Below are positions 1 through 64,000 of a stretch of 64,000 bases of DNA, piece by piece (positions within the stretch are counted from its first letter, which is position 1; each line of letters starts with the position of its first letter). This stretch comes from an uncultured bacterium. Lineage in GTDB: Bacteria > Electryoneota > Electryoneia > Electryoneales > Electryoneaceae. Location of the stretch: positions 1,619-65,618 of the forward strand of contig CAZKGR010000019.1 in the NCBI GenBank assembly GCA_964552465.1. The letters are read 5' to 3'. The notes under the pieces were generated by a model. The model ran no database searches. It had not been told where the DNA came from and saw nothing but the letters and a program-made list of their open reading frames with translations. Both the position numbers and the translations under genes were made by a program.

Positions 1-353
1 AACCAGGCACAACATTCTGCACATTTTGCGCAACAACTCTGGTTTCTATTCTCTCTGGCGAGTGCAAATAGCCCGTTAACGATCGAGTCCTCCATTCACG
101 GCTTCTGTAATCCGGCTGATAAACACGAATGCTGGTTGAACAACTGGTTCTGGCCTTGAACTTGCTTTTGCATGATGTGGATACAGGGCAATACTGCGAA
201 CAATACTGGGACTCACGCCCACGTGTCCATGCCCCGCTGGATCTCTCCGGCAGGAGCATGAAGCACAGTATTCCATGTCGGAGGTGGGAGGCCGGCTGGA
301 GTGCAGAAGGGCGTTGATGTCACAGGAATTACCCTGAAAGGAGGGTCGGTTCC

Positions 354-566
354 ATGACACTGCGACCGCAGGAGTATCGACGGCGAATTCGATCAGCCCA
401 TGGTTACGATGGAAACAATCCCGGCACTTGTCTTGAGTGCGGGAACCATTACCGATGGCGCTCCGTCAACAATCGGTGCCGTACATGCGAAGTTGATAGC
501 ATGAAGGAGCGTACACCCATGTGGGTTGAACGCGAGATCCTCATGGCCGCGACGAGTAGCGATTAG
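354..566 (+). CDS. Small zinc-ribbon protein (C-x2-C-x12-C-x2-C), 70 aa
   Basis: ORF with motif CLECGNHYRWRSVNNRCRTCE. A strong SD (aaaggaggg) sits 6-8 nt upstream of the ATG. No recognisable family. Confidence 0.4.
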   Translation: MTLRPQEYRRRIRSAHGYDGNNPGTCLECGNHYRWRSVNNRCRTCEVDSMKERTPMWVEREILMAATSSD

Positions 567-806
567 TTCGTTGGGCGCCATTGTCGATTTCAATATGGCA
601 AACAGCACTTTCCAATATGAGAGCACCCCGGCTGCATAGAACGCGGCAGGGGTGTTTTCTGTCCCACCGAGCTCACACCTTTCAGAGTAGCGCTTGCCTG
701 CGCACATGCTTCTATCGTAAATCAGATCATTCTGATCACACGCTTAACCATTGCTCTGGAAACCAGTGCTCGCAGGACAGCGTGCAACGGGGCAGGAGGC
801 CATATC

Positions 807-1619
807 ATGAGACAATACATCTCGCACCTCGCTATTTCGCTGGCTACTCTGATTCTGATCGTCGCGTGCTCACAAGTAGCAATCACCGGGCGCGACCAAC
901 TGATACTGATTCCATCGTCGCAGTTGAACGCGATGAGCTTCAGCGAATACAACAACCTGCTGAAAGAGTACAGAATAGAAGAAGGTACGGCGGACGCACG
1001 AACCGTCAAGACGGTCGGCGGAAACATCAAGCGGTCAGTCGAAACATATTTTCGCCAGGAAGGGATGAACGACAAGCTGCGTGATTTTGAGTGGGAGGTG
1101 AACCTCCTCGTGGACGATGACATGGTGAATGCGTTCGCCATGCCCGGTGGCAAGGTTGGTGTCTTCACCGGGATGATGGATGTTGCAAAAACTCCCGGTC
1201 AGCTTGCGACAGTGATGGGCCATGAGGTCGCGCACGCCATCGCCAACCACGGCAACGAACGGATGAGCCAGCAACTGTTGACATCATTGGGCGGTGTTGG
1301 GCTGGCTCTCGCCATACGTGACAAGCCGAAGGAAACCCAGGCGCTCGCATTGGCAGCATTCGGTCTCGGCACGCAGATAGGCATCCTGCTGCCATATAGC
1401 AGGACGCATGAGTCTGAAGCCGACCACCTCGGCCTGATCTTTATGGCAATGGGAGGGTATGATCCGCACGAAGCGGTCACCTTCTGGACTAATATGGACA
1501 AGCTTGGCGGACTCGCACCCCCGGAATGGTTAAGTACCCACCCGTCACATCAGACACGTATTGAAAATCTGAACGAATGGATGCCCGAAGCGATGGAGTA
1601 TTATCGCAACAACGGTTAA
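807..1619 (+). CDS. M48-family zinc metallopeptidase, lipoprotein (YcaL/LoiP/BepA-like)
   Basis: HExxH motif HEVAHAIANH with downstream ESEADHLG (M48 signature). The N-terminal signal carries a lipobox (LIVAC|SQ). Confidence 0.85.
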   Translation: MRQYISHLAISLATLILIVACSQVAITGRDQLILIPSSQLNAMSFSEYNNLLKEYRIEEGTADARTVKTVGGNIKRSVETYFRQEGMNDKLRDFEWEVNLLVDDDMVNAFAMPGGKVGVFTGMMDVAKTPGQLATVMGHEVAHAIANHGNERMSQQLLTSLGGVGLALAIRDKPKETQALALAAFGLGTQIGILLPYSRTHESEADHLGLIFMAMGGYDPHEAVTFWTNMDKLGGLAPPEWLSTHPSHQTRIENLNEWMPEAMEYYRNNG

Positions 1620-1635
1620 CAACTTTCGACCAGAC

Positions 1636-1959
1636 TCACCACCCAGAACATGTTAGCTCGACAGAATGCATCATTATTCTCGAGACAACGGAGGCACTTT
1701 TAGTGCCAGAGGAGCTAGACTTTCGAGCCAATATGACCTCTAAGTAACCCTCAATTAACACTTCATGTATTTCCGCAACATCTTGTTTAATCATAAGTAA
1801 CTCGTCACGAAACTTAAAGAACAGCTCACAATGAGAGCCTCCTGAGTCCCAATCCACTTGTTTCAAACAAAAAACACGAAACTCTTGCCCGCGTAAGACG
1901 AATGCATGGAAAACATGTATGAGTTTTGTTAGCTTGTGACGCAATTGGTTCAATGTCAA
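1636..1959 (-). CDS. Hypothetical protein (107 aa) in an AT-rich segment
   Basis: The ORF reads like a protein, but there is no motif and no SD. The local GC is clearly lower than the surroundings. It is convergent with the M48 gene. Confidence 0.25.
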   Translation of the reverse strand: MTLNQLRHKLTKLIHVFHAFVLRGQEFRVFCLKQVDWDSGGSHCELFFKFRDELLMIKQDVAEIHEVLIEGYLEVILARKSSSSGTKSASVVSRIMMHSVELTCSGW

Positions 1960-2045
1960 TCTGGTAGTGCGACTGAACGTAGCGGGGTTGCCAACAATCG
2001 CCGGAAGTATGCCTTGTACATGGATTCAATGGGGTTGAGCTAAAC

Positions 2046-3413
2046 ATGGATCGGTTGAACCTGGCCGTTACAGGAAACGTTAAAGAGTCGATTGCAACCG
2101 TTATCGACGACTTGCTGAAGCAGGGGTGTACGGTTACAGCAATTGACAGCAGCTCCAACACCCCATCGTCCGGTGTGGACGCAGTATTGATCCCGATCTA
2201 CGCCGATGACCCACCTGATGTTTCCGATCACGGTTTCTTCAACGAATACCCTGCACCCCGTGTGCTGCTGGTGACAGAAAATGACCTGATTGGGAAGTAT
2301 GACCCTGTTTCGCTTGATGCGCAGGCGATGGTGTTTCCGCCACTTCACCCGGCCGCAGTACAGAACGCCATTCACACAGCAATTAGAATCTTCTCTCAGC
2401 ACGCTGTCCTTGAAGAGTCTCTGGCACACTATGTAGAAAGCCACCGCCATCTGGGCGAAGGTATTCTTCTCGCAGATAAACAGGGGATTGTTCGATTTGC
2501 GAACGATCTGAGCAAAAATATGCTCGGCCTGAACGAACGTGATATATACGGCCAGTCTATCGGTGATGTATTTCCAATCATAGATAAAGAATCGGAGAAT
2601 CCGCTTCACAGCATTAATGTCCCGTCGAACACGGAAAATGGTCAGCTTGTCAAGCCAAGCAGGACTACGGTCCGCGGAGGCGACGGACAATCAATGGAAG
2701 TGCTGTTCCAGGTGAAAACAGTGGGAGATGGGGACGAGCCGGACGGCATGATGCTCATTTTCCACGAATACAGGCTGCGCCAGAAACCGAAGCAGGTCGT
2801 TGCGTTCAAGGAAACACAAAGCGCTTCGTCTCCGCAGGACACGGAAGCCGACGATGGCTATATCCGGCATACTGTGCGAATTCAGACTTTCGGCGAATTT
2901 CAAATCAGCATAGACGACGAGCTGATAGATATTCACCGCTGGCGGTCCAAAAAGGCATTGGACGCGCTTTGCCTGCTACTTCATTCATATGGAAAACCAG
3001 TTCAGAAGGATATTCTGATTGATTTCCTATGGCCCGAAGTGGATGCGGCAACGGGAAACCGCCGGCTGCTGAATGTTATCAGCGAGTTGCGTAAATATCT
3101 CGAACCGGACGCACGCCGTTACTCCCGCAACAACTTCATCAGGCACGAATCCGGGATGTATCGACTAAGCTTCGAGGACTATGTTTACCTCGATTCTGCC
3201 TTGTTCAGAGACCTCATTCGCCAGGGTGACTATCACTGGGGCGTGGGTGAGTTCCGCATGGCACGGACATATTACCAGGAAGCACTGCAACACAAGAACG
3301 GCTTCTTTATGCCACGCTACATGAACTCGCTTCTGTTTGAAGAGGCTCGTGAACAGTATGAAGAAACTGAGGAGCGCATTCGAGAACGGTTGGGATTTGA
3401 GATGGAAAGCTAG
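2046..3413 (+). CDS. Transcriptional regulator: atypical (pseudo)receiver-like N-domain + PAS + SARP/OmpR-type winged-helix DNA-binding domain + short BTAD-like tail
   Basis: The C-terminal segment IQTFGEFQISIDDELIDIHRWRSKKALDALCLLLHSYGKPVQKDILIDFLWPE...LRKYLEP...GMYRL matches the Trans_reg_C/SARP (AfsR/DnrI-type) pattern. It is followed by a BTAD-like ...YYQEALQHKNGFFMP segment. The middle PAS segment is GILLADKQGIVRFANDL. The N-terminal alpha/beta domain lacks the canonical DD acid pocket of receivers. It is a paralog of 4982..6370. Confidence 0.8.
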   Translation: MDRLNLAVTGNVKESIATVIDDLLKQGCTVTAIDSSSNTPSSGVDAVLIPIYADDPPDVSDHGFFNEYPAPRVLLVTENDLIGKYDPVSLDAQAMVFPPLHPAAVQNAIHTAIRIFSQHAVLEESLAHYVESHRHLGEGILLADKQGIVRFANDLSKNMLGLNERDIYGQSIGDVFPIIDKESENPLHSINVPSNTENGQLVKPSRTTVRGGDGQSMEVLFQVKTVGDGDEPDGMMLIFHEYRLRQKPKQVVAFKETQSASSPQDTEADDGYIRHTVRIQTFGEFQISIDDELIDIHRWRSKKALDALCLLLHSYGKPVQKDILIDFLWPEVDAATGNRRLLNVISELRKYLEPDARRYSRNNFIRHESGMYRLSFEDYVYLDSALFRDLIRQGDYHWGVGEFRMARTYYQEALQHKNGFFMPRYMNSLLFEEAREQYEETEERIRERLGFEMES

Positions 3414-3751
3414 TTGTTTCAAGATATTAGCAGAATACGAGAAGGTACCTGGAATCGGAATGGTGTCACGACTGGGAAGTCATTAACGGCAGGGAGGCAT
3501 GTAATACAACCCTCAAACCGGTCGAGTTAGTTTCTGGTCTGTATGGACGATAAATCTTTGTTTGACAAGGATTTGAGAAGACCGACAGTGTATTTCGAAC
3601 ATTTGGAGCTTAACAGAGAATTAATTCGCAACCGATAATAGTTAGCACGGTTGAGATAAGCTCCGTAAGATAAATACTTGTGACGACGGTTTCAGATGGG
3701 ACAACGGGGGCTTCCCACTGAAATGCGGCAACGACAATCCTCTTAGCAGGA

Positions 3752-4480
3752 ATGAATATGAGGGCGAAAAGCACATCTGAAACACCGGAACTTGTGTCCA
3801 CAACATCGAATGTGAGCAGCGTACTGCAACCATCGCGTAAAGTGGATATTTTGCTGCGACGGATTGACCATATGGCAGAAGCGTGCCTGATTGTTGATCC
3901 TGGCGGCAAGATAGTTACCGCTAATCGCGAAGCAGGACGGCTGTTTCAGACCGATCATGACACACTGCTGGACCAATTGGTAACCGATCATTTGCTGATG
4001 AATGATGATCAGTTGCTGATGCCGGACGAGCAGTTGTTGATGGATGATTACGGTTATCCGTTGATCGTGGCGATGCGGGCTGACCACTCGTTCTTCCTCG
4101 CGCAATTACGCGGGGTCCGCATTATGATCAACGAGGTTGAACGCATCTTCCTGATGGTGTCGGATGCCAGCCTCGCTGCGCAGAAGGATGAGGAACGGGT
4201 TCGCATGATTCAACAGGAATCGGTGAACGTTATCCTCAACACCCTCGCGCACGAGATCAACAACCCGCTCATGATCATCCAGGCTATCGCTGACAGCATG
4301 CGTCTTGGATTCATCAGCGAGAATAGCCGGGACCGCAGCCTGCGTCAGATTATCGAACAGGTTCGCCGGATTAATTCCGCGCTGGAAGAGTTGCGAAAAA
4401 ATCCGGAACTGAAGGAAGTGACCTACCACGGTAAGCAAAACGTGTATCAACTGAAAACCGATCCACCACCGGAGTCATGA
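3752..4480 (+). CDS. PAS + HisKA (DHp) phosphoacceptor-domain protein lacking an HATPase_c domain (HisKA-only)
   Basis: PAS-like N-terminal half (ACLIVDPGGKIVTANREAGRLF). H-box LNTLAHEINNPLMIIQAIADSM. The ORF ends 80 aa later with no N/G1/G2 ATP-binding boxes. A strong terminator follows immediately. Confidence 0.7.
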   Translation: MNMRAKSTSETPELVSTTSNVSSVLQPSRKVDILLRRIDHMAEACLIVDPGGKIVTANREAGRLFQTDHDTLLDQLVTDHLLMNDDQLLMPDEQLLMDDYGYPLIVAMRADHSFFLAQLRGVRIMINEVERIFLMVSDASLAAQKDEERVRMIQQESVNVILNTLAHEINNPLMIIQAIADSMRLGFISENSRDRSLRQIIEQVRRINSALEELRKNPELKEVTYHGKQNVYQLKTDPPPES

Positions 4481-4505
4481 TCACCTTGATACCCTTGAAT
4501 TATAT

Positions 4506-4535
4506 AACCCGACTCAATTGAGTCGGGTTTTTCTT
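4506..4535 (+). terminator. Rho-independent terminator
   Basis: Perfect hairpin acccgactcAATTgagtcgggt followed by TTTTTCTT. Confidence 0.75.
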
Positions 4536-4981
4536 GCGGCATACTCATCTTCTTCCCAGTAGCGTCAGGTCGTTTTCGAACAAATCACACGGCAAGCTTG
4601 TTGCAAACAGCTTTGCACCGACTGTTTTCGTGCAATGGTCGAGGATGTGCCGGACGAACGACGAAAAACGGGTGACGCATCTTCATAACTATCAGCGCGG
4701 GACAGCAGCCACGCCCGCCTCATGCCTGACTCGAGAGAAGCGGTATGTTCCGACATTTCAACCAAATAGAAACATTTGGCAGTTTTATTATTTTGTCAGA
4801 TTGCTTTTTTTTGCTTGACTCCGAAAAATCCTCGACAGTACTTTCCACATCGAATGTGACTTTTATCGTATATTCTGCGATCAATATTTGCGCATGTATC
4901 GATGAATGAGGCTCAATACCCGCGCGCGGAGCAACTTGTTGTTTGACAGTTGTACAGACAAAGGCACCACGGAGGTTTGAT

Positions 4982-6370
4982 ATGGAGTCTTTCCACCTGG
5001 GGCTGGTGGGAGCAAAACATTCGTGCCATCCGCAACTGGTAGCTCAGCTCGAGGACGCCGGCTGTCGTGTCGACTGCTTGCCGGAATCAAAAAAGAAGGC
5101 GCTGGCCAAGCTCAATGAACTGCAACCTGACGTCGCGCTCTACATATACAACAAAGACACTTTCCGCGAAGCCGCAACCATCCTGAACGATGATCAACAG
5201 CACAGCCCCGTACCTTGGGTGCTGATTGTTGAAGATGAAACAGCGGTCAACAAGCTTCCTACCCAGTCTTTACACACGCACGGTATCCTCTTCTATCCAT
5301 TCCAGCCGCAGCAGATATCTGCGATGATTGAGCTCGCCATTCACCTGCACCGTAAAGAACGGTTAAAAGATGTAATATTATCCCATTACGTGGAAAGCCT
5401 GCGCAATGTGAATGAGGCGGTCATCCTGTCCGATCCCGGGGGGCAGGTACTGTTCGTGAACGAAAAAGCGATGCTGTTGACCGGATATGAGGATGCGAAC
5501 AAACGCCAGGTGGATCAAATTTTCCAAATTGAAGGCAACAAGAACTCCGGATCGAAACACCCCGTCTTACACACAATTCAAGAGTCGGATAACGGACACA
5601 GCTCATACCGCACTAGCCTTGCAAAACGAAACAAGGAAGCGTTACCGATTCAGTACCAGGTGAAACGAATCGAGAAAGAGAATGAAGTTCTTGGCGCATG
5701 CGTGCTGTTCCACGAAATCAAGGCACGTGCGACTGACCAATTAAACATCAGTCTGAATGAAACATCCAGCGACGAAGCCGCCAAGGAAGTTGTGGAAAAG
5801 GTCAAGCTGGCCCGTCCGGACGAAAACCGGGAAATGCGGATTCAGGTACGAACTTTTGGCGAATTTTCGTTGATGGTCGAGGGCAACCGCATCGAAACGA
5901 ACAAGTGGCGCTCGAAGAAAGCGCTCGATGTCTTCTCCTACCTGCTGCTTCATTACAGCCAGCCGGTGCACAAGGAAGTGCTGATCGATTTCCTGTGGCC
6001 GAATTTGGACACGCACACCGGCAATCGCCGCTTGCTGAACGCCGTCTCCGAGCTGCGCAAGTACCTCGAACCGGACGCGAAACGTTACGCCCGCAACGCC
6101 TTTGTCCGCCACGAATCAGGCGTCTACCGTCTCGATTTCGGCGAGAACGTGTACATTGACACGTTGGTCTTCCGTGAACTGGTCCGCAATGGCGACTACC
6201 AGTGGGCGACCAACCAGCAACGTATGGCGCGCACCTTTTACCTCGAAGCGTTGCAGCACAAGGACGGTCAGTTCCTCCCGCGCTATCTGTACGAACGTGA
6301 ATTCGAAGAAGCGCGTGAACAGTACGAGATTACCGAAAGTCGGCTCCGCGAACGCTTGGAACAGACCTGA
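4982..6370 (+). CDS. Transcriptional regulator, paralog of 2046..3413 (pseudo-receiver + PAS + SARP-type winged helix + BTAD-like)
   Basis: Same architecture and near-identical C-terminal winged-helix segment (RTFGEFSLMVEGNRIETNKWRSKKALDVFSYLLLHYSQPVHKEVLIDFLWP...LRKYLEP...GVYRL). I moved the start from 4943 to the ATG at 4982 (MESFHLGLVG aligns with MDRLNLAVTG of the paralog). A GGAGG SD sits 8 nt upstream. Confidence 0.8.
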   Translation: MESFHLGLVGAKHSCHPQLVAQLEDAGCRVDCLPESKKKALAKLNELQPDVALYIYNKDTFREAATILNDDQQHSPVPWVLIVEDETAVNKLPTQSLHTHGILFYPFQPQQISAMIELAIHLHRKERLKDVILSHYVESLRNVNEAVILSDPGGQVLFVNEKAMLLTGYEDANKRQVDQIFQIEGNKNSGSKHPVLHTIQESDNGHSSYRTSLAKRNKEALPIQYQVKRIEKENEVLGACVLFHEIKARATDQLNISLNETSSDEAAKEVVEKVKLARPDENREMRIQVRTFGEFSLMVEGNRIETNKWRSKKALDVFSYLLLHYSQPVHKEVLIDFLWPNLDTHTGNRRLLNAVSELRKYLEPDAKRYARNAFVRHESGVYRLDFGENVYIDTLVFRELVRNGDYQWATNQQRMARTFYLEALQHKDGQFLPRYLYEREFEEAREQYEITESRLRERLEQT

Positions 6371-6390
6371 TATTCGAGACTTGAGATGCG

Positions 6391-6430
6391 AGATACTTCG
6401 CGGGGACGCCTTTTTATGAGGGCGTCCCCG
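6391..6430 (+). terminator. Rho-independent terminator
   Basis: cggggacgcc TTTTTATGAG ggcgtccccg followed by TTTCATT. Confidence 0.7.
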
Positions 6431-6502
6431 TTTCATTATACATGCCCGTGTGAATCCATGAAATGATTCGCAGGATGATCAAACGCTTCTACGTTCGTCA
6501 AT

Positions 6503-6533
6503 CCGCGATAGCCGTCTTTGACGGCTATCGCGG
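6503..6533. promoter_or_regulatory. Perfect 13-bp inverted repeat (ccgcgatagccgt-ctttga-cggctatcgcgg) about 150 bp upstream of rmlA
   Basis: Seen directly in the sequence. No U-tract follows, so it may be an operator or an RNA hairpin. Confidence 0.4.
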
Positions 6534-6684
6534 GCACCATGCACTAGAGGCGCCGAACGTATCTCACACCCCTCACCCTAAGAGTTGCCAAGCCACCCGG
6601 ACAAAAGAGAGATCCTTCGCTACGCTCAGGATGACGCATAGAATCCCCTATATTCCACAATCGATCATCAACCCGGACATGCCC

Positions 6685-7569
6685 ATGAAAGGCATCATCC
6701 TCGCTGGCGGCAGCGGATCACGTCTGTTCCCCGCGACACGCAGCATCGTCAAGCAACTCCTGCCCATCTACGACAAGCCGATGATTTACTACCCGTTATC
6801 GGTGCTGATGCTGGCGAATATCCGCGAGGTGTTGATCATCTCGACACCGGAAGACACTGATCGCTTCGAAGCTCTATTCGGGGATGGGTCGCAGTTCGGG
6901 ATGCGCTTCGAATACGTAGTCCAGCCCGCGCCGGAAGGCTTGGCGCAAGCGTTCCTGTTAGGTGAGGATTTCCTCAACGGCGACGACGCGGTGCTGGTCC
7001 TCGGCGACAACATTTTCTATGGGCACGGGCTGGTAGAAACTCTCGTCCGAGCCTGTAGACGGGTTGAACAGGACCGCCGTTCAGTCGTTTTCGGTTATGC
7101 CGTGCAAGATCCGCAACGGTATGGCGTGGTCGAGTTCGATGTGACCGGGCGCGTCCTGTCTATCGAGGAGAAACCGTCCGCGCCGAAGAGCAATTATGCC
7201 GTCGTCGGACTGTATTTCTACACCAATGACGTTGTCGAGATCGCGAAGAACGTGAAACCATCCGAGCGGGGGGAGCTGGAGATCACTACAGTCAACCAAA
7301 CGTATCTCGACATGGACAAGCTGGATGTCGAGCTGTTGGGACGCGGGTACGCGTGGCTGGATACTGGCACACACGAGAGTCTGCTGGAAGCGTCGTTGTT
7401 TGTTCAGACCATCGAAAAACGGCAGGGGATGAAAATTTCGTGTATCGAAGAAATCGCGTACCGAAAGGGGTGGATTGACATTGACCGACTGAAGGCGCTT
7501 GCCGAACCGATGGCAAAGAACGAGTACGGGCAGTATCTGCTTCGTCTCGTGGACGGAAAAACTGTGTAG
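6685..7569 (+). CDS. rfbA: Glucose-1-phosphate thymidylyltransferase (RmlA/RfbA)
   Basis: [39 protein letters not shown]...[10 protein letters not shown] is the canonical RmlA N-terminus. I trimmed the start from the 6463 ORF to the ATG at 6685 (about 295 aa, the typical length). Confidence 0.9.
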
Positions 7570-7637
7570 GCAAATGTCATCGCCCGCGCCGGCATAGCCA
7601 ACACGGGCTAAAGATTCTCCACTATGTGTCCTGAATC

Positions 7638-7835
7638 TTACGCCTGGTCGACCTGATCCTTACAGGTGCTCAATCCGAAAGGCAGATACAATGGGCAGCG
7701 GCTAGTTGCCGCCGTTGCCAATGGAATAATCCCAACCGCACCCCACCAACTTTGGTAGTAAATCCCCACACCAATAATCACAACACCAAGAATCAAGCGG
7801 ATAATCCGATCAGCACCGCCCATATTCACCTTCAT
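7638..7835 (-). CDS. DUF2892 (YgaP-like) small inner-membrane protein
   Basis: Two TM segments and the conserved C-P-L-Y motif (SRCPLYLPFGLSTC) at the C-terminus. Confidence 0.7.
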   Translation of the reverse strand: MKVNMGGADRIIRLILGVVIIGVGIYYQSWWGAVGIIPLATAATSRCPLYLPFGLSTCKDQVDQA

Positions 7836-8071
7836 AATCTATCTCCTGTCGTGCAAAGTTACCCCCAACTGTATGCCATGTTAGATGCGGAACAAGGCGT
7901 GCGTTGTCCCTGAAAGAGTGGCAATATCCCGAATTGGAGACTTGATAGTTATATGACACCTTGGAGTATTCATCCGAACCTCCCTGCTGAAAAAGCCTGC
8001 CTCGGCGGACAAACCCGCAGGGGCACCTGATCGTTGTATCTTCCAGTCCAAACAAGTACACGTGGATTATC

Positions 8072-9178
8072 ATGACCCCGTTCTGGAAAAAGATTCGGCC
8101 CCGCAGCCGCTTGTTGCTGTTCGTGTTTCTCTCGGCGTTCATCGTGACGCAGGTGAGCTGGTGGGCGATCTACCAGACGCGAACTGCCGACCGCATAGCA
8201 TCGTTGCAGGAAGAGGTGTGGGAACGTGAGATCGGAGTCGCGGAACGTCTGATCGCGCAGCATGAATCAGTGATGTCGGACAGCTTGTTTGGAATGATGA
8301 ACGTGCTATTCGACGACTTGCGATTCGACGACGAATCAGCGCGTGTGGTTGTCAGCCACGAAGCGCGCGAACGGCTGGCATCTGAAACGACCGATGTCGC
8401 TCGCATGTTCGCGATGGAAAGCGCCACCTTCCTGATCATCATCCTCGCAGGAATGATTTACATGTACGTCACACTCCGCCGTGAAGTTCAGGTAGAAAGG
8501 CAATACGCAAATTTCCTTTCGGCAGTTACCCACGAATTGCGCAGTCCGGTGGCAGCACTTCGATTGTTGCAGGAAACGCTACATGGCGATCTCGCACCGG
8601 ACCAAAGATCGCAAGTACTAAGCAACATGGAGCGCAGTCTCGATCGGCTGCAAAACCTGATTGACCGCTTGCTGAAAACGCGTGAATTTACTGGCGATCG
8701 CCGCGCAACGAACGATCTGGAGCGTGCTGATCTGGGTGTGCTTTTAAAATCGGTAATACGCGACATCAACACTCATCACCCAATGGCAGGCGGACGGTTG
8801 ACGGTAGTTGCCGAAGATTCGGTGTTTGCTCGCGTTGACATTGAGCACTGGCGCATCATGGTCAGCAACCTGATTGATAATGCGCTGAAATACTCGAAGG
8901 CTGGCCGACCGATTACTATTTCGATGCAAAACGTCGGTAACAAAGCCACACTTGTTGTGAAGGATGACGGGGTTGGGTTTTCGATGGCGGAACGTCAACG
9001 TATCTTCAAACGATTCTATCGCATCGGCGATGAAAACACGCGGACGACTGACGGCAGCGGGCTTGGCTTGTACCTGGTGCGTGAGATAGCGCGGTCATTC
9101 CGTGGTAATGCGTGGGCATTCAGTGAAGGGCCGGGAAAAGGCGCGACATTCACTGTTCAGATCCCGCGGGCGAAATGA
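8072..9178 (+). CDS. Sensor histidine kinase (membrane-anchored, HisKA + HATPase_c)
   Basis: N-terminal TM segment. H-box LSAVTHELRSPVAAL. N-box LIDNALKYS. G boxes DDGVGF and GSGLGLYLV. Confidence 0.85.
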   Translation: MTPFWKKIRPRSRLLLFVFLSAFIVTQVSWWAIYQTRTADRIASLQEEVWEREIGVAERLIAQHESVMSDSLFGMMNVLFDDLRFDDESARVVVSHEARERLASETTDVARMFAMESATFLIIILAGMIYMYVTLRREVQVERQYANFLSAVTHELRSPVAALRLLQETLHGDLAPDQRSQVLSNMERSLDRLQNLIDRLLKTREFTGDRRATNDLERADLGVLLKSVIRDINTHHPMAGGRLTVVAEDSVFARVDIEHWRIMVSNLIDNALKYSKAGRPITISMQNVGNKATLVVKDDGVGFSMAERQRIFKRFYRIGDENTRTTDGSGLGLYLVREIARSFRGNAWAFSEGPGKGATFTVQIPRAK

Positions 9179-9229
9179 GACCTGAGATTCGAGAGACTAG
9201 AGACTAGAGACAAAAGACAAGAGACATTC

Positions 9230-9922
9230 ATGTCCCACCGAATACTGATAGTCGAAGACGACGAAGCGATTGCACTCGGACTGCAGATAAACTTGCAGCA
9301 CGACGGTTACAGCACTGAACTCGCTGTGGACGGCGAGGCCGCGTTGGTAAAAATCAGCGGGTGGAAGCCCGACCTGGTGCTGCTGGACGTTATGCTACCA
9401 AAACTAAGCGGATTCGACGTCTGCGAGCGAGTGCGGGACAGCGGTAATCGTGTTCCGATCCTGTTTCTCACAGCGAGAGATTTGCTCGACGACCGTCTTC
9501 AAGGGCTCGAGTTGGGTGGTGACGACTACATCACCAAACCGTTCTCGATGGATGAGCTGCGTGTTCGGATCAAGGCGATGCTGCGGCGACAAACGTGGTA
9601 CGAGGTCGTTCCGGATGTAGGAAGCAGCATCAACTTCGGCAGTAACACGGTAGACCTGTCTGCGTATCGCGCGACAACGCGCGAAGGTAAGGTTATGCTT
9701 ACCCAAAAAGAGACCATGGTACTCAAGTTACTAGTCGAGAACGAAGGCAAGGTGATTGATCGAGGCACGATTTTGAACAAAGTGTGGGGTGAGGAGATCT
9801 ACCCCAGCGGACGGACGGTTGACAACATCATCCTGAATCTTCGGCGACACTTTGAGGACGATCCGAAGAATCCACAACACATTTTCACCCACTACGGAGC
9901 CGGGTACTCGTTCCAGAGGTGA
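9230..9922 (+). CDS. OmpR/PhoB-family response regulator
   Basis: Receiver ILIVEDDE...LVLLDVMLP...YITKPF plus a C-terminal winged helix (LTQKETMVLKLLVENEGKVIDRGTILNKVWG). It lies 52 bp after the kinase gene. Confidence 0.9.
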   Translation: MSHRILIVEDDEAIALGLQINLQHDGYSTELAVDGEAALVKISGWKPDLVLLDVMLPKLSGFDVCERVRDSGNRVPILFLTARDLLDDRLQGLELGGDDYITKPFSMDELRVRIKAMLRRQTWYEVVPDVGSSINFGSNTVDLSAYRATTREGKVMLTQKETMVLKLLVENEGKVIDRGTILNKVWGEEIYPSGRTVDNIILNLRRHFEDDPKNPQHIFTHYGAGYSFQR

Positions 9923-9973
9923 ACACGGTAGAGATGTCCCTACTGACAACGAATATCCCATATCTTCCCTCCT

Positions 9974-10528
9974 ATGGACTGGCTTGACTCACTCCTGCTT
10001 CCTTTGTACAAGATCACTGGCGATCCAGCGACAGCGTTTTACGTGGGTACGTTTTTACTCGCGCTGATAGCGGCTGTAATCGGCGAGATTACTATTGTTG
10101 GGCTTTATCTCAGTAACAGCGCTGCATTCCAACGTTTGCACACCGAACTGTCCAAAACTCATATCCTGTCCATCGACGCTATCGAGCGAAATGACAAGAT
10201 TGCTTATGAGACTCACCACCGTAGAGCAAACACAGCGTTCACCAAAACAGTCGCATTACAAATGGCGTTAACCTTGGGTTCCTTGTGGCCGGTCTTTTTT
10301 GCTGCGGCATTCCTGAACACCGAGTTCGGCGATGTGCAATATCCTCTGTTCGGGCTAAATGTGCACATACACTACATCTTCATTTTTTTCATCTTCTACG
10401 GTCTGGCACGATTAGTACTTCATCCAGCGAAATATCTGATCCCCGGCATGCACCGCCTGAAGGATTCGTTGGATGACGCTCGGGCAAAGGCAAAAGAACT
10501 CGATTCGTTACTCACGGACGAGTCATAA
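9974..10528 (+). CDS. Hypothetical integral membrane protein (3-4 TM), third gene of the HK-RR unit
   Basis: Hydrophobic segments only, no motif. Same strand, 52 bp after the RR gene. Confidence 0.5.
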   Translation: MDWLDSLLLPLYKITGDPATAFYVGTFLLALIAAVIGEITIVGLYLSNSAAFQRLHTELSKTHILSIDAIERNDKIAYETHHRRANTAFTKTVALQMALTLGSLWPVFFAAAFLNTEFGDVQYPLFGLNVHIHYIFIFFIFYGLARLVLHPAKYLIPGMHRLKDSLDDARAKAKELDSLLTDES

Positions 10529-10559
10529 GCCTGACAAAGTCTAACGAGACACAATCCTA

Positions 10560-12776
10560 ATGCGCCGCCGCCGATCAACACGTCCACGGCATCAAAGACG
10601 CGGTAAATCACGTCCGCACAGCACCAAGTCTACCGCGCGCGGACAGGGTTTGCAGCAAGCGGTAGAATCCTTCTTCGAACAACGTCCGAATATAAGCTTC
10701 CGAACCCGTGACCTCGTGCGCGAATTTGCCTCAACACCTTCGGACGAAAAAGAGGTTCGCCGGATCATCCATGCGCTACATGCGGAAGGGCGATTAAAGC
10801 GAATCAAAGGCGAACGTTTCCAGCAGACAACAGATGAATCACCGCGAGCGGTGGGACGGATCGAACTTACCGAAAACGGCGCCGGTTTTGTCCGCATGTC
10901 TGACGGGGACGGCGACATTTTTGTGCAACCATCACGACTAATGGGTGCGCGGCACGGTGATCGTGTCGAAATCGCAATCACCGGCCGAGGACGTTACGGC
11001 AACCGTTCCGGACGCGTGATCCGTGTCGTCGAGCGGGATGATACTCCGGTTATCGGTCGGTTCATCGCCCTGCCGGGACGTGGCGGATTGGTTTACCCGG
11101 ATAACCCGCGGATTCCCGGTCCGGTACAGATCCTGGAAGGAAATCGGCGCGGTGCGAAGCACGACGACCGTGTGCAGGTGAAAGTCGACCCCCACATTCG
11201 CACTCCGCAGCGCCGGGTTGTGAGAATATTCGGTCATGTGGACGATTCTGACGCCCGATTTGCCGCACTGCTCGCCGAAGCCGGTTTTCCGGAAAACTTC
11301 TCCGCTGACGCACTTGCTGAAGCTGATGACAGCACCCTTGAGATCAACGAGCGCGAACTCGCCTTGAGGACTGATTTTCGTAACGACACTGTGATCACAA
11401 TTGATCCAGCATCGGCGAAGGATTTCGACGATGCGCTGAGTTTGACACGCTTGAAGAACGGTGATTATGAACTAGGCGTACATATCGCCGATGTCAGTTG
11501 GTATGTGAATGAAGGCGGGCTGCTGGACAAGGAAGCGCGCGCACGTGGAACCAGTGTCTACAGCTCGCATGGTACATCGCCTATGCTTCCGCACAGCCTG
11601 TCGTCCGATAAATGCAGCTTGGTAGAGGGTGAAGATCGACGGACCATGTCCGTGGTCATGACCATCACGCCAGACGGCAAAGTGATCAACGCGAAACCGT
11701 GCCGCAGTGTGATCCGATCCGCGCGACGCCTGACATACGCACAGGCGCAGACGATGATCGACGAAGGCCGACAAAAGTGGGGCGACGAACTTCCTACCCT
11801 ACGTAAAAACAGCATCGGCCCGCTCGTTTACCACCTGATGATACTGGCTGATGCCATGCGTAAGCGGCGTTTTCGTGGCGGAGGCCTGAATCTCGAATTG
11901 CCAGAGTACGAGGTAATCCTTGACGGCGCAAATGCTGTCGATTCAATTCAGAAACGCGTTGTACTCGAATCAAACCACCTGGTTGAAGAGTGCATGCTCG
12001 CTGCGAATCGGACGGTGACTGAATTTGTCAACCGGTCGCGTGAGAGTAATCCCCGAACGTTCGTTTTTCGCATCCACGACCGTCCTGAGCCAGATCGGCT
12101 TGAGGATCTTGTTGTCCAACTGGACGCGCTGAACATTGACTGGCCATTCAGCCGGACCAACCTCGAGAACCTGCGTTCAAAACAGCTTAACGACTGGTTG
12201 GAATCGCTGAACGCAAATCCGCTCGCCGAAATTATTCGCTACCTGATCCTGCGCGCGATGGCGAAAGCCGCTTATGACACGGAAAACATCGGTCATTACG
12301 GCCTCGGCTTCGTAAACTACACACACTTCACTAGCCCGATCCGGCGCTACCCGGACCTTATGGTGCATCGCATTCTGAATGCGATCCTGGATCGCAAGAC
12401 AAAATATGGACCAGACATTCGTCAACATCTACAGCGAATTTGCGACCTTGCCAGCGAAAGGGAACGTGCCGCCCAGATTGTCGAACGTAAATCACTGAGC
12501 ATTCGGCAGGCAGAATACTTCGCGCGGCAAGTTGGGGTCGAATTCAGCGGTTTGATCGTCGGCGCTATACCACGCGGCGTATTCGTTGAAATTGCCAATA
12601 CCGGTGCCCAGGGAATGATTCTCGCCGAAGATTTGGGCAATGTCTACTTTGACCGCGAGCTGCTTGGCTTCGTTGAAATAACCGGCGACAAGCTGTTCCG
12701 GCCAGGAATGAAATTGCAGGTTCGTGTCCTTTCGGCTGATCCCGACGCCGGTCGTTTCGAGCTGGAACCCGCCTGA
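10560..12776 (+). CDS. rnr: Ribonuclease R (RNB-family 3'-5' exoribonuclease, VacB)
   Basis: RNB signature HFTSPIRRYPDLMVHRIL. N-terminal HTH/cold-shock-like region and C-terminal S1 domain (GLIVGAIPRGVFVEI). Confidence 0.9.
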   Translation: MRRRRSTRPRHQRRGKSRPHSTKSTARGQGLQQAVESFFEQRPNISFRTRDLVREFASTPSDEKEVRRIIHALHAEGRLKRIKGERFQQTTDESPRAVGRIELTENGAGFVRMSDGDGDIFVQPSRLMGARHGDRVEIAITGRGRYGNRSGRVIRVVERDDTPVIGRFIALPGRGGLVYPDNPRIPGPVQILEGNRRGAKHDDRVQVKVDPHIRTPQRRVVRIFGHVDDSDARFAALLAEAGFPENFSADALAEADDSTLEINERELALRTDFRNDTVITIDPASAKDFDDALSLTRLKNGDYELGVHIADVSWYVNEGGLLDKEARARGTSVYSSHGTSPMLPHSLSSDKCSLVEGEDRRTMSVVMTITPDGKVINAKPCRSVIRSARRLTYAQAQTMIDEGRQKWGDELPTLRKNSIGPLVYHLMILADAMRKRRFRGGGLNLELPEYEVILDGANAVDSIQKRVVLESNHLVEECMLAANRTVTEFVNRSRESNPRTFVFRIHDRPEPDRLEDLVVQLDALNIDWPFSRTNLENLRSKQLNDWLESLNANPLAEIIRYLILRAMAKAAYDTENIGHYGLGFVNYTHFTSPIRRYPDLMVHRILNAILDRKTKYGPDIRQHLQRICDLASERERAAQIVERKSLSIRQAEYFARQVGVEFSGLIVGAIPRGVFVEIANTGAQGMILAEDLGNVYFDRELLGFVEITGDKLFRPGMKLQVRVLSADPDAGRFELEPA

Positions 12777-12901
12777 GTCTCTGGAGCACTCTCGCTGCCA
12801 GACGAGTTTAATCCCCGAAAATCCAAAGCACAAGCCGTTTTTGACCTGACAATTACGTAATATCCGAATCATCAGAAATTTACGAATTTTCTAAAAAAAA
12901 C

Positions 12902-12931
12902 TTGATTTACCCCCCCCTCGCCGTAATTATT
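12902..12931 (+). promoter_or_regulatory. Possible sigma70-like promoter (TTGATT-17-TAATTA) upstream of the small-peptide ORF
   Basis: Sequence pattern only. AT-rich context. Confidence 0.2.
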
Positions 12932-13063
12932 CTATGAATAGTCAGACCTTAAAAGGTACGCTCTCGCACGAGATCCAAAAAATACCGACGCGTGACTGAG
13001 AATTCTCAGCAAAAGAGTTGGATCTCGTTATTTAGTAGTAAGCATGAAACAAGAGGAGTCTGA

Positions 13064-13222
13064 CATGGAAGCCGCATTCAATCTGCTACTCGTCATCCTT
13101 GGGATGGGATTTGTTGGCGGCATAGCTTTCACAATCGCCCGTATACGTAGTGGGCGCACGGTTATGCCAGATTTTCGCGTTCCTTTGAGCGTGAACCCGA
13201 ACCAAACCTCAGAACAGTTCTG
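13064..13222 (+). CDS. Small hydrophobic peptide, 52 aa (paralog 1 of 3)
   Basis: MEAAFNLLLVILGMGFVGGIAFTIARIRSGR... An AAGAGGAG SD sits 8 nt upstream. One TM helix plus a basic tail. Paralogous to 13516..13611 and 62606..62743. Confidence 0.45.
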
Positions 13223-13515
13223 AGAAATCCAGTAAGCGAATATTATCGCCTGGGATTCGATGTAACCCTGGAGGCATGAGAGACATATTCGATGATGTAA
13301 TTCATCCAATCGTTTCTGGATCTCTTAATATCTTCCTCCACTCCGGCTCCCGCATCATCCATTCCCTCAAGTGATATTTTATCTCACACACGCGCTGAAC
13401 TATTGAGCAGGATGTTTGCAGGTTCTCGTCCGTGTCGTATGTTGATACAACTGCCGACAATGACGTGCGTAAGTTATTGAAAATTACTTGTGTGGAGTAA
13501 TCGGCGGAGGGGAAG

Positions 13516-13611
13516 ATGGAACAGGTTTGGATCAACCTCGCTTACATCGCAGGCGGGGTAGGATTTGGTCTGGCAATGGTCGCAGTAGTTCAAAAACTGC
13601 GTCGTTCCTGA
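13516..13611 (+). CDS. Small hydrophobic peptide, 31 aa (paralog 2 of 3)
   Basis: MEQVWINLAYIAGGVGFGLAMVAVVQKLRRS. A GGAGGGGAAG SD lies immediately upstream. A hairpin with a U-tract follows (13665..13697). Confidence 0.4.
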   Translation: MEQVWINLAYIAGGVGFGLAMVAVVQKLRRS

Positions 13612-13664
13612 ATATAGAAACAAAAACGCCTTGGATATGATCAGGTGTGGCGGTGCTTTGTTTT

Positions 13665-13700
13665 GCCCGTGTTCGGCAGTTACCGGACGCGGGTTTTCTC
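13665..13700 (+). terminator. Probable terminator after small peptide 2
   Basis: gcccgtgttcggcagttaccggacgcggg (imperfect stem) followed by TTTTCTCTC. Confidence 0.35.
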
Positions 13701-13932
13701 TCTATATATGCCCCAGACATTTATGCTGGGATGAATCACCACCTGCGTGGCCGAGGGCATGTACATTGTGCCTGTGATAGACCGTGAAACGGCTATAGCG
13801 GATTATCCACAAGCCCAAATGTGTCGGTCATCCCTGCTGGCAGAGCCCGCAGGGGCACCGTACATGCTTCAACCAACAGGAAACCCGGGATTGAAACCCC
13901 GGGCTATACATATCAGAGAATTTGCACGGTTC

Positions 13933-15123
13933 TTAGAACTCAGCGCCGGTATACACCAACCGGATGAACCGCGGGCGGTATATGTCCGCGTAAGTGAAAT
14001 GATCCCAGAAATCCAGGCAATTGACATTGTAACTAATCAGCAATTCACCCGGTTCAGACAAACTCGGATGAGCCTTCGCGTTGTAGCACCAGGCGTCTGC
14101 GTCGGGGAAATCGTCCGGGACGGTGCTGGTATAAATGGGGTGCGTGATGCTCCACGGACCGCGAGGACTGAGCCCAATACGGAAGCCGATGGTACGGGTG
14201 ATCGTGTCTACGGTGAAAATCATGATGTAGCGGTTGTTCGGTAACGGTGTTACACTCATTTCCGATGACACCCGATTTGTCAAGCGCGCCGCCTGGGTGA
14301 AATCCGCCACCCACTGCTGTCCGTCAAAGAAACGCCACTGGTCTAAATCTGTGAACTGTTCTTCGGGCACACGCGCCACCAGCGAGTACTTGTCATACGG
14401 CACTTCTTCCAACCCGTAGATGTAAATGAAACCGTCAGGATTCGGTGCCCCGGCACGCTCAGTGTTCGCCATCAGCCCCGCTGTGAAACTGATTTCACCA
14501 CGATCTCCTTCCGCGGGTGCGTGAAACGGTAGTTCGTATTGCTGGTAATTGTTGAACGGTGGGGATGAGCCCGCCGGAATCCGAATGATAGCAGTGCCTG
14601 TGCGCACGAACCACAATTCCTGATCGCTGCGCATGCGCAACGCCAGGATATAGACAGCGTCCGGCAGCGAGATTCCGTCTCCCAGCCAATACCACTCGCC
14701 GGGCTGGCTGTTCGGTGTGTCGGGCACGAACATGGACGCCGCATTACCACCCTGCTGCCGGTAAATGAAATGGATGCTGTCTGGATCGACAATACCCGGT
14801 GGCAGGTAAGCCATGGTGTTGTTGATCATTGTAGTCCCGCCCAAGCGATTGCCCTGATCATCCACCTCGCCGATGAAAGTGTCGCTGAACACGAACAGAG
14901 TCTGGTTGGTGTTATGGGCACCGAAATGATCGTTGCCATCAACCGGGATGGAATAGATGCCGTCCGCGCCGGACCAGCCGGAATGCTGGTCAAACATCGC
15001 GTCCCATTCCGGTGCTTCCTCCACATACCAGTTCTGGGCGCTGGATACGCCGAAACCCATCAGAAGGAAGACAACGAGCAATAAAGCAGCAATTCGTGGC
15101 ATCTTGAAATCCTCGACAAACAT
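13933..15123 (-). CDS. Secreted protein, uncharacterised family (paralog 1 of 4; no T9SS CTD)
   Basis: Signal peptide then the conserved AQNWYVEEAPEW...SGW.GADGI.SIP...FVFSDTFIGEVD...PDTPNS.PG.WYW..DGI.L...YNAKAHP.LSEPGELL.SYNVN..DFW.HF..ADIYRPRF. The profile is beta-rich; the fold or glycoside-hydrolase affinity was not verified. Confidence 0.8.
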   Translation of the reverse strand: MFVEDFKMPRIAALLLVVFLLMGFGVSSAQNWYVEEAPEWDAMFDQHSGWSGADGIYSIPVDGNDHFGAHNTNQTLFVFSDTFIGEVDDQGNRLGGTTMINNTMAYLPPGIVDPDSIHFIYRQQGGNAASMFVPDTPNSQPGEWYWLGDGISLPDAVYILALRMRSDQELWFVRTGTAIIRIPAGSSPPFNNYQQYELPFHAPAEGDRGEISFTAGLMANTERAGAPNPDGFIYIYGLEEVPYDKYSLVARVPEEQFTDLDQWRFFDGQQWVADFTQAARLTNRVSSEMSVTPLPNNRYIMIFTVDTITRTIGFRIGLSPRGPWSITHPIYTSTVPDDFPDADAWCYNAKAHPSLSEPGELLISYNVNCLDFWDHFTYADIYRPRFIRLVYTGAEF

Positions 15124-15140
15124 GTCAGTTTGCTAACCAG

Positions 15141-16607
15141 CTATTTCACAACGGTAAACTTCTGAGTTGGAATGTTGTCCGCACCGTCAATTTGCAGGAA
15201 ATATGTCCCGGACGAGAACAGGTTTGCATTGAGCGACACGGTTTGTAGACCGGCGGATAGTTCCCCCCGGTGCAGGGTTTCAACCAGCCGTCCCATGATA
15301 TCATACACCGCAATGTTTACATCGGCCGTCATTGGCAGATCAAAGTTTAGCACCGCGGACGCATTAAATGGATTCGGCGCGATCACAGGGGCAGGAGTTA
15401 ACGTGATTTGCGATCCGATTTCGGCTCCTGGATTGTTCAGGATGCCTTGATCAAGAATCAGCTTCACGAACCGCGGGTGGTATATATCCGCATTGCTGAA
15501 ATGCGCCCAAAAATCGCTACAGTTGATGTTGTAACTGACCAGCAGCTCGCCCGGTTCGGACAGATGCGGATGCGCCTTCGCGTTGTAAGTGGTGATCGGG
15601 AGATCTGGCCAGATATCCGGTTCAGGCACCGTGTAGAAGACGTGATAGTCGCCCCACGGCCCCCACGGGGTCGGTGCAAGACGGAAAGCCAGCTCACGCC
15701 CAATCGTTCCGACCTGAAATACAAGGATATAGCGCCCATCCGGCAGTGGCGTGACACTCATTTCATGCGACACTCGATTAGTAACCCTGACAGCATCATT
15801 CATGTCATCCGACCACTGCCCCTGTCCGGCATAGAAACGCCACGCGCTGGGAATGGGGAAATGTTCTTCCGGCACGCGTGCGACTAGCATGTGCTTGTCC
15901 AGCCACGCATCTTCAGCACCGTAGATATAAATGTAGCCATCGGGGAAGTATGCGCCGGCACGTTCTGTGTTCGGCATAATCCCAATCGAGAACCTGCGTG
16001 TCCCGCGGTCGCCATTTTCAGGCAGATGGAACGGCAGATCGTATTGCTGATAATCGTTAAATGGTGGGCGATCGTGGTATGGCATACGAACCATCGCCGT
16101 TCCGTCGAGTGCAAATCCTCCTCCCATCGGCGTCCGCATGCGCCAGACGATAAAATAGACAGCGTCCTCGAGCGCGATTCCGTCACTAGGCCAATACCAC
16201 GTTCCCGGCGGTGCATTGGGAGTGTCGGGGACAAACATCGACTGTGGATTGTTGAACGTGCCCTTGTAGTAGAACTCAGACGTTATCGGATGAGGTCCAT
16301 CAGGCGGCCACCACGCTAAAGTGTTGTTGATCATGTGCGTATTCAGGCGGTTGCCGTTATTGTCGACTTCACCGATGAAGGTGTCGCTGAAAATGACTAG
16401 AGTATTATTCGTGTGATGTGCGCCGAATTGTTCGTTACCGTCCAATGGGACGGTGAAGATGCCGTCAGCGCCAGTCCAGCCATAATCACGGGTGACGACG
16501 CTATTCCAGCCCGGTGCGAGTTCCGTGTGCCAGTTCTGGGCACACACCAATCCGGAGTTGGCCAGGACCACGGTCAGGACGAATGCCGCACAAGTAGTTC
16601 TTTGCAT
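15141..16607 (-). CDS. Secreted protein, same family (paralog 2 of 4) with T9SS C-terminal sorting domain
   Basis: Same conserved core plus a C-terminal about 80 aa APNPFNASAVLNFDLP...GTYFLQIDGADNIPTQKFTVVK (Por/T9SS CTD). Confidence 0.8.
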   Translation of the reverse strand: MQRTTCAAFVLTVVLANSGLVCAQNWHTELAPGWNSVVTRDYGWTGADGIFTVPLDGNEQFGAHHTNNTLVIFSDTFIGEVDNNGNRLNTHMINNTLAWWPPDGPHPITSEFYYKGTFNNPQSMFVPDTPNAPPGTWYWPSDGIALEDAVYFIVWRMRTPMGGGFALDGTAMVRMPYHDRPPFNDYQQYDLPFHLPENGDRGTRRFSIGIMPNTERAGAYFPDGYIYIYGAEDAWLDKHMLVARVPEEHFPIPSAWRFYAGQGQWSDDMNDAVRVTNRVSHEMSVTPLPDGRYILVFQVGTIGRELAFRLAPTPWGPWGDYHVFYTVPEPDIWPDLPITTYNAKAHPHLSEPGELLVSYNINCSDFWAHFSNADIYHPRFVKLILDQGILNNPGAEIGSQITLTPAPVIAPNPFNASAVLNFDLPMTADVNIAVYDIMGRLVETLHRGELSAGLQTVSLNANLFSSGTYFLQIDGADNIPTQKFTVVK

Positions 16608-16703
16608 CTACATCTCCGCTCACTATCGACACAATGGAGAAACGAATTCACAGAATCGGCTTCGCGGTCACCATTGCTATATAGATAATTAACCTGCCTA
16701 TCG

Positions 16704-17876
16704 CTAAAACCGATTCCCCAAATAAATCAGTCGCACAAATCGTGGACGGTAGATTTCGGCGTGGTCGAAATGCGCCCAGAAATCATGAACGCTGACGTTA
16801 TAGCTGACCAGAAGCTCGCCCGGCTCGGACAAGTGTGGGTGTGCTTTGGCGTTGTAACACCACACTGGCATCCCGATATAGTCATCCGGTTCAGGGCAAT
16901 GATAGAATATGTGATACTCACCCCATGGTCCCCATGGAGTTGGACCTATTTTGAACGCGAGATCCCGCCCAATGGTGTCGAGTTGGTAGACCACGATGTA
17001 GCGTCCATCGGGCAGCGGCGTCACACTCATTTCTGGCGAGACGCGTCCCGCAGTGCTGACCGCGTTGCGGAAATCAGATATCCAACCATCCTGTCCGGCC
17101 CAGAATCGCCAGGCGTTGCCGTCTGTAAACTGTTCTTCGGGAACGCGGGCAACCAACAACCGTTTATTCATCGGAACTTCTTCAACCCCGTAGATATAGA
17201 TGTATCCATCCGGGAAAGGAGCGTTCGCACGTTCAGTATTGGGCATGATTCCGACACCGAAACTTATGCTACCACGAGTTTCATTGGCTGGTTCAAACAA
17301 ATCCAGTTCCCACTGCTGGTAGTGGTCAAACGGTGGTCGGGCGGTTGCTGGTAAACGGAGCATCGCGACTCCGTCACGGGCAAAACCAACCTGCTGGTCA
17401 GGTCGCATCCGCCAAGCGAGGAAATAAACCGAACTGTCAAGAGCGATTCCATCACTGGGCCAATACCAATGGTCAGGCTCAGAGTTGGGGGTATCAGGGA
17501 TAAATGTCGTAGCTGGAGAGCCGTCATCTTCAGCGTAATAGAACTGCGCGGTTTCAGGGTCAGGCACCCCAGGCGGCATCCATGCAAGAGTGTTCTTAAC
17601 CATTTGCGTGCCGGGCAAACGGTTCCCAGCGCTATCAACTTCGCCGATGAATGTGTCGCTGAAGACGAACAGCGTGTTCACGTAATTATGCGACCCGATG
17701 GTTTCATCACCGTTCAGTGGGATAGAAAAAATTCCATCGGCCCCGGTCCATCCTGAAGTACGGTGAAACACAGCACTCCACTCAGGGACTTCTTCGACAT
17801 ACCAGTTTTGTGCGTGGGATATGCCGAAGCCCGTCAGAATGAAGACCACGATCAGCGATGTTGCAGTTCTGGACAC
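16704..17876 (-). CDS. Secreted protein, same family (paralog 3 of 4; no CTD)
   Basis: Signal peptide plus the conserved core. Ends ...IYRPRFVRLIYLGNRF. Confidence 0.8.
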   Translation of the reverse strand: MSRTATSLIVVFILTGFGISHAQNWYVEEVPEWSAVFHRTSGWTGADGIFSIPLNGDETIGSHNYVNTLFVFSDTFIGEVDSAGNRLPGTQMVKNTLAWMPPGVPDPETAQFYYAEDDGSPATTFIPDTPNSEPDHWYWPSDGIALDSSVYFLAWRMRPDQQVGFARDGVAMLRLPATARPPFDHYQQWELDLFEPANETRGSISFGVGIMPNTERANAPFPDGYIYIYGVEEVPMNKRLLVARVPEEQFTDGNAWRFWAGQDGWISDFRNAVSTAGRVSPEMSVTPLPDGRYIVVYQLDTIGRDLAFKIGPTPWGPWGEYHIFYHCPEPDDYIGMPVWCYNAKAHPHLSEPGELLVSYNVSVHDFWAHFDHAEIYRPRFVRLIYLGNRF

Positions 17877-17913
17877 GTGTAATCCTCGTTATAACATCGG
17901 TTAGCTGACCAGC

Positions 17914-19380
17914 TTACTTCACGACAGTAAATCTTTGAGTTGGAGTGTTCTCCGCTCCTCTGACTTGCAAGAAATACGTTCCTGACGCGAAACGGCTGCC
18001 GTTCAGCGACAACGCTTGTTGTCCCGCTGGCAGCATTCCGGAATACAGTTGCTGGACCATGCGGCCAGCAATGTTGTAGATCGCGACATCCACTTTCCCT
18101 GCCTGCGGCAAATCGAATGTGATGACGGCGGACGCATTGAACGGGTTGGGCGCGATCAGCGGGGCGGGATGTACGGTCAATGTCATCCCTTCGGCGAATG
18201 TCGCTGGCATCAGAGCCGCGGGATTGTAGACGAGATTGATAAACCGCGGTCGATAGATATCGGGATAATCAAAGTGCGCCCAGAAATCAACATTATTTAC
18301 TGAATAACTCATGAGCAATTCGCCGGGTGCGCTGAGGTGCGGATAAGCCTTGGCGTTGTAAACGAAGGTGCCCGCCAGCGAATCCGGCTGCGGACAAGTG
18401 TAGAGTTCGTAGTATGGTGACCACGGTCCGACCGGACTCGCCCCGACCCGCGCAGCGACACTCCTGCCGACAGTGTTCAATTGAAAGATCATCAGGAAGC
18501 GACCGTCGGGCAGCGGACTCACACTAAGATCCATACCGCACTGCCCAGTCACCGGCACGGCGTCACTGAAATCCGGCACCCAGGCGAACCCATTCCAGAA
18601 GCGCCACGCGCTCAGTGTTGCGATTTCATCCTCGGGCACTCTTGAAACAAGCACGCGCTTGTTCTGTGGATTCACTTCGGCCTTGACGCCGTAGATGTAG
18701 ATATAGCCGTCGGGGAAGGGTGCACCGGAGGTGGTTGTGTTCGGCATTATGCAACCGCCGAAAGACTTTCCCCACATATAGTCGTTCGCCGGTGCCCAGA
18801 ATGGAATCTCATGCTGAATGTGATCTTCGAACGGCGGCAACGATCCGGGCGGAATCTCAAGCACTGCAGAACCAACCAATGTTGGTTCCATGCCTTCGAC
18901 AGTCACACGGTCAGTAAAGAGATATATGGTGCCGTCGGAAATGATTCCGTCTTTAAGCCAGTATTGATCACCGGGATTTGAGTTCGGCGTGTTCGGAATG
19001 AACATCGTTATCGGATTGTCGTTACCGTCAGTTCCCCAGATGAACTCGATTGTCTCAGGATCGGGCGGGCCAGGAGGCATTATGGCAAGCGTGTTGTGGA
19101 CCATTTGCGTGCCCGGTTGACGCTGACCGTTTACGACCTCGCCGATGAATGTATCGCCGAAGGTGAACATCGTGTAATCACTCAGGTAGCCGTTGGGTTG
19201 CTCTAGCCCCGACAACGGAAATCCGAAGGTGATATCCGCTCCCGTCCAGCCTGAAGTCTGGGCGAACAACGCGGTCCACTCCGGCGCTTCCTCGACATAC
19301 CAGTTCTGGGCGTGAGCCGCGTAGAAACCGGTAAATACGAGTACTGTCAATACTATGGAAACCGTTATTTGTCGCATCAT
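17914..19380 (-). CDS. Secreted protein, same family (paralog 4 of 4) with T9SS CTD
   Basis: Conserved core plus APNPFNASAVITFDLPQAGKVDVAIYNIAGRMV...GTYFLQVRGAENTPTQRFTVVK. Confidence 0.8.
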   Translation of the reverse strand: MMRQITVSIVLTVLVFTGFYAAHAQNWYVEEAPEWTALFAQTSGWTGADITFGFPLSGLEQPNGYLSDYTMFTFGDTFIGEVVNGQRQPGTQMVHNTLAIMPPGPPDPETIEFIWGTDGNDNPITMFIPNTPNSNPGDQYWLKDGIISDGTIYLFTDRVTVEGMEPTLVGSAVLEIPPGSLPPFEDHIQHEIPFWAPANDYMWGKSFGGCIMPNTTTSGAPFPDGYIYIYGVKAEVNPQNKRVLVSRVPEDEIATLSAWRFWNGFAWVPDFSDAVPVTGQCGMDLSVSPLPDGRFLMIFQLNTVGRSVAARVGASPVGPWSPYYELYTCPQPDSLAGTFVYNAKAYPHLSAPGELLMSYSVNNVDFWAHFDYPDIYRPRFINLVYNPAALMPATFAEGMTLTVHPAPLIAPNPFNASAVITFDLPQAGKVDVAIYNIAGRMVQQLYSGMLPAGQQALSLNGSRFASGTYFLQVRGAENTPTQRFTVVK

Positions 19381-19388
19381 CCAATCCC

Positions 19389-20942
19389 TTATTTCATCAA
19401 TACCGCCTTTTGCATCTGGGTACCCTGATCCGTGACTGTGGCGGATACGAAATACACACCACTCGCCAGGTTTGATCCATCAAGCACCAGCGAATGCTGA
19501 CCTGCTGTATAGCTGCCCTGAGCGAGGATTGCTGCCTGACGTCCGAGTGCGTCGTAAACAACCACGTTTACATGCGCAGCTTCGGGAAGCGTCAAGGTTA
19601 ACGATGTCGTCGGATTGAACGGGTTTGGATATGCCGTACTCAGCACGAATTCAGACGGCGCAGTGATATTTTCAGCCGCTGATCCAGCCAATTCGTCACC
19701 GAGTTGCGCTAATCCATCGCTGTGCCAGCCGCCAACAGCTATACCGTCTGTTCCTACCGCCAGCTTGCTGAAGCCGAAGCCGTCTTGAGCGATTGGCGTG
19801 GACGGGTCTGGTCCAGCGTACACGTTGAAAATGTAATCGCCTGCCGGTGCGAAGCCGGGAACATCTTGAGTCAGCAACGGCACGAAAATGTTCGCCTGCG
19901 CAGGCAGAATCACCGGAACACTTTCCACGAAGTACTCGAAACCGCTGGGCATGGTAGCTGTCGTCCAAATGCTGCCGAAAAACGGTGTCTGGTAGGTCGA
20001 CGTAATACCCAGGCTCCAGTTGAAGCTCCCGCCCAGCGCCGGTATCTGAATTGGTGGGCTCAGAGGGTTCGCATCAAGAACCAGGGTTTCCGGTGTGTCG
20101 CCGAGATTCATCCTGCGGACGGTTGACGCGGTCGTGAAATTCGGATCGGTTTCCCCAGGATATGAAAGCGCAAATGCGACTTCACCGTATCCCGGCGTAT
20201 ACCACGAATACGCCTTAGATACCGGAACTTCATAAATTCGACCGATTGGAACTTCAATCGGGATGCCAAAGAGATACCAGATCCCGACCGCATCCGCGTA
20301 ACCGCCGACCTGCGAATACACACGGAGAGCATCCACGTTGCCGCCGGGTAGAGTGACCGTACCCCAACCATCGCAGAGATTCTCGCCGCCAATCGTGATT
20401 TCAATTCTAATCTCGTCAAACAAGGGGATTGGATAGGGGATGTCATTCACGTCTATTGTAACCTCATGATAGATATTGATGCCCCAGGAATCGTTGTAGT
20501 CCAATGGCAACGGCATCAAAGGAATTTCAAATGGGAATGGGAACTCACCGCCAAGCTCTTCCACGTACAGAGTTATCCCGAGAACAGTCCATTGGCTGGC
20601 TGTGACCTGGTCATAGCGCCACGACGGTCCTTCGTCCAGGCCGAACGGAACCGGACCATAAGTAGCCCGGTTGGCCGCGGGGAACCACAGGTGCCATGGT
20701 GTATCTGACGGTGTAAAGATCTCTTCGTTTTGGATGGTGAACTGGGAAACTTGTGAGAAATCCCAAGACTGGTTCGCACCAGAAGCGCCGACATTCACCG
20801 CAACATCCGATTCGACCATGTATTCGAAGATCGTACCCGGTGTCATCGGAACATCCTGATCCGTGAAATTGATTTGTGCCAGCGCGTTTGAACCACTTGA
20901 CACAAGCAAAAAGACCAGCAATCCCGTAATTAACGTTTTCAT
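19389..20942 (-). CDS. Hypothetical secreted protein with T9SS C-terminal sorting domain (517 aa)
   Basis: Signal peptide. The C-terminus is AYPNPFNPTTSLTLTLPEAAHVNVVVYDALGRQ...GVYFVSATVTDQGTQMQKAVLMK. It lies 8 bp from the upstream paralog array on the same strand. Confidence 0.75.
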   Translation of the reverse strand: MKTLITGLLVFLLVSSGSNALAQINFTDQDVPMTPGTIFEYMVESDVAVNVGASGANQSWDFSQVSQFTIQNEEIFTPSDTPWHLWFPAANRATYGPVPFGLDEGPSWRYDQVTASQWTVLGITLYVEELGGEFPFPFEIPLMPLPLDYNDSWGINIYHEVTIDVNDIPYPIPLFDEIRIEITIGGENLCDGWGTVTLPGGNVDALRVYSQVGGYADAVGIWYLFGIPIEVPIGRIYEVPVSKAYSWYTPGYGEVAFALSYPGETDPNFTTASTVRRMNLGDTPETLVLDANPLSPPIQIPALGGSFNWSLGITSTYQTPFFGSIWTTATMPSGFEYFVESVPVILPAQANIFVPLLTQDVPGFAPAGDYIFNVYAGPDPSTPIAQDGFGFSKLAVGTDGIAVGGWHSDGLAQLGDELAGSAAENITAPSEFVLSTAYPNPFNPTTSLTLTLPEAAHVNVVVYDALGRQAAILAQGSYTAGQHSLVLDGSNLASGVYFVSATVTDQGTQMQKAVLMK

Positions 20943-21243
20943 CGTTCTTCCCCCTTCTCTATGCCCGGCATACGGCAGCCGTTATCCCCAGCTTTGTATG
21001 ATCAGATTAATCCAACTAGAATAAAACGAAGAACTCCAAAAATCTCTCCAATCAGTGTACGCACCGAAAGTTATCAGTCCAAGGAAAAGCGTGGGACGTC
21101 GCCAATAAGTAGGTCCAAATTGTCTCTCCGCTCCATAATCCAACCATCCGGCTCAGAGCGCGTAACGGTTTGCCTTTTCCATTCGTCGCACGTACGTTCC
21201 AGACCATTCATCAACATTCCAATTTCAGATTCAAGGAGTAACC

Positions 21244-22365
21244 ATGCACGACCCGCGTCACGACAAGCTTGCAAACCTGCTCGTCAACTATTCCTGCGAA
21301 ATTCAGCCCGGTGAAAAGGTGCTGATTGAGTGTTACGATACACCGGTCGAGTTCATCGATTCGATCGTCAAGGCTGTTTATGCGGCGGGCGGCCATCCGC
21401 TGCTCGAACTGAAACACAACAAGCTGATACGTACCATGCTCAACGGCGCATCCAAGGAATCGCTGGCGGCGATCCAGGATAGCGAACTGCATCGAATGAA
21501 GAACATGGACGCGTTCATCGGTGTTCGCGGTGTGTCGAACGCGAAAGAGTTGAGCGATGTGGAGTCTGACAAAAACGCGCTGTGGGGGACCGAGGTTTTC
21601 CAGCCGGTGCACGCGAACGAACGTGTGCCGAATACCAAGTGGGTTGTTCTGCGTTACCCGACTCCGGCGATGGCGATGATGGCAGACATGAGCACCGAAG
21701 CGTTCGAGGACTATTACTTCAAAGTGACCTCCGACGTTGACTACAAGAAAATGTCTGAAGCGATGACCCCGGCAGCTGATTATCTGCGTAACGCCGACCA
21801 GGTCCACATCACCGGCCCCGGCACCGATCTCAAATTCTCGATCAAGGGTATCGGAGCGGTCAAATGCGACGGACAGCGCAACATCCCGGACGGCGAAGTC
21901 TACTCCTGCCCGGTGCGCGACTCGGTGAACGGTACAATTCGTTACAACACACCGTCCAGCTACCATGGGTTCACGTTCAAGGACATCGAACTGACTTTCG
22001 AGAACGGTAAAATCGTCAAGGCGACCGCCAACGACACCAAGCGCATTAACGCGATCCTCGACACGGACGAAGGCGCACGCTACATCGGCGAATTCGCACT
22101 CGGCTGCAACCCGGCGATCGACTTCGCGATGGATGAGATCCTGTTTGACGAAAAGATCGGCGGCAGTTTCCACTTCACGCCGGGCAACGCGTACGACGAC
22201 ACCGATAACGGTAACCGTTCGGCTGTGCACTGGGACCTGGTTCTGATTCAGACGCCGGAATATGGCGGCGGCGAGATTCACATGGACGGCGAACTGATCC
22301 GCAAAGACGGCCTGTTCGTTCATCCGGCGTTCGAAGGATTGAATCCCGACAAGTTGATGGGGTAG
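21244..22365 (+). CDS. Aminopeptidase, M29 family (AmpS/PepS/aminopeptidase T-like)
   Basis: Full-length similarity pattern of thermophilic M29 aminopeptidases (LANLLVNYSCEIQPGEKVLI..., ...YIGEFALGCNP...GGSFHFTPGNAY...). The long antisense ORF 21211..22626 is a shadow. Confidence 0.85.
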   Translation: MHDPRHDKLANLLVNYSCEIQPGEKVLIECYDTPVEFIDSIVKAVYAAGGHPLLELKHNKLIRTMLNGASKESLAAIQDSELHRMKNMDAFIGVRGVSNAKELSDVESDKNALWGTEVFQPVHANERVPNTKWVVLRYPTPAMAMMADMSTEAFEDYYFKVTSDVDYKKMSEAMTPAADYLRNADQVHITGPGTDLKFSIKGIGAVKCDGQRNIPDGEVYSCPVRDSVNGTIRYNTPSSYHGFTFKDIELTFENGKIVKATANDTKRINAILDTDEGARYIGEFALGCNPAIDFAMDEILFDEKIGGSFHFTPGNAYDDTDNGNRSAVHWDLVLIQTPEYGGGEIHMDGELIRKDGLFVHPAFEGLNPDKLMG

Positions 22366-22376
22366 ACTTGATATGC

Positions 22377-22446
22377 CCACGACATTTATGTCGTGGATGA
22401 ATTGACATCGTGAACTTGGGATAATCCCTGACATAAATGTCAGGGG
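22377..22446. promoter_or_regulatory. Pair of related palindromes cccaCGACATTTATGTCGtgg and ccctGACATAAATGTCAggg (candidate operator pair)
   Basis: Seen directly in the sequence. The two are 50 bp apart (centre to centre), between the aminopeptidase and acetyltransferase genes. Confidence 0.45.
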
Positions 22447-22584
22447 CATGTGAGAACCAATATTTACTTGCCACGGGCGTTTGTCCGTGGCATTTTCTTG
22501 TCGGGTTCCCCATCGAAGCCTGATCATTGGATGATCCCTGTTGGCGAAGCCCGCAGGGGCACCATGAAAACTGGAGATCACCAG

Positions 22585-23223
22585 ATGTCGGAAGAAGTAC
22601 GCGTTGTCCCGATGCAAGAGGAACACATCGAAGAGCTGGTCGATGTGTATTTACAGGCATTCCACGATCGCCCCTCAGGTAAGATGGGGCGCCGGTATGT
22701 GCGCGCGTTCTTCCGCTGGTTCATAAGCTACGAGGACGGTATCGCACTGGCAGCCGTCGAGGGCGAGACACCGCTCGGCTTCGGTGTCGGAGCGGTGATG
22801 GGCTACCAGAAGCCGATGAACCGCGACCTGTTCTGGACTGTATTCTGGTCAATTCTCCCCCGCCCACAGCTGTGGCTGAACAAAGATGTCGTAAACAATA
22901 TTACCCTGCGAATCAAGGTTGCGCTGGGCTTGTACCGTAGACCAGCGAACCTGCCATCAATCACCTACCCGCAGCCGTGTGTTTCGTATGTCGGGGCGGG
23001 AGTGTCGGATAAGGCGCGCGGAAAACGGGTCGGCAAGAAGATCTATACCGCCTTCACCGCCGCCTGCGAGAATTCAGACAAGTACCGTGCGATCCGTGGT
23101 ACGGTTCATGAGTCAAACGCACCGGTGAACAAGATACTTGGCGGGCTCGGATGGAAAGAGATCGCGAAAAAGGATGCCGGCTACCTCGAATGGGCGAAAA
23201 TTTTCGATGAAATGGTTGAGTGA
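22585..23223 (+). CDS. Probable GNAT-family N-acetyltransferase
   Basis: N-terminus VRVVPMQEEHIEELVDVYLQAF is typical of GNAT; weak overall. I chose the ATG at 22585 because of a GGAGA SD 7 nt upstream. The ORF track started at 22450. Confidence 0.45.
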   Translation: MSEEVRVVPMQEEHIEELVDVYLQAFHDRPSGKMGRRYVRAFFRWFISYEDGIALAAVEGETPLGFGVGAVMGYQKPMNRDLFWTVFWSILPRPQLWLNKDVVNNITLRIKVALGLYRRPANLPSITYPQPCVSYVGAGVSDKARGKRVGKKIYTAFTAACENSDKYRAIRGTVHESNAPVNKILGGLGWKEIAKKDAGYLEWAKIFDEMVE

Positions 23224-23491
23224 ATAGAGACTGATACCCGGTGGGTCATTCTGAAGCCGGTGGTAGCCGGATGAAGAAGGTCTGACTTCGCTTAAGTTCG
23301 GGAGAACCGTTACCCTTAGATATGCTGGATCTTCTTCCGATGACTGCGTCATCGTCGGAATGACGTACTTGGCGAGAGTATCCTTGATTTCCGACGACGA
23401 ATGGACACATCACGATATCGCCTGATGAAACCTCGCCTTCGGTCAGTTCGTGTGCTAAGTTATGGAATAGCAGCGGACGGGACTTTTTGTT

Positions 23492-26400
23492 ATGAAACAA
23501 CAGCACACCATCATATTGATTGCTTTCCTGGTTGTATTCCTTAACGTTGGAATCGCGCGCGCTGCCGCTCCGAATCAATCACCAGTTCAACATCGAGAAT
23601 CCTCATTCGACTTCGACTTTCGTGCGCAAACGTGGTATGGCCTGAACGAAGCCACATCCGCCCGTTCCAACGAGGAGGCTGCGCGGGAGTATCTGCTACG
23701 TTACCCTGACCGATTCGGCGGAGTCGAATCGATAGAGGAGCTCGAATTTATCAGCGAGAGGACAAGCCCCTCCGGCCACCATCTGCTGTTTCGGCAAATG
23801 GTCAGCAATATCCCCGTATACCGTGGTGAAGTGCGGGTGCACATGGACCAGCAGCGGGTTATAAAAGCCGTGACCAGCACTGTTCTGCCGGTCTCGCAGT
23901 TGGTTGTAACACAACCCGCAATACCCGCAGAAACGGCGATTCAGACTGCGATTGACCGCATCGGAGAACCACGACCAGACTCACAACCTGACACCGATCA
24001 ATTGATTGTAATTGATCATGAATCTGGCGACGGGTACGTTGTGTGGCGAGTACGCCTGTCTTGCATCAATCCTCTCGGCGACTGGGAGTTGCTGATCGAC
24101 GCATTAAACGGCGATGTCCTGTACATCGACAACCGGATGGCGTTCGAAAACGGTGAAGGGTTGGCATTCGATCCGGACCCAATTAGTACCGCTGGGGTTG
24201 AATATGGCGAACCGGGCTACACGGACGACGACGATGCCGACACGCCCGAGTTGAACGTCGAACGCGTCCCCGTGCTGCTGCGCGACATCAGTTTCCATGA
24301 AGGCGCTTATTGGTTAGAAGGGCCGAATGTCGAAATTACTGATTTCGAAGCTCCTGCAATCACGCCTGTTTCTTCAGCAACATTGAACGGATTCACCTAC
24401 ACCCGCAGCGAGTCCGGGTTCGAAGACGTGAACGCGTACTACCACATCGACTCGATGCAGCGCCTGATACAATCACTCGGTTTTACGGACCTTCAGAACG
24501 GACCGATCTCGGCAGATCCCCATGCCTGCAACGGGCAGGACATGTCTTACTATTCGCCGGAGTTCAACCGTCTTGGATTTGGCGAAGGCGGAGTGGATGA
24601 CGCCGAAGATGCCGATGTGCTCCGTCACGAATACGGCCACGCGTTGCACCATGACGCGGTCGGAGGTGAAGTGTGGGGCGTAGACATCCGTTCAATTGCC
24701 GAAGGCATCTGTGACTATTGGGCATCGAGCTTGTCAGATAGAACCGAACCGTTTCACAGTTACTGGGTTTACAACTGGGACGGTCACAATGAGTTCTGGG
24801 ACGGCCGTTTCGTCACGACGGAAGATGTTTACCCAGATGACTGGTCGGCGGACTTATATCGCAACGGGACCATCTGGGCACATGCGCTGTGGTCGTTCAG
24901 CCGAGATGTCAACAATGCGGATGTGGCAGATGCGATCGTCGCGCAATCTCTGTACTACATGGCATCAGGTATTGATCCCGAAGCCGCCGCGCAAGCCCTG
25001 CTGCAGGCTGAGGATGATCTGTATGGCGGGCAGTACCGGATTGATGTCGTGACCGCCCTCGCGGAAAAAGGATTCATGGATGCCTATGGTTCAATGGAAG
25101 GATACATCGGCAACGAGTTGACTGGGAATCCGGTTGAGGGCGCGCAGATCACCGTCGAAGGTGTGTCCGCCTTCTCCGAAGCGAACGGTCATTACCTGCT
25201 TGAGCAAATTCCCATTGGACACTGGGACGCAGAATTTTCTGCCGAGGGATTCCGAAACACTTCACGCAATGTGTATATCGAGACTGAACAAACCCTGCAA
25301 TTCAGCATATTGTTGTCGCCAGTGATTGCAACTGTTGATGTCGATTCGCTGAACCTGCACGCGTACATCGGCGAGAATGCCGATTCCAGTATCACCCTGA
25401 CATCGTTGAACAGTGACATTTATTACATCATGCGGGCTGATCCGGTAGGTTTAGATCCCATACCGCCATATGAAGCACATGCCGCAATTCCGCTCAACCT
25501 TCCCCCGGAAGAAATGCAGGACGTGGTGTTCGTAAACGGCTGTTATTACGTGCTGCACACCGCAGCGCAGGCAGTGTACAGTGTGTATGTGCTGGACCAG
25601 AACGGTTTCCCAGTACGCAGCTTCCTGCAACCTACCGATCTTGGGATACCGTTCCGAGGATTGACCACGGATGGTGAATTCCTCTATTCCATCGTGTCAA
25701 GCACCATAGTTAAATATGACACACTCGGTGTAGTTCATCATCAGTTTGAGGACGTTCATCCAACCTACAGGTGGTTGGCTAAGACTCAGTTCGACGGACA
25801 TTTCTGGTGTGCTCGTGAGGACGGAGTGATCGAACCGTTTGGATTGGGTGTCGGTCACTACTGGGAACCCATTGAGACGGGGTTGCCGATCAATGGGATT
25901 GCCTATGATATAGGGCGAGGGGATCTGGCTTCTGTCGTATTACTAACCGATCCCGAAGGTTCGGCGCCGGAAGTGCATTTCTTCGACACGACTCACCATA
26001 CCCTGGTTGATGAGCATTACACGCTGGCAAACGAATTTGGTGTGCCCCTGGGAGCGGCTGTGTTCACCGGTTTGCAGCAACCGATTGACTACCGCTACCT
26101 GGTGACTCTGATGGACGAGGGTGCCGGCCAGCAGCTGCAACTGTACCGTATTCGTTGGACAATCCCGTATATCTCGTTTGATGGATTGTCTGGCCTGGTG
26201 TATGAAAACGAGTCAGATACAGTCGCTGTCCACGCTGAATCGCAATTCCTGGAAACGGGCTTCTATGAAGCGATGCTGAAGATTTTCTTTCCGCACGGCG
26301 GATCGGCACTGGAAGTGCCGTTTACACTACGAATTACGGCCGTCAATGCACCGCAATTCGCAAATGCCGGACAACCACGCGAGTTCGCCGTGACCGCGCC

Positions 26401-26644
26401 ATCGCCTAATCCGTGCAATGCGGCAACGGTGATGACTGTAACTACACCACGAGCTGGCGAAATCAAGTTGAAAGTTTATGATATCCTCGGACGGCAGGTT
26501 GATCATATACGGTGGCAGCAGGATGCAGGATCGCGACGCATCACATGGACGCCCGCACCTGGAACTGCGAGTGGTTTGTACCTGGTGCGAGTGCAAATTG
26601 AGGAGTACTCACCAATCACGCGCAAAATTGTCGTTGTGAAGTGA
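23492..26644 (+). CDS. Secreted HExxH zinc metalloprotease (M4/M36-like FTP propeptide + catalytic domain + carboxypeptidase-regulatory-like beta domain + T9SS CTD), 1050 aa
   Basis: Signal peptide. FTP-like propeptide motif (HHLLFRQMVSNIPVYRGEVRVHMD). Zinc site VLRHEYGHALHHD. CarbopepD_reg-like GNPVEGAQITVEGV...NGHYLL. C-terminal T9SS domain ...GLYLVRVQIEEYSPITRKIVVVK. Confidence 0.8.
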   Translation: MKQQHTIILIAFLVVFLNVGIARAAAPNQSPVQHRESSFDFDFRAQTWYGLNEATSARSNEEAAREYLLRYPDRFGGVESIEELEFISERTSPSGHHLLFRQMVSNIPVYRGEVRVHMDQQRVIKAVTSTVLPVSQLVVTQPAIPAETAIQTAIDRIGEPRPDSQPDTDQLIVIDHESGDGYVVWRVRLSCINPLGDWELLIDALNGDVLYIDNRMAFENGEGLAFDPDPISTAGVEYGEPGYTDDDDADTPELNVERVPVLLRDISFHEGAYWLEGPNVEITDFEAPAITPVSSATLNGFTYTRSESGFEDVNAYYHIDSMQRLIQSLGFTDLQNGPISADPHACNGQDMSYYSPEFNRLGFGEGGVDDAEDADVLRHEYGHALHHDAVGGEVWGVDIRSIAEGICDYWASSLSDRTEPFHSYWVYNWDGHNEFWDGRFVTTEDVYPDDWSADLYRNGTIWAHALWSFSRDVNNADVADAIVAQSLYYMASGIDPEAAAQALLQAEDDLYGGQYRIDVVTALAEKGFMDAYGSMEGYIGNELTGNPVEGAQITVEGVSAFSEANGHYLLEQIPIGHWDAEFSAEGFRNTSRNVYIETEQTLQFSILLSPVIATVDVDSLNLHAYIGENADSSITLTSLNSDIYYIMRADPVGLDPIPPYEAHAAIPLNLPPEEMQDVVFVNGCYYVLHTAAQAVYSVYVLDQNGFPVRSFLQPTDLGIPFRGLTTDGEFLYSIVSSTIVKYDTLGVVHHQFEDVHPTYRWLAKTQFDGHFWCAREDGVIEPFGLGVGHYWEPIETGLPINGIAYDIGRGDLASVVLLTDPEGSAPEVHFFDTTHHTLVDEHYTLANEFGVPLGAAVFTGLQQPIDYRYLVTLMDEGAGQQLQLYRIRWTIPYISFDGLSGLVYENESDTVAVHAESQFLETGFYEAMLKIFFPHGGSALEVPFTLRITAVNAPQFANAGQPREFAVTAPSPNPCNAATVMTVTTPRAGEIKLKVYDILGRQVDHIRWQQDAGSRRITWTPAPGTASGLYLVRVQIEEYSPITRKIVVVK

Positions 26645-26688
26645 AGCCACAACAACTGCCGGTGTGTCAAACGAAGAGGTACACCCGC

Positions 26689-28491
26689 CTATTTGGGCCC
26701 AAACCGCTTGTTCCACATTTCGTTGATAGCTCTGGGTGGATCATCCCACGGCGTGTCGTAAAAATTCCGCAAATCGTATATGTAACCCTGACGGACCGGT
26801 GGACATCGACGCGTACCTTCGGCCATCATCCAGTATTTGGGAATCTGCAAATCGCCAATTAACCACTGGTTGTTTTCAAAAATTGTGTGGAAATGGTAAT
26901 AGCAACGAGCGATTAATGGATCAACCCCAAACGTGAAGAAGGTGCTCCCTTCATCACCCGTACGGCTGAAAATGTTGTTGTAGTACTGGTTGTTCCACGC
27001 TTGAAAATAGATTGGCTCGCCGTAGGGTTCGATGATCCCATCTTCCATGATGTAATCCACCGAATGAATCAGTACAGGGAATCCAGACTGACTGATGATA
27101 GTCGAGTTCTGGATTATTGCTTCGTCACATGCGCTGATTAACAATGCGCTGGAACGGAAACGATAGATACGGTCGTCGTCAACGGGACGGCTGTTGCGAC
27201 TCATTTGACAATTGTCGATCAGAACCGGACCAAAGCAACGTTCGATAAACAGACCACGGTACTGATTGAACATGAGGGTGCTGTTCATGACAGTTATATC
27301 GCGCCCGTCCTTGTCGAACCACAGGCCGTGACCATGATTGTACCGTCCGGTATAGTTATCAACATAGATTCGACGGGTACGGAAAAACTTGATTCCGCCA
27401 GCGTCATACGCGACCGTGCCAGCATCATAACCACGCCAGTTGTTGAATTCGATAGTACAATTGTTGACGTAGAACGCTTGAGCGTGCGCGATCATCATCC
27501 CGTAAATGCCATTTTCGTAAGCGTTTACGTTTTCAATCACGTTCCAGGGCGGATGCGTGTTCTCCATCAGCACCCAATCAACAGGATTATACGGATCTAG
27601 CGGTATGGTCGGACAGTTTCGGACCGACAGGCCATAAGAACTGCTGTGGTGGAAATCGCAATCACGGATCGTGACTTTAGGTAACCAGGAAAAATCAACC
27701 ATCCCCGTTTTGATAAACGGGCTGCCATAAGCAAACTCGATATTGTGCAGTTCGACACCGCGGCTATTGCGCGCAGACAACAATTTCTGGCAAGCCGAGA
27801 AATAAACCGGGACTACGTTCGGATCCTGGTTGGTGTTGATGCGGACGGTGCCGGTTCCTTCCAGTGGAACACAAAAGCTGTTTTCCTTGACCATCACAAT
27901 TTCAGGCAGGGACACCTGCGTGAGGCGAACATCACCCTGCATCAAGAGTTCACGTCGGAGAATAGTCCGTCCATCACGCCATTCACCTGGAAATGGACTG
28001 GGCTGGAATATGTCAATCAAACAGCCAATCCAGCCATAAAAACCCTCAGCACCACATGTGAACGCGTCAAGACTCAAATAGTAGCCAAAATCGTACGACC
28101 ACGGAGCTTCCCACACACCTCCACCGAGTGACGTCCAGTCCGTGATTGGTGTTTCAGACAGGCCGCTGATCACGGGTTTTTCGTCACCGACACCATTCAG
28201 AATCAAGTAGGGGAAGTCATAACTGGCGACAGACAGGGTTGAGTCGTCGGTCATGTGGTAAGTGCCCGGCATAATATTCAGTGTGACATTCGCGTCACCA
28301 GGAATATCACTGTAGAATTGAATATATGAGAATGCGGTTTGCAGCCCAGGCATGCAGTTCAGGCTGTCAACCCCGTTGAATTCTCCGGACCCTAGAGGGC
28401 TGACCCAATAGCTGTACTGCCCCTTTGCGGTGGGGATAAATAGCTGCAGAGTCACAAACAATAACAATAAAAACGATCTAGCGAACATCAC
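26689..28491 (-). CDS. Secreted right-handed parallel beta-helix (pectate-lyase-fold) protein, paralog A
   Basis: Signal peptide. Repeated beta-helix coils (VELHNIEFAY, VTIRDCDFHHSSSYGLSV, NVNAYENGIYGMMIAH, VNNCTIEFNNWRGY, MNSTLMFNQYRGLFIE, LIDNCQMSRN). No T9SS CTD. Confidence 0.75.
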   Translation of the reverse strand: MMFARSFLLLLFVTLQLFIPTAKGQYSYWVSPLGSGEFNGVDSLNCMPGLQTAFSYIQFYSDIPGDANVTLNIMPGTYHMTDDSTLSVASYDFPYLILNGVGDEKPVISGLSETPITDWTSLGGGVWEAPWSYDFGYYLSLDAFTCGAEGFYGWIGCLIDIFQPSPFPGEWRDGRTILRRELLMQGDVRLTQVSLPEIVMVKENSFCVPLEGTGTVRINTNQDPNVVPVYFSACQKLLSARNSRGVELHNIEFAYGSPFIKTGMVDFSWLPKVTIRDCDFHHSSSYGLSVRNCPTIPLDPYNPVDWVLMENTHPPWNVIENVNAYENGIYGMMIAHAQAFYVNNCTIEFNNWRGYDAGTVAYDAGGIKFFRTRRIYVDNYTGRYNHGHGLWFDKDGRDITVMNSTLMFNQYRGLFIERCFGPVLIDNCQMSRNSRPVDDDRIYRFRSSALLISACDEAIIQNSTIISQSGFPVLIHSVDYIMEDGIIEPYGEPIYFQAWNNQYYNNIFSRTGDEGSTFFTFGVDPLIARCYYHFHTIFENNQWLIGDLQIPKYWMMAEGTRRCPPVRQGYIYDLRNFYDTPWDDPPRAINEMWNKRFGPK

Positions 28492-28719
28492 GGAATCTCA
28501 CGGGATAACACAGGAATACAACAGTTGCCGGTCAATATACTTAAAGCCGTCATGAAGATGCGGAGGATAATCGGATTGCGCAATTATTTCTGAGGCAGGA
28601 ACGTATTTGTAAACAACTAGAATCCAAAGAACTACCAAAGTCCCTGAGAGACACAAGCCCCAAACGAGATGGGGCTTGTCATGTTGGTTCAATGTGATTT
28701 CATGTCTAATGGGGATCGG

Positions 28720-29295
28720 CACAGCAACACTGTTACCCGGCGTGGAGCGATGGAAACGGATGTTTTTTGTTTGACCGCTCTCGCACCACGCGCGGGTCAT
28801 AACTTCTTGCCAGCGGTTGAGATTAGTCAACGTCGGCACACTTTTGCCTGGCGTAGCGCAGCGGATTCGGACGTTATGTTTGTTTGACCGTCCCCACGCC
28901 ACGCACAGGCCTGATTTCTCGCCAAACGTCGAACTTTCAACGTCGGCACACTTTTGCCTGGCGTAGCGCGGCGGATACGGACGTTGTGTTTGTTTGACCG
29001 TCCCCGCGCCACGCACAGGCCTATACTTATCGCTTGTCAAGCGAAGCGTCTTCTGATGATGACCGGATTCAAGCGATTGACTCAAAAGTTGCCTGGCGTG
29101 AACCGATGGAAACGGGGTCCAGTCGCCGAGTGTTGACCGTCCACGATCCACGCTCAGGCCTGAGATCTCTCTCCAGTCGAACTATATCCTGTCAAACAAC
29201 AGAACTGCTAAACTTTTGCCCGGTGCGGCGCGACGGTTACGGACCGTTGTTAGTGTTTGACCGACCCCGCACCACACACGGGCCAATTCCAATCC
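28720..29295. repeat. Tandem array of about five degenerate 110-140-bp palindromic units (core ...cttttgcctggcgtagcgc-N-cggac-N-tgtttgaccgtcc-ccgcgccacgcacaggcc)
   Basis: Unit cores (ttgaccg) sit at 28771, 28884, 28994, 29133 and 29257. The 5' arm gcctggcgtagcgcgg pairs with the 3' arm ccgcgccacgcacaggc in each unit. The array is intergenic between the two beta-helix paralogs. Confidence 0.75.
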
Positions 29296-29329
29296 TTCCA
29301 GATTACGCCTGGAAGGAGTTATTTCTTGA

Positions 29330-31159
29330 TCAAGGTTCCCAATACGGGCTGTCGTAAATGTCTCGCAGATCGTAGTTGTTGCCATATTCGATTGGCGGAC
29401 AGAAGCGTACCAGTTCAGCAACAGCTTCCCACTGGTGATTGTCTTGTCCTTGAGACACGAAGTAGACTTGATTGAAATCGGTGTGGAACATGTAGTAGCA
29501 ACGGAACATGATTGCTTCCACCACAAACCACATCCACTGTAAGTCATGGTCTGAACGAACTATCGTGCAGTGTTCGAATTTATTGTTTGCCGTCTGCAAG
29601 TATTCTTCCTCGCCATATGGGGCAAACAAACCCGGCTCAAGCAGGAAGTCAGGTGAATGCAACATGACCGGATACCGATATGGATCGCTGATCGTACAGG
29701 AACGCACAGTCATGGTGTCCGTAGCGCTGATGCCGATGGCGGACGGTCGAATCCGGTGCATGGACGTATCAATCGGTTGATTATTGTTCTGAACGGTTAC
29801 GTATTCCAGCAAAATCGGACCAGGGCTGCGTTCCACGTAGAAACCACGGTAGTAGTTATTTTCGAGAACGCTACTGCGCAGGGTTAAATCGCGGCCGTCA
29901 AGATCAAACCAGATCCCGGCACCGTAGTTATACTCGGCAAGCACATTGCGAACTTCACTGTTTCGACAACGGAACAGCTTCATCCCACCAGTATCATACT
30001 CCATCGTACCAGATTCGTAGCCGCGCAAATTGTTGTGGCGAATGATGTTTCCGTCATGCAACAGGCCCTTGGAATGTGCTATCAACATGCCGTAGAAGCC
30101 GTTGTCGCTCGCCGTACAATTCTTAACCTCCCACCAACCTGGGGAATCGGCCTCATCGATGTAGATGAATTCTGATCCTGGATCGTTGACATTCTCTGGA
30201 CGCATCGGCATGCGGCGGATCGATAATCCATCAGCGTTACTATGATGGAATGTGCAATTCTCGACAATCGCGGTTTCCGAGGTGCTGATGTCGAGCAAAC
30301 CACCCTTGATGTATGGATTGCCGTACGCGAAATCGATGTTGCGAACTTCGACACCGCGTGTGTCGCGAATTGCCAGTAAATACTCCGCATTCGCTGCGTA
30401 AACAGGATGGTCGTTCGGGTCGAGGGTGCTGTTGATGCGGATGACGCCGGTACCTTCCAGCGGAGTATTGAACGTCTGGTCCATGATGTCGACGAATTCC
30501 GGCATCGTCACCTGTGTGAACCGTTTGCCGTTCTGAACGATGTATTCACGACGAATCATCGTGTGACCATCACGCCACTGATTAGTCCCAAGGTTCGGGA
30601 CCCAGTTTTCAATCTGACACCCGATCCAACCGTTGAAGCTGGGGCCGCAGACGTAGTCATCAAGCTCACCGCCAAACCAACCGAAATCATGATCCCAGGA
30701 CGCAGCCCAAACATTCCCGCCGAGGTTAGTCCACGGACCTAACGGCTCGCGTTCGAGGCCGGATATCAACGGACGATATTCTCCGGCCGCTCCAATTCCA
30801 CCCAGCCCTTCAAACACCACATACGGCTTATCCCACCCCTGCCAACGCAAAAGTGAGTCGTCGCTTGTGTGATATGTGCCAGGCAAAATCATGAAGGTTA
30901 CGTGATCGTCGCCGGTTATGTCTTCGTTCATGCGTACTTCCTGGGTAGCTTCAAACAGCCCGGGCATCGAGTTCCCAGGGTCTGAACCACTGAAATCGCC
31001 CGCACCAGACGGACTTACATAGTAGATGTAGTCCACCGCGTACCCGCTGAAAGGAACCAGCAACAGCAACAATAGTATTTTGACAATTCCCTTCATGACG
31101 ACCTCGTGCAGCATGTTTCGCGTTTCCGTAAATTGAGACACGGAAATTGTTATTAACAC
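29330..31159 (-). CDS. Secreted right-handed parallel beta-helix protein, paralog B
   Basis: Collinear with 26689..28491 (for example VEVRNIDFAYGNPYIKGGLLD, VENCTFHHSNADGLSI, NCTASDNGFYGMLIAH, RHNNLRGYESG, ENNYYRGFYVE). Signal peptide present. Confidence 0.75.
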   Translation of the reverse strand: MLITISVSQFTETRNMLHEVVMKGIVKILLLLLLVPFSGYAVDYIYYVSPSGAGDFSGSDPGNSMPGLFEATQEVRMNEDITGDDHVTFMILPGTYHTSDDSLLRWQGWDKPYVVFEGLGGIGAAGEYRPLISGLEREPLGPWTNLGGNVWAASWDHDFGWFGGELDDYVCGPSFNGWIGCQIENWVPNLGTNQWRDGHTMIRREYIVQNGKRFTQVTMPEFVDIMDQTFNTPLEGTGVIRINSTLDPNDHPVYAANAEYLLAIRDTRGVEVRNIDFAYGNPYIKGGLLDISTSETAIVENCTFHHSNADGLSIRRMPMRPENVNDPGSEFIYIDEADSPGWWEVKNCTASDNGFYGMLIAHSKGLLHDGNIIRHNNLRGYESGTMEYDTGGMKLFRCRNSEVRNVLAEYNYGAGIWFDLDGRDLTLRSSVLENNYYRGFYVERSPGPILLEYVTVQNNNQPIDTSMHRIRPSAIGISATDTMTVRSCTISDPYRYPVMLHSPDFLLEPGLFAPYGEEEYLQTANNKFEHCTIVRSDHDLQWMWFVVEAIMFRCYYMFHTDFNQVYFVSQGQDNHQWEAVAELVRFCPPIEYGNNYDLRDIYDSPYWEP

Positions 31160-31341
31160 GAATTCTTACTTTCGTTGGTAGAAGTATCTGAATAATATTT
31201 CCCGAAAGCAATAGCTCTCGGAGAATATTATAACGAAAGTAAAACTGTTATAAGTTTTGTGAAACTACAGAGTATGACAGGGGATGCTACATAAATACGG
31301 AGAAAAGAGCGGAAAAAAGAACTCCAAACTGAGTGGTGCAC

Positions 31342-32142
31342 TCACAATTTTGCTAACAACTCTCGCGCCTTTTGCTGTGCAGCTTCGTCGTGTTCGTCCC
31401 GCAAGGGTAAAGCGAGGGCTGCTTCAAGCTCTTTCCGACCGGTAATCGGATCGTCTTTTTCCAGGATCAGGTGCTCGCCATATTCGACATGAGCCTGAAT
31501 CATCTTTCCGTTTGCTTCGTCTAACGCCGCTTCAAAGTAGAATGCAATGGAGTCGTCCGCGGCGAATGTGAGGCCGGCGATTACTCGAGCGAGGCCCGAT
31601 TTGGCCATCAGAGTGCGGTGTGTGCGGCCGAGGATGTAGAAAGCGACTGGCATCGAATCGGCTTCGACAGCGGCAAGGTGAGCGTGGCGGTAAGTGTCCT
31701 TGACCAGGCCGGCAGCAGAGAACGGGCCCTTCTGTAGAGCTATCCGACCGCTGGCGGTTGCGATACGGATGTGACCTTCTGGATTCTGCGGCTCAAGTTC
31801 GAGCACCGTTTCGGCTTCGTCAACGGCGAGCTCATAATAAGGAAGAGCCAGTTTCTGATCTTCCATACGTTCGCCGATGTTGATTCTCGCACGCGAAAGA
31901 CGCCAGAGCACGTCAGGCTGCGTAGTGTCGGCATGGAGTTCGAGCACACGGATCGCGTCGACATAACGCCATCCTTCATCAAGAGCATCAGCAGTAGCGA
32001 ATGGGTCAGAGGCGCCCAGTGAATCAATCAATGCCGCCGCATCGGTATCGCTCATCCGTGTTTTTGCATCAACCATGGCAGTGCCAGCTGTGAAGAAGCC
32101 GACCACAATCAACAACAAGACTATTCGCGCACTCGTATTCAT
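31342..32142 (-). CDS. Hypothetical secreted helical (TPR-like) protein
   Basis: Signal peptide then an Ala/Leu/Glu-rich helical repeat composition. No catalytic motif. Confidence 0.5.
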   Translation of the reverse strand: MNTSARIVLLLIVVGFFTAGTAMVDAKTRMSDTDAAALIDSLGASDPFATADALDEGWRYVDAIRVLELHADTTQPDVLWRLSRARINIGERMEDQKLALPYYELAVDEAETVLELEPQNPEGHIRIATASGRIALQKGPFSAAGLVKDTYRHAHLAAVEADSMPVAFYILGRTHRTLMAKSGLARVIAGLTFAADDSIAFYFEAALDEANGKMIQAHVEYGEHLILEKDDPITGRKELEAALALPLRDEHDEAAQQKARELLAKL

Positions 32143-32145
32143 CGT

Positions 32146-33882
32146 TTACACCTTTCCGCCGTTTACATCCGCAGTATCACCAGCATAAAGGAAACGCTTG
32201 ATCTTCTTCGTTGATGTCTTCTGGAATTCTTCGTCAACGATGCGGAACGTGCGGATTCGCTTGTAGTCTGCAAGTTCCTTCTGAAACTTCTGAATCTCGG
32301 ATTTGATCAGGTTGTGCACGTCATCCGGTTCAGCTTTGACACCTTTTTCTTCGAAGTGCACGTCTATCTGTTCAAAATCCGGGAAAATGAGCGCCATGAT
32401 ATCTTCGCCCATTCCCTTTTCACGTGGTACACCCAGGACCAGCGACTCACTGATGAACTCGCTGTGGTTGATGTGATGCTCGATCTCTTCGGGGTACACG
32501 TTTTTGCCGCCACCGGTGACGAGCATGTTCTTCTTTCGTCCGGTGATTTGCAGGTAACCGTCTTTGTCGATGACACCGAGGTCGCCAGTCAGGAACCAGC
32601 CATCGTCGGTGAATGTTTCAGCGGTTGCCTTCTCGTTCTTGAAGTAGCCTTTGAAAACATTCGGTCCTTTGAGGCAAACTTCGCCTACTCCGGCAGCGTT
32701 CGTGTCGAGGAGCTTGCATTCCACGCCGGGTACAGTCGGACCGACACAATGGTGCTTCACTTTCCACGGGAGATTGGCGTGAGATACGGGTGATGTTTCA
32801 GTGAGGCCGTATCCCTGGAACAGGCGCAAGCCGAGAGAGTTGAAGAAGATTGCAACAGCCGGATCCAACGGGCCGCCGCCACTGACGAAGAGACGAATCT
32901 TGTCCAGGCCTGCTTTTTCACGAAGGCCGCGAAATAGAGGATTGGCCAGGTTCAGCCCAACGGCGCGACCGGTTTTTACGATTCCTATCAAAGTGTTGAC
33001 CAGCTTGTCTTTTCCCGCTTGCTTCATCTTGCGTTGCATGCCGATCATCATCTTTTCGAACAATAACGGCACGCCGACCATGAAGGTGACGCCAGTGTTT
33101 TTGATATCCTCAACGATCTCGTTGCTTTTCAGGCTGCGCGCATATGTGATGCTTGCGCCGCTGTAAACAGGCAACAGAAATCCGGCCGTCGCCTCAAAAC
33201 TGTGATGTACTGGCAACACGCTGAGGAAGGTGTCTTCTGGACCGATACCGAACAGTGTATAGACAGTGGCAACATTGCTCATGATGTTGCGGTGTGTCAG
33301 CATTACGCCTTTGCTATGGCCGGTCGTACCAGAGGTATATAGAATGGAGGCGACATCATCCATTTCACGACCCGGTAGCGCAACATCACTAGTCTTGCCA
33401 TCAGTTATCACCTCACTCAGCTCAAGGGTCGCTGGTGGGGTCAAGGCGTCAAAGGACACAATCTTGTCAAGGGTGCGGATCGGTTCCATTTCTTCAATCA
33501 TCTCGAGGAACTTGTTGTCCACAAACAGGATTCTGGCTTCAGAATCAGAGATGATGTGTCGGACACCCGAAGATGGCATCAGGCTGTCAACAGGCACACA
33601 TACAGCGCCAGCCGACTGGATGCCAAGATAGCATGTCGCCCAGTCCGGGCTGTTCGAACCGAGCACTGCGACGCGATCACCAATTTCAACGCCTTGGCCA
33701 ATTAACCAGCGCGCCACAGCTTCCACACGAATATGTAACTCTGTGTAGTTGATTTCGCTGTATCCGCTTCCATCCCAGATGCGCATGACCGGCATATCGC
33801 CAAAATCCTCTGCGCTTTTCTTTGCCAGATCGCTGAGTGGAAAGACACCTCTGTCTTCACGAATCTGCTTGAACCCGCTCAT
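32146..33882 (-). CDS. Long-chain fatty-acid--CoA ligase (AMP-dependent synthetase/ligase family)
   Basis: AMP-binding box ILYTSGTTGHSKGVMLTHRNI. GYGLTETSP motif. C-terminal GWFLTGDLG...TGRKKN. Confidence 0.9.
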   Translation of the reverse strand: MSGFKQIREDRGVFPLSDLAKKSAEDFGDMPVMRIWDGSGYSEINYTELHIRVEAVARWLIGQGVEIGDRVAVLGSNSPDWATCYLGIQSAGAVCVPVDSLMPSSGVRHIISDSEARILFVDNKFLEMIEEMEPIRTLDKIVSFDALTPPATLELSEVITDGKTSDVALPGREMDDVASILYTSGTTGHSKGVMLTHRNIMSNVATVYTLFGIGPEDTFLSVLPVHHSFEATAGFLLPVYSGASITYARSLKSNEIVEDIKNTGVTFMVGVPLLFEKMMIGMQRKMKQAGKDKLVNTLIGIVKTGRAVGLNLANPLFRGLREKAGLDKIRLFVSGGGPLDPAVAIFFNSLGLRLFQGYGLTETSPVSHANLPWKVKHHCVGPTVPGVECKLLDTNAAGVGEVCLKGPNVFKGYFKNEKATAETFTDDGWFLTGDLGVIDKDGYLQITGRKKNMLVTGGGKNVYPEEIEHHINHSEFISESLVLGVPREKGMGEDIMALIFPDFEQIDVHFEEKGVKAEPDDVHNLIKSEIQKFQKELADYKRIRTFRIVDEEFQKTSTKKIKRFLYAGDTADVNGGKV

Positions 33883-34087
33883 GTCTCACGCCCTCGGCAC
33901 CCGAGATCGGTCTCGGTTGCGCCCTTTATGGTGATCTCTGATCTTTGAATACTGGTTGGAATCATTGAAGTTGGTCCCCCGAACCCCCGTTCGCAACTCA
34001 TGGAGTAAACACCAAAACCGAACCCGGAGTCAACGGTTTTCAGTTAATTGTTTTTTTTTATGAGGCTCTTAACCCGGAGAGTCCTGA

Positions 34088-35284
34088 GTGGGACACAAAG
34101 ACAGCGTATACACGCCCACATTTTATCTTAGCCTTCTGTTCAATTTTCTGGTCGGGATGAACTTCACCAACAGCGCTGTATTGCCCTTGTATGTCAACGA
34201 ATTGGGCGGATCGGCAGCTACAGTTGGTTTGTTCATGGGTACCGCTGCCGTGGCAGCTGTTGTCGTGCGCCCTCTGGTAGGAACAGTACTGGACCGCTTC
34301 GGCACAAAACCCGTATTAGTCACCGGCGCCTTGCTGATTTCACTGCCTCCCCTTGGATACTGGGCGCTACTGGACGCTGGCGAGTTGACAACATGGGTGT
34401 ATGTGTTGCGCGTGTTTCATGGCTTCGGATTTGGAGCACATTTCTCTGCATTCTTTTCGCTGGCAGCCTCAATGTCACCACCAGGCCGTAGAAATGAATC
34501 CATCGCCATGTATGGAATCTCCGGGCTCGCAGCCCAACTGATCGGACCTCACCTCGGCGAAACTATTCTCGGATCACACGGCCTGCCGGGCTTTTTCCTG
34601 TTTATCACCGTGTTCGGTATGCTGGGTGTGCTGACCGCTTTGTTCATTCATCCTCCGAAACCAGAAGTGAATGGTACCGATTCACCATCTATTCTGACGA
34701 GCACGTTGAAGCTGTTGTCCTGTCGACCAATGCTGCTGCCATTCACCCTGGCACTACTCTTGAGCGTATGCTTTTCATCAGCACAATTCTTCCTGGGTCC
34801 GCTGGCTCGCGATCGAGGTATCGAAGACTTTGGGCTCTTTTTCAGCGGCTATGCAGTGGCTGGAATCACTGTTCGCCTGATTAGCCGCAAGTGGGGAGAT
34901 CGGTTCGGTGTGCGACGGGTGATGATTCCTGCTTTTCTCTTCTACGCGGCAGGAATGGCCACCATCGTCTTCAGCCAATCCACGGCGATGGTTATCCTCG
35001 GCGGAGTTTTCAGCGGAATGGCGCACGGCATCGTCTTCCCTGCGGTAAACAGTTTGGGTTACAATGCTGCTCCAAGCGAATATGCGGGTAGTGCGGTGGC
35101 ATTAATGACTGGGATGTTTGACTTGGGTAGCATACTGACAGCCTTTCTCTTCGGCGCGATCGCAGAACAAACGAACTACGGTTCGGTGTTTCTGCTGGCG
35201 GCTGTAGCGGGAATCATGGCCGCGGCGCTTGCTGTTGCATCAATCATTCGACGACCAGAACTGATCCAAACACACCACTCCTGA
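34088..35284 (+). CDS. MFS transporter (12 TM)
   Basis: Repeated hydrophobic helices. MFS loop motif VRPLVGTVLDRFGTKP (G-x3-D-R/K-x-G-R/K). Confidence 0.85.
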   Translation: MGHKDSVYTPTFYLSLLFNFLVGMNFTNSAVLPLYVNELGGSAATVGLFMGTAAVAAVVVRPLVGTVLDRFGTKPVLVTGALLISLPPLGYWALLDAGELTTWVYVLRVFHGFGFGAHFSAFFSLAASMSPPGRRNESIAMYGISGLAAQLIGPHLGETILGSHGLPGFFLFITVFGMLGVLTALFIHPPKPEVNGTDSPSILTSTLKLLSCRPMLLPFTLALLLSVCFSSAQFFLGPLARDRGIEDFGLFFSGYAVAGITVRLISRKWGDRFGVRRVMIPAFLFYAAGMATIVFSQSTAMVILGGVFSGMAHGIVFPAVNSLGYNAAPSEYAGSAVALMTGMFDLGSILTAFLFGAIAEQTNYGSVFLLAAVAGIMAAALAVASIIRRPELIQTHHS

Positions 35285-35396
35285 CCAAGATCAGAAAAAG
35301 AGAGCTCTCTTTATACGAGATTTGGGGTTTTACTCGTCAGTATTCCTCCTTTACCTTGCCGGCGAAAAGTAATTTGATTGCCACTCGGGAGAGATT

Positions 35397-36134
35397 GTGA
35401 GCGAAAAAGAAGTCGAGCCAGTTGAGATGAGCAAACCTGTAGTTGAAGGAAAAGTTCTCGTCGTTGAAGAGAGTGTTCTGCTCTGTGAGATGATGCGCGG
35501 GTTGCTCGTCGCAGCCGGATATGACGTGGATGCCGTACACGATGCCCAGGAGGCAATCGACAATATCGCCACGTTGAAACCCGACCTCATATTTGTCGAC
35601 ACGCGAATCCCGAAGGTCGATGCGATTATGGCGGCCAAGGTGATGCGGGCAATGTTATCTGACGCTGCCTTGCAGATCATATTCCTCGTGCGACAGAGTG
35701 ATTTGCTTGATTTCCGCGATCTGTTTGACGAGGGTATTGATGATTACGTTCTGATGCCGTTTGGACACGATGAATTGGTGGCGCGTGTGAAGCGCAAATT
35801 CGAAATACGTTCTGGACTGCGCAAGGAAAAAAACCAGGTGCGGCTGGACACAATGTCGCAGGTGATGATTACCATCGCACATCACATTAACAACGCGATC
35901 ACTTCTCTCGGCGCTCGGGCGCATATTACCAAGAAGGACGACCCTGAAGATGTTCAGGTTCTGGTGGATTTAACACGAAAGCAGACGAAGAGAATTGCTG
36001 GTGTAGTAGACAGCCTGGTGGAAATGGCACGCAACCGCGAGTTGGATTCAACTCAGTATATCGAAGGCGGGTCACAGATGTTTGATATTGCCCGCCGCCT
36101 TGAGGACAAGATTGGCGAGCCAGTGAAACCCTGA
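35397..36134 (+). CDS. Receiver domain + HisKA(DHp)-like domain protein without an ATPase domain
   Basis: Receiver KVLVVEES...DLIFVDTRIP...VLMPF (non-canonical EES acid pocket). H-box-like MITIAHHINNAITSL. No HATPase_c motifs. The ORF ends at 245 aa. Confidence 0.7.
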   Translation: MSEKEVEPVEMSKPVVEGKVLVVEESVLLCEMMRGLLVAAGYDVDAVHDAQEAIDNIATLKPDLIFVDTRIPKVDAIMAAKVMRAMLSDAALQIIFLVRQSDLLDFRDLFDEGIDDYVLMPFGHDELVARVKRKFEIRSGLRKEKNQVRLDTMSQVMITIAHHINNAITSLGARAHITKKDDPEDVQVLVDLTRKQTKRIAGVVDSLVEMARNRELDSTQYIEGGSQMFDIARRLEDKIGEPVKP

Positions 36135-36170
36135 ACTGGCAAGCTGTATTACGAACGAAGTTGCTCTTTC

Positions 36171-36203
36171 CGCCCGCATTGGCTTTGCCAGCGCGGGTTT
36201 TCA
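36171..36203. terminator. Probable bidirectional terminator between convergent genes
   Basis: cgcccgcattggc/gccagcgcggg imperfect hairpin followed by TTTTCATT. Confidence 0.45.
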
Positions 36204-36224
36204 TTGGGTCCATCTGGTGCTATG

Positions 36225-37406
36225 CTACGCGTCGAGTTCGATGGACATGTGATTCTCGCCGGAAAAGTCAATCATCTTCGGTTTGATTGCATTACCAATA
36301 GAATTGTGAGTGAGAATGATTGTGGGTTTGCTCTGATCTTCCAGGTTTGATTTTGTGACAACACCCTTGTATCCAACATAGCTTTTGCTGGCATTGTCCT
36401 TGATGCTAACCGTGGCTCCAACCGGATACCATTGGACGACTTTTACAAGCGCCGCGAGTACTGTAGGATTCCACTTCCCCGCTTCCCCGTTTACGAGCTT
36501 GGTAATTGCCTGATCAGCTGGATAAACGAAGCCATCATGAGCACCGCTGACCAGATTATCATAGACATTTGCAACACTGAGAATTTCAGCATGTCGGTGA
36601 ATGTAACCAGAGTCTTTTCCACGATCTTTAGTCGGCGCTTTTCCGAAACTCTTTAGTCCTTGAGGATAACCACTTCCGTCGTATTGTTCGTGATGTTGCA
36701 ACACAACAGCCTGTTCGACAAACGCCTCCGGCTCGCTGGACTCGAGAATGATCTTGGTGTAAATGGGATGTTCGCGGAGGATCATTTTTTCGTCCGCCGT
36801 CATCAGTTCAGCCGGTTTGTCGCGTAATTCCTTGAACGCCATTTTGCCGATATCGTGGACAAGAGCAGCAGCTCCGAGTTGTTTCATCTCCGCGTAATTA
36901 TAACGGAATTGCCGACTGATCAGGATGGACAACACGGTCGTATCGACAGCGTGCTCGTAATCTCTACCATCTTCTGACCGCATCTGCAATCCGCTGAACA
37001 TCTTCGTCTGCCGTTCAACAACATCTTCAAGAACCTGCCCGACAACTTTCCGCACAGCAGGCATGTTCACGATCTTCTTCAGTTTGCGGTTTTCTTCAAG
37101 ACGCTTCTTGATATTATCCGAGGCGAATGCTTCAAAAGCGAGGTTATTCTCAACGTTCTTGAATGTTTCAGCCATCTTTTCATTGGCGATCTGGCGGACG
37201 GTAGAGCTGATTACTTCTTCAGGGTTGACATCCTTGGTGAGATCGTTCATGATGTAGACAAAGCGAATGCCTTTGCTGTTCATCATCGCGATCATATCTT
37301 CGGTGAGTTCATAGCCAGAGGAGAGAAGCAGCTCTGAATTTTTGTTAAACAGAGACTTGCCTAGAATATCACCCGGCTTGACCTTGTCAATCTTGACAAT
37401 CTGCAT
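36225..37406 (-). CDS. HD-GYP domain c-di-GMP phosphodiesterase (with N-terminal DUF3391-like and C-terminal extension)
   Basis: HD motif AALVHDIGK. GYP motif HHEQYDGSGYPQGL. Confidence 0.85.
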   Translation of the reverse strand: MQIVKIDKVKPGDILGKSLFNKNSELLLSSGYELTEDMIAMMNSKGIRFVYIMNDLTKDVNPEEVISSTVRQIANEKMAETFKNVENNLAFEAFASDNIKKRLEENRKLKKIVNMPAVRKVVGQVLEDVVERQTKMFSGLQMRSEDGRDYEHAVDTTVLSILISRQFRYNYAEMKQLGAAALVHDIGKMAFKELRDKPAELMTADEKMILREHPIYTKIILESSEPEAFVEQAVVLQHHEQYDGSGYPQGLKSFGKAPTKDRGKDSGYIHRHAEILSVANVYDNLVSGAHDGFVYPADQAITKLVNGEAGKWNPTVLAALVKVVQWYPVGATVSIKDNASKSYVGYKGVVTKSNLEDQSKPTIILTHNSIGNAIKPKMIDFSGENHMSIELDA

Positions 37407-37957
37407 GGAGACCGTTGTTTCTGGTAGTTTTTATGGGCTCCAGCAAGGTCGCGGATTTTCAATTCAGATGCAAACCGAAAGTTCAACATCAAAGAGAGCG
37501 AGGAAAGGAGTTGCTGCTATTTCATTTTGGAATTGTCCAATTCGCCTGTTCTATTAATAACCAAGAGGTAACGTTCATCTTTAGTGCCAGCTCAGATCAA
37601 ATGAAGGATTGCCAACATCCATCCCATCAACAAATTGCCGATCGAAGGTGCCTGAACAAGAGAGGTGTTGAGCGTCCGTGTGGCCACACAACTGTAACCG
37701 GAGGTATTCTGTTTCAGTCCCAGAGATGGCGGGAGGGATTTTGGACGACGCCAGTTATTTGCTGAGTCGAAAGGCGAACACGCGCTTCAGCATTCCCTGA
37801 CGAGACGAGGCGCGCGACCCTCATCGGGTGTTTCCATATACTACATTAATAGACTGTTAACAGCTCAGCCCTGGTGGGGGGATGACCTCGTGACGGTTCG
37901 ACATGACAACCGGCGGAAAGACTTCCGGCCGGGGGCAAACGAAGGAGGTTTAAGGAC

Positions 37958-40042
37958 ATGGCCTTATTGAAACGGTTGTTTTTACTTTTGGTTATTGCGC
38001 TTCTGTTTTCCAGCAGCGCGCTAGCAGATCCATTTGACACACGGGCGCGTGAAGATTTCACTGCTGGTGATTTTCCGTTGCCGAACGAATTGGACGAGTT
38101 CATTGACTCGATCGCGTATTTCGATCCAATGGGTTCGCTCTGGTACTTTACAGGGCAGGGCGGATTGTATGCTATTGTTCGATATACAGCGCCAGTCGAG
38201 TTTGAACTGCAGGGTCTTGGAATGACCTGTAGAGATGTTGCTGGGGTAACATCGTTTTCCGTGTTCGTTATGGACGACAACAATGGGGCGCCTGGCAATA
38301 CTCTGCAATTCGTATTCGTCGGTACGCCGGGGCTGTACCCGCAGGGAAATAACCTGACATATGTTCTCGCCGAATTCGATGAATGGAACTTCGAGACATT
38401 CGCTGGTGGTGAAGATTTCTGGGTTGCGGTGCAAGTGCCAAATATCGCAAACTGGATGCCCTATTTCGACGAAGAGGCGACCGGTGATCGTAACTGGTAC
38501 GGTAATACACCCTCCAACCCAACGGAACCAATTCCTGGTGACTGGTACATTGCGGCTGGGGGAGAGTTCGCCGGAACCTTTTATGATGTCGAAACACAGT
38601 TCCTCGCTAACGATGTGTACAAGTATCACCTGCTCCAGGGTGAATCCACGTCTTTCCTGACGGAACTGGTCAACAACGGTAACGAGATTTCACCAGCCGG
38701 GACGCTAACCTTCACGGTGGAAGACACCAACGGCGTGGATATCTGGACGTCCAGCGCAGAAGTTCCCGCGTTGAATCCAGGCCAAACCTACCCGGTGTCA
38801 TCTCCCGATACATGGGTTGCACCGACAGAAGAAATGCGCTACATCGCCTGGGCCGACTTCCCACTTCTTGACGATGGGCTGCCAGACAACAACAGCTTCC
38901 CGTTGATGCAGGAGGTGATGGAATATGGTGTCTCGTACCCGACCTATGACGATGGCGAATCTGAGTCAAACGTCGTAGTTAATCAAGGTTCGGGATCGGG
39001 CAACATCTTCTATCCACCGTCGTATCCAGCAGCGCTATCCCAGGCTGTGTTCTTCATGAACGATGACAACACAAACGCGCGTTTGGCAGTGTTTGAATTC
39101 GATGATGCTACCGGCGCAATTACCGAGGTCTGGTCGCGCCTCGGGGCGGATCCGGGTCTGAACATCTACCCAATAGTACCGCCAGTTGAGATTACAAGCG
39201 GTGGTTGGTTTATCGCGGTGATCGGAAATAGCGGAACTGTTACGATACCGCAAGACAACACACCGCCGGTATCAGCGACCAACAACCTGTTGCTGCATCC
39301 GCTGGCGATGCCGTTTGCGTCCGGAACATACTTGGCTCAAGACCCCGGGAACTTGTATATCAACACATCTGGCAACTGGTTGATCCGGGCTATGATTGAC
39401 GGAGAAGTTCCACCAGATCCACCAGCGTTGGTATTCCCTGACGGGATTATCACAATGGAGGGTGCGATTGTTGGTGAACCGCTGTCGATTATCGTTCCCA
39501 TCCCGAACAACGGTATCGGTGTAGGTGAGCTGTCTGAAATCACCAACTTCGTTCCAGACCAGATGTTCATTCCAGATGCGGACAACCTGCCGATTATCAT
39601 CGAGCCGGGCACAACCTACGATATGGAATTTATCTGGACTCCGATCAACACGAACCTGACCAACATCGGTATTCAGGTGACGCATAACGATCCGAATCTG
39701 GACACTAACCCCGTGTTGTTGCCGTTCCAGGGAACAGCAGCAGAGAATGCTGTCGAAGACGGTATCGCGGCAATCCCGGCCGAGTACTTCCTCGACCAGA
39801 ACCGCCCGAATCCGTTCAACCCGGAAACTTCAATCAAGTTTGGTTTGAAGGCTCCAGGCTTGGCGCAACTGCATGTGTTCAACGTGATGGGCCAGGAAGT
39901 TGCAACCGTGCTCAACACTGAGCTGGCTGCTGGCGAACACACCGTCAGCTTTAACGGTTCAGAGCTACCGAGCGGCGTCTACTTCTACAGCCTCGAGGTA
40001 AACGGCTACCAGTCGATCCAGAAGATGGTACTGATGAAGTGA
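37958..40042 (+). CDS. Hypothetical secreted protein with T9SS C-terminal sorting domain (694 aa)
   Basis: Signal peptide. C-terminus NRPNPFNPETSIKFGLKAPGLAQLHVFNVMGQEV...GVYFYSLEVNGYQSIQKMVLMK. Confidence 0.75.
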   Translation: MALLKRLFLLLVIALLFSSSALADPFDTRAREDFTAGDFPLPNELDEFIDSIAYFDPMGSLWYFTGQGGLYAIVRYTAPVEFELQGLGMTCRDVAGVTSFSVFVMDDNNGAPGNTLQFVFVGTPGLYPQGNNLTYVLAEFDEWNFETFAGGEDFWVAVQVPNIANWMPYFDEEATGDRNWYGNTPSNPTEPIPGDWYIAAGGEFAGTFYDVETQFLANDVYKYHLLQGESTSFLTELVNNGNEISPAGTLTFTVEDTNGVDIWTSSAEVPALNPGQTYPVSSPDTWVAPTEEMRYIAWADFPLLDDGLPDNNSFPLMQEVMEYGVSYPTYDDGESESNVVVNQGSGSGNIFYPPSYPAALSQAVFFMNDDNTNARLAVFEFDDATGAITEVWSRLGADPGLNIYPIVPPVEITSGGWFIAVIGNSGTVTIPQDNTPPVSATNNLLLHPLAMPFASGTYLAQDPGNLYINTSGNWLIRAMIDGEVPPDPPALVFPDGIITMEGAIVGEPLSIIVPIPNNGIGVGELSEITNFVPDQMFIPDADNLPIIIEPGTTYDMEFIWTPINTNLTNIGIQVTHNDPNLDTNPVLLPFQGTAAENAVEDGIAAIPAEYFLDQNRPNPFNPETSIKFGLKAPGLAQLHVFNVMGQEVATVLNTELAAGEHTVSFNGSELPSGVYFYSLEVNGYQSIQKMVLMK

Positions 40043-40089
40043 TAAAAGCAGCTTTGAGCAATGAGCTGTGAGCTTTGAGCAAAAACAAC

Positions 40090-40120
40090 GGGGACACTTA
40101 CAGAAGTAAGTGTCCCCGGT
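40090..40120 (+). terminator. Probable terminator hairpin
   Basis: ggggacacttac-AGAA-gtaagtgtcccc. The U-tract is weak (GGTCTTATCC). Confidence 0.45.
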
Positions 40121-40151
40121 CTTATCCTAATCATATTTCGCACCTGAAGCG

Positions 40152-40446
40152 CTACCCACCCTCACGACTGGCTACGCGACCGAAATACAACTGCGCGAGC
40201 TTGTGCGTTTCCTCGTCAACCTCATGATGATGTTTATCGAGAAATGCCGTCAGCTCTTCTTCGCCAATGGCGATGTCTTTGTCCTCAAGGACCATTTCCA
40301 GCAAGGTCAAACGTCTGAGGAAAACTTCGGTGGCTGCGGCCAATGGCTCTAAACGACCCGTACTGAACAGTTGATTCAGTACCCTGAAGGCCCGGCTCTG
40401 ACCGTAAGCGTTCTCGCCAACCAAATCAGACAAGGGATCGTGCATT
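40152..40446 (-). CDS. Hypothetical protein, translationally coupled to the DUF59 gene
   Basis: The start ATG overlaps the upstream TAA (TAATG). No recognised motif. I trimmed the start from the 40499 ORF. Confidence 0.45.
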
Positions 40447-40753
40447 ATCCAATCCCCAGAGCGTCTTTGGCGAAGTCGCTCATCATGTTCATGTTCCACG
40501 GGGGTTCAAAGGTGACTTCGACCAGCACGTCTTTCACACCTTCAACGCCAAGCACAGTTTGTTCAACATCTTTGGCGATCGACTGGCCCATTGGGCAGCC
40601 CATCGAGGTCAGAGTCATGATGACATGAGCTTCGTTCTTTTCGTCAATCTTAACGTCGTAAATCAGCCCGAGATCAACGATGTTCAGATTAAGTTCAGGG
40701 TCTATGACGGCTGTCAGCGCGTCGTAAATCGTTTCTGATGAGGGGGTTGCCAT
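40445..40753 (-). CDS. DUF59/MIP18-family Fe-S cluster assembly protein (SufT/PaaD-like)
   Basis: IYDALTAVIDPELNLNIVDLGLIY...TLTSMGCPMGQSI is the DUF59 signature. Confidence 0.8.
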   Translation of the reverse strand: MATPSSETIYDALTAVIDPELNLNIVDLGLIYDVKIDEKNEAHVIMTLTSMGCPMGQSIAKDVEQTVLGVEGVKDVLVEVTFEPPWNMNMMSDFAKDALGIG

Positions 40754-40761
40754 GAATTACC

Positions 40762-41829
40762 TCAATGCATCACAGGTTCGTTAACACTTGTCCACACAGA
40801 TTCGGCGAGTTTACGGAACACATCGCCGACAGGATTGTCTTGAGCAGCGGCCGGTTTGCCGGCATCAGATCCTTCACGGATCTCAGGTTGCAACGGGATT
40901 TCACCAAGGAATGGTACCCGTTGACGCAGGGCTTCCCGTCTCGCACCTCCGCTGGAAAATATATCGTAGCGCTTCCCGGTATCCGGCGCAAGGAAATAAC
41001 TCATATTTTCGATAAGACCCAACACCGGTACTCCAACTTTCTGGAACATGCCGATCCCCTTGCGGGCATCAATCAACGCCAATTCCTGCGGTGTGGTTAC
41101 CATGACCGCGCCGGTCAACTTCACTTTCTGGGAAACGGTTAGCTGAATGTCGCCGGTTCCCGGAGGCATGTCGAGAATCAGCACATCCAACTCGCCCCAG
41201 GTAACATCACGCAACAACTGCTCCACAGCGCTGGAAACCATCGGTCCACGCCAGACGAGCGGAGTATCGCTGTCCACCAGAACGCCCATGGTCATTGCTT
41301 TAACGCCGTACGCTTCCATCGGCTTCAGCTTGTTCTCACCCTGAGCGGGTTCAGGATCACTGTCGAGGCCGAGCAACATCTGGATTGATGGGCCGTAAAT
41401 ATCGGCGTCCATCAAACCAACATTCAGCCCGAGCTTCGCGAGCCCAATGGCGAGATTGGCTGCGACGGTAGATTTACCCACCCCACCCTTTCCTGAAGCT
41501 ACGGCGATGACATGCTTCACTGAGGGAAGCAGGTCGGGCGCGTCGCTGGTTTCACCTTGAGCGGTGTTCGCCTGAGGATTATGCTGACTGACTTGAATGT
41601 CTACATTCTCAACACCAGCCGCACTCAGGGTTTTGCCAACCTGTTCAGCGACCGCCTGGCTGATGGTTTCGTCGGACGTTGAAAACTCGAGGGATATAGT
41701 TACCTGCGGGCCTTCAGCTTCAATGCCCCGGACAATCCCGAAGCGGACAATATCCCGAGTGTAGCCGGGATATGGAATCTGCTTGAGCAGATCTTCAATC
41801 TCTTTAGCGTTCAGTTGCTTGTTTGGCAT
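40762..41829 (-). CDS. apbC: Fe-S cluster carrier ATPase ApbC/Mrp (NBP35 family) with N-terminal DUF59 domain
   Basis: Walker A/Mrp signature VIAVASGKGGVGKSTVAANLA. Conserved CxxC region absent or replaced. The ORF track started at a GTG (41838). The ATG at 41829 is 3 codons in. Confidence 0.85.
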   Translation of the reverse strand: MPNKQLNAKEIEDLLKQIPYPGYTRDIVRFGIVRGIEAEGPQVTISLEFSTSDETISQAVAEQVGKTLSAAGVENVDIQVSQHNPQANTAQGETSDAPDLLPSVKHVIAVASGKGGVGKSTVAANLAIGLAKLGLNVGLMDADIYGPSIQMLLGLDSDPEPAQGENKLKPMEAYGVKAMTMGVLVDSDTPLVWRGPMVSSAVEQLLRDVTWGELDVLILDMPPGTGDIQLTVSQKVKLTGAVMVTTPQELALIDARKGIGMFQKVGVPVLGLIENMSYFLAPDTGKRYDIFSSGGARREALRQRVPFLGEIPLQPEIREGSDAGKPAAAQDNPVGDVFRKLAESVWTSVNEPVMH

Positions 41830-42310
41830 GTGTCTCACGTGAAAATTGAATTCTGACGGACTTTATCTTCTTTAACGAACGTGCCTCTTTTCAGAACGGG
41901 CAAGGTAAGCTCGGATGGTCAGAGTTGAAACCCGTCGCTCCTGAAATCAATGCTTGATGCGTACGGAAAAACAGCAGTTGACCCATCTTGAACCCGTATA
42001 TTTATCTGTCATCCACGACTCGCATGGCATGATGTTTGTACCCATCTGCAGCAGCCATGATGATGTGAAACGAAATGCTGAAAAGAGTCAATTCCCCAGA
42101 CTCCGACCAAACTTTCGTTCGCTCGTCTTTCAAGGTTTGAACCTGAGGAAGCGCTGGGACGTTCCCTGCGCGTGCTCCATGGCAACCAAATCGACTATGA
42201 CGTATTTAAACAGCGTGGTTATCGTATAATAACTGTGGAGACTTCTCTACTCTGACGCATAACTATCGTAAGGCTGGAAGAAATCCGCACACACCTGACA
42301 CAGGTATTTA

Positions 42311-42769
42311 ATGAACGCCATTAAGCAAGAACGTTTCGATTTCACACTCGCGATACTACTGACAACACTCGTTGTTGTCAGCGCGATCATGGTCACCAAA
42401 GTCATGTTCGCACCGAGTGACCGTGACGCCGTCATCGCCGCCTTGAGTGAAACCGGCGAAGAAATTCTTGCAGCAGCCAAAACGTATCCCGACCGGGCAC
42501 ACCTCTTCAATTCTCCATCTCAGAATGATTCGGCGACCATCACGCAGACATCCGAGGGATCATCTCCTGAATCCGGTCCGTTCACAGGCCTGCGTTTTGA
42601 TCGCATCGGATATTTTGATCGGTTGAGTCCTGATGCCCGTACCTACCACACTGAAACGGGTCGGTTTTCTCTGCAAGTTTCGCCTGACGGACAATCCTTC
42701 ACACTGACCGCCTATGGTCCGGAAGAAGTATCGATCCAGTGGCACGGGCGGGTGGAAGAAATAGAATAG
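42311..42769 (+). CDS. Hypothetical membrane-anchored protein
   Basis: Single N-terminal TM segment then a soluble domain. No motif. Confidence 0.45.
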   Translation: MNAIKQERFDFTLAILLTTLVVVSAIMVTKVMFAPSDRDAVIAALSETGEEILAAAKTYPDRAHLFNSPSQNDSATITQTSEGSSPESGPFTGLRFDRIGYFDRLSPDARTYHTETGRFSLQVSPDGQSFTLTAYGPEEVSIQWHGRVEEIE

Positions 42770-42827
42770 CTAGATTACTGTTTATAGGTTTTATCTTGGG
42801 ATATCCTTCGAACCGAAGGGGCAACAC

Positions 42828-43718
42828 ATGTGCCGTGCACTCCTTGTAGCAACTCTCCCCTTATTGTTGATTGTTTTGTCATGCAGCGAAACTCACGAAA
42901 CCGTATCCAAAGACATCGCCAACCCTGATTATTACCTGCCGCAGAGCAAAACATCCGATCCTGGTGAATTCGCCCGGCTGTACGAGGATCTGCCTCAAGA
43001 CAACGACTCGCTGGTTGATCTGATCAAGAGCCAGTTGATTCACCCTCTCGAAGTTGGCCGATATGGGGATGCCATCCCTGAAGAACGAAGCTACGAAGAT
43101 ACCCTGTATACTTCCGCCGAGCAGATGCTGAATGGCCTGGTCGGGTACGATTCCTTGGGCTTAACCTTTTCCAGAGAACTCAGAAACCGGCTGGTTGTGG
43201 CTTGTTTTCATCACAGCCTGCTCTTCGCTTCAATCGTTCGTGAGCGAGGGACTCCGGTGAGGATGCGCTTCGGATTCGCTCCGTACATCGGCGAAATGGT
43301 GGGTATGGATGTCAATATATCGCATGTGGTTTGCGAGGTCTGGAACGATGACGAATCGCGCTGGATGTATATCGATCCTGATCGCAACATGGTCGACTTT
43401 GACAGCGCAGATTTTCTTACAGGAGCGGAAGCGTGGCAGATGATGCGAGATGGCAGCCTTGACATGAATAAAACCCGTTCCGCATTCTACAATGCTGAAC
43501 GGGCGGTTCTCGACATGTTGCGCCTGGATCTGCACTACGCTCTGCGTAGCGAAATCATGTACTGGTCTGAAGACGGTCCACCAGATGTTCCAGAGTTCAC
43601 CGATCTCACGGACGCAGATCTTCAGATCCTTGATCATATCGCCCAGCTGATGAAACACGCGGGCGGGCATGTCGATGAACTCGAGATCTTGAGAAGGGAC
43701 GTAGAATTCTTGAAATAG
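42828..43718 (+). CDS. Transglutaminase-like cysteine-protease-fold lipoprotein
   Basis: Lipobox LIVLSC|SE. The Cys-His-Asp triad lies in conserved contexts (VVACFHHSLLFASIVRERGTPVRMRFGF ... NISHVVCEVW ... RWMYIDPD), as in transglutaminase-core proteins. Confidence 0.65.
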   Translation: MCRALLVATLPLLLIVLSCSETHETVSKDIANPDYYLPQSKTSDPGEFARLYEDLPQDNDSLVDLIKSQLIHPLEVGRYGDAIPEERSYEDTLYTSAEQMLNGLVGYDSLGLTFSRELRNRLVVACFHHSLLFASIVRERGTPVRMRFGFAPYIGEMVGMDVNISHVVCEVWNDDESRWMYIDPDRNMVDFDSADFLTGAEAWQMMRDGSLDMNKTRSAFYNAERAVLDMLRLDLHYALRSEIMYWSEDGPPDVPEFTDLTDADLQILDHIAQLMKHAGGHVDELEILRRDVEFLK

Positions 43719-43859
43719 GCATTGTAAGCGTCAGACGGTACTACCAACGACTCATCCTTCCGAGCCCAATTCCCTCATCTCTGGACGAAGACAAAATCCC
43801 GTTGTACTTTGCGCGGCACGACTATCCCACGAACTGTGATTACAACTCTAGAGGAACTC

Positions 43860-45545
43860 ATGGCCAAGGTTGTCGAGTGCGTGCCAAACATCTCTGAAGG
43901 CCGCGATAAAAACATAATTGACGCGTGCGCGAATGCCGCCGCCGCGGTGGACGGCTGCACCCTGCTCGACGTCGATCCGGGCGCGGACACCAACCGCACC
44001 GTGATCACGCTCGCCGGTGAGCCGGAAGCCGTACTTGAAGGCGCGTTCCAGCTGATCGCGATGAGCCACAAGCTGATTGATATGAGCAAGCAGACCGGCG
44101 CCCACCCACGTGCGGGCGCGACCGATGTCTGCCCGTTTGTCCCTGTGTCTAACATGACGATGGACGAGTGCGTTGAACTCGCCAAGCGTTTGGGAAAACG
44201 TGTCGGTAACGAGCTCGATGTCCCCGTTTACCTGTACGAGTTCGCGGCCTCAAAACCCGAGTGGGCGAACCTCGCCGTTGTTCGGAAGGGCGAGTACGAA
44301 GCCTTGCCGCGCAAGATGTCCGACCCAGAGTGGAAGCCGGATTTCGGTCCGCATGAGTTCCGTCCGAAGTTCGGCGCGATGCACATCTCGGCCCGCAAGT
44401 TCCTGATCGCGTACAACATCAACCTGAACTCGACCTTCGCCCGCTTGGCGAAAGACATTGCGCTCAAGATTCGTGAACAAGGTGCGCTGTTGCGTGACGA
44501 AAAGCGTCAGATTGTTCGCAACGAAAAGGGTAAAGGCAAGAAGGTGCCTGGCCTGTTCAAAGCGTGCAAGGCGGCTGGCTGGTATCTCGCCGATTACCAC
44601 GTCGCCCAGGTGACGATGAACCTCACCGATCCGGATGTAACGCTCGCCCACCACGTATTCGAGAAAGTTCGTGAGCTGGCGCAGGATCAGGGAACGCGGG
44701 TCACCGGTTCGGAAATCGTCGGCCTGGTCCCGTTGGAAGCGATGCTCGAAGCCGGACGTTACTACCTGAAGAAGCAGAAGCGCTCGGTCGCGTTGCATGA
44801 ACGGGAAATCGTCCAAATAGCAATACAGTCCATGGGACTCAACGAGATTTCAGAGTTCGACATGGACAAGAAGATCGTCGAATACGCGATCCGGGAAGGT
44901 GACGGCGGCGAGCTGGCGAACATGACCCTGGTCGAGTTCAACGATGAACTGGCATCCGAATCCCCCGCCCCGGGCGGCGGTTCGGTGGCGGCGCTGGTTG
45001 GTTCGCTGGGCGCTTCGTTGGCCGCGATGGTCGGCAACCTGACGCATGGCAAGTTTGAATACGAAGAAGCATGGGACGAAGTCGAAGCTGCCGGTGTGAC
45101 CGGGCAGGCGTTGAAGGCAAACCTGTTGCACGCGATTGATGCTGACACGGACGCGTTCAACGCCGTCATGGCTGCCAATCGCCTGCCGGACAAGACCGAT
45201 GAGCAGGCCGCAGCCAAGGCGAAAGCCGTTGATGACGCGAACAAGACCGCAACCCTGATCCCGTTCAGCGTGTGCGAAGATTCGTTGGCGACATTCGACC
45301 TGATCGATGTAGTCGCCGCAAAGGGTAATCCGAACAGTGTCAGCGACGCCGGTGTAGCCGCGTTCTGCGCGCATACGGCCGTGCATGGTGCGGCGCTGAA
45401 TGTCCGCATCAATTTGCCGGGCATCGAGGACAGTGCATGGGCGGACGAGAAACGCGCTCAAGTCAAGGCGATAACAGACGAAGCCGACAAACGATTGCAG
45501 CAGGTTCGTGACCAGGTTGACAAGGTGCTCGCGTCACAGCAGTAG
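43860..45545 (+). CDS. Bifunctional glutamate formiminotransferase / formimidoyltetrahydrofolate cyclodeaminase (FTCD-like)
   Basis: N-terminus MAKVVECVPNISEGRD...CPFVP (formiminotransferase). C-terminal about 200-aa Ala-rich helical cyclodeaminase domain. I trimmed the start to the ATG at 43860 with an AGAGGAA SD. Confidence 0.8.
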   Translation: MAKVVECVPNISEGRDKNIIDACANAAAAVDGCTLLDVDPGADTNRTVITLAGEPEAVLEGAFQLIAMSHKLIDMSKQTGAHPRAGATDVCPFVPVSNMTMDECVELAKRLGKRVGNELDVPVYLYEFAASKPEWANLAVVRKGEYEALPRKMSDPEWKPDFGPHEFRPKFGAMHISARKFLIAYNINLNSTFARLAKDIALKIREQGALLRDEKRQIVRNEKGKGKKVPGLFKACKAAGWYLADYHVAQVTMNLTDPDVTLAHHVFEKVRELAQDQGTRVTGSEIVGLVPLEAMLEAGRYYLKKQKRSVALHEREIVQIAIQSMGLNEISEFDMDKKIVEYAIREGDGGELANMTLVEFNDELASESPAPGGGSVAALVGSLGASLAAMVGNLTHGKFEYEEAWDEVEAAGVTGQALKANLLHAIDADTDAFNAVMAANRLPDKTDEQAAAKAKAVDDANKTATLIPFSVCEDSLATFDLIDVVAAKGNPNSVSDAGVAAFCAHTAVHGAALNVRINLPGIEDSAWADEKRAQVKAITDEADKRLQQVRDQVDKVLASQQ

Positions 45546-45576
45546 GAATGTGCAGTTTATTGATTGTTGAGATAAT

Positions 45577-45606
45577 GCCGCGCTGTTACTGCGCGGCTTT
45601 TTCTTT
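45577..45606 (+). terminator. Rho-independent terminator
   Basis: gccgcgctgttactgcgcggc followed by TTTTTCTTT. Confidence 0.7.
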
Positions 45607-45807
45607 ACAGCTCGGATTTTGGATCATGAACCGCGGGTACTTAAGGCCGTTGTAGACGCAAGGAGAGCGGAGAGTCAAGCGAGCGAAAAATGAGAGACAA
45701 ACTCCTGAAAAGCTTGTAAACAGACACTTACGGGTAGTAGTATTATTTCCGACAGCCACTGGTGTAGAAGGCCAGGGCACCTAGCTCTACGGGAAGTGAA
45801 TAGAATC

Positions 45808-46014
45808 ATGCCGCAAGGTACCGTGAAGTGGTTCAATGAAGCCAAGGGATTTGGTTTCATTGAGATGGAAGATGGCCAGGATGTGTTCGTTCACTTCAGT
45901 GCCATTGAAGGCTCCGGTTTCAAAACCCTCAAAGAGGGCGAACCGGTAGAATTCGAACTGCAGCAAGGACAAAAGGGCCCGGCCGCAGGTAACGTGAGGC
46001 GGCTGAGCGACTAA
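45808..46014 (+). CDS. csp: Cold-shock protein (CspA family), copy 1
   Basis: [18 protein letters not shown]...VFVHFSAI carries RNP1/RNP2 motifs. Confidence 0.9.
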
Positions 46015-46037
46015 TCACATATCGCTTTTCCGGCTTA

Positions 46038-46069
46038 GGGGTTGACCGGTCAGGTCAGCCTCTTTTTGT
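46038..46069 (+). terminator. Probable terminator after csp copy 1
   Basis: gggttgacc-ggtcag-gtcagcctc imperfect hairpin plus TTTTTG. Confidence 0.4.
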
Positions 46070-46280
46070 TGGATAACGGTGTTAAGGCTTACCCGTTGAT
46101 CAATCTAATTCCTAGTTATAAATGATAATTAGGTAGGTGTGCTGCGGGATAGCGGGCCGGTCGAGAGCCAAAAGGGATATATATTTGGAAATTCCGTCTA
46201 ATTGGTCGTACTATTACGACTGATAGCCTCGGCTAGTCTGTCGGGGCGCTTTTTTCGTTTTACAGGAAGTGAAAAGAATC

Positions 46281-46487
46281 ATGCAGCAAGGTAAAGTGAA
46301 GTGGTTTAATGAAGCCAAGGGATTTGGTTTCATCGAGATGGAAGATGGCCAGGATGTGTTTGTGCATTTCAGCGCCATTGAAGGCAACGGCTTCAAGACT
46401 CTGAAAGAGGATGAGCCAGTTGAGTTCGAACTGCAGCAAGGACAAAAGGGCCCGGCCGCAGGTAACGTGAGGCGGCTGAGCGAGTAG
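46281..46487 (+). CDS. csp: Cold-shock protein (CspA family), copy 2 (tandem duplicate)
   Basis: [41 protein letters not shown]. About 90% nucleotide identity to copy 1, extending into the 5' leader. Confidence 0.9.
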
Positions 46488-46507
46488 TTATAGAGCGCTT
46501 TTCCGTG

Positions 46508-46547
46508 AAGAGGCTGTTCCGTAAGGAACAGCCTCTTTTGGTTTATG
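46508..46547 (+). terminator. Rho-independent terminator
   Basis: aagaggctgttcc-GTAA-ggaacagcctctt followed by TTGGTTT. Confidence 0.7.
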
Positions 46548-46592
46548 ATCATCTATCACAAGTATAACTGAATGATTCCCCATTGATCCCGG

Positions 46593-47993
46593 CTACAGAT
46601 GGGAACGATTCATGAGGATCGTATCATAGTCTACGGCTCCACCAATGGGATGAAACTCGCCGTGTGATATTTCTTCCTCATATCTTAATGCAAGATTCCC
46701 GCGAGCGATCTGATCTAACGCGCTAAGTGCGCGATCCACATCCTCTTCGCTGGTGTACAATCCGAATGACGCGCGCACAGCACCTGGAATGAGCGATTTG
46801 CTGCCATTACGGACACGTTCCGAGAACGCTCGAGCTTCAGCTTCGCCGACCTCCATCATCGAGAGCACAAATGGGTGAGCGCAGAAGCAGCCGTTACGCA
46901 CACCGATTCCATGCTCGTACGCTAGCGCCGCCGCAACCAGCGCATGCGGAATGTCGCCGAGGTTGAACGCGATTACGCCCAGCCGACGTTCGAGCTGGTC
47001 CGAGCCGAGACCGTACAGTTTCGCGTCATCGATCTGAAGCAGACCGTCAACAAAGCGCTTGCTCAGGCGCCGTTCAGCCTCTTCCAGAACATCCCAACCG
47101 ATCTCCTGCAGCTCACGCATCGCCGCTGCCATTGAAACCATGCCGACGACATTCGGGCTGCCAGCTTCGTCCCGATCCGGCGGATCAGCCCAGAAAACGG
47201 CGTCCGGCTCAACAGCTTTGACTGCCCCGCCGCCGCGCACGGATGGTTCAGTATTCGCGAAGAATTCATGTGACCCAATCAACGCACCGCCACCCATCGG
47301 CGCGTACATCTTGTGTGCGCTGAGCATCAGGAAATCAATCCGATCATCCTCGCCAGATCCCGCCATACGGATCGGGAGGTGTGGGGCCAGCTGGGCAGCA
47401 TCGATCGCGATGGGGATACCGTACTTGTGCGCGACACGCGCGAGTTCGTGAATTGGCTGCACAGTGCCAGTAACATTTGACGCCCCGGTCACACTGACCA
47501 GGCGAGCGCGCCCGGCCTCCTTGTCTAACGTGCGATCAAGATCGTCCGGATCGATCTCGCCCGCCGAGCTGACCGGAACGCGCGCAACCTGGCCACGGTT
47601 TCGCCACGGCAGGTCGTTGGCGTGATGCTCGGCGTGGCTGATGACCACGCTCTTGTCGTTATCAAACGGGAATTTCGCCGCGAGACGATTAATCGCATCA
47701 GTGGTGTTGTGGGTCAGTACGACGCAATGATAGTCAGAATCCGCGCCAACAAATTGCATCGTTTGCTTGCGGGCGAGTTCATACCAAGCGGACGCGAGCT
47801 GACTCTTGTATCCAGCGCCGCGGTGGATGCTGGCGTACCAGTCGAGCATGTGGTTGGTTTCTTCGCGAGCGGAAACCAGCGCAGGCGTGGACGCGGCGTT
47901 ATCCAGGTTAAGATAAGGGACATGTGATCCATCGTGAATCGGGGTCAGTGTGTCTGCCCCGACTATCCGTTTCCGCAGTTCCGCTGTTGTCAT
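46593..47993 (-). CDS. Class V PLP-dependent aminotransferase / cysteine desulfurase-like enzyme
   Basis: PLP-lysine motif LMLSAHKMYAPMGGGALIG. N-terminal NLDNAASTP. I trimmed the start to the ATG at 47993. Confidence 0.8.
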   Translation of the reverse strand: MTTAELRKRIVGADTLTPIHDGSHVPYLNLDNAASTPALVSAREETNHMLDWYASIHRGAGYKSQLASAWYELARKQTMQFVGADSDYHCVVLTHNTTDAINRLAAKFPFDNDKSVVISHAEHHANDLPWRNRGQVARVPVSSAGEIDPDDLDRTLDKEAGRARLVSVTGASNVTGTVQPIHELARVAHKYGIPIAIDAAQLAPHLPIRMAGSGEDDRIDFLMLSAHKMYAPMGGGALIGSHEFFANTEPSVRGGGAVKAVEPDAVFWADPPDRDEAGSPNVVGMVSMAAAMRELQEIGWDVLEEAERRLSKRFVDGLLQIDDAKLYGLGSDQLERRLGVIAFNLGDIPHALVAAALAYEHGIGVRNGCFCAHPFVLSMMEVGEAEARAFSERVRNGSKSLIPGAVRASFGLYTSEEDVDRALSALDQIARGNLALRYEEEISHGEFHPIGGAVDYDTILMNRSHL

Positions 47994-48213
47994 CAAAACT
48001 CCGCAAGGTGCTGGATAGAAAATTTGAAGAATACGTATGAGATGTGCAGACGGTAAGATCGACGCACATAGCTTGGGATGGTGGAGCCATGAGCCGTGCA
48101 GAGTCAAGAGGGACGAGGTTGATAGCAGAAAAACAGGAGGTAATATCGATCAAAGGGACACATTCAGGAGAATGTATCCCCGGTGTATTTGAAAATCTGA
48201 GGGGATGATCCCA

Positions 48214-48600
48214 TTATCCCGGTATTATCGTGTTGGGAGAATCGAGGTTTACCGTCAGACGCTCAGCCCGTTCGACCACACCGGCGTGCGGGACGACCGG
48301 GAATCTATTGGCGACGCCGAGCTGATGGAAACGCATCTGCACAAACCACGGCACTTCTGCGAGAATCAAATCGCCGCCCTGCTCATGTAACAAACGTTGG
48401 ACGCTGAGCAGTGTGGCAAACAGAGTGTAGTGCAGGAATTTCATGTCGCCGAGGGTAAGCACAATACGTTTCGCCCCTTGACCAATCAATTCTTCCAGCA
48501 CTTGTTCCAGCCCGCCACCGAGGTCCATATCGAGAGCTTTGCCGCCGTGCACAAATGCCGTGCGACCATGAATTCGCCGTGCGTAACTGAGAAACGTCAT
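48214..48600 (-). CDS. STAS-domain protein (anti-sigma-factor antagonist, SpoIIAA-like)
   Basis: KRIVLTLGDMKFLHYTLFATLLSVQRLLHEQGGDLILAEVPWFVQ resembles the STAS core. The start was chosen at MTFLSYARR. Confidence 0.6.
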   Translation of the reverse strand: MTFLSYARRIHGRTAFVHGGKALDMDLGGGLEQVLEELIGQGAKRIVLTLGDMKFLHYTLFATLLSVQRLLHEQGGDLILAEVPWFVQMRFHQLGVANRFPVVPHAGVVERAERLTVNLDSPNTIIPG

Positions 48601-48927
48601 TAAATCTCCAAGGTTGTTTCTCAGTTTACAAGGCAAGCTGTATGCCGAAGCGCATCTTGTTAATAATCATATATTTACAAAACCACGTAATCTGACAGTG
48701 GGAACAAGTTTATCTGCGCGGGCGGTGAATCTTGCCGCAACAAATTTTCTGATCGGCAGAAATTCAATGTTTTCAAGCAAAACAATCCCGGTAAACCGTT
48801 AATGGTCCACACTGCTTTTTGTACCAATTGTTGATTGATTGCAGGTGCTCAAACGGAACTGGAACAGACATTAAAAGGACGCACAGAGGCTTGAACACTC
48901 ATATCTTTTGTTAACAGAGAAGCAGGT

Positions 48928-49944
48928 TTGCATAACCAATTCGAGTATCGATCACTTACCAATGTTTACGCCATGAGAGAGTCTTTTGAAACCTTGTCTG
49001 CGCCAGTCAGCGATTTCAGGCTGAGCAACTGGTTGGCAACAACAGAATCGAGTGATTACCAGGAAGCATTGGCTCCGTGGGGAGTGGACGTTGCAGCCTT
49101 GCGAATTGCCCGGTTGCTGGGTGGAGCGCAAGGCGAAGTCGGAGTCATGGAAAAGGACGGCGAACTTGAAGCGATTCTGCGCACTCAAAATCTTGATTGG
49201 GATGAAGCCGTTCTCGGCATGCCCGTAATTCGTGTCGGAGGTATGGCCGGTGGCGACATTGAAGAACGTCGACAACTGTTGAGCCGGGTGGTGGTGACCT
49301 TACGTCCGGGACGAGGATTGCTGACCGCACGTGTCCGTGGTGACGACTATACATCCATGCATGCGCTTGAAGGAGCGGGGTTCCGAGTCGCGGACAGTAT
49401 GAACATCTTCCTCAAAGATCTGAACAAAAGAGATTCGTCGTCCGACATCATCGAGCCGAGCGTTGGCGAGATCGTTGAGTACGATCGTGATGATGAACGA
49501 ACACGTGCCGAGCTTGCACGTCTCGGCGCCGAATCTTTCAGGCATAGCCGAATTTACAATGATCCGCGCATGCCGCGTGAACGAGCTGATTACTTCTATA
49601 AGGCGCTGACAGAACGCTTCCTTGACGATCAGGGTTCTACTGTTTTTGTGGCGAAAGTTGATGATAAACCCGTTGGCTTTGTCATCGGAAAGGAAGACGA
49701 AGGCTTGAGTGAGGCGGGAGGGCTGCAGCTTGGTTATCTGTGGCTGATTACCGTAGATGAACAATACTCAGGCCATAGTCTGGGTGTTGCGCTATACCAG
49801 GCGTTTGAACACAAGATGCGAGATCGAGTGCGCCTGCTTGAGGTCGGCACGCAAACTCATAACTATTCAGCTCTGAACATTTACACTCGGGCTGGTCTCA
49901 AGCTGGTATCGTCAATTGTAACGTTCCACGCTTGGATCGAGTAA
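48928..49944 (+). CDS. Tandem-GNAT N-acetyltransferase (WecD/TDP-fucosamine acetyltransferase-like architecture)
   Basis: Two GNAT-like halves; the second carries VGFVIG...HSLGVALYQAFEHKMRD...LNIYTRAGLK. It lies immediately upstream of a DegT sugar aminotransferase. No ortholog was established. Confidence 0.55.
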   Translation: MHNQFEYRSLTNVYAMRESFETLSAPVSDFRLSNWLATTESSDYQEALAPWGVDVAALRIARLLGGAQGEVGVMEKDGELEAILRTQNLDWDEAVLGMPVIRVGGMAGGDIEERRQLLSRVVVTLRPGRGLLTARVRGDDYTSMHALEGAGFRVADSMNIFLKDLNKRDSSSDIIEPSVGEIVEYDRDDERTRAELARLGAESFRHSRIYNDPRMPRERADYFYKALTERFLDDQGSTVFVAKVDDKPVGFVIGKEDEGLSEAGGLQLGYLWLITVDEQYSGHSLGVALYQAFEHKMRDRVRLLEVGTQTHNYSALNIYTRAGLKLVSSIVTFHAWIE

Positions 49945-50115
49945 CGAACAAAGATCAACGAAACAAATCGGACACGGATGTCCGAATATTGATCTTGAGC
50001 TTTGTCGTAGATAGGCTACACCACAATTTGTAGCACCAGGTAATGACCAAGGCTCATAGATGAACTCAGACAATGACCACAGTTTGCAAACAAATTCCTC
50101 CCGTTATTGTGATCG

Positions 50116-52755
50116 TTGTGCAAGGACTCGCTTACTAAACAGGGACACAAACCACCGGTGAATCTCAACAAAAAACGCATGGGCTGGATCGATCAGCCTG
50201 CTATTCTCGGTGGAGTGCCATTCGTTGTGAAAGAATGGCCTGAATACAACACGATCGGTGAACGGGAAAAGAAAGCTGTTATCGACGTGCTGGAGAGTGG
50301 TGTCCTGTCAGGGTTTACCGCGTCTGCTGATGCCAGTTTTCTCGGTGGCCCGGCCGTGCTGAAGCTTGAGACAGAATGGTCAGACGCATTCCAGGTAAAG
50401 CATGCCGTCGCAATGAACTCAGCAACCTCCGCTTTGTTTGCTGCGGTGTCAGCTTGTGAAATTAGTGCCGGAGACGAAGTAATCCTCGATCCTCTGGCAA
50501 TGTCTGGAGCTGCTGCCGCGATTCTGGGCAACGTTGCAATCCCAGTTTTCGCAGATGTGAATCCTCACAGCATGAACTTGGACCCGGAAACACTGGAAAA
50601 TTGCATCAGTCCTCGAACCAAAGTGATCATAGTAATTCATCATGCTGGTTTTCCCGCCGAAATGAATCAAATCCTGATGGTAGCAAAAAAGTATGGCTTG
50701 GCTGTCATAGAGGATAACGCGCAGGCACCAGGTGCAACGTATCACGGCCAGTTCACAGGCACCATCGGGCATATCGGCGTATTCAGCCTTAATAGCAACA
50801 AAATTATCCAGGCCGGTGAGGGCGGAATCGCGGTGACGGATGACGATCAACTCGCGCAGCGTTTGCGATTAATCCGCAATCACGGAGAAAAAGTTGTTCC
50901 GGAAATGGATACGCAACAGTCACAGAATCTACTTGGGTTCAACTTGCGGATGACTGAGTTGACGGCGGCTGTGGCAGCGGTACAACTCGACCGCCTGAAC
51001 GATTTGAAAGCATGGCAAATTCGACTGGCAAACCATCTGACGCAACGTATCCGCAGGGATTATGAGTTCATCGCAGCGCCAGAAATACCTGAGGATTGTA
51101 CGCATGTGTATTCAGGCTATCGCCTGGAGTTTGATGCTGAAGTTGCTGGAATAAACCTCGCCTTGTTTGCCGAGGCGATACAGGCTGAAGGGGTTCCGGT
51201 TCGGATTGGTCCGTCTGATGTTCTCTATCATCAACCCATTTACCGTGACAGATCCATTCGTGGAAATAGCGGATTCCCGTTTGGGAAGAAATGGTATGAC
51301 GGTTATGTATCCTACGACGAAGGAATCTGTCCACAGGCTGAAAGTCTGGTAAACAATTCACTGTTCATTGATACGCTGATTCGCTATCCAATTTCGACCG
51401 AAGACATGGATCGAGTGTTGGACGCATTCTCAAAAGTCATAATGTTCAAGGAAGAAATCGTGGCGTGGGACGAGGCAGGACGACCAGAAAGGAGCTCCAA
51501 ATTTACATCCGGGAGTGAGACGAACAACGATGAACACAAACAACCCACAGAGATCGAACAACCCAAACTGACTGAGGCAGAAATCGTGACGCCTGAGAGC
51601 ATTTCCCAGGCTGAACATGGCGAATCGGTGGTTATTGCGCTTGGGTCAGAAGCGTATGGAAGCGCATATACACTTGCACCGGTTGCCGAAGTGCTGATGG
51701 AGAGGTTGGATGTTGAGTTGCATGTCGCGGTTAGCGGATCTGCGATGGATGTTTTCGGCGAACGTTTTCGTACCAGGCTGAAACACTTCGACGAGCCAGA
51801 TAAAACTAAGCAGAACTTAGACACGATGGTTGAAGAATGGATCGTTGAGATCAAGCCGGATGTTGTGCTGTCAGGATTAACTGGTCCGCTTGATCGATTG
51901 GATTTCGCCATGCAGCGGGCTGCGAAAAAACGTGGGATTAAAACGGTCGCAGTACTTGACTCCTGGACGCGATTAAGTGAACGTCTTTCCGATCCAGATC
52001 GGGACTCGCCGCAGGCGTATCTGCCTGATAAATACGGTATTCCGGACTTCACCACCGCGCTCGAATACGCCAATCTAGGCGTTGATAAATCGCACTTGCA
52101 GCTTGTTGGACATCCATTGCACAACGATCTCAAAAGGATGATTCAACAATGGCGATTGATCCGTGACAGATCTCGACGTTGGATGGAAGTGGATCCAAAC
52201 ATGGATCTCGTTGTCTTCTTCAGCGAACCGCTTGCTGATCAAATTGAGGATGGAATAATTCCCAATCCCGGCTATAATGAGTTTGACGCGTTGAATACGA
52301 CGGCTTCCGGACTGGCACGGCTCTATCGCAAGCACGCATGTGTTCTGGCGGTGAAGGAACAAGCCGAGCAACGATCATTTGGAGACCGGTTGCAGGGTGG
52401 CGAACTAGGGGGTGTGCGAGTCATTGACATAACTGACAGTCCGTTGAATGAATTTGAATGGTTGCTGGCCGCGGATGTGATAGTTGGCATGTCGAGCCCG
52501 ATGCTCGTTCACAGTGCATGCGTGGGAATGCACACCATAGTGATGCAACCGAATCTGATCCGAAGGAATGATCGTAATCCGTTAACTCGTCGCGGCCTGC
52601 TATCAAACCATGAAACACCCGATGATCTGGCGAACGAGATCAACAAGCACGATGATCAGGACAAACGAACACTCGCCCGAATACGGAAAGAGTTTCGTTG
52701 GAATGAGGACGCTGCGGCGAATGTTGCCAAGATGGTTGTTGAATTGTGCAATTGA
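50116..52755 (+). CDS. Fusion protein: DegT/DnrJ/EryC1-family sugar aminotransferase (N-terminal, about 440 aa) + C-terminal about 400-aa two-Rossmann (GT-B-like) domain
   Basis: The N-terminal domain has the PLP sugar-aminotransferase pattern (AVAMNSATSALFAAV, NSNKIIQAGEGGIAVTDD, IRNHG). A low-complexity linker follows. The C-terminal part has two alpha/beta halves (VVIALGSEAYGSAY...; DLVVFF...ADVIVGMSSPMLVHSACVGMHTIV) resembling the MurG/PseG-type GT-B fold. Confidence 0.75.
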   Translation: MCKDSLTKQGHKPPVNLNKKRMGWIDQPAILGGVPFVVKEWPEYNTIGEREKKAVIDVLESGVLSGFTASADASFLGGPAVLKLETEWSDAFQVKHAVAMNSATSALFAAVSACEISAGDEVILDPLAMSGAAAAILGNVAIPVFADVNPHSMNLDPETLENCISPRTKVIIVIHHAGFPAEMNQILMVAKKYGLAVIEDNAQAPGATYHGQFTGTIGHIGVFSLNSNKIIQAGEGGIAVTDDDQLAQRLRLIRNHGEKVVPEMDTQQSQNLLGFNLRMTELTAAVAAVQLDRLNDLKAWQIRLANHLTQRIRRDYEFIAAPEIPEDCTHVYSGYRLEFDAEVAGINLALFAEAIQAEGVPVRIGPSDVLYHQPIYRDRSIRGNSGFPFGKKWYDGYVSYDEGICPQAESLVNNSLFIDTLIRYPISTEDMDRVLDAFSKVIMFKEEIVAWDEAGRPERSSKFTSGSETNNDEHKQPTEIEQPKLTEAEIVTPESISQAEHGESVVIALGSEAYGSAYTLAPVAEVLMERLDVELHVAVSGSAMDVFGERFRTRLKHFDEPDKTKQNLDTMVEEWIVEIKPDVVLSGLTGPLDRLDFAMQRAAKKRGIKTVAVLDSWTRLSERLSDPDRDSPQAYLPDKYGIPDFTTALEYANLGVDKSHLQLVGHPLHNDLKRMIQQWRLIRDRSRRWMEVDPNMDLVVFFSEPLADQIEDGIIPNPGYNEFDALNTTASGLARLYRKHACVLAVKEQAEQRSFGDRLQGGELGGVRVIDITDSPLNEFEWLLAADVIVGMSSPMLVHSACVGMHTIVMQPNLIRRNDRNPLTRRGLLSNHETPDDLANEINKHDDQDKRTLARIRKEFRWNEDAAANVAKMVVELCN

Positions 52756-52897
52756 TTCTTGAATAGAAACGAATGACGTTGTGATCAGGTTCTGGCGGCC
52801 CCTTCATCTTCTCTCCAGAACCACTAAGCAACTTGAGAAAACTGGACATAGCGCAGAAAGAATGCTACGCTGTGACATGCTGATCATTGCATGAGGA

Positions 52898-54145
52898 TTG
52901 TTCGATTTCATGGCTAACCAACCGTTCTTTTTTGTAACCGGTATGTTCCGTTCAGGAACGACGCTGCTTGCCCGTTTGCTGAATGCGCACCCGGAACTGG
53001 CTGTTGCATCTGATCCGTACGCTCCCTTGTTCAAAGCTTTTCGTAATCAGGTGGTCAGCACAACCGAGCTCGGGCAAGCGTTCGACCCGGAAGCTCCGTT
53101 GAGCGACTACTACTTCAGCCTGCGCGAACAAGTCTTTTATCACTCGATTCAACAAACGCCCCTGAATCGACCCTTTTCATCAATGAAACAGTTCACGCTT
53201 CAGGAACAGGTTCGCCAGGCGTCGATGACCACCGCCCCGAAGATTCATCCGTTTCTGGAAACACTGAACGGAAATACATATGCCGATCTGATCAGGTCTG
53301 GAATCAACATAATTGGTGAGGCATATGGTGACGATCAAACGAAAATGATCGGTTTCAAAGAGCTGTGGGCCAGTGAGTTTGTTCCGCATTTACTGGAGGA
53401 GTTTTCAGATGCACGAGCGATTATCGTGCAGAGAGATCCGCGCGCGGTTGCGGCATCTCAGAACTCGACGCATGAAAAGTACCCGTGGATCTTCATCGCA
53501 CGGCAATGGAGAAAACTGAGTGCGATAGCATGGGCGTTGAGACAAAGCGGTTTCCCACACCGGGACCGAGTAAAGTTGGTGAAGTACGAAGCGCTGATCC
53601 GGCGGCCGAAAAGAACTACAGAAGAGATTTGCGACTTTCTGGGTATTCAATTCCACGAAAACATGCTCGATTTCGATCACTTCGTTGATGGATCAGGAAA
53701 CGCCTGGTCACAGAATTCCAGTTATGTTCGAGGCGTTCAGGCATTCAATCCAGATTCAATCAACAAATGGAAAGAAGTGTTGAGCGTGCGTTATTGTGAT
53801 TTCATTGAGCGACTCTGCTGGCCGGAAATGGGCTTATTTCAATATGAACCATTGGTAATGAAAAACTGGGTGCTGCCAGAAGAGGTGATCAATCACCCGC
53901 CGTTGATTCCAGAGAACGAGCTCGCGGACGCGATCAAGTCGTATTCCATAAACAGCAAGCACGCGTATGTTGAGGAGTTGCGGAAAGAACGTCGCCGATG
54001 GAATGCTCTTACAGACGAGAAGATCGTGGAAGAGGAACAACAGTCGTCATATTGCCTGAGTACAAACGTCTACAGGGAGCTGCGCGCGATAGTCAGCAAG
54101 CCAAAAGCAGGACTACAGGCTCCAGTCATTGATGATGGCGAGTGA
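52898..54145 (+). CDS. Sulfotransferase (PAPS-dependent, 5'-PSB motif FRSGTTLL)
   Basis: N-terminal FFFVTGMFRSGTTLLARLL P-loop-like 5'-PSB motif. RDPRAVAAS (3'-PB-like). 415 aa with a C-terminal extension. Confidence 0.7.
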   Translation: MFDFMANQPFFFVTGMFRSGTTLLARLLNAHPELAVASDPYAPLFKAFRNQVVSTTELGQAFDPEAPLSDYYFSLREQVFYHSIQQTPLNRPFSSMKQFTLQEQVRQASMTTAPKIHPFLETLNGNTYADLIRSGINIIGEAYGDDQTKMIGFKELWASEFVPHLLEEFSDARAIIVQRDPRAVAASQNSTHEKYPWIFIARQWRKLSAIAWALRQSGFPHRDRVKLVKYEALIRRPKRTTEEICDFLGIQFHENMLDFDHFVDGSGNAWSQNSSYVRGVQAFNPDSINKWKEVLSVRYCDFIERLCWPEMGLFQYEPLVMKNWVLPEEVINHPPLIPENELADAIKSYSINSKHAYVEELRKERRRWNALTDEKIVEEEQQSSYCLSTNVYRELRAIVSKPKAGLQAPVIDDGE

Positions 54146-54835
54146 TCATGCCAAAACAACAGAATCAATTTGCTTCTTAAATGCGGCGATGTTGGTTTCG
54201 ACATCGCCTTTGTAAATAGCCGAGCCCGCAACCAGCTCGTCCACGCCATTGCGAACCAAATCGGCAGCATTGTCAGGTGTTACACCGCCGTCAACCTGCA
54301 AACGTGCGGTTGATTCATGAGCTAATAACAAACGCGCAACCTTGTGCACCTTATCCAATCCTTCCGGGATGAACGATTGCCCGCCCCAGCCTGGATTGAC
54401 GGTCATGATCAAAACGCGGTCAACCAGGGGTAGCACATATTTCAATGATTCGGTTACCGGCGTTGCCGGGTTCAACGACACCCCTGCTTCACAACCAGCG
54501 TCCCGAATCATTCCCAACACACGATGCAAATGCGCGGTCGCTTCCACGTGAACCGTAATCGACTTCGCGCCCGCATCCGCGAACGCCTGGATCTGTTTTT
54601 CCGGCTCAACGATCATCAGGTGAGCGTCCACATGTGCGCTGGTTTCATCAACAATTGCCTTGACAACATCCGCTCCGAATGTGATCGGGGGAACGAACTG
54701 TCCGTCCATCACATCAGCGTGTAGCCCGTGAGCGCCAGCAGCTAGAGCGCGTTGCGAGTCACGACCCAGGTTGGCGAAGTCGGCGGCAAGGATTGATGGG
54801 AGAATGCGAACAGGATTTCGCGAAATGGTATCCAT
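54146..54835 (-). CDS. rpe: Ribulose-phosphate 3-epimerase
   Basis: ILPSILAADFANLG...HADVMDGQFVPPITFG...MTVNPGWGGQSF is the canonical Rpe pattern. Its stop abuts the sulfotransferase stop (TGATCA). Confidence 0.9.
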   Translation of the reverse strand: MDTISRNPVRILPSILAADFANLGRDSQRALAAGAHGLHADVMDGQFVPPITFGADVVKAIVDETSAHVDAHLMIVEPEKQIQAFADAGAKSITVHVEATAHLHRVLGMIRDAGCEAGVSLNPATPVTESLKYVLPLVDRVLIMTVNPGWGGQSFIPEGLDKVHKVARLLLAHESTARLQVDGGVTPDNAADLVRNGVDELVAGSAIYKGDVETNIAAFKKQIDSVVLA

Positions 54836-54873
54836 GATCGTCGTGTGTTTAGTTAATCGGACACAGATGTCGT

Positions 54874-55701
54874 TTATTCGCCGGATGCTGTTTCATCATC
54901 ACCCGTGGCCAGCGAATCCGAATGGATCGTGCTAATGTCAGGATCAATCCAGTCTTCTGGAAAGTTGACTTCAAGGTGGACCGGATCATTACGCTCCATA
55001 ACCCGACGCGGTGGTGGATCCTGGTTCATCACCGCTCCTTTACGCCGGCCAATGTAACGGTCATATTCGACAGATCCAATGGTCAATCCAGCTTTCAAGA
55101 TCAGATAACGGGCTTGTTCGTGCGGCAAATCCATAACATCTGGAACTATTACGCGTCGCGGTTCCTGCCCCAGACTGACAATCAATTCTACCACGGACTC
55201 ACGCTCGAGAACGGTTCCAGAATCCGGAAGTTGTGCTATCACCTGATTCTCGAACACGGAGTCGCTGAACGCATAGCCCGGGGTAACGACAACCAAACCA
55301 GCAGCTTCTATATCGTGAACGGCTTCTTCACTGCTAAGACCAATAACGAATGGGACATGCGTCATCGGTACTCCGGCAGCGACAATCACGTGAACTCGCC
55401 TTCCAGGCTTGGCGGTTCCGTTTGGTGCCGGGAATTGATCGAGGATGATACCTTGTTCAACATCGGCAAGGAACTGTTCGTCAGTAACAACGATTTCTAC
55501 GTGTTCTTTCTTCGCAACTTCAGCGGCTTCTTCCTGACTTAAACCGCGAAGATCTGGCACCTTAATTTCGCTCCAATTTCTGATATAGACGGGCATTACG
55601 ATATAATTCATCAACAGAACAAACAGTACCCAGACACCGAGAATAATTCCGATGCGAACGATCCACGCCTGAGCTGTTCTGAACCTGTCCATGAAGCTCA
55701 T
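54874..55701 (-). CDS. PASTA-domain membrane protein (no kinase or transpeptidase domain)
   Basis: N-terminal TM segment then three about 65-aa repeats with the PASTA pattern (VPDLRGLSQEEA..., VPFVIGLSSEEA..., VPDVMDLPHEQA...). The start ATG overlaps the rsmB stop (ATGA). Confidence 0.65.
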   Translation of the reverse strand: MSFMDRFRTAQAWIVRIGIILGVWVLFVLLMNYIVMPVYIRNWSEIKVPDLRGLSQEEAAEVAKKEHVEIVVTDEQFLADVEQGIILDQFPAPNGTAKPGRRVHVIVAAGVPMTHVPFVIGLSSEEAVHDIEAAGLVVVTPGYAFSDSVFENQVIAQLPDSGTVLERESVVELIVSLGQEPRRVIVPDVMDLPHEQARYLILKAGLTIGSVEYDRYIGRRKGAVMNQDPPPRRVMERNDPVHLEVNFPEDWIDPDISTIHSDSLATGDDETASGE

Positions 55702-57014
55702 TTTATTCGTTTCCAACGAGTGACAAAAGCGCCATCTACCTTATCTCGAGGTGGCCAGGTTGCGGCAATTCCATTTCCGCCGCGCAAGCTGGACGGAATA
55801 CTTTCCGGTAATTTATCACGGATAAGCTCTTCACTCGCCCGTTTGTCGAACAATCGGACCCGTTTTTCATTCTCTGCCGGTTCGAGGCTGCACGTGCTGT
55901 AAACGAGTATGCCGCCACGTTTTACAAGTGACGCAGCCTTGTTCAATAACTGCCGTTGTACTTTCGCGATCTGATCAACTTGCAATGGCGAACGGTTTAC
56001 CAATAAGTCCGCCCTGCGATGTGCTACACCGGTTCCCGAGCAAGGTACATCAAGCAGCACGCGATCAAACGGTTGCGATTCGTAAGCGAGTAGATCTTCG
56101 GTGATAACCTCAACTGAAGTGTGTCCCAATCGTTCGAGCGTTTCACGGGTCTGGTGATTGCGTTTCATGTTCTTGTCGAGCGCAATCAATTGGCCATCAC
56201 CAGCCATCATTTCCCAGATAAGTGCAGACTTCCCGCCCGGTGCACAACATAGATCGAGAACTCGTTCGCCCGGCTGCGGGTCCAGTGCTCGTACAGCCAT
56301 GGACGGGGCCGGGTCTTGAACTGTTGTAAGTCCTTGCTGGAAAGAAGGTAGTTCGGCAGGACGAATTTCGCGAGCGTATACAAACCCCGGCCAGTCAGGC
56401 AACGGCTCAAATTTCACACCTTCGTCACGCAGTATTTGCTGCCATTGATCGTCAGATTCGGTGCGCAACAAATTGCGCCGCAATCCAATCGAAGGGATAC
56501 TTTTGAAAAATTGGATAAGCGTGTCGGTTTTTTCTTCACCCCACTGCTGAGACCAGAAATTGCGCCATCTGTTGAACGGAGTGCCGGGTGTTGTGAACGC
56601 GTCGACTGGACGATCTGGAGGAGTTTGGCGCAAGGCGGACCTCAGAACAGCGTTAACCAACCCGCCTCCATTGTTGCCGGCGAGATGACGTGCGTGATTG
56701 ACAGCTTCATTGACCACGGCGTGATCGGGAACTCGATCGAGATGCCGTAGCTGATACAACGCGACCTCAAGGATTTCGAGCAGGCCGGGTTTCAATTTCT
56801 TTAGTGGAGGTTTGACCAGCTTCGACAACTCAATGTCAAGCACGGACTTGTGCCGGACCACGCCGTACACAATTTCGGTTAACAACGCACGATCGCGATC
56901 ATCCCACTCGCCCTCGGCCAGGTGTTTGTCACGGATAGCGTCCACTTTTCGGCTGGAAGTAGCCCAATCAGTGATGATTTCAGCCGCAGCGCGGCGTGGA
57001 TTGGGGCGGCTCAT
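55698..57014 (-). CDS. rsmB: 16S rRNA (cytosine967-C5)-methyltransferase RsmB/Sun
   Basis: NusB-like N-domain. SAM motif VLDLCAAPGGKS. Catalytic DVPCSGTG and TCS motifs. Confidence 0.85.
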   Translation of the reverse strand: MSRPNPRRAAAEIITDWATSSRKVDAIRDKHLAEGEWDDRDRALLTEIVYGVVRHKSVLDIELSKLVKPPLKKLKPGLLEILEVALYQLRHLDRVPDHAVVNEAVNHARHLAGNNGGGLVNAVLRSALRQTPPDRPVDAFTTPGTPFNRWRNFWSQQWGEEKTDTLIQFFKSIPSIGLRRNLLRTESDDQWQQILRDEGVKFEPLPDWPGFVYAREIRPAELPSFQQGLTTVQDPAPSMAVRALDPQPGERVLDLCCAPGGKSALIWEMMAGDGQLIALDKNMKRNHQTRETLERLGHTSVEVITEDLLAYESQPFDRVLLDVPCSGTGVAHRRADLLVNRSPLQVDQIAKVQRQLLNKAASLVKRGGILVYSTCSLEPAENEKRVRLFDKRASEELIRDKLPESIPSSLRGGNGIAATWPPRDKVDGAFVTRWKRIK

Positions 57015-57958
57015 CCGGCTTCTCCAACACGTTCGCCGACCTCGACAGGATAACCGCGAAGAAAATCGGACACACGCATCAGTTTTTTACCCTGGAGCTG
57101 AACTTCGTTAATCTTCAAAGCACCTTGACCGCATCCGATGACAAATCGACCAGAGTTTGCATCCGCTTCAACAACGACGCCAGGATCACTGAACAGGTCG
57201 TCCTGAGGTGCGGTTGAAAACACCTTGAGCTGCTTTCCATGCAGGGTTGTCTGTGCACCCGGCCAAGGAGTCACCCCCCGTGCCCGATTGTGCACTTGTA
57301 ATGCAGTCTGCGACCAGTCAAGCACACCGTCTTCTTTGCCAAGTTTGGGAGCTTTTGTAACCAGCGTTTCATCCTGCGGGATTGGAGTCAAACCACCTTT
57401 TTCCAGCGCGGCGATTGCTTCGAGAATCATCTTGCCACCGACTGGCGCAAGCCGAACCGCCAAGTCGCGGGATGTTTCGTACTGATCGATTGGATGACGG
57501 GTTTGCAGCAACACGCCGCCAGCATCTACCTGCTTTGTGATGCGAATAACGCTGACGCCGGTTTCCGTATCACCGTTGATTAACGCCCAGTTGAGTGGCG
57601 CGGGCCCACGGTAGCGGGGCAGCAGGCTGGGGTGCACGTTCAAAACGCCATGCTTCGGCATGTCGAAGATTGCCGGTGGGAGAATCTTGAATGCGACCAC
57701 AACGGCAACATCCGGCTCCAACGCACGGAATTGCTCATGAAACGCCGGGTCTTTCAGCCGCTCCGGCATCAACACAGGCACATTGGACTCATTGTCGGCA
57801 ACAAATTTACGAACTGGTGTCGGTTGCATTTTTCGGCCACGACCAGCGAGCTTGTCCGGTCCGGTGACCACTCCCACGAGCTCGTGATTGTCACTGGCGA
57901 GCAACTGTTCGAGAGTGGGAATTCCGAAACGATCTGTACCTAGAAAAACGACACGCAT
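57011..57958 (-). CDS. fmt: Methionyl-tRNA formyltransferase
   Basis: MRVVFLGT..FG...L, and HPSLLPRYRGPAPLNWALINGDTETGVS. ATGA overlap with rsmB. Confidence 0.9.
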   Translation of the reverse strand: MRVVFLGTDRFGIPTLEQLLASDNHELVGVVTGPDKLAGRGRKMQPTPVRKFVADNESNVPVLMPERLKDPAFHEQFRALEPDVAVVVAFKILPPAIFDMPKHGVLNVHPSLLPRYRGPAPLNWALINGDTETGVSVIRITKQVDAGGVLLQTRHPIDQYETSRDLAVRLAPVGGKMILEAIAALEKGGLTPIPQDETLVTKAPKLGKEDGVLDWSQTALQVHNRARGVTPWPGAQTTLHGKQLKVFSTAPQDDLFSDPGVVVEADANSGRFVIGCGQGALKINEVQLQGKKLMRVSDFLRGYPVEVGERVGEAG

Positions 57959-57985
57959 GGGTATTCTTCTCTGTGTCGAGGGGGG

Positions 57986-58504
57986 CTAGTTTTCTTCGCT
58001 TAAACGCTTGAGTTTGCCACGCATCAGGGTTCGCTGCAGCACTGGGAGATAGTCGGTGATCAACACACCGTCCAAATGATCCATCTCGTGCTGAACCACT
58101 ACCGCGAGCATGTCATCTGCTTCCAGAACCTGCTTATTGCCTTGTAAATCCTGGTATTCGATGGTGACAGCCTCTGGTCGCTCAACTTGAACATTAATTT
58201 CGGGCAACGAAAGGCAGCCTTCTTCGCAGGTTGCTATCTCTTCGCTTTCGGCGACGATTTCCGGGTTTGCCAGGGTGAAAGTGCGCAACTTCTGGACACC
58301 ATCCTCTTCCATCGGCAATCCGATCACGAGGAAACGGATGCTCAGACCGACCTGCGGCGCTGCGAGGCCGACGCCGTCACCCTTTTCCATCGTTTCCAGC
58401 ATATCAGCAGCGAGCTGCTCGAGCTTTGGACCAAACTCGGTGACCGGTTCCGCGATTTTGCGCAGAACCGGATCGCCATATACCAGTATTTTCATCTCCG
58501 CCAT
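57986..58504 (-). CDS. def: Peptide deformylase
   Basis: GVGLAAPQVG, EGCLSLP and QHEMDHLDG motifs. Confidence 0.9.
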   Translation of the reverse strand: MAEMKILVYGDPVLRKIAEPVTEFGPKLEQLAADMLETMEKGDGVGLAAPQVGLSIRFLVIGLPMEEDGVQKLRTFTLANPEIVAESEEIATCEEGCLSLPEINVQVERPEAVTIEYQDLQGNKQVLEADDMLAVVVQHEMDHLDGVLITDYLPVLQRTLMRGKLKRLSEEN

Positions 58505-58532
58505 GTAACCGTCTCCGTGGGCACGCAGCTGA

Positions 58533-58868
58533 TCAGCTGGCGTCCGTCTTCCGGTTCACGGCCGAGCGATCGACAATGATCTTGTTTCCCTCATTGATCT
58601 TGATGATCAACGTGTTGTCCTGCTCACGGACCCCAGATACGGTGCCGTGAATCCCGCCAATTGTGACAACATTATCGCCCTGCTTGATCTCGGCGATCAT
58701 CTTCTGCTGTTCTTTTTGCTTCTTGGCTTGCGGACGGATCATCAGGAAGTAAATGATCACAAAAATCAGGATAAACGGCAGGAATCCGATCAAACCGCCA
58801 CCACCACCCTCCGCGCCTTCGCCGGCGGGTGCCATCATCAAGACAAAGTCCAATGGAATGAAATGCAT
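58533..58868 (-). CDS. yajC: Preprotein translocase subunit YajC
   Basis: Gly-rich N-terminus. TM segment FLPFILIFVIIYFLMIRPQAKKQKE then ...GDNVVTIGGIHGTV. I trimmed the start to the ATG at 58868 (111 aa). Confidence 0.8.
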   Translation of the reverse strand: MHFIPLDFVLMMAPAGEGAEGGGGGLIGFLPFILIFVIIYFLMIRPQAKKQKEQQKMIAEIKQGDNVVTIGGIHGTVSGVREQDNTLIIKINEGNKIIVDRSAVNRKTDAS

Positions 58869-59384
58869 CGTGTTCTCTCTCGCCTTCGTTTGAATGAGTA
58901 TCAGCTCGGCAATATACACGGAGGATACGGTCTTTGCTGAGTCACGAGCAGAGCGCGTGAGCCGTTCCACGAGACGAGATGTGAGAGGCGAGACGGTAGA
59001 GATGTACATGCCTGTGTTAATCCACATCGTGGTTCACAGGGATTAGGTACCAGGTAGGACAAAGGGGACACCTACGTCCCATTCCGCCGAGCTTCTTTGT
59101 GGCACCACTCTCCAATGCTTCAAGTCTGATGACCATTTTCACCGACAGTTCTGGGACGAAGATGTCCCCGATTCGACCATCCCGGCTGGCACAGCCCGCC
59201 AGAGGCACACTCTGACAAACATCATGAAATCCGACTTGGCGGAGACCAAGTCGGGCCACCTATTACAGGCAGCATCCGTTGACCACAAGGCCGAGAAACG
59301 GTGTGTGAGCCCGTTGACACTCGCAACAACACCGGGATACATTTCTGATTCTCGTTTAGCGCGCATTCACATTGCAAATACCCG

Positions 59385-60470
59385 ATGACAGATCGTCCAC
59401 TCAGCCGACCGTGGTTCCGTGCCAAGGGATTCGCTCTCTACGCACGGCTGGCGATCTCCCGCAAGGACGATGTCAGCGCTGACCCAATCCCACGCGATGT
59501 GAAACGCATACTCGTGCTCGCACCCGTGTTGCGCGGCGATTACCTGGTCGCGACGCCGCTGTTTGCCGCATTGAAGGAAGCACGTCCGAACGCAGAGATT
59601 GCGGTGTTGGTGAAAAGTCCTGGTCGTGAACTGGCGGCGCATGATCCGAATGTGGATCGGGTGCTGATATACGAGTCACTACCGAAGTGGTTCGCATCGA
59701 TGCAGGAAGTATACTGGTACCATCCGGATGTTGTAGTGCTGCCAAAGGGTCACCCGGCGTTCACCGAGAGTTTGTTGATGATGGTCAGCAGGGCGAGGTA
59801 CCGCGTGGGCTTGTCGCATCCGCATCACAACCCGCTCCTGACACATCCGATAGAGCACGATTGGGACAATGAACATCGGACGGTGGCATACGTTCGACTG
59901 TTGAAACCGTTCGGTGCAGATCCAGCATCGGCGAGTCGGCGGTTACATATCGGCAGCATCCCGGAAGCGGAGCGATGGGCCGGACGAATCTGGGCGTCGA
60001 ATGAGGGAAATCCGCTTTTTTCGGTTAACTTGTCGGCCAGTCGTGAATCCCGGATGTGGACTCTGGATGCGTGGCGAGATTTAATCACAGAGTTGATTGA
60101 ATACCGTCCGCATGCGCGGTTTATCGTGCTGAGCATGCCAATTGACAGGCCTATGTGTGATACGTTGGCCAGCGAATTTGAAGCAGTTACAACGGTACCT
60201 ACGCGGAGCCTGTTGGAAGCGGTTGCGTTGACCGCGCGAACAGACATGCTTATCACTGTTGACACTGGAATTGTTCAGGCCGCGGCGGCACGAGGAGTGC
60301 CGATGGTTGTGCTGTACAATGGCGACCACGAAGTCTATTTGCGCTTTGCGCCGCAATCAGTGCCGCATCGCGCGATTCTGGCCCCACGAAACGAACCGGT
60401 GGCAGTCATCAAGCCTACCGATGTTTCTCATGAAGTAGTCCATCTCCTCGCTGAACTGGAGAAGTTATAA
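59385..60470 (+). CDS. Glycosyltransferase family 9 (heptosyltransferase-like)
   Basis: ILVLAPVLRGDYLVATPLFAALKEARPNAEIAVLV...ITVDTGIVQAAAARGVPMVVLY fits the GT9 pattern. Confidence 0.7.
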   Translation: MTDRPLSRPWFRAKGFALYARLAISRKDDVSADPIPRDVKRILVLAPVLRGDYLVATPLFAALKEARPNAEIAVLVKSPGRELAAHDPNVDRVLIYESLPKWFASMQEVYWYHPDVVVLPKGHPAFTESLLMMVSRARYRVGLSHPHHNPLLTHPIEHDWDNEHRTVAYVRLLKPFGADPASASRRLHIGSIPEAERWAGRIWASNEGNPLFSVNLSASRESRMWTLDAWRDLITELIEYRPHARFIVLSMPIDRPMCDTLASEFEAVTTVPTRSLLEAVALTARTDMLITVDTGIVQAAAARGVPMVVLYNGDHEVYLRFAPQSVPHRAILAPRNEPVAVIKPTDVSHEVVHLLAELEKL

Positions 60471-62404
60471 TGATCGGATTGACACGTTTCCGGAAACGGT
60501 CCGAGTCAAAGAAGAAGCATAGACGTAAGCGTCGCAGTCGCTCGCGTGTCACGCAACAGCAGACACCTGCGCTTATCGTCGATATTCAACAACCGGAAGT
60601 GAAAGTAATCTGGTCGCTTCTCGGCCTGATCCTGACAACCGGTCAGACGATCCTCTGTTTTTCATATCCAAGGGGTCCGGAACCATGGTTCGGGATCGGG
60701 ATCGCAGCGCTACTTGTATTGATTGGAGTAGTTACCAACAGCCTTCCGACACCACGACCGCACCCGGCTTTTCTGCCCGGGATACTGATTGTCCTCGCAA
60801 TGCCAATATTGCGCATCATCACCGGGGCAGAATTCCTGAAAGCTTTCTCTGAACCCTTTATTTATGCGATAACACTCATCTGGATGTTTGCGTGGTTTGT
60901 TCGTGGACGTTGGGCAGTTGGTGTGTCAGCCCTGATGTTAATACTGTTAATTGAGTACTTCCTCTCCGTTCATCTACCCGGAGGTTCGTGGGATACAACC
61001 CCGCTGTTGAGCCATACTGAGGGAATTATTTCGCTGCTGTGGCAAGGTGGGCTGAAGTATCGTCTGCTGCTACTGCTGGTACTGGTTTGTTTGATTGCAT
61101 TAGTATCGCGAGCTAGACGGGAACGGGGACGTTGGGCAAAGCAACGTTTCCTGCGCTTCATGATGAACTCGTCTCTGTCCCTCGGAATCCTCGGGCTGGC
61201 CGCAGCTACGGTCTTTCCGAGATATGTACCGGTTGATGCGATATCACTGCTCGGGTTTAGCTTTGGCGTGTCCATCGCAGCACGACAGCGGCTGATTTCG
61301 GAAGATCCAACCCGTCACCCCGCAAGCCAGCTAACGCCAATCCGGGGCTATATCGAAGAAATTGTCATCGGATTGGAAACGATACTCCGCTCGATTACCG
61401 GCGGCGGTTCCCTGAGCACTGGAACGCCGGATGACCGTCGTAGTCGGCTGATCGATTCGAACAGCGAAATAATCTATAACCCATACGGCAACAAAAATCC
61501 AAACTGGGTTCCGGTTGTGTTGCACGCGCACACGAACCGCTGGGAAGGTAAATTCAAGCCAGAAGTTGTGGTGGATCATTTCACACGGTTGGGCGCGAAA
61601 TCGGTCATCCTGACCGACCACAATCGTATCACCAAAACGAAGAATCCATATCAGAACATTGATGCGTACGAACAAGGCTGGGGTTCGCACAACAACCATG
61701 TTCTGGTGGTGGGCGCACACAAGCGAATTCCAGACTCACACATGTTCGGCGGAAGCGTTCGGGACCGGAGCAAGAACCTGAAACGGTTGCGCGGCGTGAG
61801 TGAGTTTACCGTATTAGCGCATCCACGGAACAAAGGGGCGTGGTCATCGGACGACGTGGTCCGCCACGATTATGACGCGCTGGAAATCTTCAACAAATCC
61901 ATCGACAGCTATCGCCGTTGGGATGAAGCACTAAGCTCTGGATTGCTAGTCTGGGCAACCGCTGGCGACGACTGTCATGATATCCGGAGTCGGCACCAGA
62001 CAGGAAAGCGATTCCTGCTGGTTGATCTTGGTGATATGGCTCCTCATCCAGGCGAACCCGCAGACAGCCAGCTCGTTCTCGAAGCGCTGAAGGCCGGACG
62101 GTTCATCTCAGTGCGCCACATGAGCCGAAATGTCACCCGTGAAATACCGCATCCAAACCTGCCGGTTGTGGAAGAATTCAGTTTTGACGGAAGTTCTCTG
62201 CGGATCAAGTTCAACAAACGGATTGATACGATCAAAGTTTACGGTCCCTTCCGGACCAAAAAAGCGACCTACACACGCGAAGAAGAGGTGGTAGTCGGAC
62301 CACGTGAGAACGAAGGGTTTGTTCGGATCGTTGCCGAACACGGACCGTTCCTGATCGTGTTCAATCCGATTGCACGCGTCAGCGGACTGGAATACGGAGT
62401 GTGA
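60470..62404 (+). CDS. Polytopic membrane protein with C-terminal PHP-like metal-dependent phosphoesterase domain
   Basis: Six or more TM helices in the N-terminal 300 aa. The C-terminal domain has VVLHAHTNRWEGK...VILTDHN...VLAHP...TAGDDCHD (PHP-type His/Asp ligands). The ATG overlaps the GT9 stop (TAATG). Confidence 0.6.
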   Translation: MIGLTRFRKRSESKKKHRRKRRSRSRVTQQQTPALIVDIQQPEVKVIWSLLGLILTTGQTILCFSYPRGPEPWFGIGIAALLVLIGVVTNSLPTPRPHPAFLPGILIVLAMPILRIITGAEFLKAFSEPFIYAITLIWMFAWFVRGRWAVGVSALMLILLIEYFLSVHLPGGSWDTTPLLSHTEGIISLLWQGGLKYRLLLLLVLVCLIALVSRARRERGRWAKQRFLRFMMNSSLSLGILGLAAATVFPRYVPVDAISLLGFSFGVSIAARQRLISEDPTRHPASQLTPIRGYIEEIVIGLETILRSITGGGSLSTGTPDDRRSRLIDSNSEIIYNPYGNKNPNWVPVVLHAHTNRWEGKFKPEVVVDHFTRLGAKSVILTDHNRITKTKNPYQNIDAYEQGWGSHNNHVLVVGAHKRIPDSHMFGGSVRDRSKNLKRLRGVSEFTVLAHPRNKGAWSSDDVVRHDYDALEIFNKSIDSYRRWDEALSSGLLVWATAGDDCHDIRSRHQTGKRFLLVDLGDMAPHPGEPADSQLVLEALKAGRFISVRHMSRNVTREIPHPNLPVVEEFSFDGSSLRIKFNKRIDTIKVYGPFRTKKATYTREEEVVVGPRENEGFVRIVAEHGPFLIVFNPIARVSGLEYGV

Positions 62405-62485
62405 TTAAAAGCAGGTATGAGCTGTGAGGCGTGAGGTCTGAGGAAAAGACAGGAACAGACAGTAAGAGAAAGTCAAAACAATTCT

Positions 62486-62515
62486 GCCACGGACTTCAGT
62501 CCGTGGCATTTCTCT
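62486..62515 (+). terminator. Rho-independent terminator
   Basis: gccacggactTCAgtccgtggc followed by ATTTCTCT. Confidence 0.65.
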
Positions 62516-62545
62516 GTGCCGAAATTGGAAATCAGGAAAAGAGAA

Positions 62546-62578
62546 AACGCCTGGTGGCTCAGACCAGGCGTTTTCCGG
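62546..62578. terminator. Bidirectional terminator hairpin
   Basis: aacgcctggtGGCTCAGaccaggcgtt has U-tracts on both strands. It lies just downstream of the minus-strand small peptide gene. Confidence 0.5.
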
Positions 62579-62605
62579 GGAAATTGGAGGCAATCGTAAA
62601 ACGAT

Positions 62606-62743
62606 TCAGCCAACAAATGTTTCGTTAGGGATTACTACATCTGAGCGATTTCCACCGCTCTGCCTTGCGAAGAACACACCAATAAAAATTGCCGCACCAA
62701 CCAAGCCAATCGCCAAGACTGCATACGCTAACAAGTTTTCCAT
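62606..62743 (-). CDS. Small hydrophobic peptide, 45 aa (paralog 3 of 3)
   Basis: MENLLAYAVLAIGLVGAAIFIGVFFARQSGGNRSDVVIPNETFVG. An AGGAGG SD sits 5 nt upstream of the ATG. The upstream part of the 77-aa track ORF is probably not translated. Confidence 0.45.
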   Translation of the reverse strand: MENLLAYAVLAIGLVGAAIFIGVFFARQSGGNRSDVVIPNETFVG

Positions 62744-63226
62744 CTCATCCTCCTCGCCCCGCGGGGCTGGTTCTGTTTTTTCTACCCTCGCGGGATATGG
62801 TACGCTGGGCGCGCCACCCAATGCTGTGTTCCTCGTCACGGCGTGACGTGTATCACACTGTTATTACTGCAGGTTAGCTAAAAGGTCAGCCAAAACCCGC
62901 ACCGTTGTTTGTTCGCACAAAAACAAACTGGGAGAGCCCGTAACCCCATTTCTGACCGGGATCACAACGATCTCGCACACGCTTGTCAAACTTGATGCGG
63001 ACAATAAAACCGAGAAAGATAAATTTTTCTCCGAAAATACGAGGAAGGCCCGAGGCGTAACTCTCTAAAAAACTAAATACTCAGATTTCTAGCTGAAATT
63101 CCGAGATAATGGTTAGGGAATGACGGCGTTTTTACCAGAGATTGTGGGTGTGACGCACCTCACTGGCAAAAACGGATCGGGCCAGGAAAGGTTAGGTTGC
63201 AGGTTGTTGCGAGTTACGAAAGAGGA

Positions 63227-64000
63227 TTACGGCCCCATCTTATCGAAGTCGAAGGACTGCTCTGCAACGGGCTGATTCTGGTAGAACAGCTTGCCGATAA
63301 ATCTGTAATCGCCCGGCGGGGCATTGGCAGGCACATCCAGCGTCAGATCCTGGAAGGCCATGCTCTGAAATGGTGCCAAGGTGAAGTTGTAGTTGATGAC
63401 TGGGCCAAGCATCCAAATCTCAGGGCCGATAATCCACACCCGATACCACACACCAGCGAAGTTGTATCCCAGTTCATTGAATAGTTGTGCGTCGTAGTAT
63501 ACAGTTCCTCCGGTTGCAGGAAGAACCGTGTTGTGTCCCGTCAGGACGTAAGTAACCGGTTGCCAGTTCGTGGTATCCGGGACTGATACGATGGATTCGC
63601 CTTCAGGTTCATAATAAGCAGTGACACGGTAGATATACTCGCCGTATGCTTGTAGCTGGTCGATGAAATACGTCGTGTCGGAGGACCCGATGAACTCGCC
63701 GTCTCGATAGATCCGATACTCGACGAACTCGTCCAGTTCGTCAATTGTGGCCCGGCTTGATGTAGTTTCAAGCCGGGTTTCCTGGTTTTGACGGGTTGTG
63801 AAATCCGGGTCTGAAGACCCGGGCCACCCAGCAACGTCACGATACCGTGTGTTCCTCGTCTCGACGAACTGTTCCGATCCCACAAACGGGGGAGGATTGT
63901 CAGTAGGTTGCCCGGTTTCATCCAGCTGAACTTCAACTCGTTCGCCGTGCTGTGGTTCAACATCACGCGGCATCAGTAAAGCGTTGTTGCTACAATTAAT
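63227..64000 (-). CDS. Hypothetical protein, C-terminal part (ORF runs off the window end)
   Basis: Open frame with no stop between 63973 and 64000. Beta-rich, no motif. Confidence 0.5.
   Translation of the reverse strand: MNCSNNALLMPRDVEPQHGERVEVQLDETGQPTDNPPPFVGSEQFVETRNTRYRDVAGWPGSSDPDFTTRQNQETRLETTSSRATIDELDEFVEYRIYRDGEFIGSSDTTYFIDQLQAYGEYIYRVTAYYEPEGESIVSVPDTTNWQPVTYVLTGHNTVLPATGGTVYYDAQLFNELGYNFAGVWYRVWIIGPEIWMLGPVINYNFTLAPFQSMAFQDLTLDVPANAPPGDYRFIGKLFYQNQPVAEQSFDFDKMGP

Follow-up and report, generated by a model that had tools for sequence, protein, structure and literature searches.

What is a tandem series of palindromic units doing between two bacterial genes for secreted beta-helix proteins, and does it act as DNA, as RNA, or as the coding sequence of a repeat protein? 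The question arises from a 64-kb stretch of DNA (the window, meaning the whole stretch that was analysed), in which an intergenic gap of 838 bp (28492-29329) is flanked by two minus-strand Beta_helix genes. The original prediction described five degenerate units in a spacer of about 840 bp and considered three readings: palindromes of the REP/BIME type, a tandemly duplicated structured RNA, or a cis-regulatory leader.

The two flanking genes, termed here beta-helix 1 and beta-helix 2 in gene order, encode paralogs with 42% identity (Table 1). The start of beta-helix 1 was chosen by comparing its N-terminus with those of relatives, which places it at a conserved ATG. Homologues of beta-helix 2 are few, with six matches, among them P0001, which is 100% identical to the protein of the window. 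The array lies directly 3' of beta-helix 1, and the start codon of beta-helix 2 follows 245 nt past the array end. T9SS sorting domains were found in genes near the array. A neighbouring response regulator has REC and HisKA domains and no RNA-binding domain, and ANTAR-type antitermination by this protein was rejected.

The presence of five units was confirmed by several searches. A covariance model places them at 28734-29284 on the minus strand, each 65-71 nt long, with 5' ends 124, 139, 110 and 113 nt apart in gene order, which reproduces exactly the irregular periods first described. A general repeat search recovers all five in register, whereas Tandem Repeats Finder detects only the 2.5 most similar copies. 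A degenerate pattern for the 3' arm has five matches in the 64-kb window, all inside the array, against 0.11 expected from shuffled sequence. Over all arrays, including those of relatives, inter-unit segments measure 25-84 nt, and two of them are duplicated along with their units. In the window, the spacers after units 3 and 4 begin with the same 18 nt, which points to a recent duplication.

Table 1. Features of the beta-helix locus in window coordinates, arranged in gene order along the minus strand
Feature	Position	Strand	Description and support
Beta-helix paralog 1	29330..31096	-	588 aa from conserved ATG, signal peptide; Pfam Beta_helix 3e-20
Beta-helix 1 stop codon	29330-29332	-	
Hairpin between beta-helix 1 stop and unit 1	29293..29317	-	9 counted pairs, 7-nt loop
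Hairpin unit 1	29217..29284	-	First in gene order; canonical-like apical part GUCGGUCAAACACUAAC; covariance model 75.6 bits, E 1e-14
Hairpin unit 2	29090..29160	-	Variant with CACUCGGCGAC apical motif; covariance model 65.1 bits
Small spacer hairpin	29030..29044	-	UCGCUU-GAC-AAGCGA; sequence reading
Hairpin unit 3	28955..29021	-	Canonical, GGA-CGG-UCAAACAAACACAAC-GU-CCG-UA-UCC; covariance model 82.3 bits, E 3e-16
Hairpin unit 4	28845..28911	-	Canonical, 94% identical to unit 3; covariance model, repeat search
Hairpin unit 5	28734..28798	-	Last in gene order; covariance model 74.3 bits
Spurious 217-aa ORF	28498..29151	-	Runs through units 2-5; gene finders call the ORF in L016/L017
Post-array two-hairpin module	28640..28679	-	10-bp GC-rich hairpin 28653-28679, then GUCUC-UCA-GGGAC 28640-28652
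TATATT, candidate -10 box	28534..28539	-	Alignment, four loci
Beta-helix paralog 2	26689..28488	-	599 aa, signal peptide; Pfam Beta_helix 1.5e-19

In every unit the 5' and 3' arms that had been proposed to pair do so, giving a long, bulged hairpin with a stem of about 21 bp, and the units span 65-74 nt across four genomes. The hairpin has three parts. The outer stem pairs GGCCYG with CRGGC and contains one bulged nucleotide. It is followed by the stem GCGUGG.NNN / NNN.CCACGC, the upper part of which covaries freely. In canonical units the third part comprises the 3-bp helices GGA:UCC and CGG:CCG with a 2-nt bulge between them, and these apical helices close an A/C-rich loop of 15-20 nt that starts with UCAAAC. 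A canonical unit can thus be written as GGCCUG-N-GCGUGG...GGA-CGG-UCAAAC(N9-14)-CCG-NN-UCC...CCACGC-CAGGCA. The conserved loop of the original prediction is therefore partly upheld: an apical A/C-rich loop exists, but the helices GGA:UCC and CGG:CCG lie inside the segment that had been read as unpaired. Variant units keep the basal stem and differ in their apical parts. The two sub-variants first described are real, and the cgatggaaacgg type includes the class with the CACUCGGC apical motif. The stem base GGCCYG...CRGGCA is found in 24/24 units of the four genomes. The outer stem of unit 5 of the window, GACCCG/CGGGUA, carries two compensatory changes (pairs 2/77 and 5/74).

Covariation supports a conserved RNA structure. 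RNAalifold, applied to a MAFFT alignment of 19 units, returned 15 basal pairs, of which eight show compensatory changes and almost none are broken. In the full sample of 24 units from four genomes, representing three independent lineages, 95.4% of 481 cells at 21 pairs are paired, compared with 31-42% for partners displaced by 1-3 columns, and changes on both sides occur in 11/21 pairs (56 cells; 24 units); since the units of any one genome arose from each other by recent duplication, the cells are not independent and these counts overstate the number of independent events. The observed covariation score was reached by none of 500 shuffles. Covarying columns take up to four pair types, as in columns 15/65 (GC, UA, AU, UG) and 16/64 (CG, GC, AU, UG). 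Other positions are constrained in sequence or form. Ten stem residues are invariant together with the flanking G1 and A78, column 7 of the alignment is always a bulge (U, C or A), and columns 14/66 are mostly a mismatch. The loop-proximal residues GGACGGUCAA...CCG.NUCC are fixed, the upper part of the basal stem covaries, and the spacers randomise. The units thus show compensatory changes above controls, the general mark of a structured non-coding RNA, and the reading of the array as a tandemly duplicated structured RNA is borne out by the 24 units.

The same alignment indicates which strand carries the function. At 14 basal pairs, 18 cells are G·U or U·G, distributed over six positions, and none is A·C. 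The opposite strand would accordingly contain 18 mismatches, and it is chiefly on these grounds that the RNA (or single strand) of the gene strand is taken to be the functional molecule. Predicted folding energies, which range from -26 to -41 kcal/mol among units, agree in part. The gene strand is more stable in 10/10 units of the window and the related locus L015, for instance at -37.3 against -29.8 kcal/mol for unit 1, and unit 3 reaches -40.7 kcal/mol (z -5.9) in the minimum free energy prediction. In the loci L021 and L024 the two strands are about equal, the opposite strand being better by about 1 kcal/mol in most units, a weak point of the strand argument. When the whole 838 nt are folded, the units form separate hairpins, except for an exchange of arms between two near-identical units.

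The region could be taken to encode a repeat protein, given that a 217-aa frame is open on the gene strand and that automatic gene finders call it in L016 and L017. This frame is not shared: no gene-strand ORF of at least 50 aa reads through the units in L015, and L021 has only ORFs of 55-78 aa within units, so that neither relative has an array-spanning ORF on the gene strand. The spacings of 110, 113, 124 and 139 nt place successive units in different frames, the 217-aa product has no Pfam match, and the substitutions among units keep base pairs rather than codons. The coding reading is excluded for practical purposes, its probability being close to nil, and the ORF is the artefact of the repeats that it had been suspected to be.

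Comparison with relatives shows that the array belongs to one place in the genome. Three further loci carry it on the gene strand in the syntenic gap: L015 (JGI Ga0675941_000026) with five units, L021 (ENA ERZ21873832 ctg9781l) with eight, and L024 (GCA_020444425.1) with six. The proposal to compare copy number among relatives was thus productive, giving 5, 5, 8 and 6 units at the same site, with all 24 units on the gene strand. Gene order is shared and runs from an MFS transporter, an AMP-dependent ligase and a 266-aa RMD1-3/TPR-like protein to beta-helix 1, the array gap and beta-helix 2. The loci L016-L020 are from the window's own species, and L022 and L025 are pieces of a genome similar to that of L024. 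In RNase R the window shows 82% identity to the L015 genome and 79% to the L021 genome; the best named relatives are a Calditrichota MAG at 65% and then Candidatus Electryonea at 47%. These identities, taken with the T9SS sorting domains, assign the organism to an uncultured lineage of the FCB group close to Calditrichota. The known distribution is narrow, the array being known from four genomes (three lineages) of a Calditrichota-related clade of the FCB group. Beyond these, L026, L028 and L033, whose AMP-dependent ligases are 66-67% identical, keep the ligase and the TPR-like gene and have neither the beta-helix genes nor the units. The contigs of a relative with a 69% identical ligase stop before the informative region.

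Conservation within the gap resides in whole units and not in spacers, as had been claimed. When the window is compared with L015, identity is 63-87% for units and 47-67% for spacers, the baseline for shuffled spacers being 48%. The closest cross-lineage match of window unit 2 is unit 2 of L015, at 87% identity, and both belong to the variant with the CACUCGGC apical motif, as do unit 7 of L021 and unit 5 of L024. Since this subtype is common to all four arrays, the subtypes are older than the split of these lineages. Superimposed on this shared composition is a turnover of copies. The L021 array consists of four pairs of a variant and a canonical unit, and that of L024 consists of three such pairs. 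As the junction spacer shows, recombination between near-identical canonical units has either removed or added one such pair. The spacers flanking units 3 and 4 of L015 are identical.

No second locus was found in the sequence scanned. With filters off, the covariance model matches nothing but the array in the 64-kb window; no other score exceeds 14 bits, and the top two of these lesser matches are the reverse strands of units themselves. Nothing else is matched in the sequence flanking the arrays of L015, L021 and L024, nor in another 44 kb from the RNase R regions of two array-bearing genomes. In total, about 173 kb from four array-bearing genomes were scanned (the 64-kb window plus about 109 kb), with one locus per genome. 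BIMEs in E. coli occur at a density of roughly one cluster per 15 kb, at which about ten more loci would be expected in about 173 kb; none was found. Two observations had been named that together would refute the original prediction, namely units that occur only here and a stem without compensatory changes. The first was seen throughout the scanned sequence, but compensatory changes are abundant.

The Rfam 15 scan that had been suggested points to no known family: nothing in the window reaches a gathering threshold, and the array itself gives no match at E <= 10. On the L021 array Rfam 15 gives matches at chance level only, which score 13-16 bits where the thresholds are 44-70. Plasmid and phage collections, searched by blastn with the array as query, yielded no match. 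Fixed-pattern scans of genome, metagenome and viral contigs returned single chance matches only; those inspected are high-GC coding DNA, and none scores with the covariance model. The pattern fits window-type units only, because it fixed a covarying column and so could not match units of the L021/L024 type, and these scans accordingly say little about distribution.

How the array is transcribed can be approached through the elements that surround it. Unit 1 begins 6 nt past the stop codon of beta-helix 1 in L021 and L024, 45 nt past it in the window and 53 nt past it in L015. The additional space in the window holds a hairpin, L015 has an unrelated hairpin at the same place, and in L021 and L024 the interval is reduced to those 6 nt. 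The sequence around the small spacer hairpin, GAAGACGCUUCG...AAGCGAUAA, is homologous to the spacer before unit 2 of L015, which has its own hairpin at 9259-9277. A consensus scan of the arrays found no promoter-like sites, and no conserved block or motif precedes the units. The 3' flank of a unit is AAAGUGUG rather than a U-tract, and no unit is followed by a U-tract terminator. In L021 the spacers measure 25-40 nt, which leaves no room for per-unit promoters. Given the short gap between stop codon and unit 1, the short spacers and the lack of a promoter or terminator for each unit, the units are most simply explained as co-transcribed with beta-helix 1.

Downstream of the array lies a module of two hairpins. 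Its counterpart in L021, L022 and L024 is a GC-rich, terminator-like hairpin of 8 bp with the tail UUUUCUCUCUC, and the CUCUC of this tail pairs with GAGAG. A clear U-rich tail after the post-array hairpin is found only in these three, and since it also forms the 5' arm of the second hairpin, termination there is uncertain. In L015 the stability of the first post-array hairpin is not significant (z -0.43). Further downstream, TATATT is the longest invariant block upstream of beta-helix 2 in the four loci and stands 50-75 nt before the start codon. It is a candidate -10 box that would fit a separate promoter for beta-helix 2; no -35 partner was recognisable, and a sigma-70 consensus scan gave no full promoter.

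The array is a real, previously undescribed structured RNA motif. Very probably it repeats one structured RNA element in tandem on the gene strand, is restricted to one locus, and changes in copy number by unequal crossing-over. Its role can be approached from the pattern of conservation, by which the array probably serves as a multi-site platform for an RNA-binding factor. Fixed loop-proximal and stem residues, combined with a covarying stem and randomised spacers, favour a sequence-specific factor over a passive block to exonucleases. The array occurs only where the beta-helix paralogs exist, and an effect in cis on the flanking mRNAs is for this reason more likely than a global role. In such a mechanism, transcription of beta-helix 1 would continue through the array, which would form the 3' untranslated or intercistronic part of the mRNA, the transcript would end at the post-array hairpin pair, and beta-helix 2 would be driven by its own promoter. 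The repeated hairpins would act in cis as binding sites for a sequence-specific protein or nuclease, which may determine how stable the beta-helix 1 transcript is or how it is processed, as well as how much read-through reaches beta-helix 2. No RNA-binding protein gene linked to the array locus was seen. This whole account, in which the inferred platform mechanism in the 3' untranslated region is added to the array itself, is put forward tentatively.

Four other readings are taken here in order of decreasing weight. The array may be an independent multi-hairpin non-coding RNA, or a precursor cut into unit-length sRNAs, acting in trans, whether by serving a protein as sponge or scaffold or in the form of sibling sRNAs with A/C-rich loops that pair with targets. 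Several near-identical hairpins with exposed, conserved A/C-rich loops would suit this role, the post-array hairpin pair could end such a transcript, copy number varies as in sibling-sRNA arrays, and tandem sRNA arrays are known, such as the 12 copies of NsiR1 (PMC9045159). Nevertheless, the 6 nt between stop codon and unit 1 in L021 and L024 leave no room for a promoter, and neither a conserved promoter motif upstream of the units nor U-tract terminators were found. A specific target was also considered: a match of 11/12 noticed by eye in L021 prompted the idea that the loops bind, in the beta-helix genes, the U/G-rich codons for the signal peptide. This idea was rejected, as duplex energies give no advantage to pairs from the same species, and the loops of L024 differ from those of L021 while the putative target is unchanged. 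An independent RNA of this kind is on balance unlikely. Somewhat less likely still is that the hairpins are passive, sequence-independent barriers to 3'-5' exonucleases that stabilise the beta-helix 1 mRNA. Their stability and their position directly 3' of a coding region are what such barriers need, and there is an established precedent in E. coli, where REP stem-loops between malE and malF stabilise the upstream mRNA (Newbury et al., 1987, as cited in PMC7509114). Yet one stable hairpin would suffice for this purpose and five to eight copies are kept, and the conservation across genera of loop-proximal sequence and stem residues between randomised spacers argues for sequence-specific recognition.

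A cis-regulatory leader, as envisaged in the original prediction, would make the array the 5' leader of beta-helix 2, a set of tandem elements binding a protein or ligand and controlling either termination at the post-array hairpin or translation of beta-helix 2. The array does lie upstream of beta-helix 2 on the same strand, and in L021, L022 and L024 the terminator-like hairpin is interposed between the two, as in attenuators. The geometry is less favourable, with the first unit abutting the preceding stop codon, the array ending 245-270 nt before the start codon, and the hairpin pair and then the invariant TATATT intervening. Moreover, no Rfam riboswitch or leader matches down to E = 10, and the 838-nt fold offers no alternative anti-terminator pairing. 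The leader reading is less likely, and improbable overall. Least weight attaches to the units as selfish or structural DNA palindromes, REP/BIME-like or MITE-like, with an incidental RNA structure. They resemble such repeats in being imperfect, extragenic and clustered, in carrying GTAG/CTAC in some units, and in varying in copy number between close relatives. The REP/BIME reading is nonetheless not supported, in view of the uniform orientation of 24/24 units, where BIMEs alternate, of the lack of another copy in about 173 kb of the four array-bearing genomes, and of the fixation of the array at one syntenic site across genera. Tolerance of G·U in the basal stem on one strand only (18 versus 0) and the absence of target-site duplications or terminal-repeat boundaries likewise speak against DNA palindromes, which we regard as very improbable.

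Among known systems, those nearest in function are the intercistronic REP hairpins, which act as stabilisers, the multi-hairpin sponges CsrB and RsmZ, and tandem sibling sRNAs such as NsiR1. Like REP/BIME elements, the array is made of clustered imperfect palindromes between co-oriented genes, with RNA hairpins 3' of a coding region that could protect the upstream mRNA. It differs in that its units measure 67 nt against about 35 for REP, and run one way rather than alternating. It also occupies one locus in about 173 kb instead of tens to hundreds of dispersed sites, has a loop sequence and a site that are conserved (the site across genera), and has no RAYT gene among its annotated neighbours in the four genomes. 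NsiR1 of Nostoc, with 12 tandem copies of about 60 nt (PMC9045159), is similar as a direct tandem series of a structured RNA of about 60-70 nt beside a specific gene, slightly diverged and with some identical copies. Each NsiR1 copy, however, has its own promoter (DIF1 motif), whereas the spacers of the array are unconserved and as short as 25 nt and the array has no conserved promoter or U-tract terminator, so that its units are probably co-transcribed. CsrB and RsmZ likewise combine many similar hairpins with a conserved short motif in one RNA, and their hairpin number varies by species. CsrA sites are GGA in hairpin loops, while the GGA of canonical units lies in the predicted GGA:UCC helix and UCAAAC is exposed. 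The array also abuts a coding region instead of forming a free-standing gene, and has no Rfam match to CsrB/Rsm.

Other tandem systems are more distant. TIGR arrays share tandem stem-loops in which a conserved framework surrounds more variable internal segments, and their units yield 36-nt RNAs with box C/D motifs beside a Nop-domain Tas gene (PMC12045711). In the array box C/D-like strings are sporadic, with a box C-like string in 5/24 units and 0/5 window units and CUGA at a consistent loop position only in the canonical units of L021 and L024, and a box C/D or TIGR reading was rejected; no Nop-domain gene lies within 10 kb of the array in the four genomes. The variable parts of the array are moreover conserved between genera and are therefore not acquired spacers. 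ToxI likewise consists of direct RNA repeats in tandem and lies upstream of a gene with the same orientation. Its repeats are contiguous, measure about 36 nt and precede an endoribonuclease toxin, whereas the array has a period of 110-139 nt and its flanking genes encode secreted beta-helix proteins. The core sites of attC follow the R''/R' consensus RYYYAAC ... GTTRRRY; the stem base of the array is GGCCYG...CRGGCA, no cassettes lie between units, and no integrase gene is among the neighbours. CRISPR arrays have a constant period, short repeats and unique spacers, in contrast to an irregular period and a conserved 67-nt unit, and Cas families are absent from the Pfam calls of genes within 10 kb in the four genomes, which upholds the early exclusion of CRISPR. 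As the array fails the defining features of these systems (CsrB-type GGA aside), it is placed among tandemly repeated structured bacterial RNAs, in no named family.

The motif comes from a Calditrichota-related candidate lineage with essentially no known RNA biology. Its architecture is unusual, with homologous tandem hairpins at one intercistronic site across genera while copy number turns over, and it fits neither dispersed palindromic repeats nor sRNA arrays with a promoter for each copy. It is conceivable, although rather doubtful, that it represents a new class of multivalent bacterial regulatory RNA with five to eight 67-nt hairpin modules in an mRNA tail, either cut into unit sRNAs, as a polycistronic cluster of hairpin RNAs, or titrating an RNA-binding protein specific to this FCB-group lineage, in which the alternating pairs of variant and canonical units, as found in L021 and L024, would be what functions as one. 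Should a specific factor bind the units, they would offer a way into the post-transcriptional regulation of secreted beta-helix proteins in these bacteria, and would enlarge the small set of multivalent RNAs known from bacteria by one more type.

Comparison of spacers between genomes shows that the hairpin array has evolved through more than duplication alone. The sequence GAAGACGCUUCG...AAGCGAUAA, which includes a small hairpin, is common to the spacers preceding unit 3 of the window and unit 2 of L015, a syntenic locus in another array-bearing genome. This spacer comes after the CACUCGGC variant unit in the window and before the CACUCGGC variant unit in L015, so units and spacers have also been reshuffled. 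The array repeats also break short-read assemblies: several Logan contigs start or finish within the array interior, and copy numbers taken from short-read MAGs therefore need caution.

In three of the four array-bearing genomes, the array is followed by a two-hairpin module, whose second hairpin (CUCUC...GAGAG or GUCUC...GGGAC) is retained despite sequence change. The module could be either a transcription terminator or part of the structured RNA. Within the units themselves, a perfect box C string (AUGAUGA) occurs once, in unit 3 of L021 (6784-6857), and in both L021 and L024 CUGA occupies a fixed loop position in canonical units. This pattern is found in none of the five window units, L015 has a single box C-like string with one mismatch, and no Nop-domain gene was found near the array loci.

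Upstream of beta-helix 1, a ~27-nt block, GTAAGAATTC(G/A)(T)GTTTAATAACAATTTC, lies 50-70 nt 5′ of the start codon and hardly varies between the window and the L015, L021 and L024 loci. It is a possible promoter or leader element for this gene. The region upstream of beta-helix 2 bears no relation to it. Since the GTG at 31159, the start of a 609-aa ORF, falls within this conserved block, beta-helix 1 probably begins instead at the conserved ATG, position 31096.

Coordinates of features in the window, in its own species (L016, L019, L020), in other array-bearing genomes (L015, L021, L024; L025, a fragment of an L024-like genome) and in relatives (L028, L035, L036)
Feature	Window	Other loci	Remark
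GAAGACGCUUCG...AAGCGAUAA spacer	29022-29089 (-)	L015 9204-9287	
Two-hairpin module	28640-28679 (-)	L021 7453-7495; L024 15245-15290	
Block upstream of beta-helix 1	31143-31169 (-)	L015 ~7250-7280; L021 ~4700-4730	
Contig ends within array		L019 1-126; L020 1-123; L025 7028-7155	
CSD genes around RNase R		L035 5701-6322, 13547-13762; L036 6392-7278	
Terminase-containing prophage-like block		L028 16103-21743	few kb downstream of AMP-ligase/TPR pair
DUF5005/DUF4185 paralog run	13933-20942 (-)	L016 17547-21785; L036 13358-17843	
1050-aa T9SS protein	23492-26644		

In L028, a more distant relative, a prophage-like block with a terminase replaces the beta-helix genes. Two other relatives have an RNase R gene flanked by a cluster of two to three cold-shock-domain (CSD) genes; structured RNA is acted on by Csp proteins as well as by RNase R. 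A tandem run of paralogs bearing DUF5005/DUF4185 domains, some with T9SS sorting tails, adds to the beta-helix paralogs and the 1050-aa T9SS protein, so that duplicated genes for secreted proteins abound in this region.

What the first reader, a model, noticed from the sequence alone, without database searches (positions are those of the whole stretch)
48928..54145. Amino-sugar tailoring module: tandem-GNAT acetyltransferase, DegT aminotransferase fused to a GT-B-like domain, and a sulfotransferase
Three consecutive genes suggest synthesis of an N-acetylated and sulfated amino-deoxy sugar. Sulfated nucleotide sugars or glycans are rare in bacteria. The 879-aa DegT fusion, in which a PLP sugar aminotransferase is joined to a two-Rossmann glycosyltransferase- or hydrolase-like domain through a low-complexity linker, is an unusual architecture. 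It would physically couple amination to transfer or nucleotide-sugar processing. rmlA (6685..7569) elsewhere in the window supplies a dTDP-sugar entry point.
Basis: partly seen in the sequence, partly recalled or inferred. Interest (0 to 1): 0.55.

Follow-up and report, generated by a model that had tools for sequence, protein, structure and literature searches.

The report
Amino-sugar island with rare enzyme fusion
An uncultured marine bacterium carries a real three-gene sugar-decorating island in which an aminotransferase is fused to a partner enzyme of unknown function that other bacteria encode as the neighbouring gene in sialic-acid-like sugar clusters; this is an unusual variant of a known kind of pathway, not a new kind.

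Summary
The three + strand genes are real. They are a two-GNAT acetyltransferase (48973-49944), an 865-aa DegT aminotransferase joined by a ~45-aa disordered linker to a two-Rossmann GT-B domain (50158-52755), and a sulfotransferase with intact PAPS motifs (52910-54145). The fusion is not an artefact: it is identical on 24 independent contigs and conserved at 66% and 55% identity in two related genomes in the same chromosomal slot.

The C-terminal domain is not PseG-, MurG- or CapA-like. It belongs to an uncurated family (>1,200 representatives, nearly all standalone, ~375 aa) whose closest fold is UDP-GlcNAc 2-epimerase. In eight informative loci the standalone gene lies with the same DegT subtype (directly adjacent in five), with CMP-transferase and GFO oxidoreductase genes, and, in all six loci long enough to show it, with NeuB. 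These are nonulosonic-acid (Pse/Leg-type) clusters. The tandem GNAT's distant homolog occupies the PseH position of such a cluster.

The window therefore holds a trimmed offshoot of that cassette. Only the fused lineage has lost the family's invariant phosphate-binding His, although the domain remains as conserved as DegT. The sulfotransferase is a variable accessory. The product and the GT-B chemistry remain inferred. This is a new variant of a known kind, of moderate interest.

The parts
48973..49944 (+). Two-GNAT N-acetyltransferase, 323 aa (the ORF opens at TTG 48928). Only the C-terminal GNAT is detectable by sequence. It is WecD/PseH-like.
   Evidence: Pfam Acetyltransf_1, 50 bits, residues 217-323. 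Weak WecD hit, 33 bits against a cutoff of 219. 28% identity (E=9e-17) to the PseH half of a PseG-PseH fusion. AF2 plus Foldseek: tandem GNATs and WecD rank top. The 37% homolog P0154 sits in the PseH position of a Pse-type cluster. Start codon from the ortholog alignment and gene calls.
50158..51492 (+). DegT/DnrJ/EryC1-type PLP sugar aminotransferase domain (aa 1-445 of the 865-aa fusion; the ORF opens at TTG 50116).
   Evidence: PF01041, 245 bits. Best NCBIfam matches are PseC (198 bits, below the 423.5 cutoff) and LegC family (174 bits, below 420). Best PDB match is Fic25 8gyh (4e-56), then perosamine synthases and KdnA. 54% identical to the standalone DegT of L005.
50800..50802 (+). Codon of the predicted PLP Schiff-base lysine (K215 of the 865-aa protein, motif FSLNSNKIIQAGEGG).
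   Evidence: Read directly from the sequence. Invariant in the three fused orthologs. The role is assigned from general knowledge of the DegT family.
51493..51630 (+). Low-complexity inter-domain linker (aa 446-491).
   Evidence: 21-27% identity and variable length among the three fused orthologs, against 55-68% in both flanking domains. In split loci the DegT stop and the GT-B gene start overlap by 4 bp at this point.
51631..52755 (+). GT-B (two-Rossmann) domain of an uncurated family with the UDP-GlcNAc 2-epimerase fold (aa 492-865).
   Evidence: No Pfam, NCBIfam or PDB sequence hit. 1,227 representatives at E<=1e-3, nearly all standalone at ~350-400 aa. AF2 pLDDT 94.7. The top 50 Foldseek hits are all UDP-sugar 2-epimerases. 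18 of 20 family-conserved positions are kept.
52360..52365 (+). Q735-A736, at the position of the family's invariant His-Pro motif.
   Evidence: His is present in 148 of 148 non-fused representatives. The window has QA, L003 and P0003 have QP, and L013 has F-R with a His two residues downstream. The motif aligns with the 'VHPR' His of a UDP-sugar 2-epimerase. That His is strictly conserved and binds the alpha-phosphate in 2-epimerases (PMC4793188).
52910..54145 (+). PAPS-type sulfotransferase, 411 aa (the ORF opens at TTG 52898).
   Evidence: Sulfotransfer_3, 86 bits; Sulfotransfer_1, 43 bits. 5'-PSB at 52940-52963 and 3'-PB at 53432-53458 are conserved in five cassette-linked sulfotransferases. 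Local similarity to TPST at the PSB and C-terminal regions. 68% ortholog in L003; absent in L013.
49945..50157 (.). Intergenic gap. Related genomes carry extra genes here: methyltransferase plus Amidohydro_2 in L003, methyltransferase plus a PseG-like gene in L013.
   Evidence: tblastn finds no remnant of these genes in the window. The region contains one hairpin at 49968-49985, not above background. No Rfam match.
52756..52909 (.). Intergenic gap. L003 carries a PIG-L deacetylase gene here.
48217..48600 (-). STAS-domain gene, the conserved left boundary of the variable island.
   Evidence: 87% identical to the L003 ortholog. It occupies the same position in L003, L010-L012 and L013.
54146..54835 (-). 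Ribulose-phosphate 3-epimerase gene, the conserved right boundary of the island.
   Evidence: Pfam 231 bits. 87% identical to L003. Same position in L003 and L013.

Best explanation
The locus is a small variable glycan-tailoring island between a STAS gene and rpe in an uncultured FCB-group (Calditrichota-like) bacterium. It is a trimmed offshoot of a cassette that in other bacteria sits inside nonulosonic-acid (pseudaminic/legionaminic-type) clusters.

Proposed mechanism:
1. The DegT domain uses PLP to transaminate a keto-sugar made elsewhere in the genome. The substrate is most likely a nucleotide-linked 4-keto-6-deoxy-HexNAc. This step is inferred.
2. The two-GNAT enzyme, which occupies the PseH position in a related cluster, N-acetylates the new amine. 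This step is inferred.
3. The fused GT-B domain descends from the enzyme that is normally encoded by the gene directly next to, and often overlapping, this DegT subtype. It binds the nucleotide-sugar and carries out or assists the next nucleotide-level step. Its fold makes 2-epimerase or NDP-release chemistry the most likely option. The fusion would then bracket the acetylation step, as LegC and LegG bracket LegH. This step is inferred and is the weakest.
4. The PAPS-type sulfotransferase adds sulfate as a lineage-specific optional decoration. This step is inferred.

The fused lineage has replaced the family's invariant phosphate-binding His, so its GT-B domain probably handles the nucleotide differently from its standalone relatives.

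Shown: gene and domain identities, the fold, the reality and rarity of the fusion, split orthologs and their gene neighbourhoods, the loss of the His, and purifying constraint on the GT-B domain.
For: Domains.

The fusion is real. It is identical on 24 contigs. Full-length orthologs of 66% and 55% identity sit in the same STAS...rpe slot.

The family is normally standalone: 1,227 representatives, ~375 aa. In 8 informative loci (L001, L005-L009, L016, L017):
- CTP_transf_3 in 8/8.
- GFO/IDH/MocA in 8/8.
- DegT in 8/8, directly adjacent in 5 (4-bp overlap in L005, L006, L007).
- NeuB in 6/6 loci long enough to show it.
- GNAT in 7/8.

Fusions link the partners: CTP3~GFO (L005-7, L016), GFO~GT-B (P0128), DegT~GT-B (window).

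The NeuB genes are true PseI in L007 and L009, and NeuB/Leg-like in L006 and L017. The canonical Leg locus has legF|ptmF and legG|legC adjacencies (PMC4481668).

The tandem-GNAT homolog lies in a PseB-DegT-CTP3-...-GNAT-...-PseG-like-...-NeuB cluster. L013's island carries a PseG-like gene.

The GT-B domain is as conserved as DegT: 68/59/57% against 68/55/58%. The sulfotransferase motifs are intact.
Against: - The window (64 kb) has no NeuB, CMP-transferase, GFO or 4,6-dehydratase, so the substrate and the end product are unknown.
- Canonical PseG-like genes coexist with the family in L001, L006, L007, L009 and L013. L009 has a complete Pse set with only one synthase. The family is therefore an add-on there, not simply the NDP-release step.
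- The window domain fails Pfam Epimerase_2 and lacks the His that is strictly conserved in 2-epimerases. The N-domain catalytic residues of 2-epimerases are not evidently aligned.
- Weak local similarity to the BFO_1060 nonulosonic-acid transferase family suggests an alternative role.
- The sulfotransferase is absent from L013. It is only 22-23% identical to those of L005-L007.
Confidence: 0.55

Rival explanations
1. The GT-B domain, and its whole family, is a glycosyltransferase that uses a CMP-activated nonulosonic acid or another nucleotide-activated donor, like the Tannerella Pse/Leg transferases. The fusion would then couple sugar amination to transfer.
For: 36 of 60 family members weakly match NCBIfam NF046086, the BFO_1060 family glycosyltransferase (best E=1e-12), and 27 of 60 match TIGR04396. 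BFO_1060 is orthologous to the genetically validated Pse/Leg-derivative transferases, which carry an HP motif proposed to bind CMP (PMC5420450). The family has an invariant HP motif. It always co-occurs with CTP_transf_3, and with NeuB wherever the locus is long enough to show it. It coexists with PseG-like genes, so it is not needed for NDP release there.
Against: Scores are 13-25 bits for BFO_1060 and 18-35 bits for TIGR04396, against cutoffs of 200 and 125. The matches are limited to ~70-150 residues around the HP region, and the three fused proteins give no hit. The structural neighbours are 2-epimerases, although no BFO_1060 structure exists to compare with. Fusion or overlap with biosynthetic enzymes (DegT, GFO) is more typical of pathway enzymes. 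L001 already has a Maf/MptE-like transferase. The window lineage lacks the HP His and has no CMP-sugar genes nearby.
Confidence: 0.2
2. In the fused lineage the GT-B domain is no longer a catalyst. It is kept as a nucleotide-sugar-binding, scaffolding or regulatory module for the DegT domain.
For: Only the fused lineage has lost the His that is invariant in 148 of 148 standalone members, and the replacement varies (Q, Q, F). In 2-epimerases this His is one of only two strictly conserved C-domain residues and binds the alpha-phosphate. The islands of this lineage have also lost the GFO partner and, except in L003, the CTP3 partner.
Against: The domain is as conserved as DegT. It keeps the other 18 family-conserved positions, including the GMSS phosphate-binding loop, LD[SA]W and GY[ND]EFDAL. 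Gln can still hydrogen-bond a phosphate. L003 and L013 retain a His 2-3 residues downstream.
Confidence: 0.2
3. One reading: a dTDP-sugar pathway fed by rmlA, WecE/WecD-like (Fuc4NAc-type), whose product is O-sulfated.
For: rmlA is a true equivalog. The GNAT's best NCBIfam hit is WecD, and WecD is a good fold match (TMt 0.80). The DegT domain matches WecE and VioA models at 148-163 bits.
Against: rmlA is a lone gene 41 kb away with no rmlB, C or D nearby. All equivalog scores are far below cutoff. Every related locus points to NeuB/CMP-type chemistry.
Confidence: 0.12
4. The 879-aa ORF is a frameshift or assembly artefact joining two genes.
For: In most genomes the two parts are separate adjacent genes.
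Against: The identical 865-aa gene was called on 24 contigs from several metagenomes and sources. Fused orthologs at 66% and 55% identity have an in-frame but divergent linker.
Confidence: 0.01
5. Sulfation serves as leaving-group activation rather than decoration, as in aziridine formation in ficellomycin-type pathways. The island would then make a small metabolite.
For: The best solved relative of the DegT domain is Fic25 of ficellomycin biosynthesis (4e-56). An aminotransferase and a sulfotransferase are encoded together.
Against: The margin over sugar aminotransferases is small. No carrier protein, transketolase or other genes of such pathways are present. All homologous contexts are glycan clusters.
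Confidence: 0.03

Closest known systems
Legionaminic-acid steps LegC (aminotransferase), LegH (N-acetyltransferase) and LegG (hydrolysing NDP-sugar 2-epimerase)
   Same: The three protein types match: a DegT aminotransferase, an acetyltransferase and an Epimerase_2-fold enzyme of ~380 aa. legG and legC are adjacent, and legF (CMP-synthase) and ptmF (oxidoreductase) are adjacent, in canonical loci (PMC4481668). This mirrors the DegT~GT-B and CTP3~GFO adjacencies and fusions seen here.
   Different: The acetyltransferase here is a tandem GNAT, whereas P. shigelloides LegH is listed as NeuD-like. The GT-B domain fails the Epimerase_2, NeuC and WecB models, and in the window it lacks the conserved His. 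No LegB, LegI or LegF lies in the window. The family also accompanies true PseI clusters.
Pseudaminic-acid steps PseC, PseH and PseG
   Same: PseC is the best NCBIfam match of the DegT domain. The GNAT resembles the PseH half of a PseG-PseH fusion, and its homolog sits in the PseH position of a Pse-type cluster. PseG-PseH fusions show that this pathway tolerates domain fusion.
   Different: All scores are below the equivalog cutoffs. The fused GT-B domain is not GT28/PseG-like, and separate PseG-like genes coexist with the family.
UDP-GlcNAc 2-epimerases (WecB, MnaA, SiaA/NeuC, GNE, WbpI; Pfam Epimerase_2)
   Same: These are the closest fold (TM 0.6-0.7, top 50 hits). The family shares the strand-end His and the Ser-rich loop at the N-terminus of a helix that bind the nucleotide phosphate.
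   Different: Identity is 11-16%. There is no Pfam hit for the window domain. The N-domain catalytic Asp/His/Arg signature is not evident, and the His is replaced by Gln in the window.
Tannerella forsythia nonulosonic-acid transferases (Tanf_01245 / TFUB4_00887 / BFO_1060; NCBIfam NF046086)
   Same: A GT-B/TagB-like fold, an HP motif and a location in Pse/Leg clusters (PMC5420450). There is weak local profile similarity for standalone family members.
   Different: Scores are 13-25 bits against a cutoff of 200. The fused proteins give no hit. The D/E-D/E-G motif is not family-conserved.
Wbp/Wlb and archaeal UDP-GlcNAc3NAc(A) pathways (GFO-type 3-dehydrogenase, DegT, acetyltransferase, 2-epimerase WbpI)
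   Same: The same four protein types occur as in the split cassette. The family profile's best PDB sequence hits are WbpI-type epimerases (E~2e-3). The GFO partners' best NCBIfam hit is the archaeal UDP-GlcNAc 3-dehydrogenase.
   Different: All matches are far below cutoff. WbpB/WlbA are not among the top PDB hits of the GFO partners. The window has no GFO gene.

Membership tests
DegT/DnrJ/EryC1/StrS aminotransferases (PF01041) | Profile score above the Pfam gathering threshold | tested here: met
   244.9 bits against 19.8, residues 75-399.
DegT/DnrJ/EryC1/StrS aminotransferases (PF01041) | PLP Schiff-base lysine (aminotransferase rather than dehydratase type) | tested here: met
   FSLNSNK(215)IIQAGEGG is present and invariant in the three fused orthologs. 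The role is assigned from family knowledge.
PseC / LegC equivalogs (TIGR03588, TIGR04181) | Score above the NCBIfam equivalog cutoff | tested here: not met
   197.9 bits against 423.5, and 173.6 bits against 420.
GNAT acetyltransferases, tandem-GNAT architecture | GNAT profile above threshold, and two GNAT folds in one chain | tested here: met
   Acetyltransf_1, 50 bits against 20.7, in the C-terminal half. The AF2 model (pLDDT 75) matches tandem GNATs 7q3a, 1ozp, 2wpw and VipF over ~300 columns. The N-terminal half is not detectable by sequence.
WecD (dTDP-Fuc4N acetyltransferase) equivalog | Score above the NCBIfam cutoff | tested here: not met
   33.1 bits against 219. The fold match is good (2fs5, TMt 0.80).
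PAPS-dependent sulfotransferases (Sulfotransfer_3 / Sulfotransfer_1) | Profile above threshold plus 5'-PSB and 3'-PB PAPS-binding motifs | tested here: met
   86.2 bits against 27, and 42.8 bits against 22. GxxRSGTT and RDPRxxxxS are conserved across five cassette-linked homologs and aligned to the TPST 5'-PSB.
PAPS-dependent sulfotransferases | Identity of the acceptor (sugar O- or N-sulfation) | not testable with these tools
   There is no close characterised homolog. The best PDB matches are local ones to TPST and CurM ST.
UDP-GlcNAc 2-epimerase family (Pfam Epimerase_2) | Two-Rossmann GT-B fold closest to the solved 2-epimerases | tested here: met
   The top 50 Foldseek PDB hits are all 2-epimerases: E as low as 1.7e-15, TM 0.6-0.7.
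UDP-GlcNAc 2-epimerase family (Pfam Epimerase_2) | Profile score above the gathering threshold | tested here: not met
   No hit for the window domain. 23 of 60 relatives give weak hits, best 5.8e-9.
UDP-GlcNAc 2-epimerase family (Pfam Epimerase_2) | The strictly conserved C-domain His that binds the alpha-phosphate (His220 of GNE) | tested here: not met
   The window has Q735. The His is present in 148 of 148 standalone family members. Its role is taken from PMC4793188.
UDP-GlcNAc 2-epimerase family (Pfam Epimerase_2) | N-domain catalytic Asp with its supporting His and Arg (Asp112, His132, Arg147 of GNE) | tested here: inconclusive
   The profile alignment to 8sxw places no conserved acid at the Asp position. 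Invariant D96, D115, R123 and D144 lie nearby, but the register is uncertain.
BFO_1060-type nonulosonic-acid transferases (NF046086) | Score above the NCBIfam cutoff | tested here: not met
   No hit for the window, L003 or L013 domains. Standalone relatives score 13-25 bits against 200.
BFO_1060-type nonulosonic-acid transferases (NF046086) | HP and D/E-D/E-G sialyltransferase motifs | tested here: not met
   HP is Q-A in the window. E-D-G occurs in the window (QIEDGII), but it lies in a loop that varies across the family and is E-A-G in L013.
PseG (GT28 C-terminal type UDP-sugar hydrolase) | Glyco_tran_28_C profile match | tested here: not met
   No hit. Separate GT28_C genes coexist with the family in L001, L006, L007 and L009, and a PseG-like gene in L013.
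Nonulosonic-acid biosynthesis cluster | NeuB-type synthase and a CMP-sugar synthetase in the same locus | tested here: not met
   Neither is present anywhere in the 64-kb window. For standalone relatives, CTP_transf_3 is present in 8 of 8 loci and NeuB in 6 of 6 sufficiently long loci.

The most novel reading that the evidence does not exclude
The uncurated GT-B family, its dedicated DegT subtype and a GFO oxidoreductase form an undescribed tailoring branch of bacterial nonulosonic-acid pathways. The recurrent sulfotransferase, often accompanied by a PIG-L deacetylase in an arrangement reminiscent of N-deacetylase/N-sulfotransferase logic, would mean that some FCB, Planctomycetota and related bacteria make sulfated, possibly N-sulfated, diamino or nonulosonic sugars. 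My literature searches found no report of these in bacteria. In this reading the window's fusion is a Rosetta-stone link between the aminotransferase and the unknown enzyme.
Probability: 0.22. Interest if true: 0.65.

Novelty: new variant of a known kind. Interest (0 to 1): 0.42.

Why it matters
Nonulosonic acids (sialic-acid-like sugars) decorate flagella, S-layers and lipopolysaccharides and shape how cells are recognised. Their tailoring enzymes and transferases are still poorly known.

This finding flags a large protein family (>1,200 representative clusters) that has no Pfam or NCBIfam model. It consistently accompanies a particular aminotransferase subtype, a GFO oxidoreductase and a CMP-transferase in such clusters. 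The fusions provide direct genetic evidence that these proteins work together.

It also shows sulfotransferases recurring in these clusters in several phyla. That makes bacterial sulfated amino or nonulosonic sugars a testable idea.

For the window itself, the practical value is a correct annotation: a trimmed, variable glycan-tailoring island, not a self-contained pathway.

Tried and rejected
- **Frameshift or assembly artefact.** Rejected: identical on 24 contigs, and fused orthologs exist.
- **PseG-, MurG- or CapA-like C-terminal domain.** Rejected: no GT28_C hit, and the fold is closest to 2-epimerases.
- **Wbp/Wlb-like pathway, tested through the GFO partner.** WbpB/WlbA are not among the top PDB hits, so there is no specific support. 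There is only a weak NCBIfam lean towards UDP-GlcNAc 3-dehydrogenase.
- **Planctomycetota origin** (my early guess from L007 and L008). Rejected: RNase R relatives and T9SS tails indicate an FCB, Calditrichota-like organism.
- **Genome-collection scans.** The scan with the fusion found nothing. Two attempts with broad alignments failed for lack of conserved stretches. A narrower alignment gave four loci.
- **Metagenome scans.** Both found nothing because the tool chose weak patterns.
- **The word-indexed homolog search** missed the 68% ortholog. The exhaustive search was needed.
- **Promoter and terminator scan.** Counts were at or below the shuffled background.
- **Rfam on the island.** No match.
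- **Remnants of the extra L003 genes in the window's gaps.** None.
- **Literature.** Nothing on bacterial sulfated nonulosonic acids, triamino nonulosonic acids or this cassette.
- **Fic25/aziridine-type chemistry.** Considered and judged unlikely.

Full report
**1. Observation**

The window holds three consecutive + strand ORFs at 48928-49944, 50116-52755 and 52898-54145. Ortholog alignments and independent gene calls place the likely starts at ATG 48973 (323 aa), GTG 50158 (865 aa) and ATG 52910 (411 aa).

- Pfam finds a GNAT in the C-terminal half of the first protein.
- It finds DegT_DnrJ_EryC1 (245 bits) in residues 75-399 of the second.
- It finds Sulfotransfer_3 and Sulfotransfer_1 in the third.
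- The last ~375 residues of the second protein match nothing in Pfam, NCBIfam or PDB sequences.

The genes on either side are unrelated housekeeping genes. Upstream lie FTCD, a SufS-like desulfurase and a STAS gene. Downstream, on the other strand, lie rpe, a PASTA protein, rsmB and fmt. Nothing else in the 64 kb is a sugar-pathway gene except a GT9-like gene and a lone rmlA 41 kb away.

**2. The fusion is real and rare**

- The exact 865-aa gene, flanked by the same GNAT and sulfotransferase, was called on 24 contigs from several JGI, ENA, NCBI and Logan assemblies.
- Two related genomes carry full-length fused orthologs in the same STAS...rpe slot. L003 is 66% identical and L013 is 55% identical.
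- The two domains are 55-68% identical among the three proteins. The ~45-65-aa linker is only 21-27% identical and varies in length.
- An exhaustive search with the C-terminal domain found 1,227 representatives at E<=1e-3. Almost all are standalone proteins of 350-400 aa. Only this lineage has the DegT fusion. One other protein (P0128) is a GFO/IDH/MocA fusion, and one (P0120) is a long multi-GT-B protein.
- Further genome and metagenome scans found no more fused relatives.

**3. What the C-terminal domain is**

An AF2 model built on 60 homologs is confident (pLDDT 94.7) and shows two Rossmann domains. Its 50 best PDB matches are all UDP-sugar 2-epimerases: WecB, MnaA, SiaA, GNE and WbpI-type, with TM 0.6-0.7 and 11-16% identity.

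At sequence level the family is an orphan:

- 23 of 60 members give weak Epimerase_2 hits.
- 36 of 60 give weak hits to NCBIfam NF046086, the 'BFO_1060 family glycosyltransferase'. These score 13-25 bits against a cutoff of 200 and cover only ~70 residues.
- 27 of 60 give weak hits to TIGR04396.

BFO_1060 is orthologous to the Tannerella Pse/Leg-derivative transferases, which carry an HP motif (PMC5420450). The window domain itself hits none of these models.

The family has an invariant His-Pro at the end of a C-domain strand and a G-M-S-S loop at the start of a helix. In 2-epimerases the equivalent His and Ser are the only strictly conserved C-domain residues, and both bind the alpha-phosphate (PMC4793188; alignment).

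The window keeps 18 of the 20 conserved family positions, but it has Q-A in place of H-P. Across 150 representatives the His is present in all 148 standalone members that cover the position. Only the fused lineage deviates: window QA, L003 QP, and L013 F-R with a His two residues on.

**4. Genomic context of the family**

In every informative locus the standalone gene lies in a cluster with the following partners:

| Partner | Frequency |
|---|---|
| CTP_transf_3 | 8/8, often fused to GFO/IDH/MocA |
| GFO/IDH/MocA oxidoreductase | 8/8 |
| DegT (the window's subtype in L005-L009) | 8/8; directly adjacent in five (4-bp overlap in L005, L006, L007) |
| GNAT | 7/8 |
| NeuB-type synthase | 6/6 loci long enough to show it |
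| PIG-L | 3/8 |
| Sulfotransferase | 3/8 |

- The synthases are true PseI in L007 and L009, and L009 also has PseB, PseC, PseF and PseG. The synthases of L006 and L017 are NeuB/Leg-like.
- PseG-like GT28_C genes coexist with the family. The family is therefore an add-on with GFO and DegT, not simply the PseG step.
- The canonical Leg locus has legF next to ptmF (an oxidoreductase) and legG (a 2-epimerase) next to legC (an aminotransferase) (PMC4481668). These adjacencies parallel the CTP3~GFO and DegT~GT-B linkages seen here.
- The GFO partners are generic. They lean weakly towards UDP-GlcNAc 3-dehydrogenase but are not specifically WbpB-like.

**5. The GNAT and the sulfotransferase**

The GNAT model (pLDDT 75) matches bona fide tandem GNATs and WecD. 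Its C-terminal half resembles the PseH part of a PseG-PseH fusion. Its 37% homolog, P0154, sits between PseB/DegT/CTP3 and PseG-like/NeuB genes in another T9SS-bearing bacterium.

The sulfotransferase has intact 5'-PSB and 3'-PB motifs. It is a variable accessory:

- It is present in the window and in L003, where it follows a PIG-L deacetylase.
- It is absent from L013.
- It is only 22-23% identical to the sulfotransferases of L005-L007.

**6. The island is variable**

Between the same flanking genes the three genomes carry different sets:

| Genome | Island content |
|---|---|
| L003 | CTP3~Aminotran_3, GNAT, methyltransferase, Amidohydro_2, fusion, PIG-L, sulfotransferase |
| L013 | GNAT, methyltransferase, PseG-like, fusion |
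| Window | GNAT, fusion, sulfotransferase |

The window shows no remnants of the other genes. The stable core of the island is the GNAT plus the fusion.

The organism is an uncultured FCB-group bacterium. Its RNase R is 65% identical to a Calditrichota protein, and T9SS sorting tails occur on neighbouring proteins. The MAG that carries the split cassette in L006 is a moderately distant relative, with 56% RNase R identity.

**7. Interpretation**

The best-supported reading (confidence 0.55) is a trimmed offshoot of a nonulosonic-acid-type diamino-sugar cassette:

1. The DegT domain aminates a keto-sugar made elsewhere.
2. The PseH-position tandem GNAT acetylates the new amine.
3. The fused GT-B domain, descended from DegT's usual neighbour, handles the nucleotide-sugar at the next step. 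Its fold makes 2-epimerase or NDP-release chemistry the most likely option.
4. The sulfotransferase adds an optional sulfate.

The identity of the substrate, the chemistry of the GT-B domain and the sulfation site are all inferred.

The rivals are:

- a nonulosonic-acid-transferase-like role for the GT-B family (0.2);
- a non-catalytic, binding-only domain in the fused lineage, because the His is lost (0.2);

An artefact is excluded.

**8. Novelty and score**

This is a new variant of a known kind. The enzyme classes and the pathway logic are familiar. Three things are not described in the literature I could search:

- the DegT~GT-B fusion;
- the uncurated GT-B family and its fixed partnership with DegT, GFO and CTP3;
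- the recurrence of sulfotransferases in such clusters.

Interest is moderate (0.42). The window itself holds an incomplete, accessory island. The family-level observation is the more valuable lead.

Noticed in passing
window 13933-20942 (- strand): A tandem array of four to five paralogous genes for DUF4185/DUF5005 proteins, several with T9SS C-terminal sorting domains (Por_Secre_tail). They are probably secreted glycoside-hydrolase-like proteins.
   Followed up: no
window 26689-28491 and 29330-31159 (- strand): Two paralogous right-handed beta-helix proteins. They are 59% and 43% identical to a beta-helix protein that lies next to the island in L003, so local gene order differs between the relatives.
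   Followed up: no
L003 5100-7151: A 683-aa fusion of a CTP_transf_3 cytidylyltransferase with a class-III aminotransferase (Aminotran_3) heads the larger version of the island. The architecture is unusual in its own right.
   Followed up: no
L017 6317-8470 (P0128); P0120: Other fusions of the same GT-B family. P0128 is GFO/IDH/MocA~GT-B (717 aa) and sits in a NeuB/CTP3/DegT/PIG-L cluster. P0120 is a 1,244-aa protein with Epimerase_2-like and Glyphos_transf-like parts.
   Followed up: partly
L003 12693-14778; L005 and L006: A PIG-L N-deacetylase lies directly upstream of the sulfotransferase in L003 and occurs in the same cassette in L005 and L006. The pairing recalls N-deacetylase/N-sulfotransferase logic and hints at N-sulfation.
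   Followed up: no
window 6685-7569: A true rmlA equivalog stands alone among two-component-system genes, with no rmlB, C or D nearby.
   Followed up: partly
window 46593-48107 (- strand): A SufS-like cysteine desulfurase has a sub-threshold match (198 bits, cutoff 800) to the family 2A encapsulin cargo desulfurase model. No encapsulin gene was looked for.
   Followed up: no
window 43809-45545: A bifunctional formiminotransferase-cyclodeaminase (FTCD; all three Pfam domains) is encoded just upstream of the island's flank.
   Followed up: no
window 49968-49985: A perfect 7-bp-stem hairpin (TCGGACA...TGTCCGA) lies in the gap after the GNAT gene. It may be a weak terminator, but it does not exceed the shuffled background.
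   Followed up: partly
L018 11150-12649 and L009 10182-13084: Several conserved cluster genes have no Pfam family at all: a 499-aa protein next to the tandem GNAT in L018, and three ORFs of 284-330 aa after the DegT in L009.
   Followed up: no
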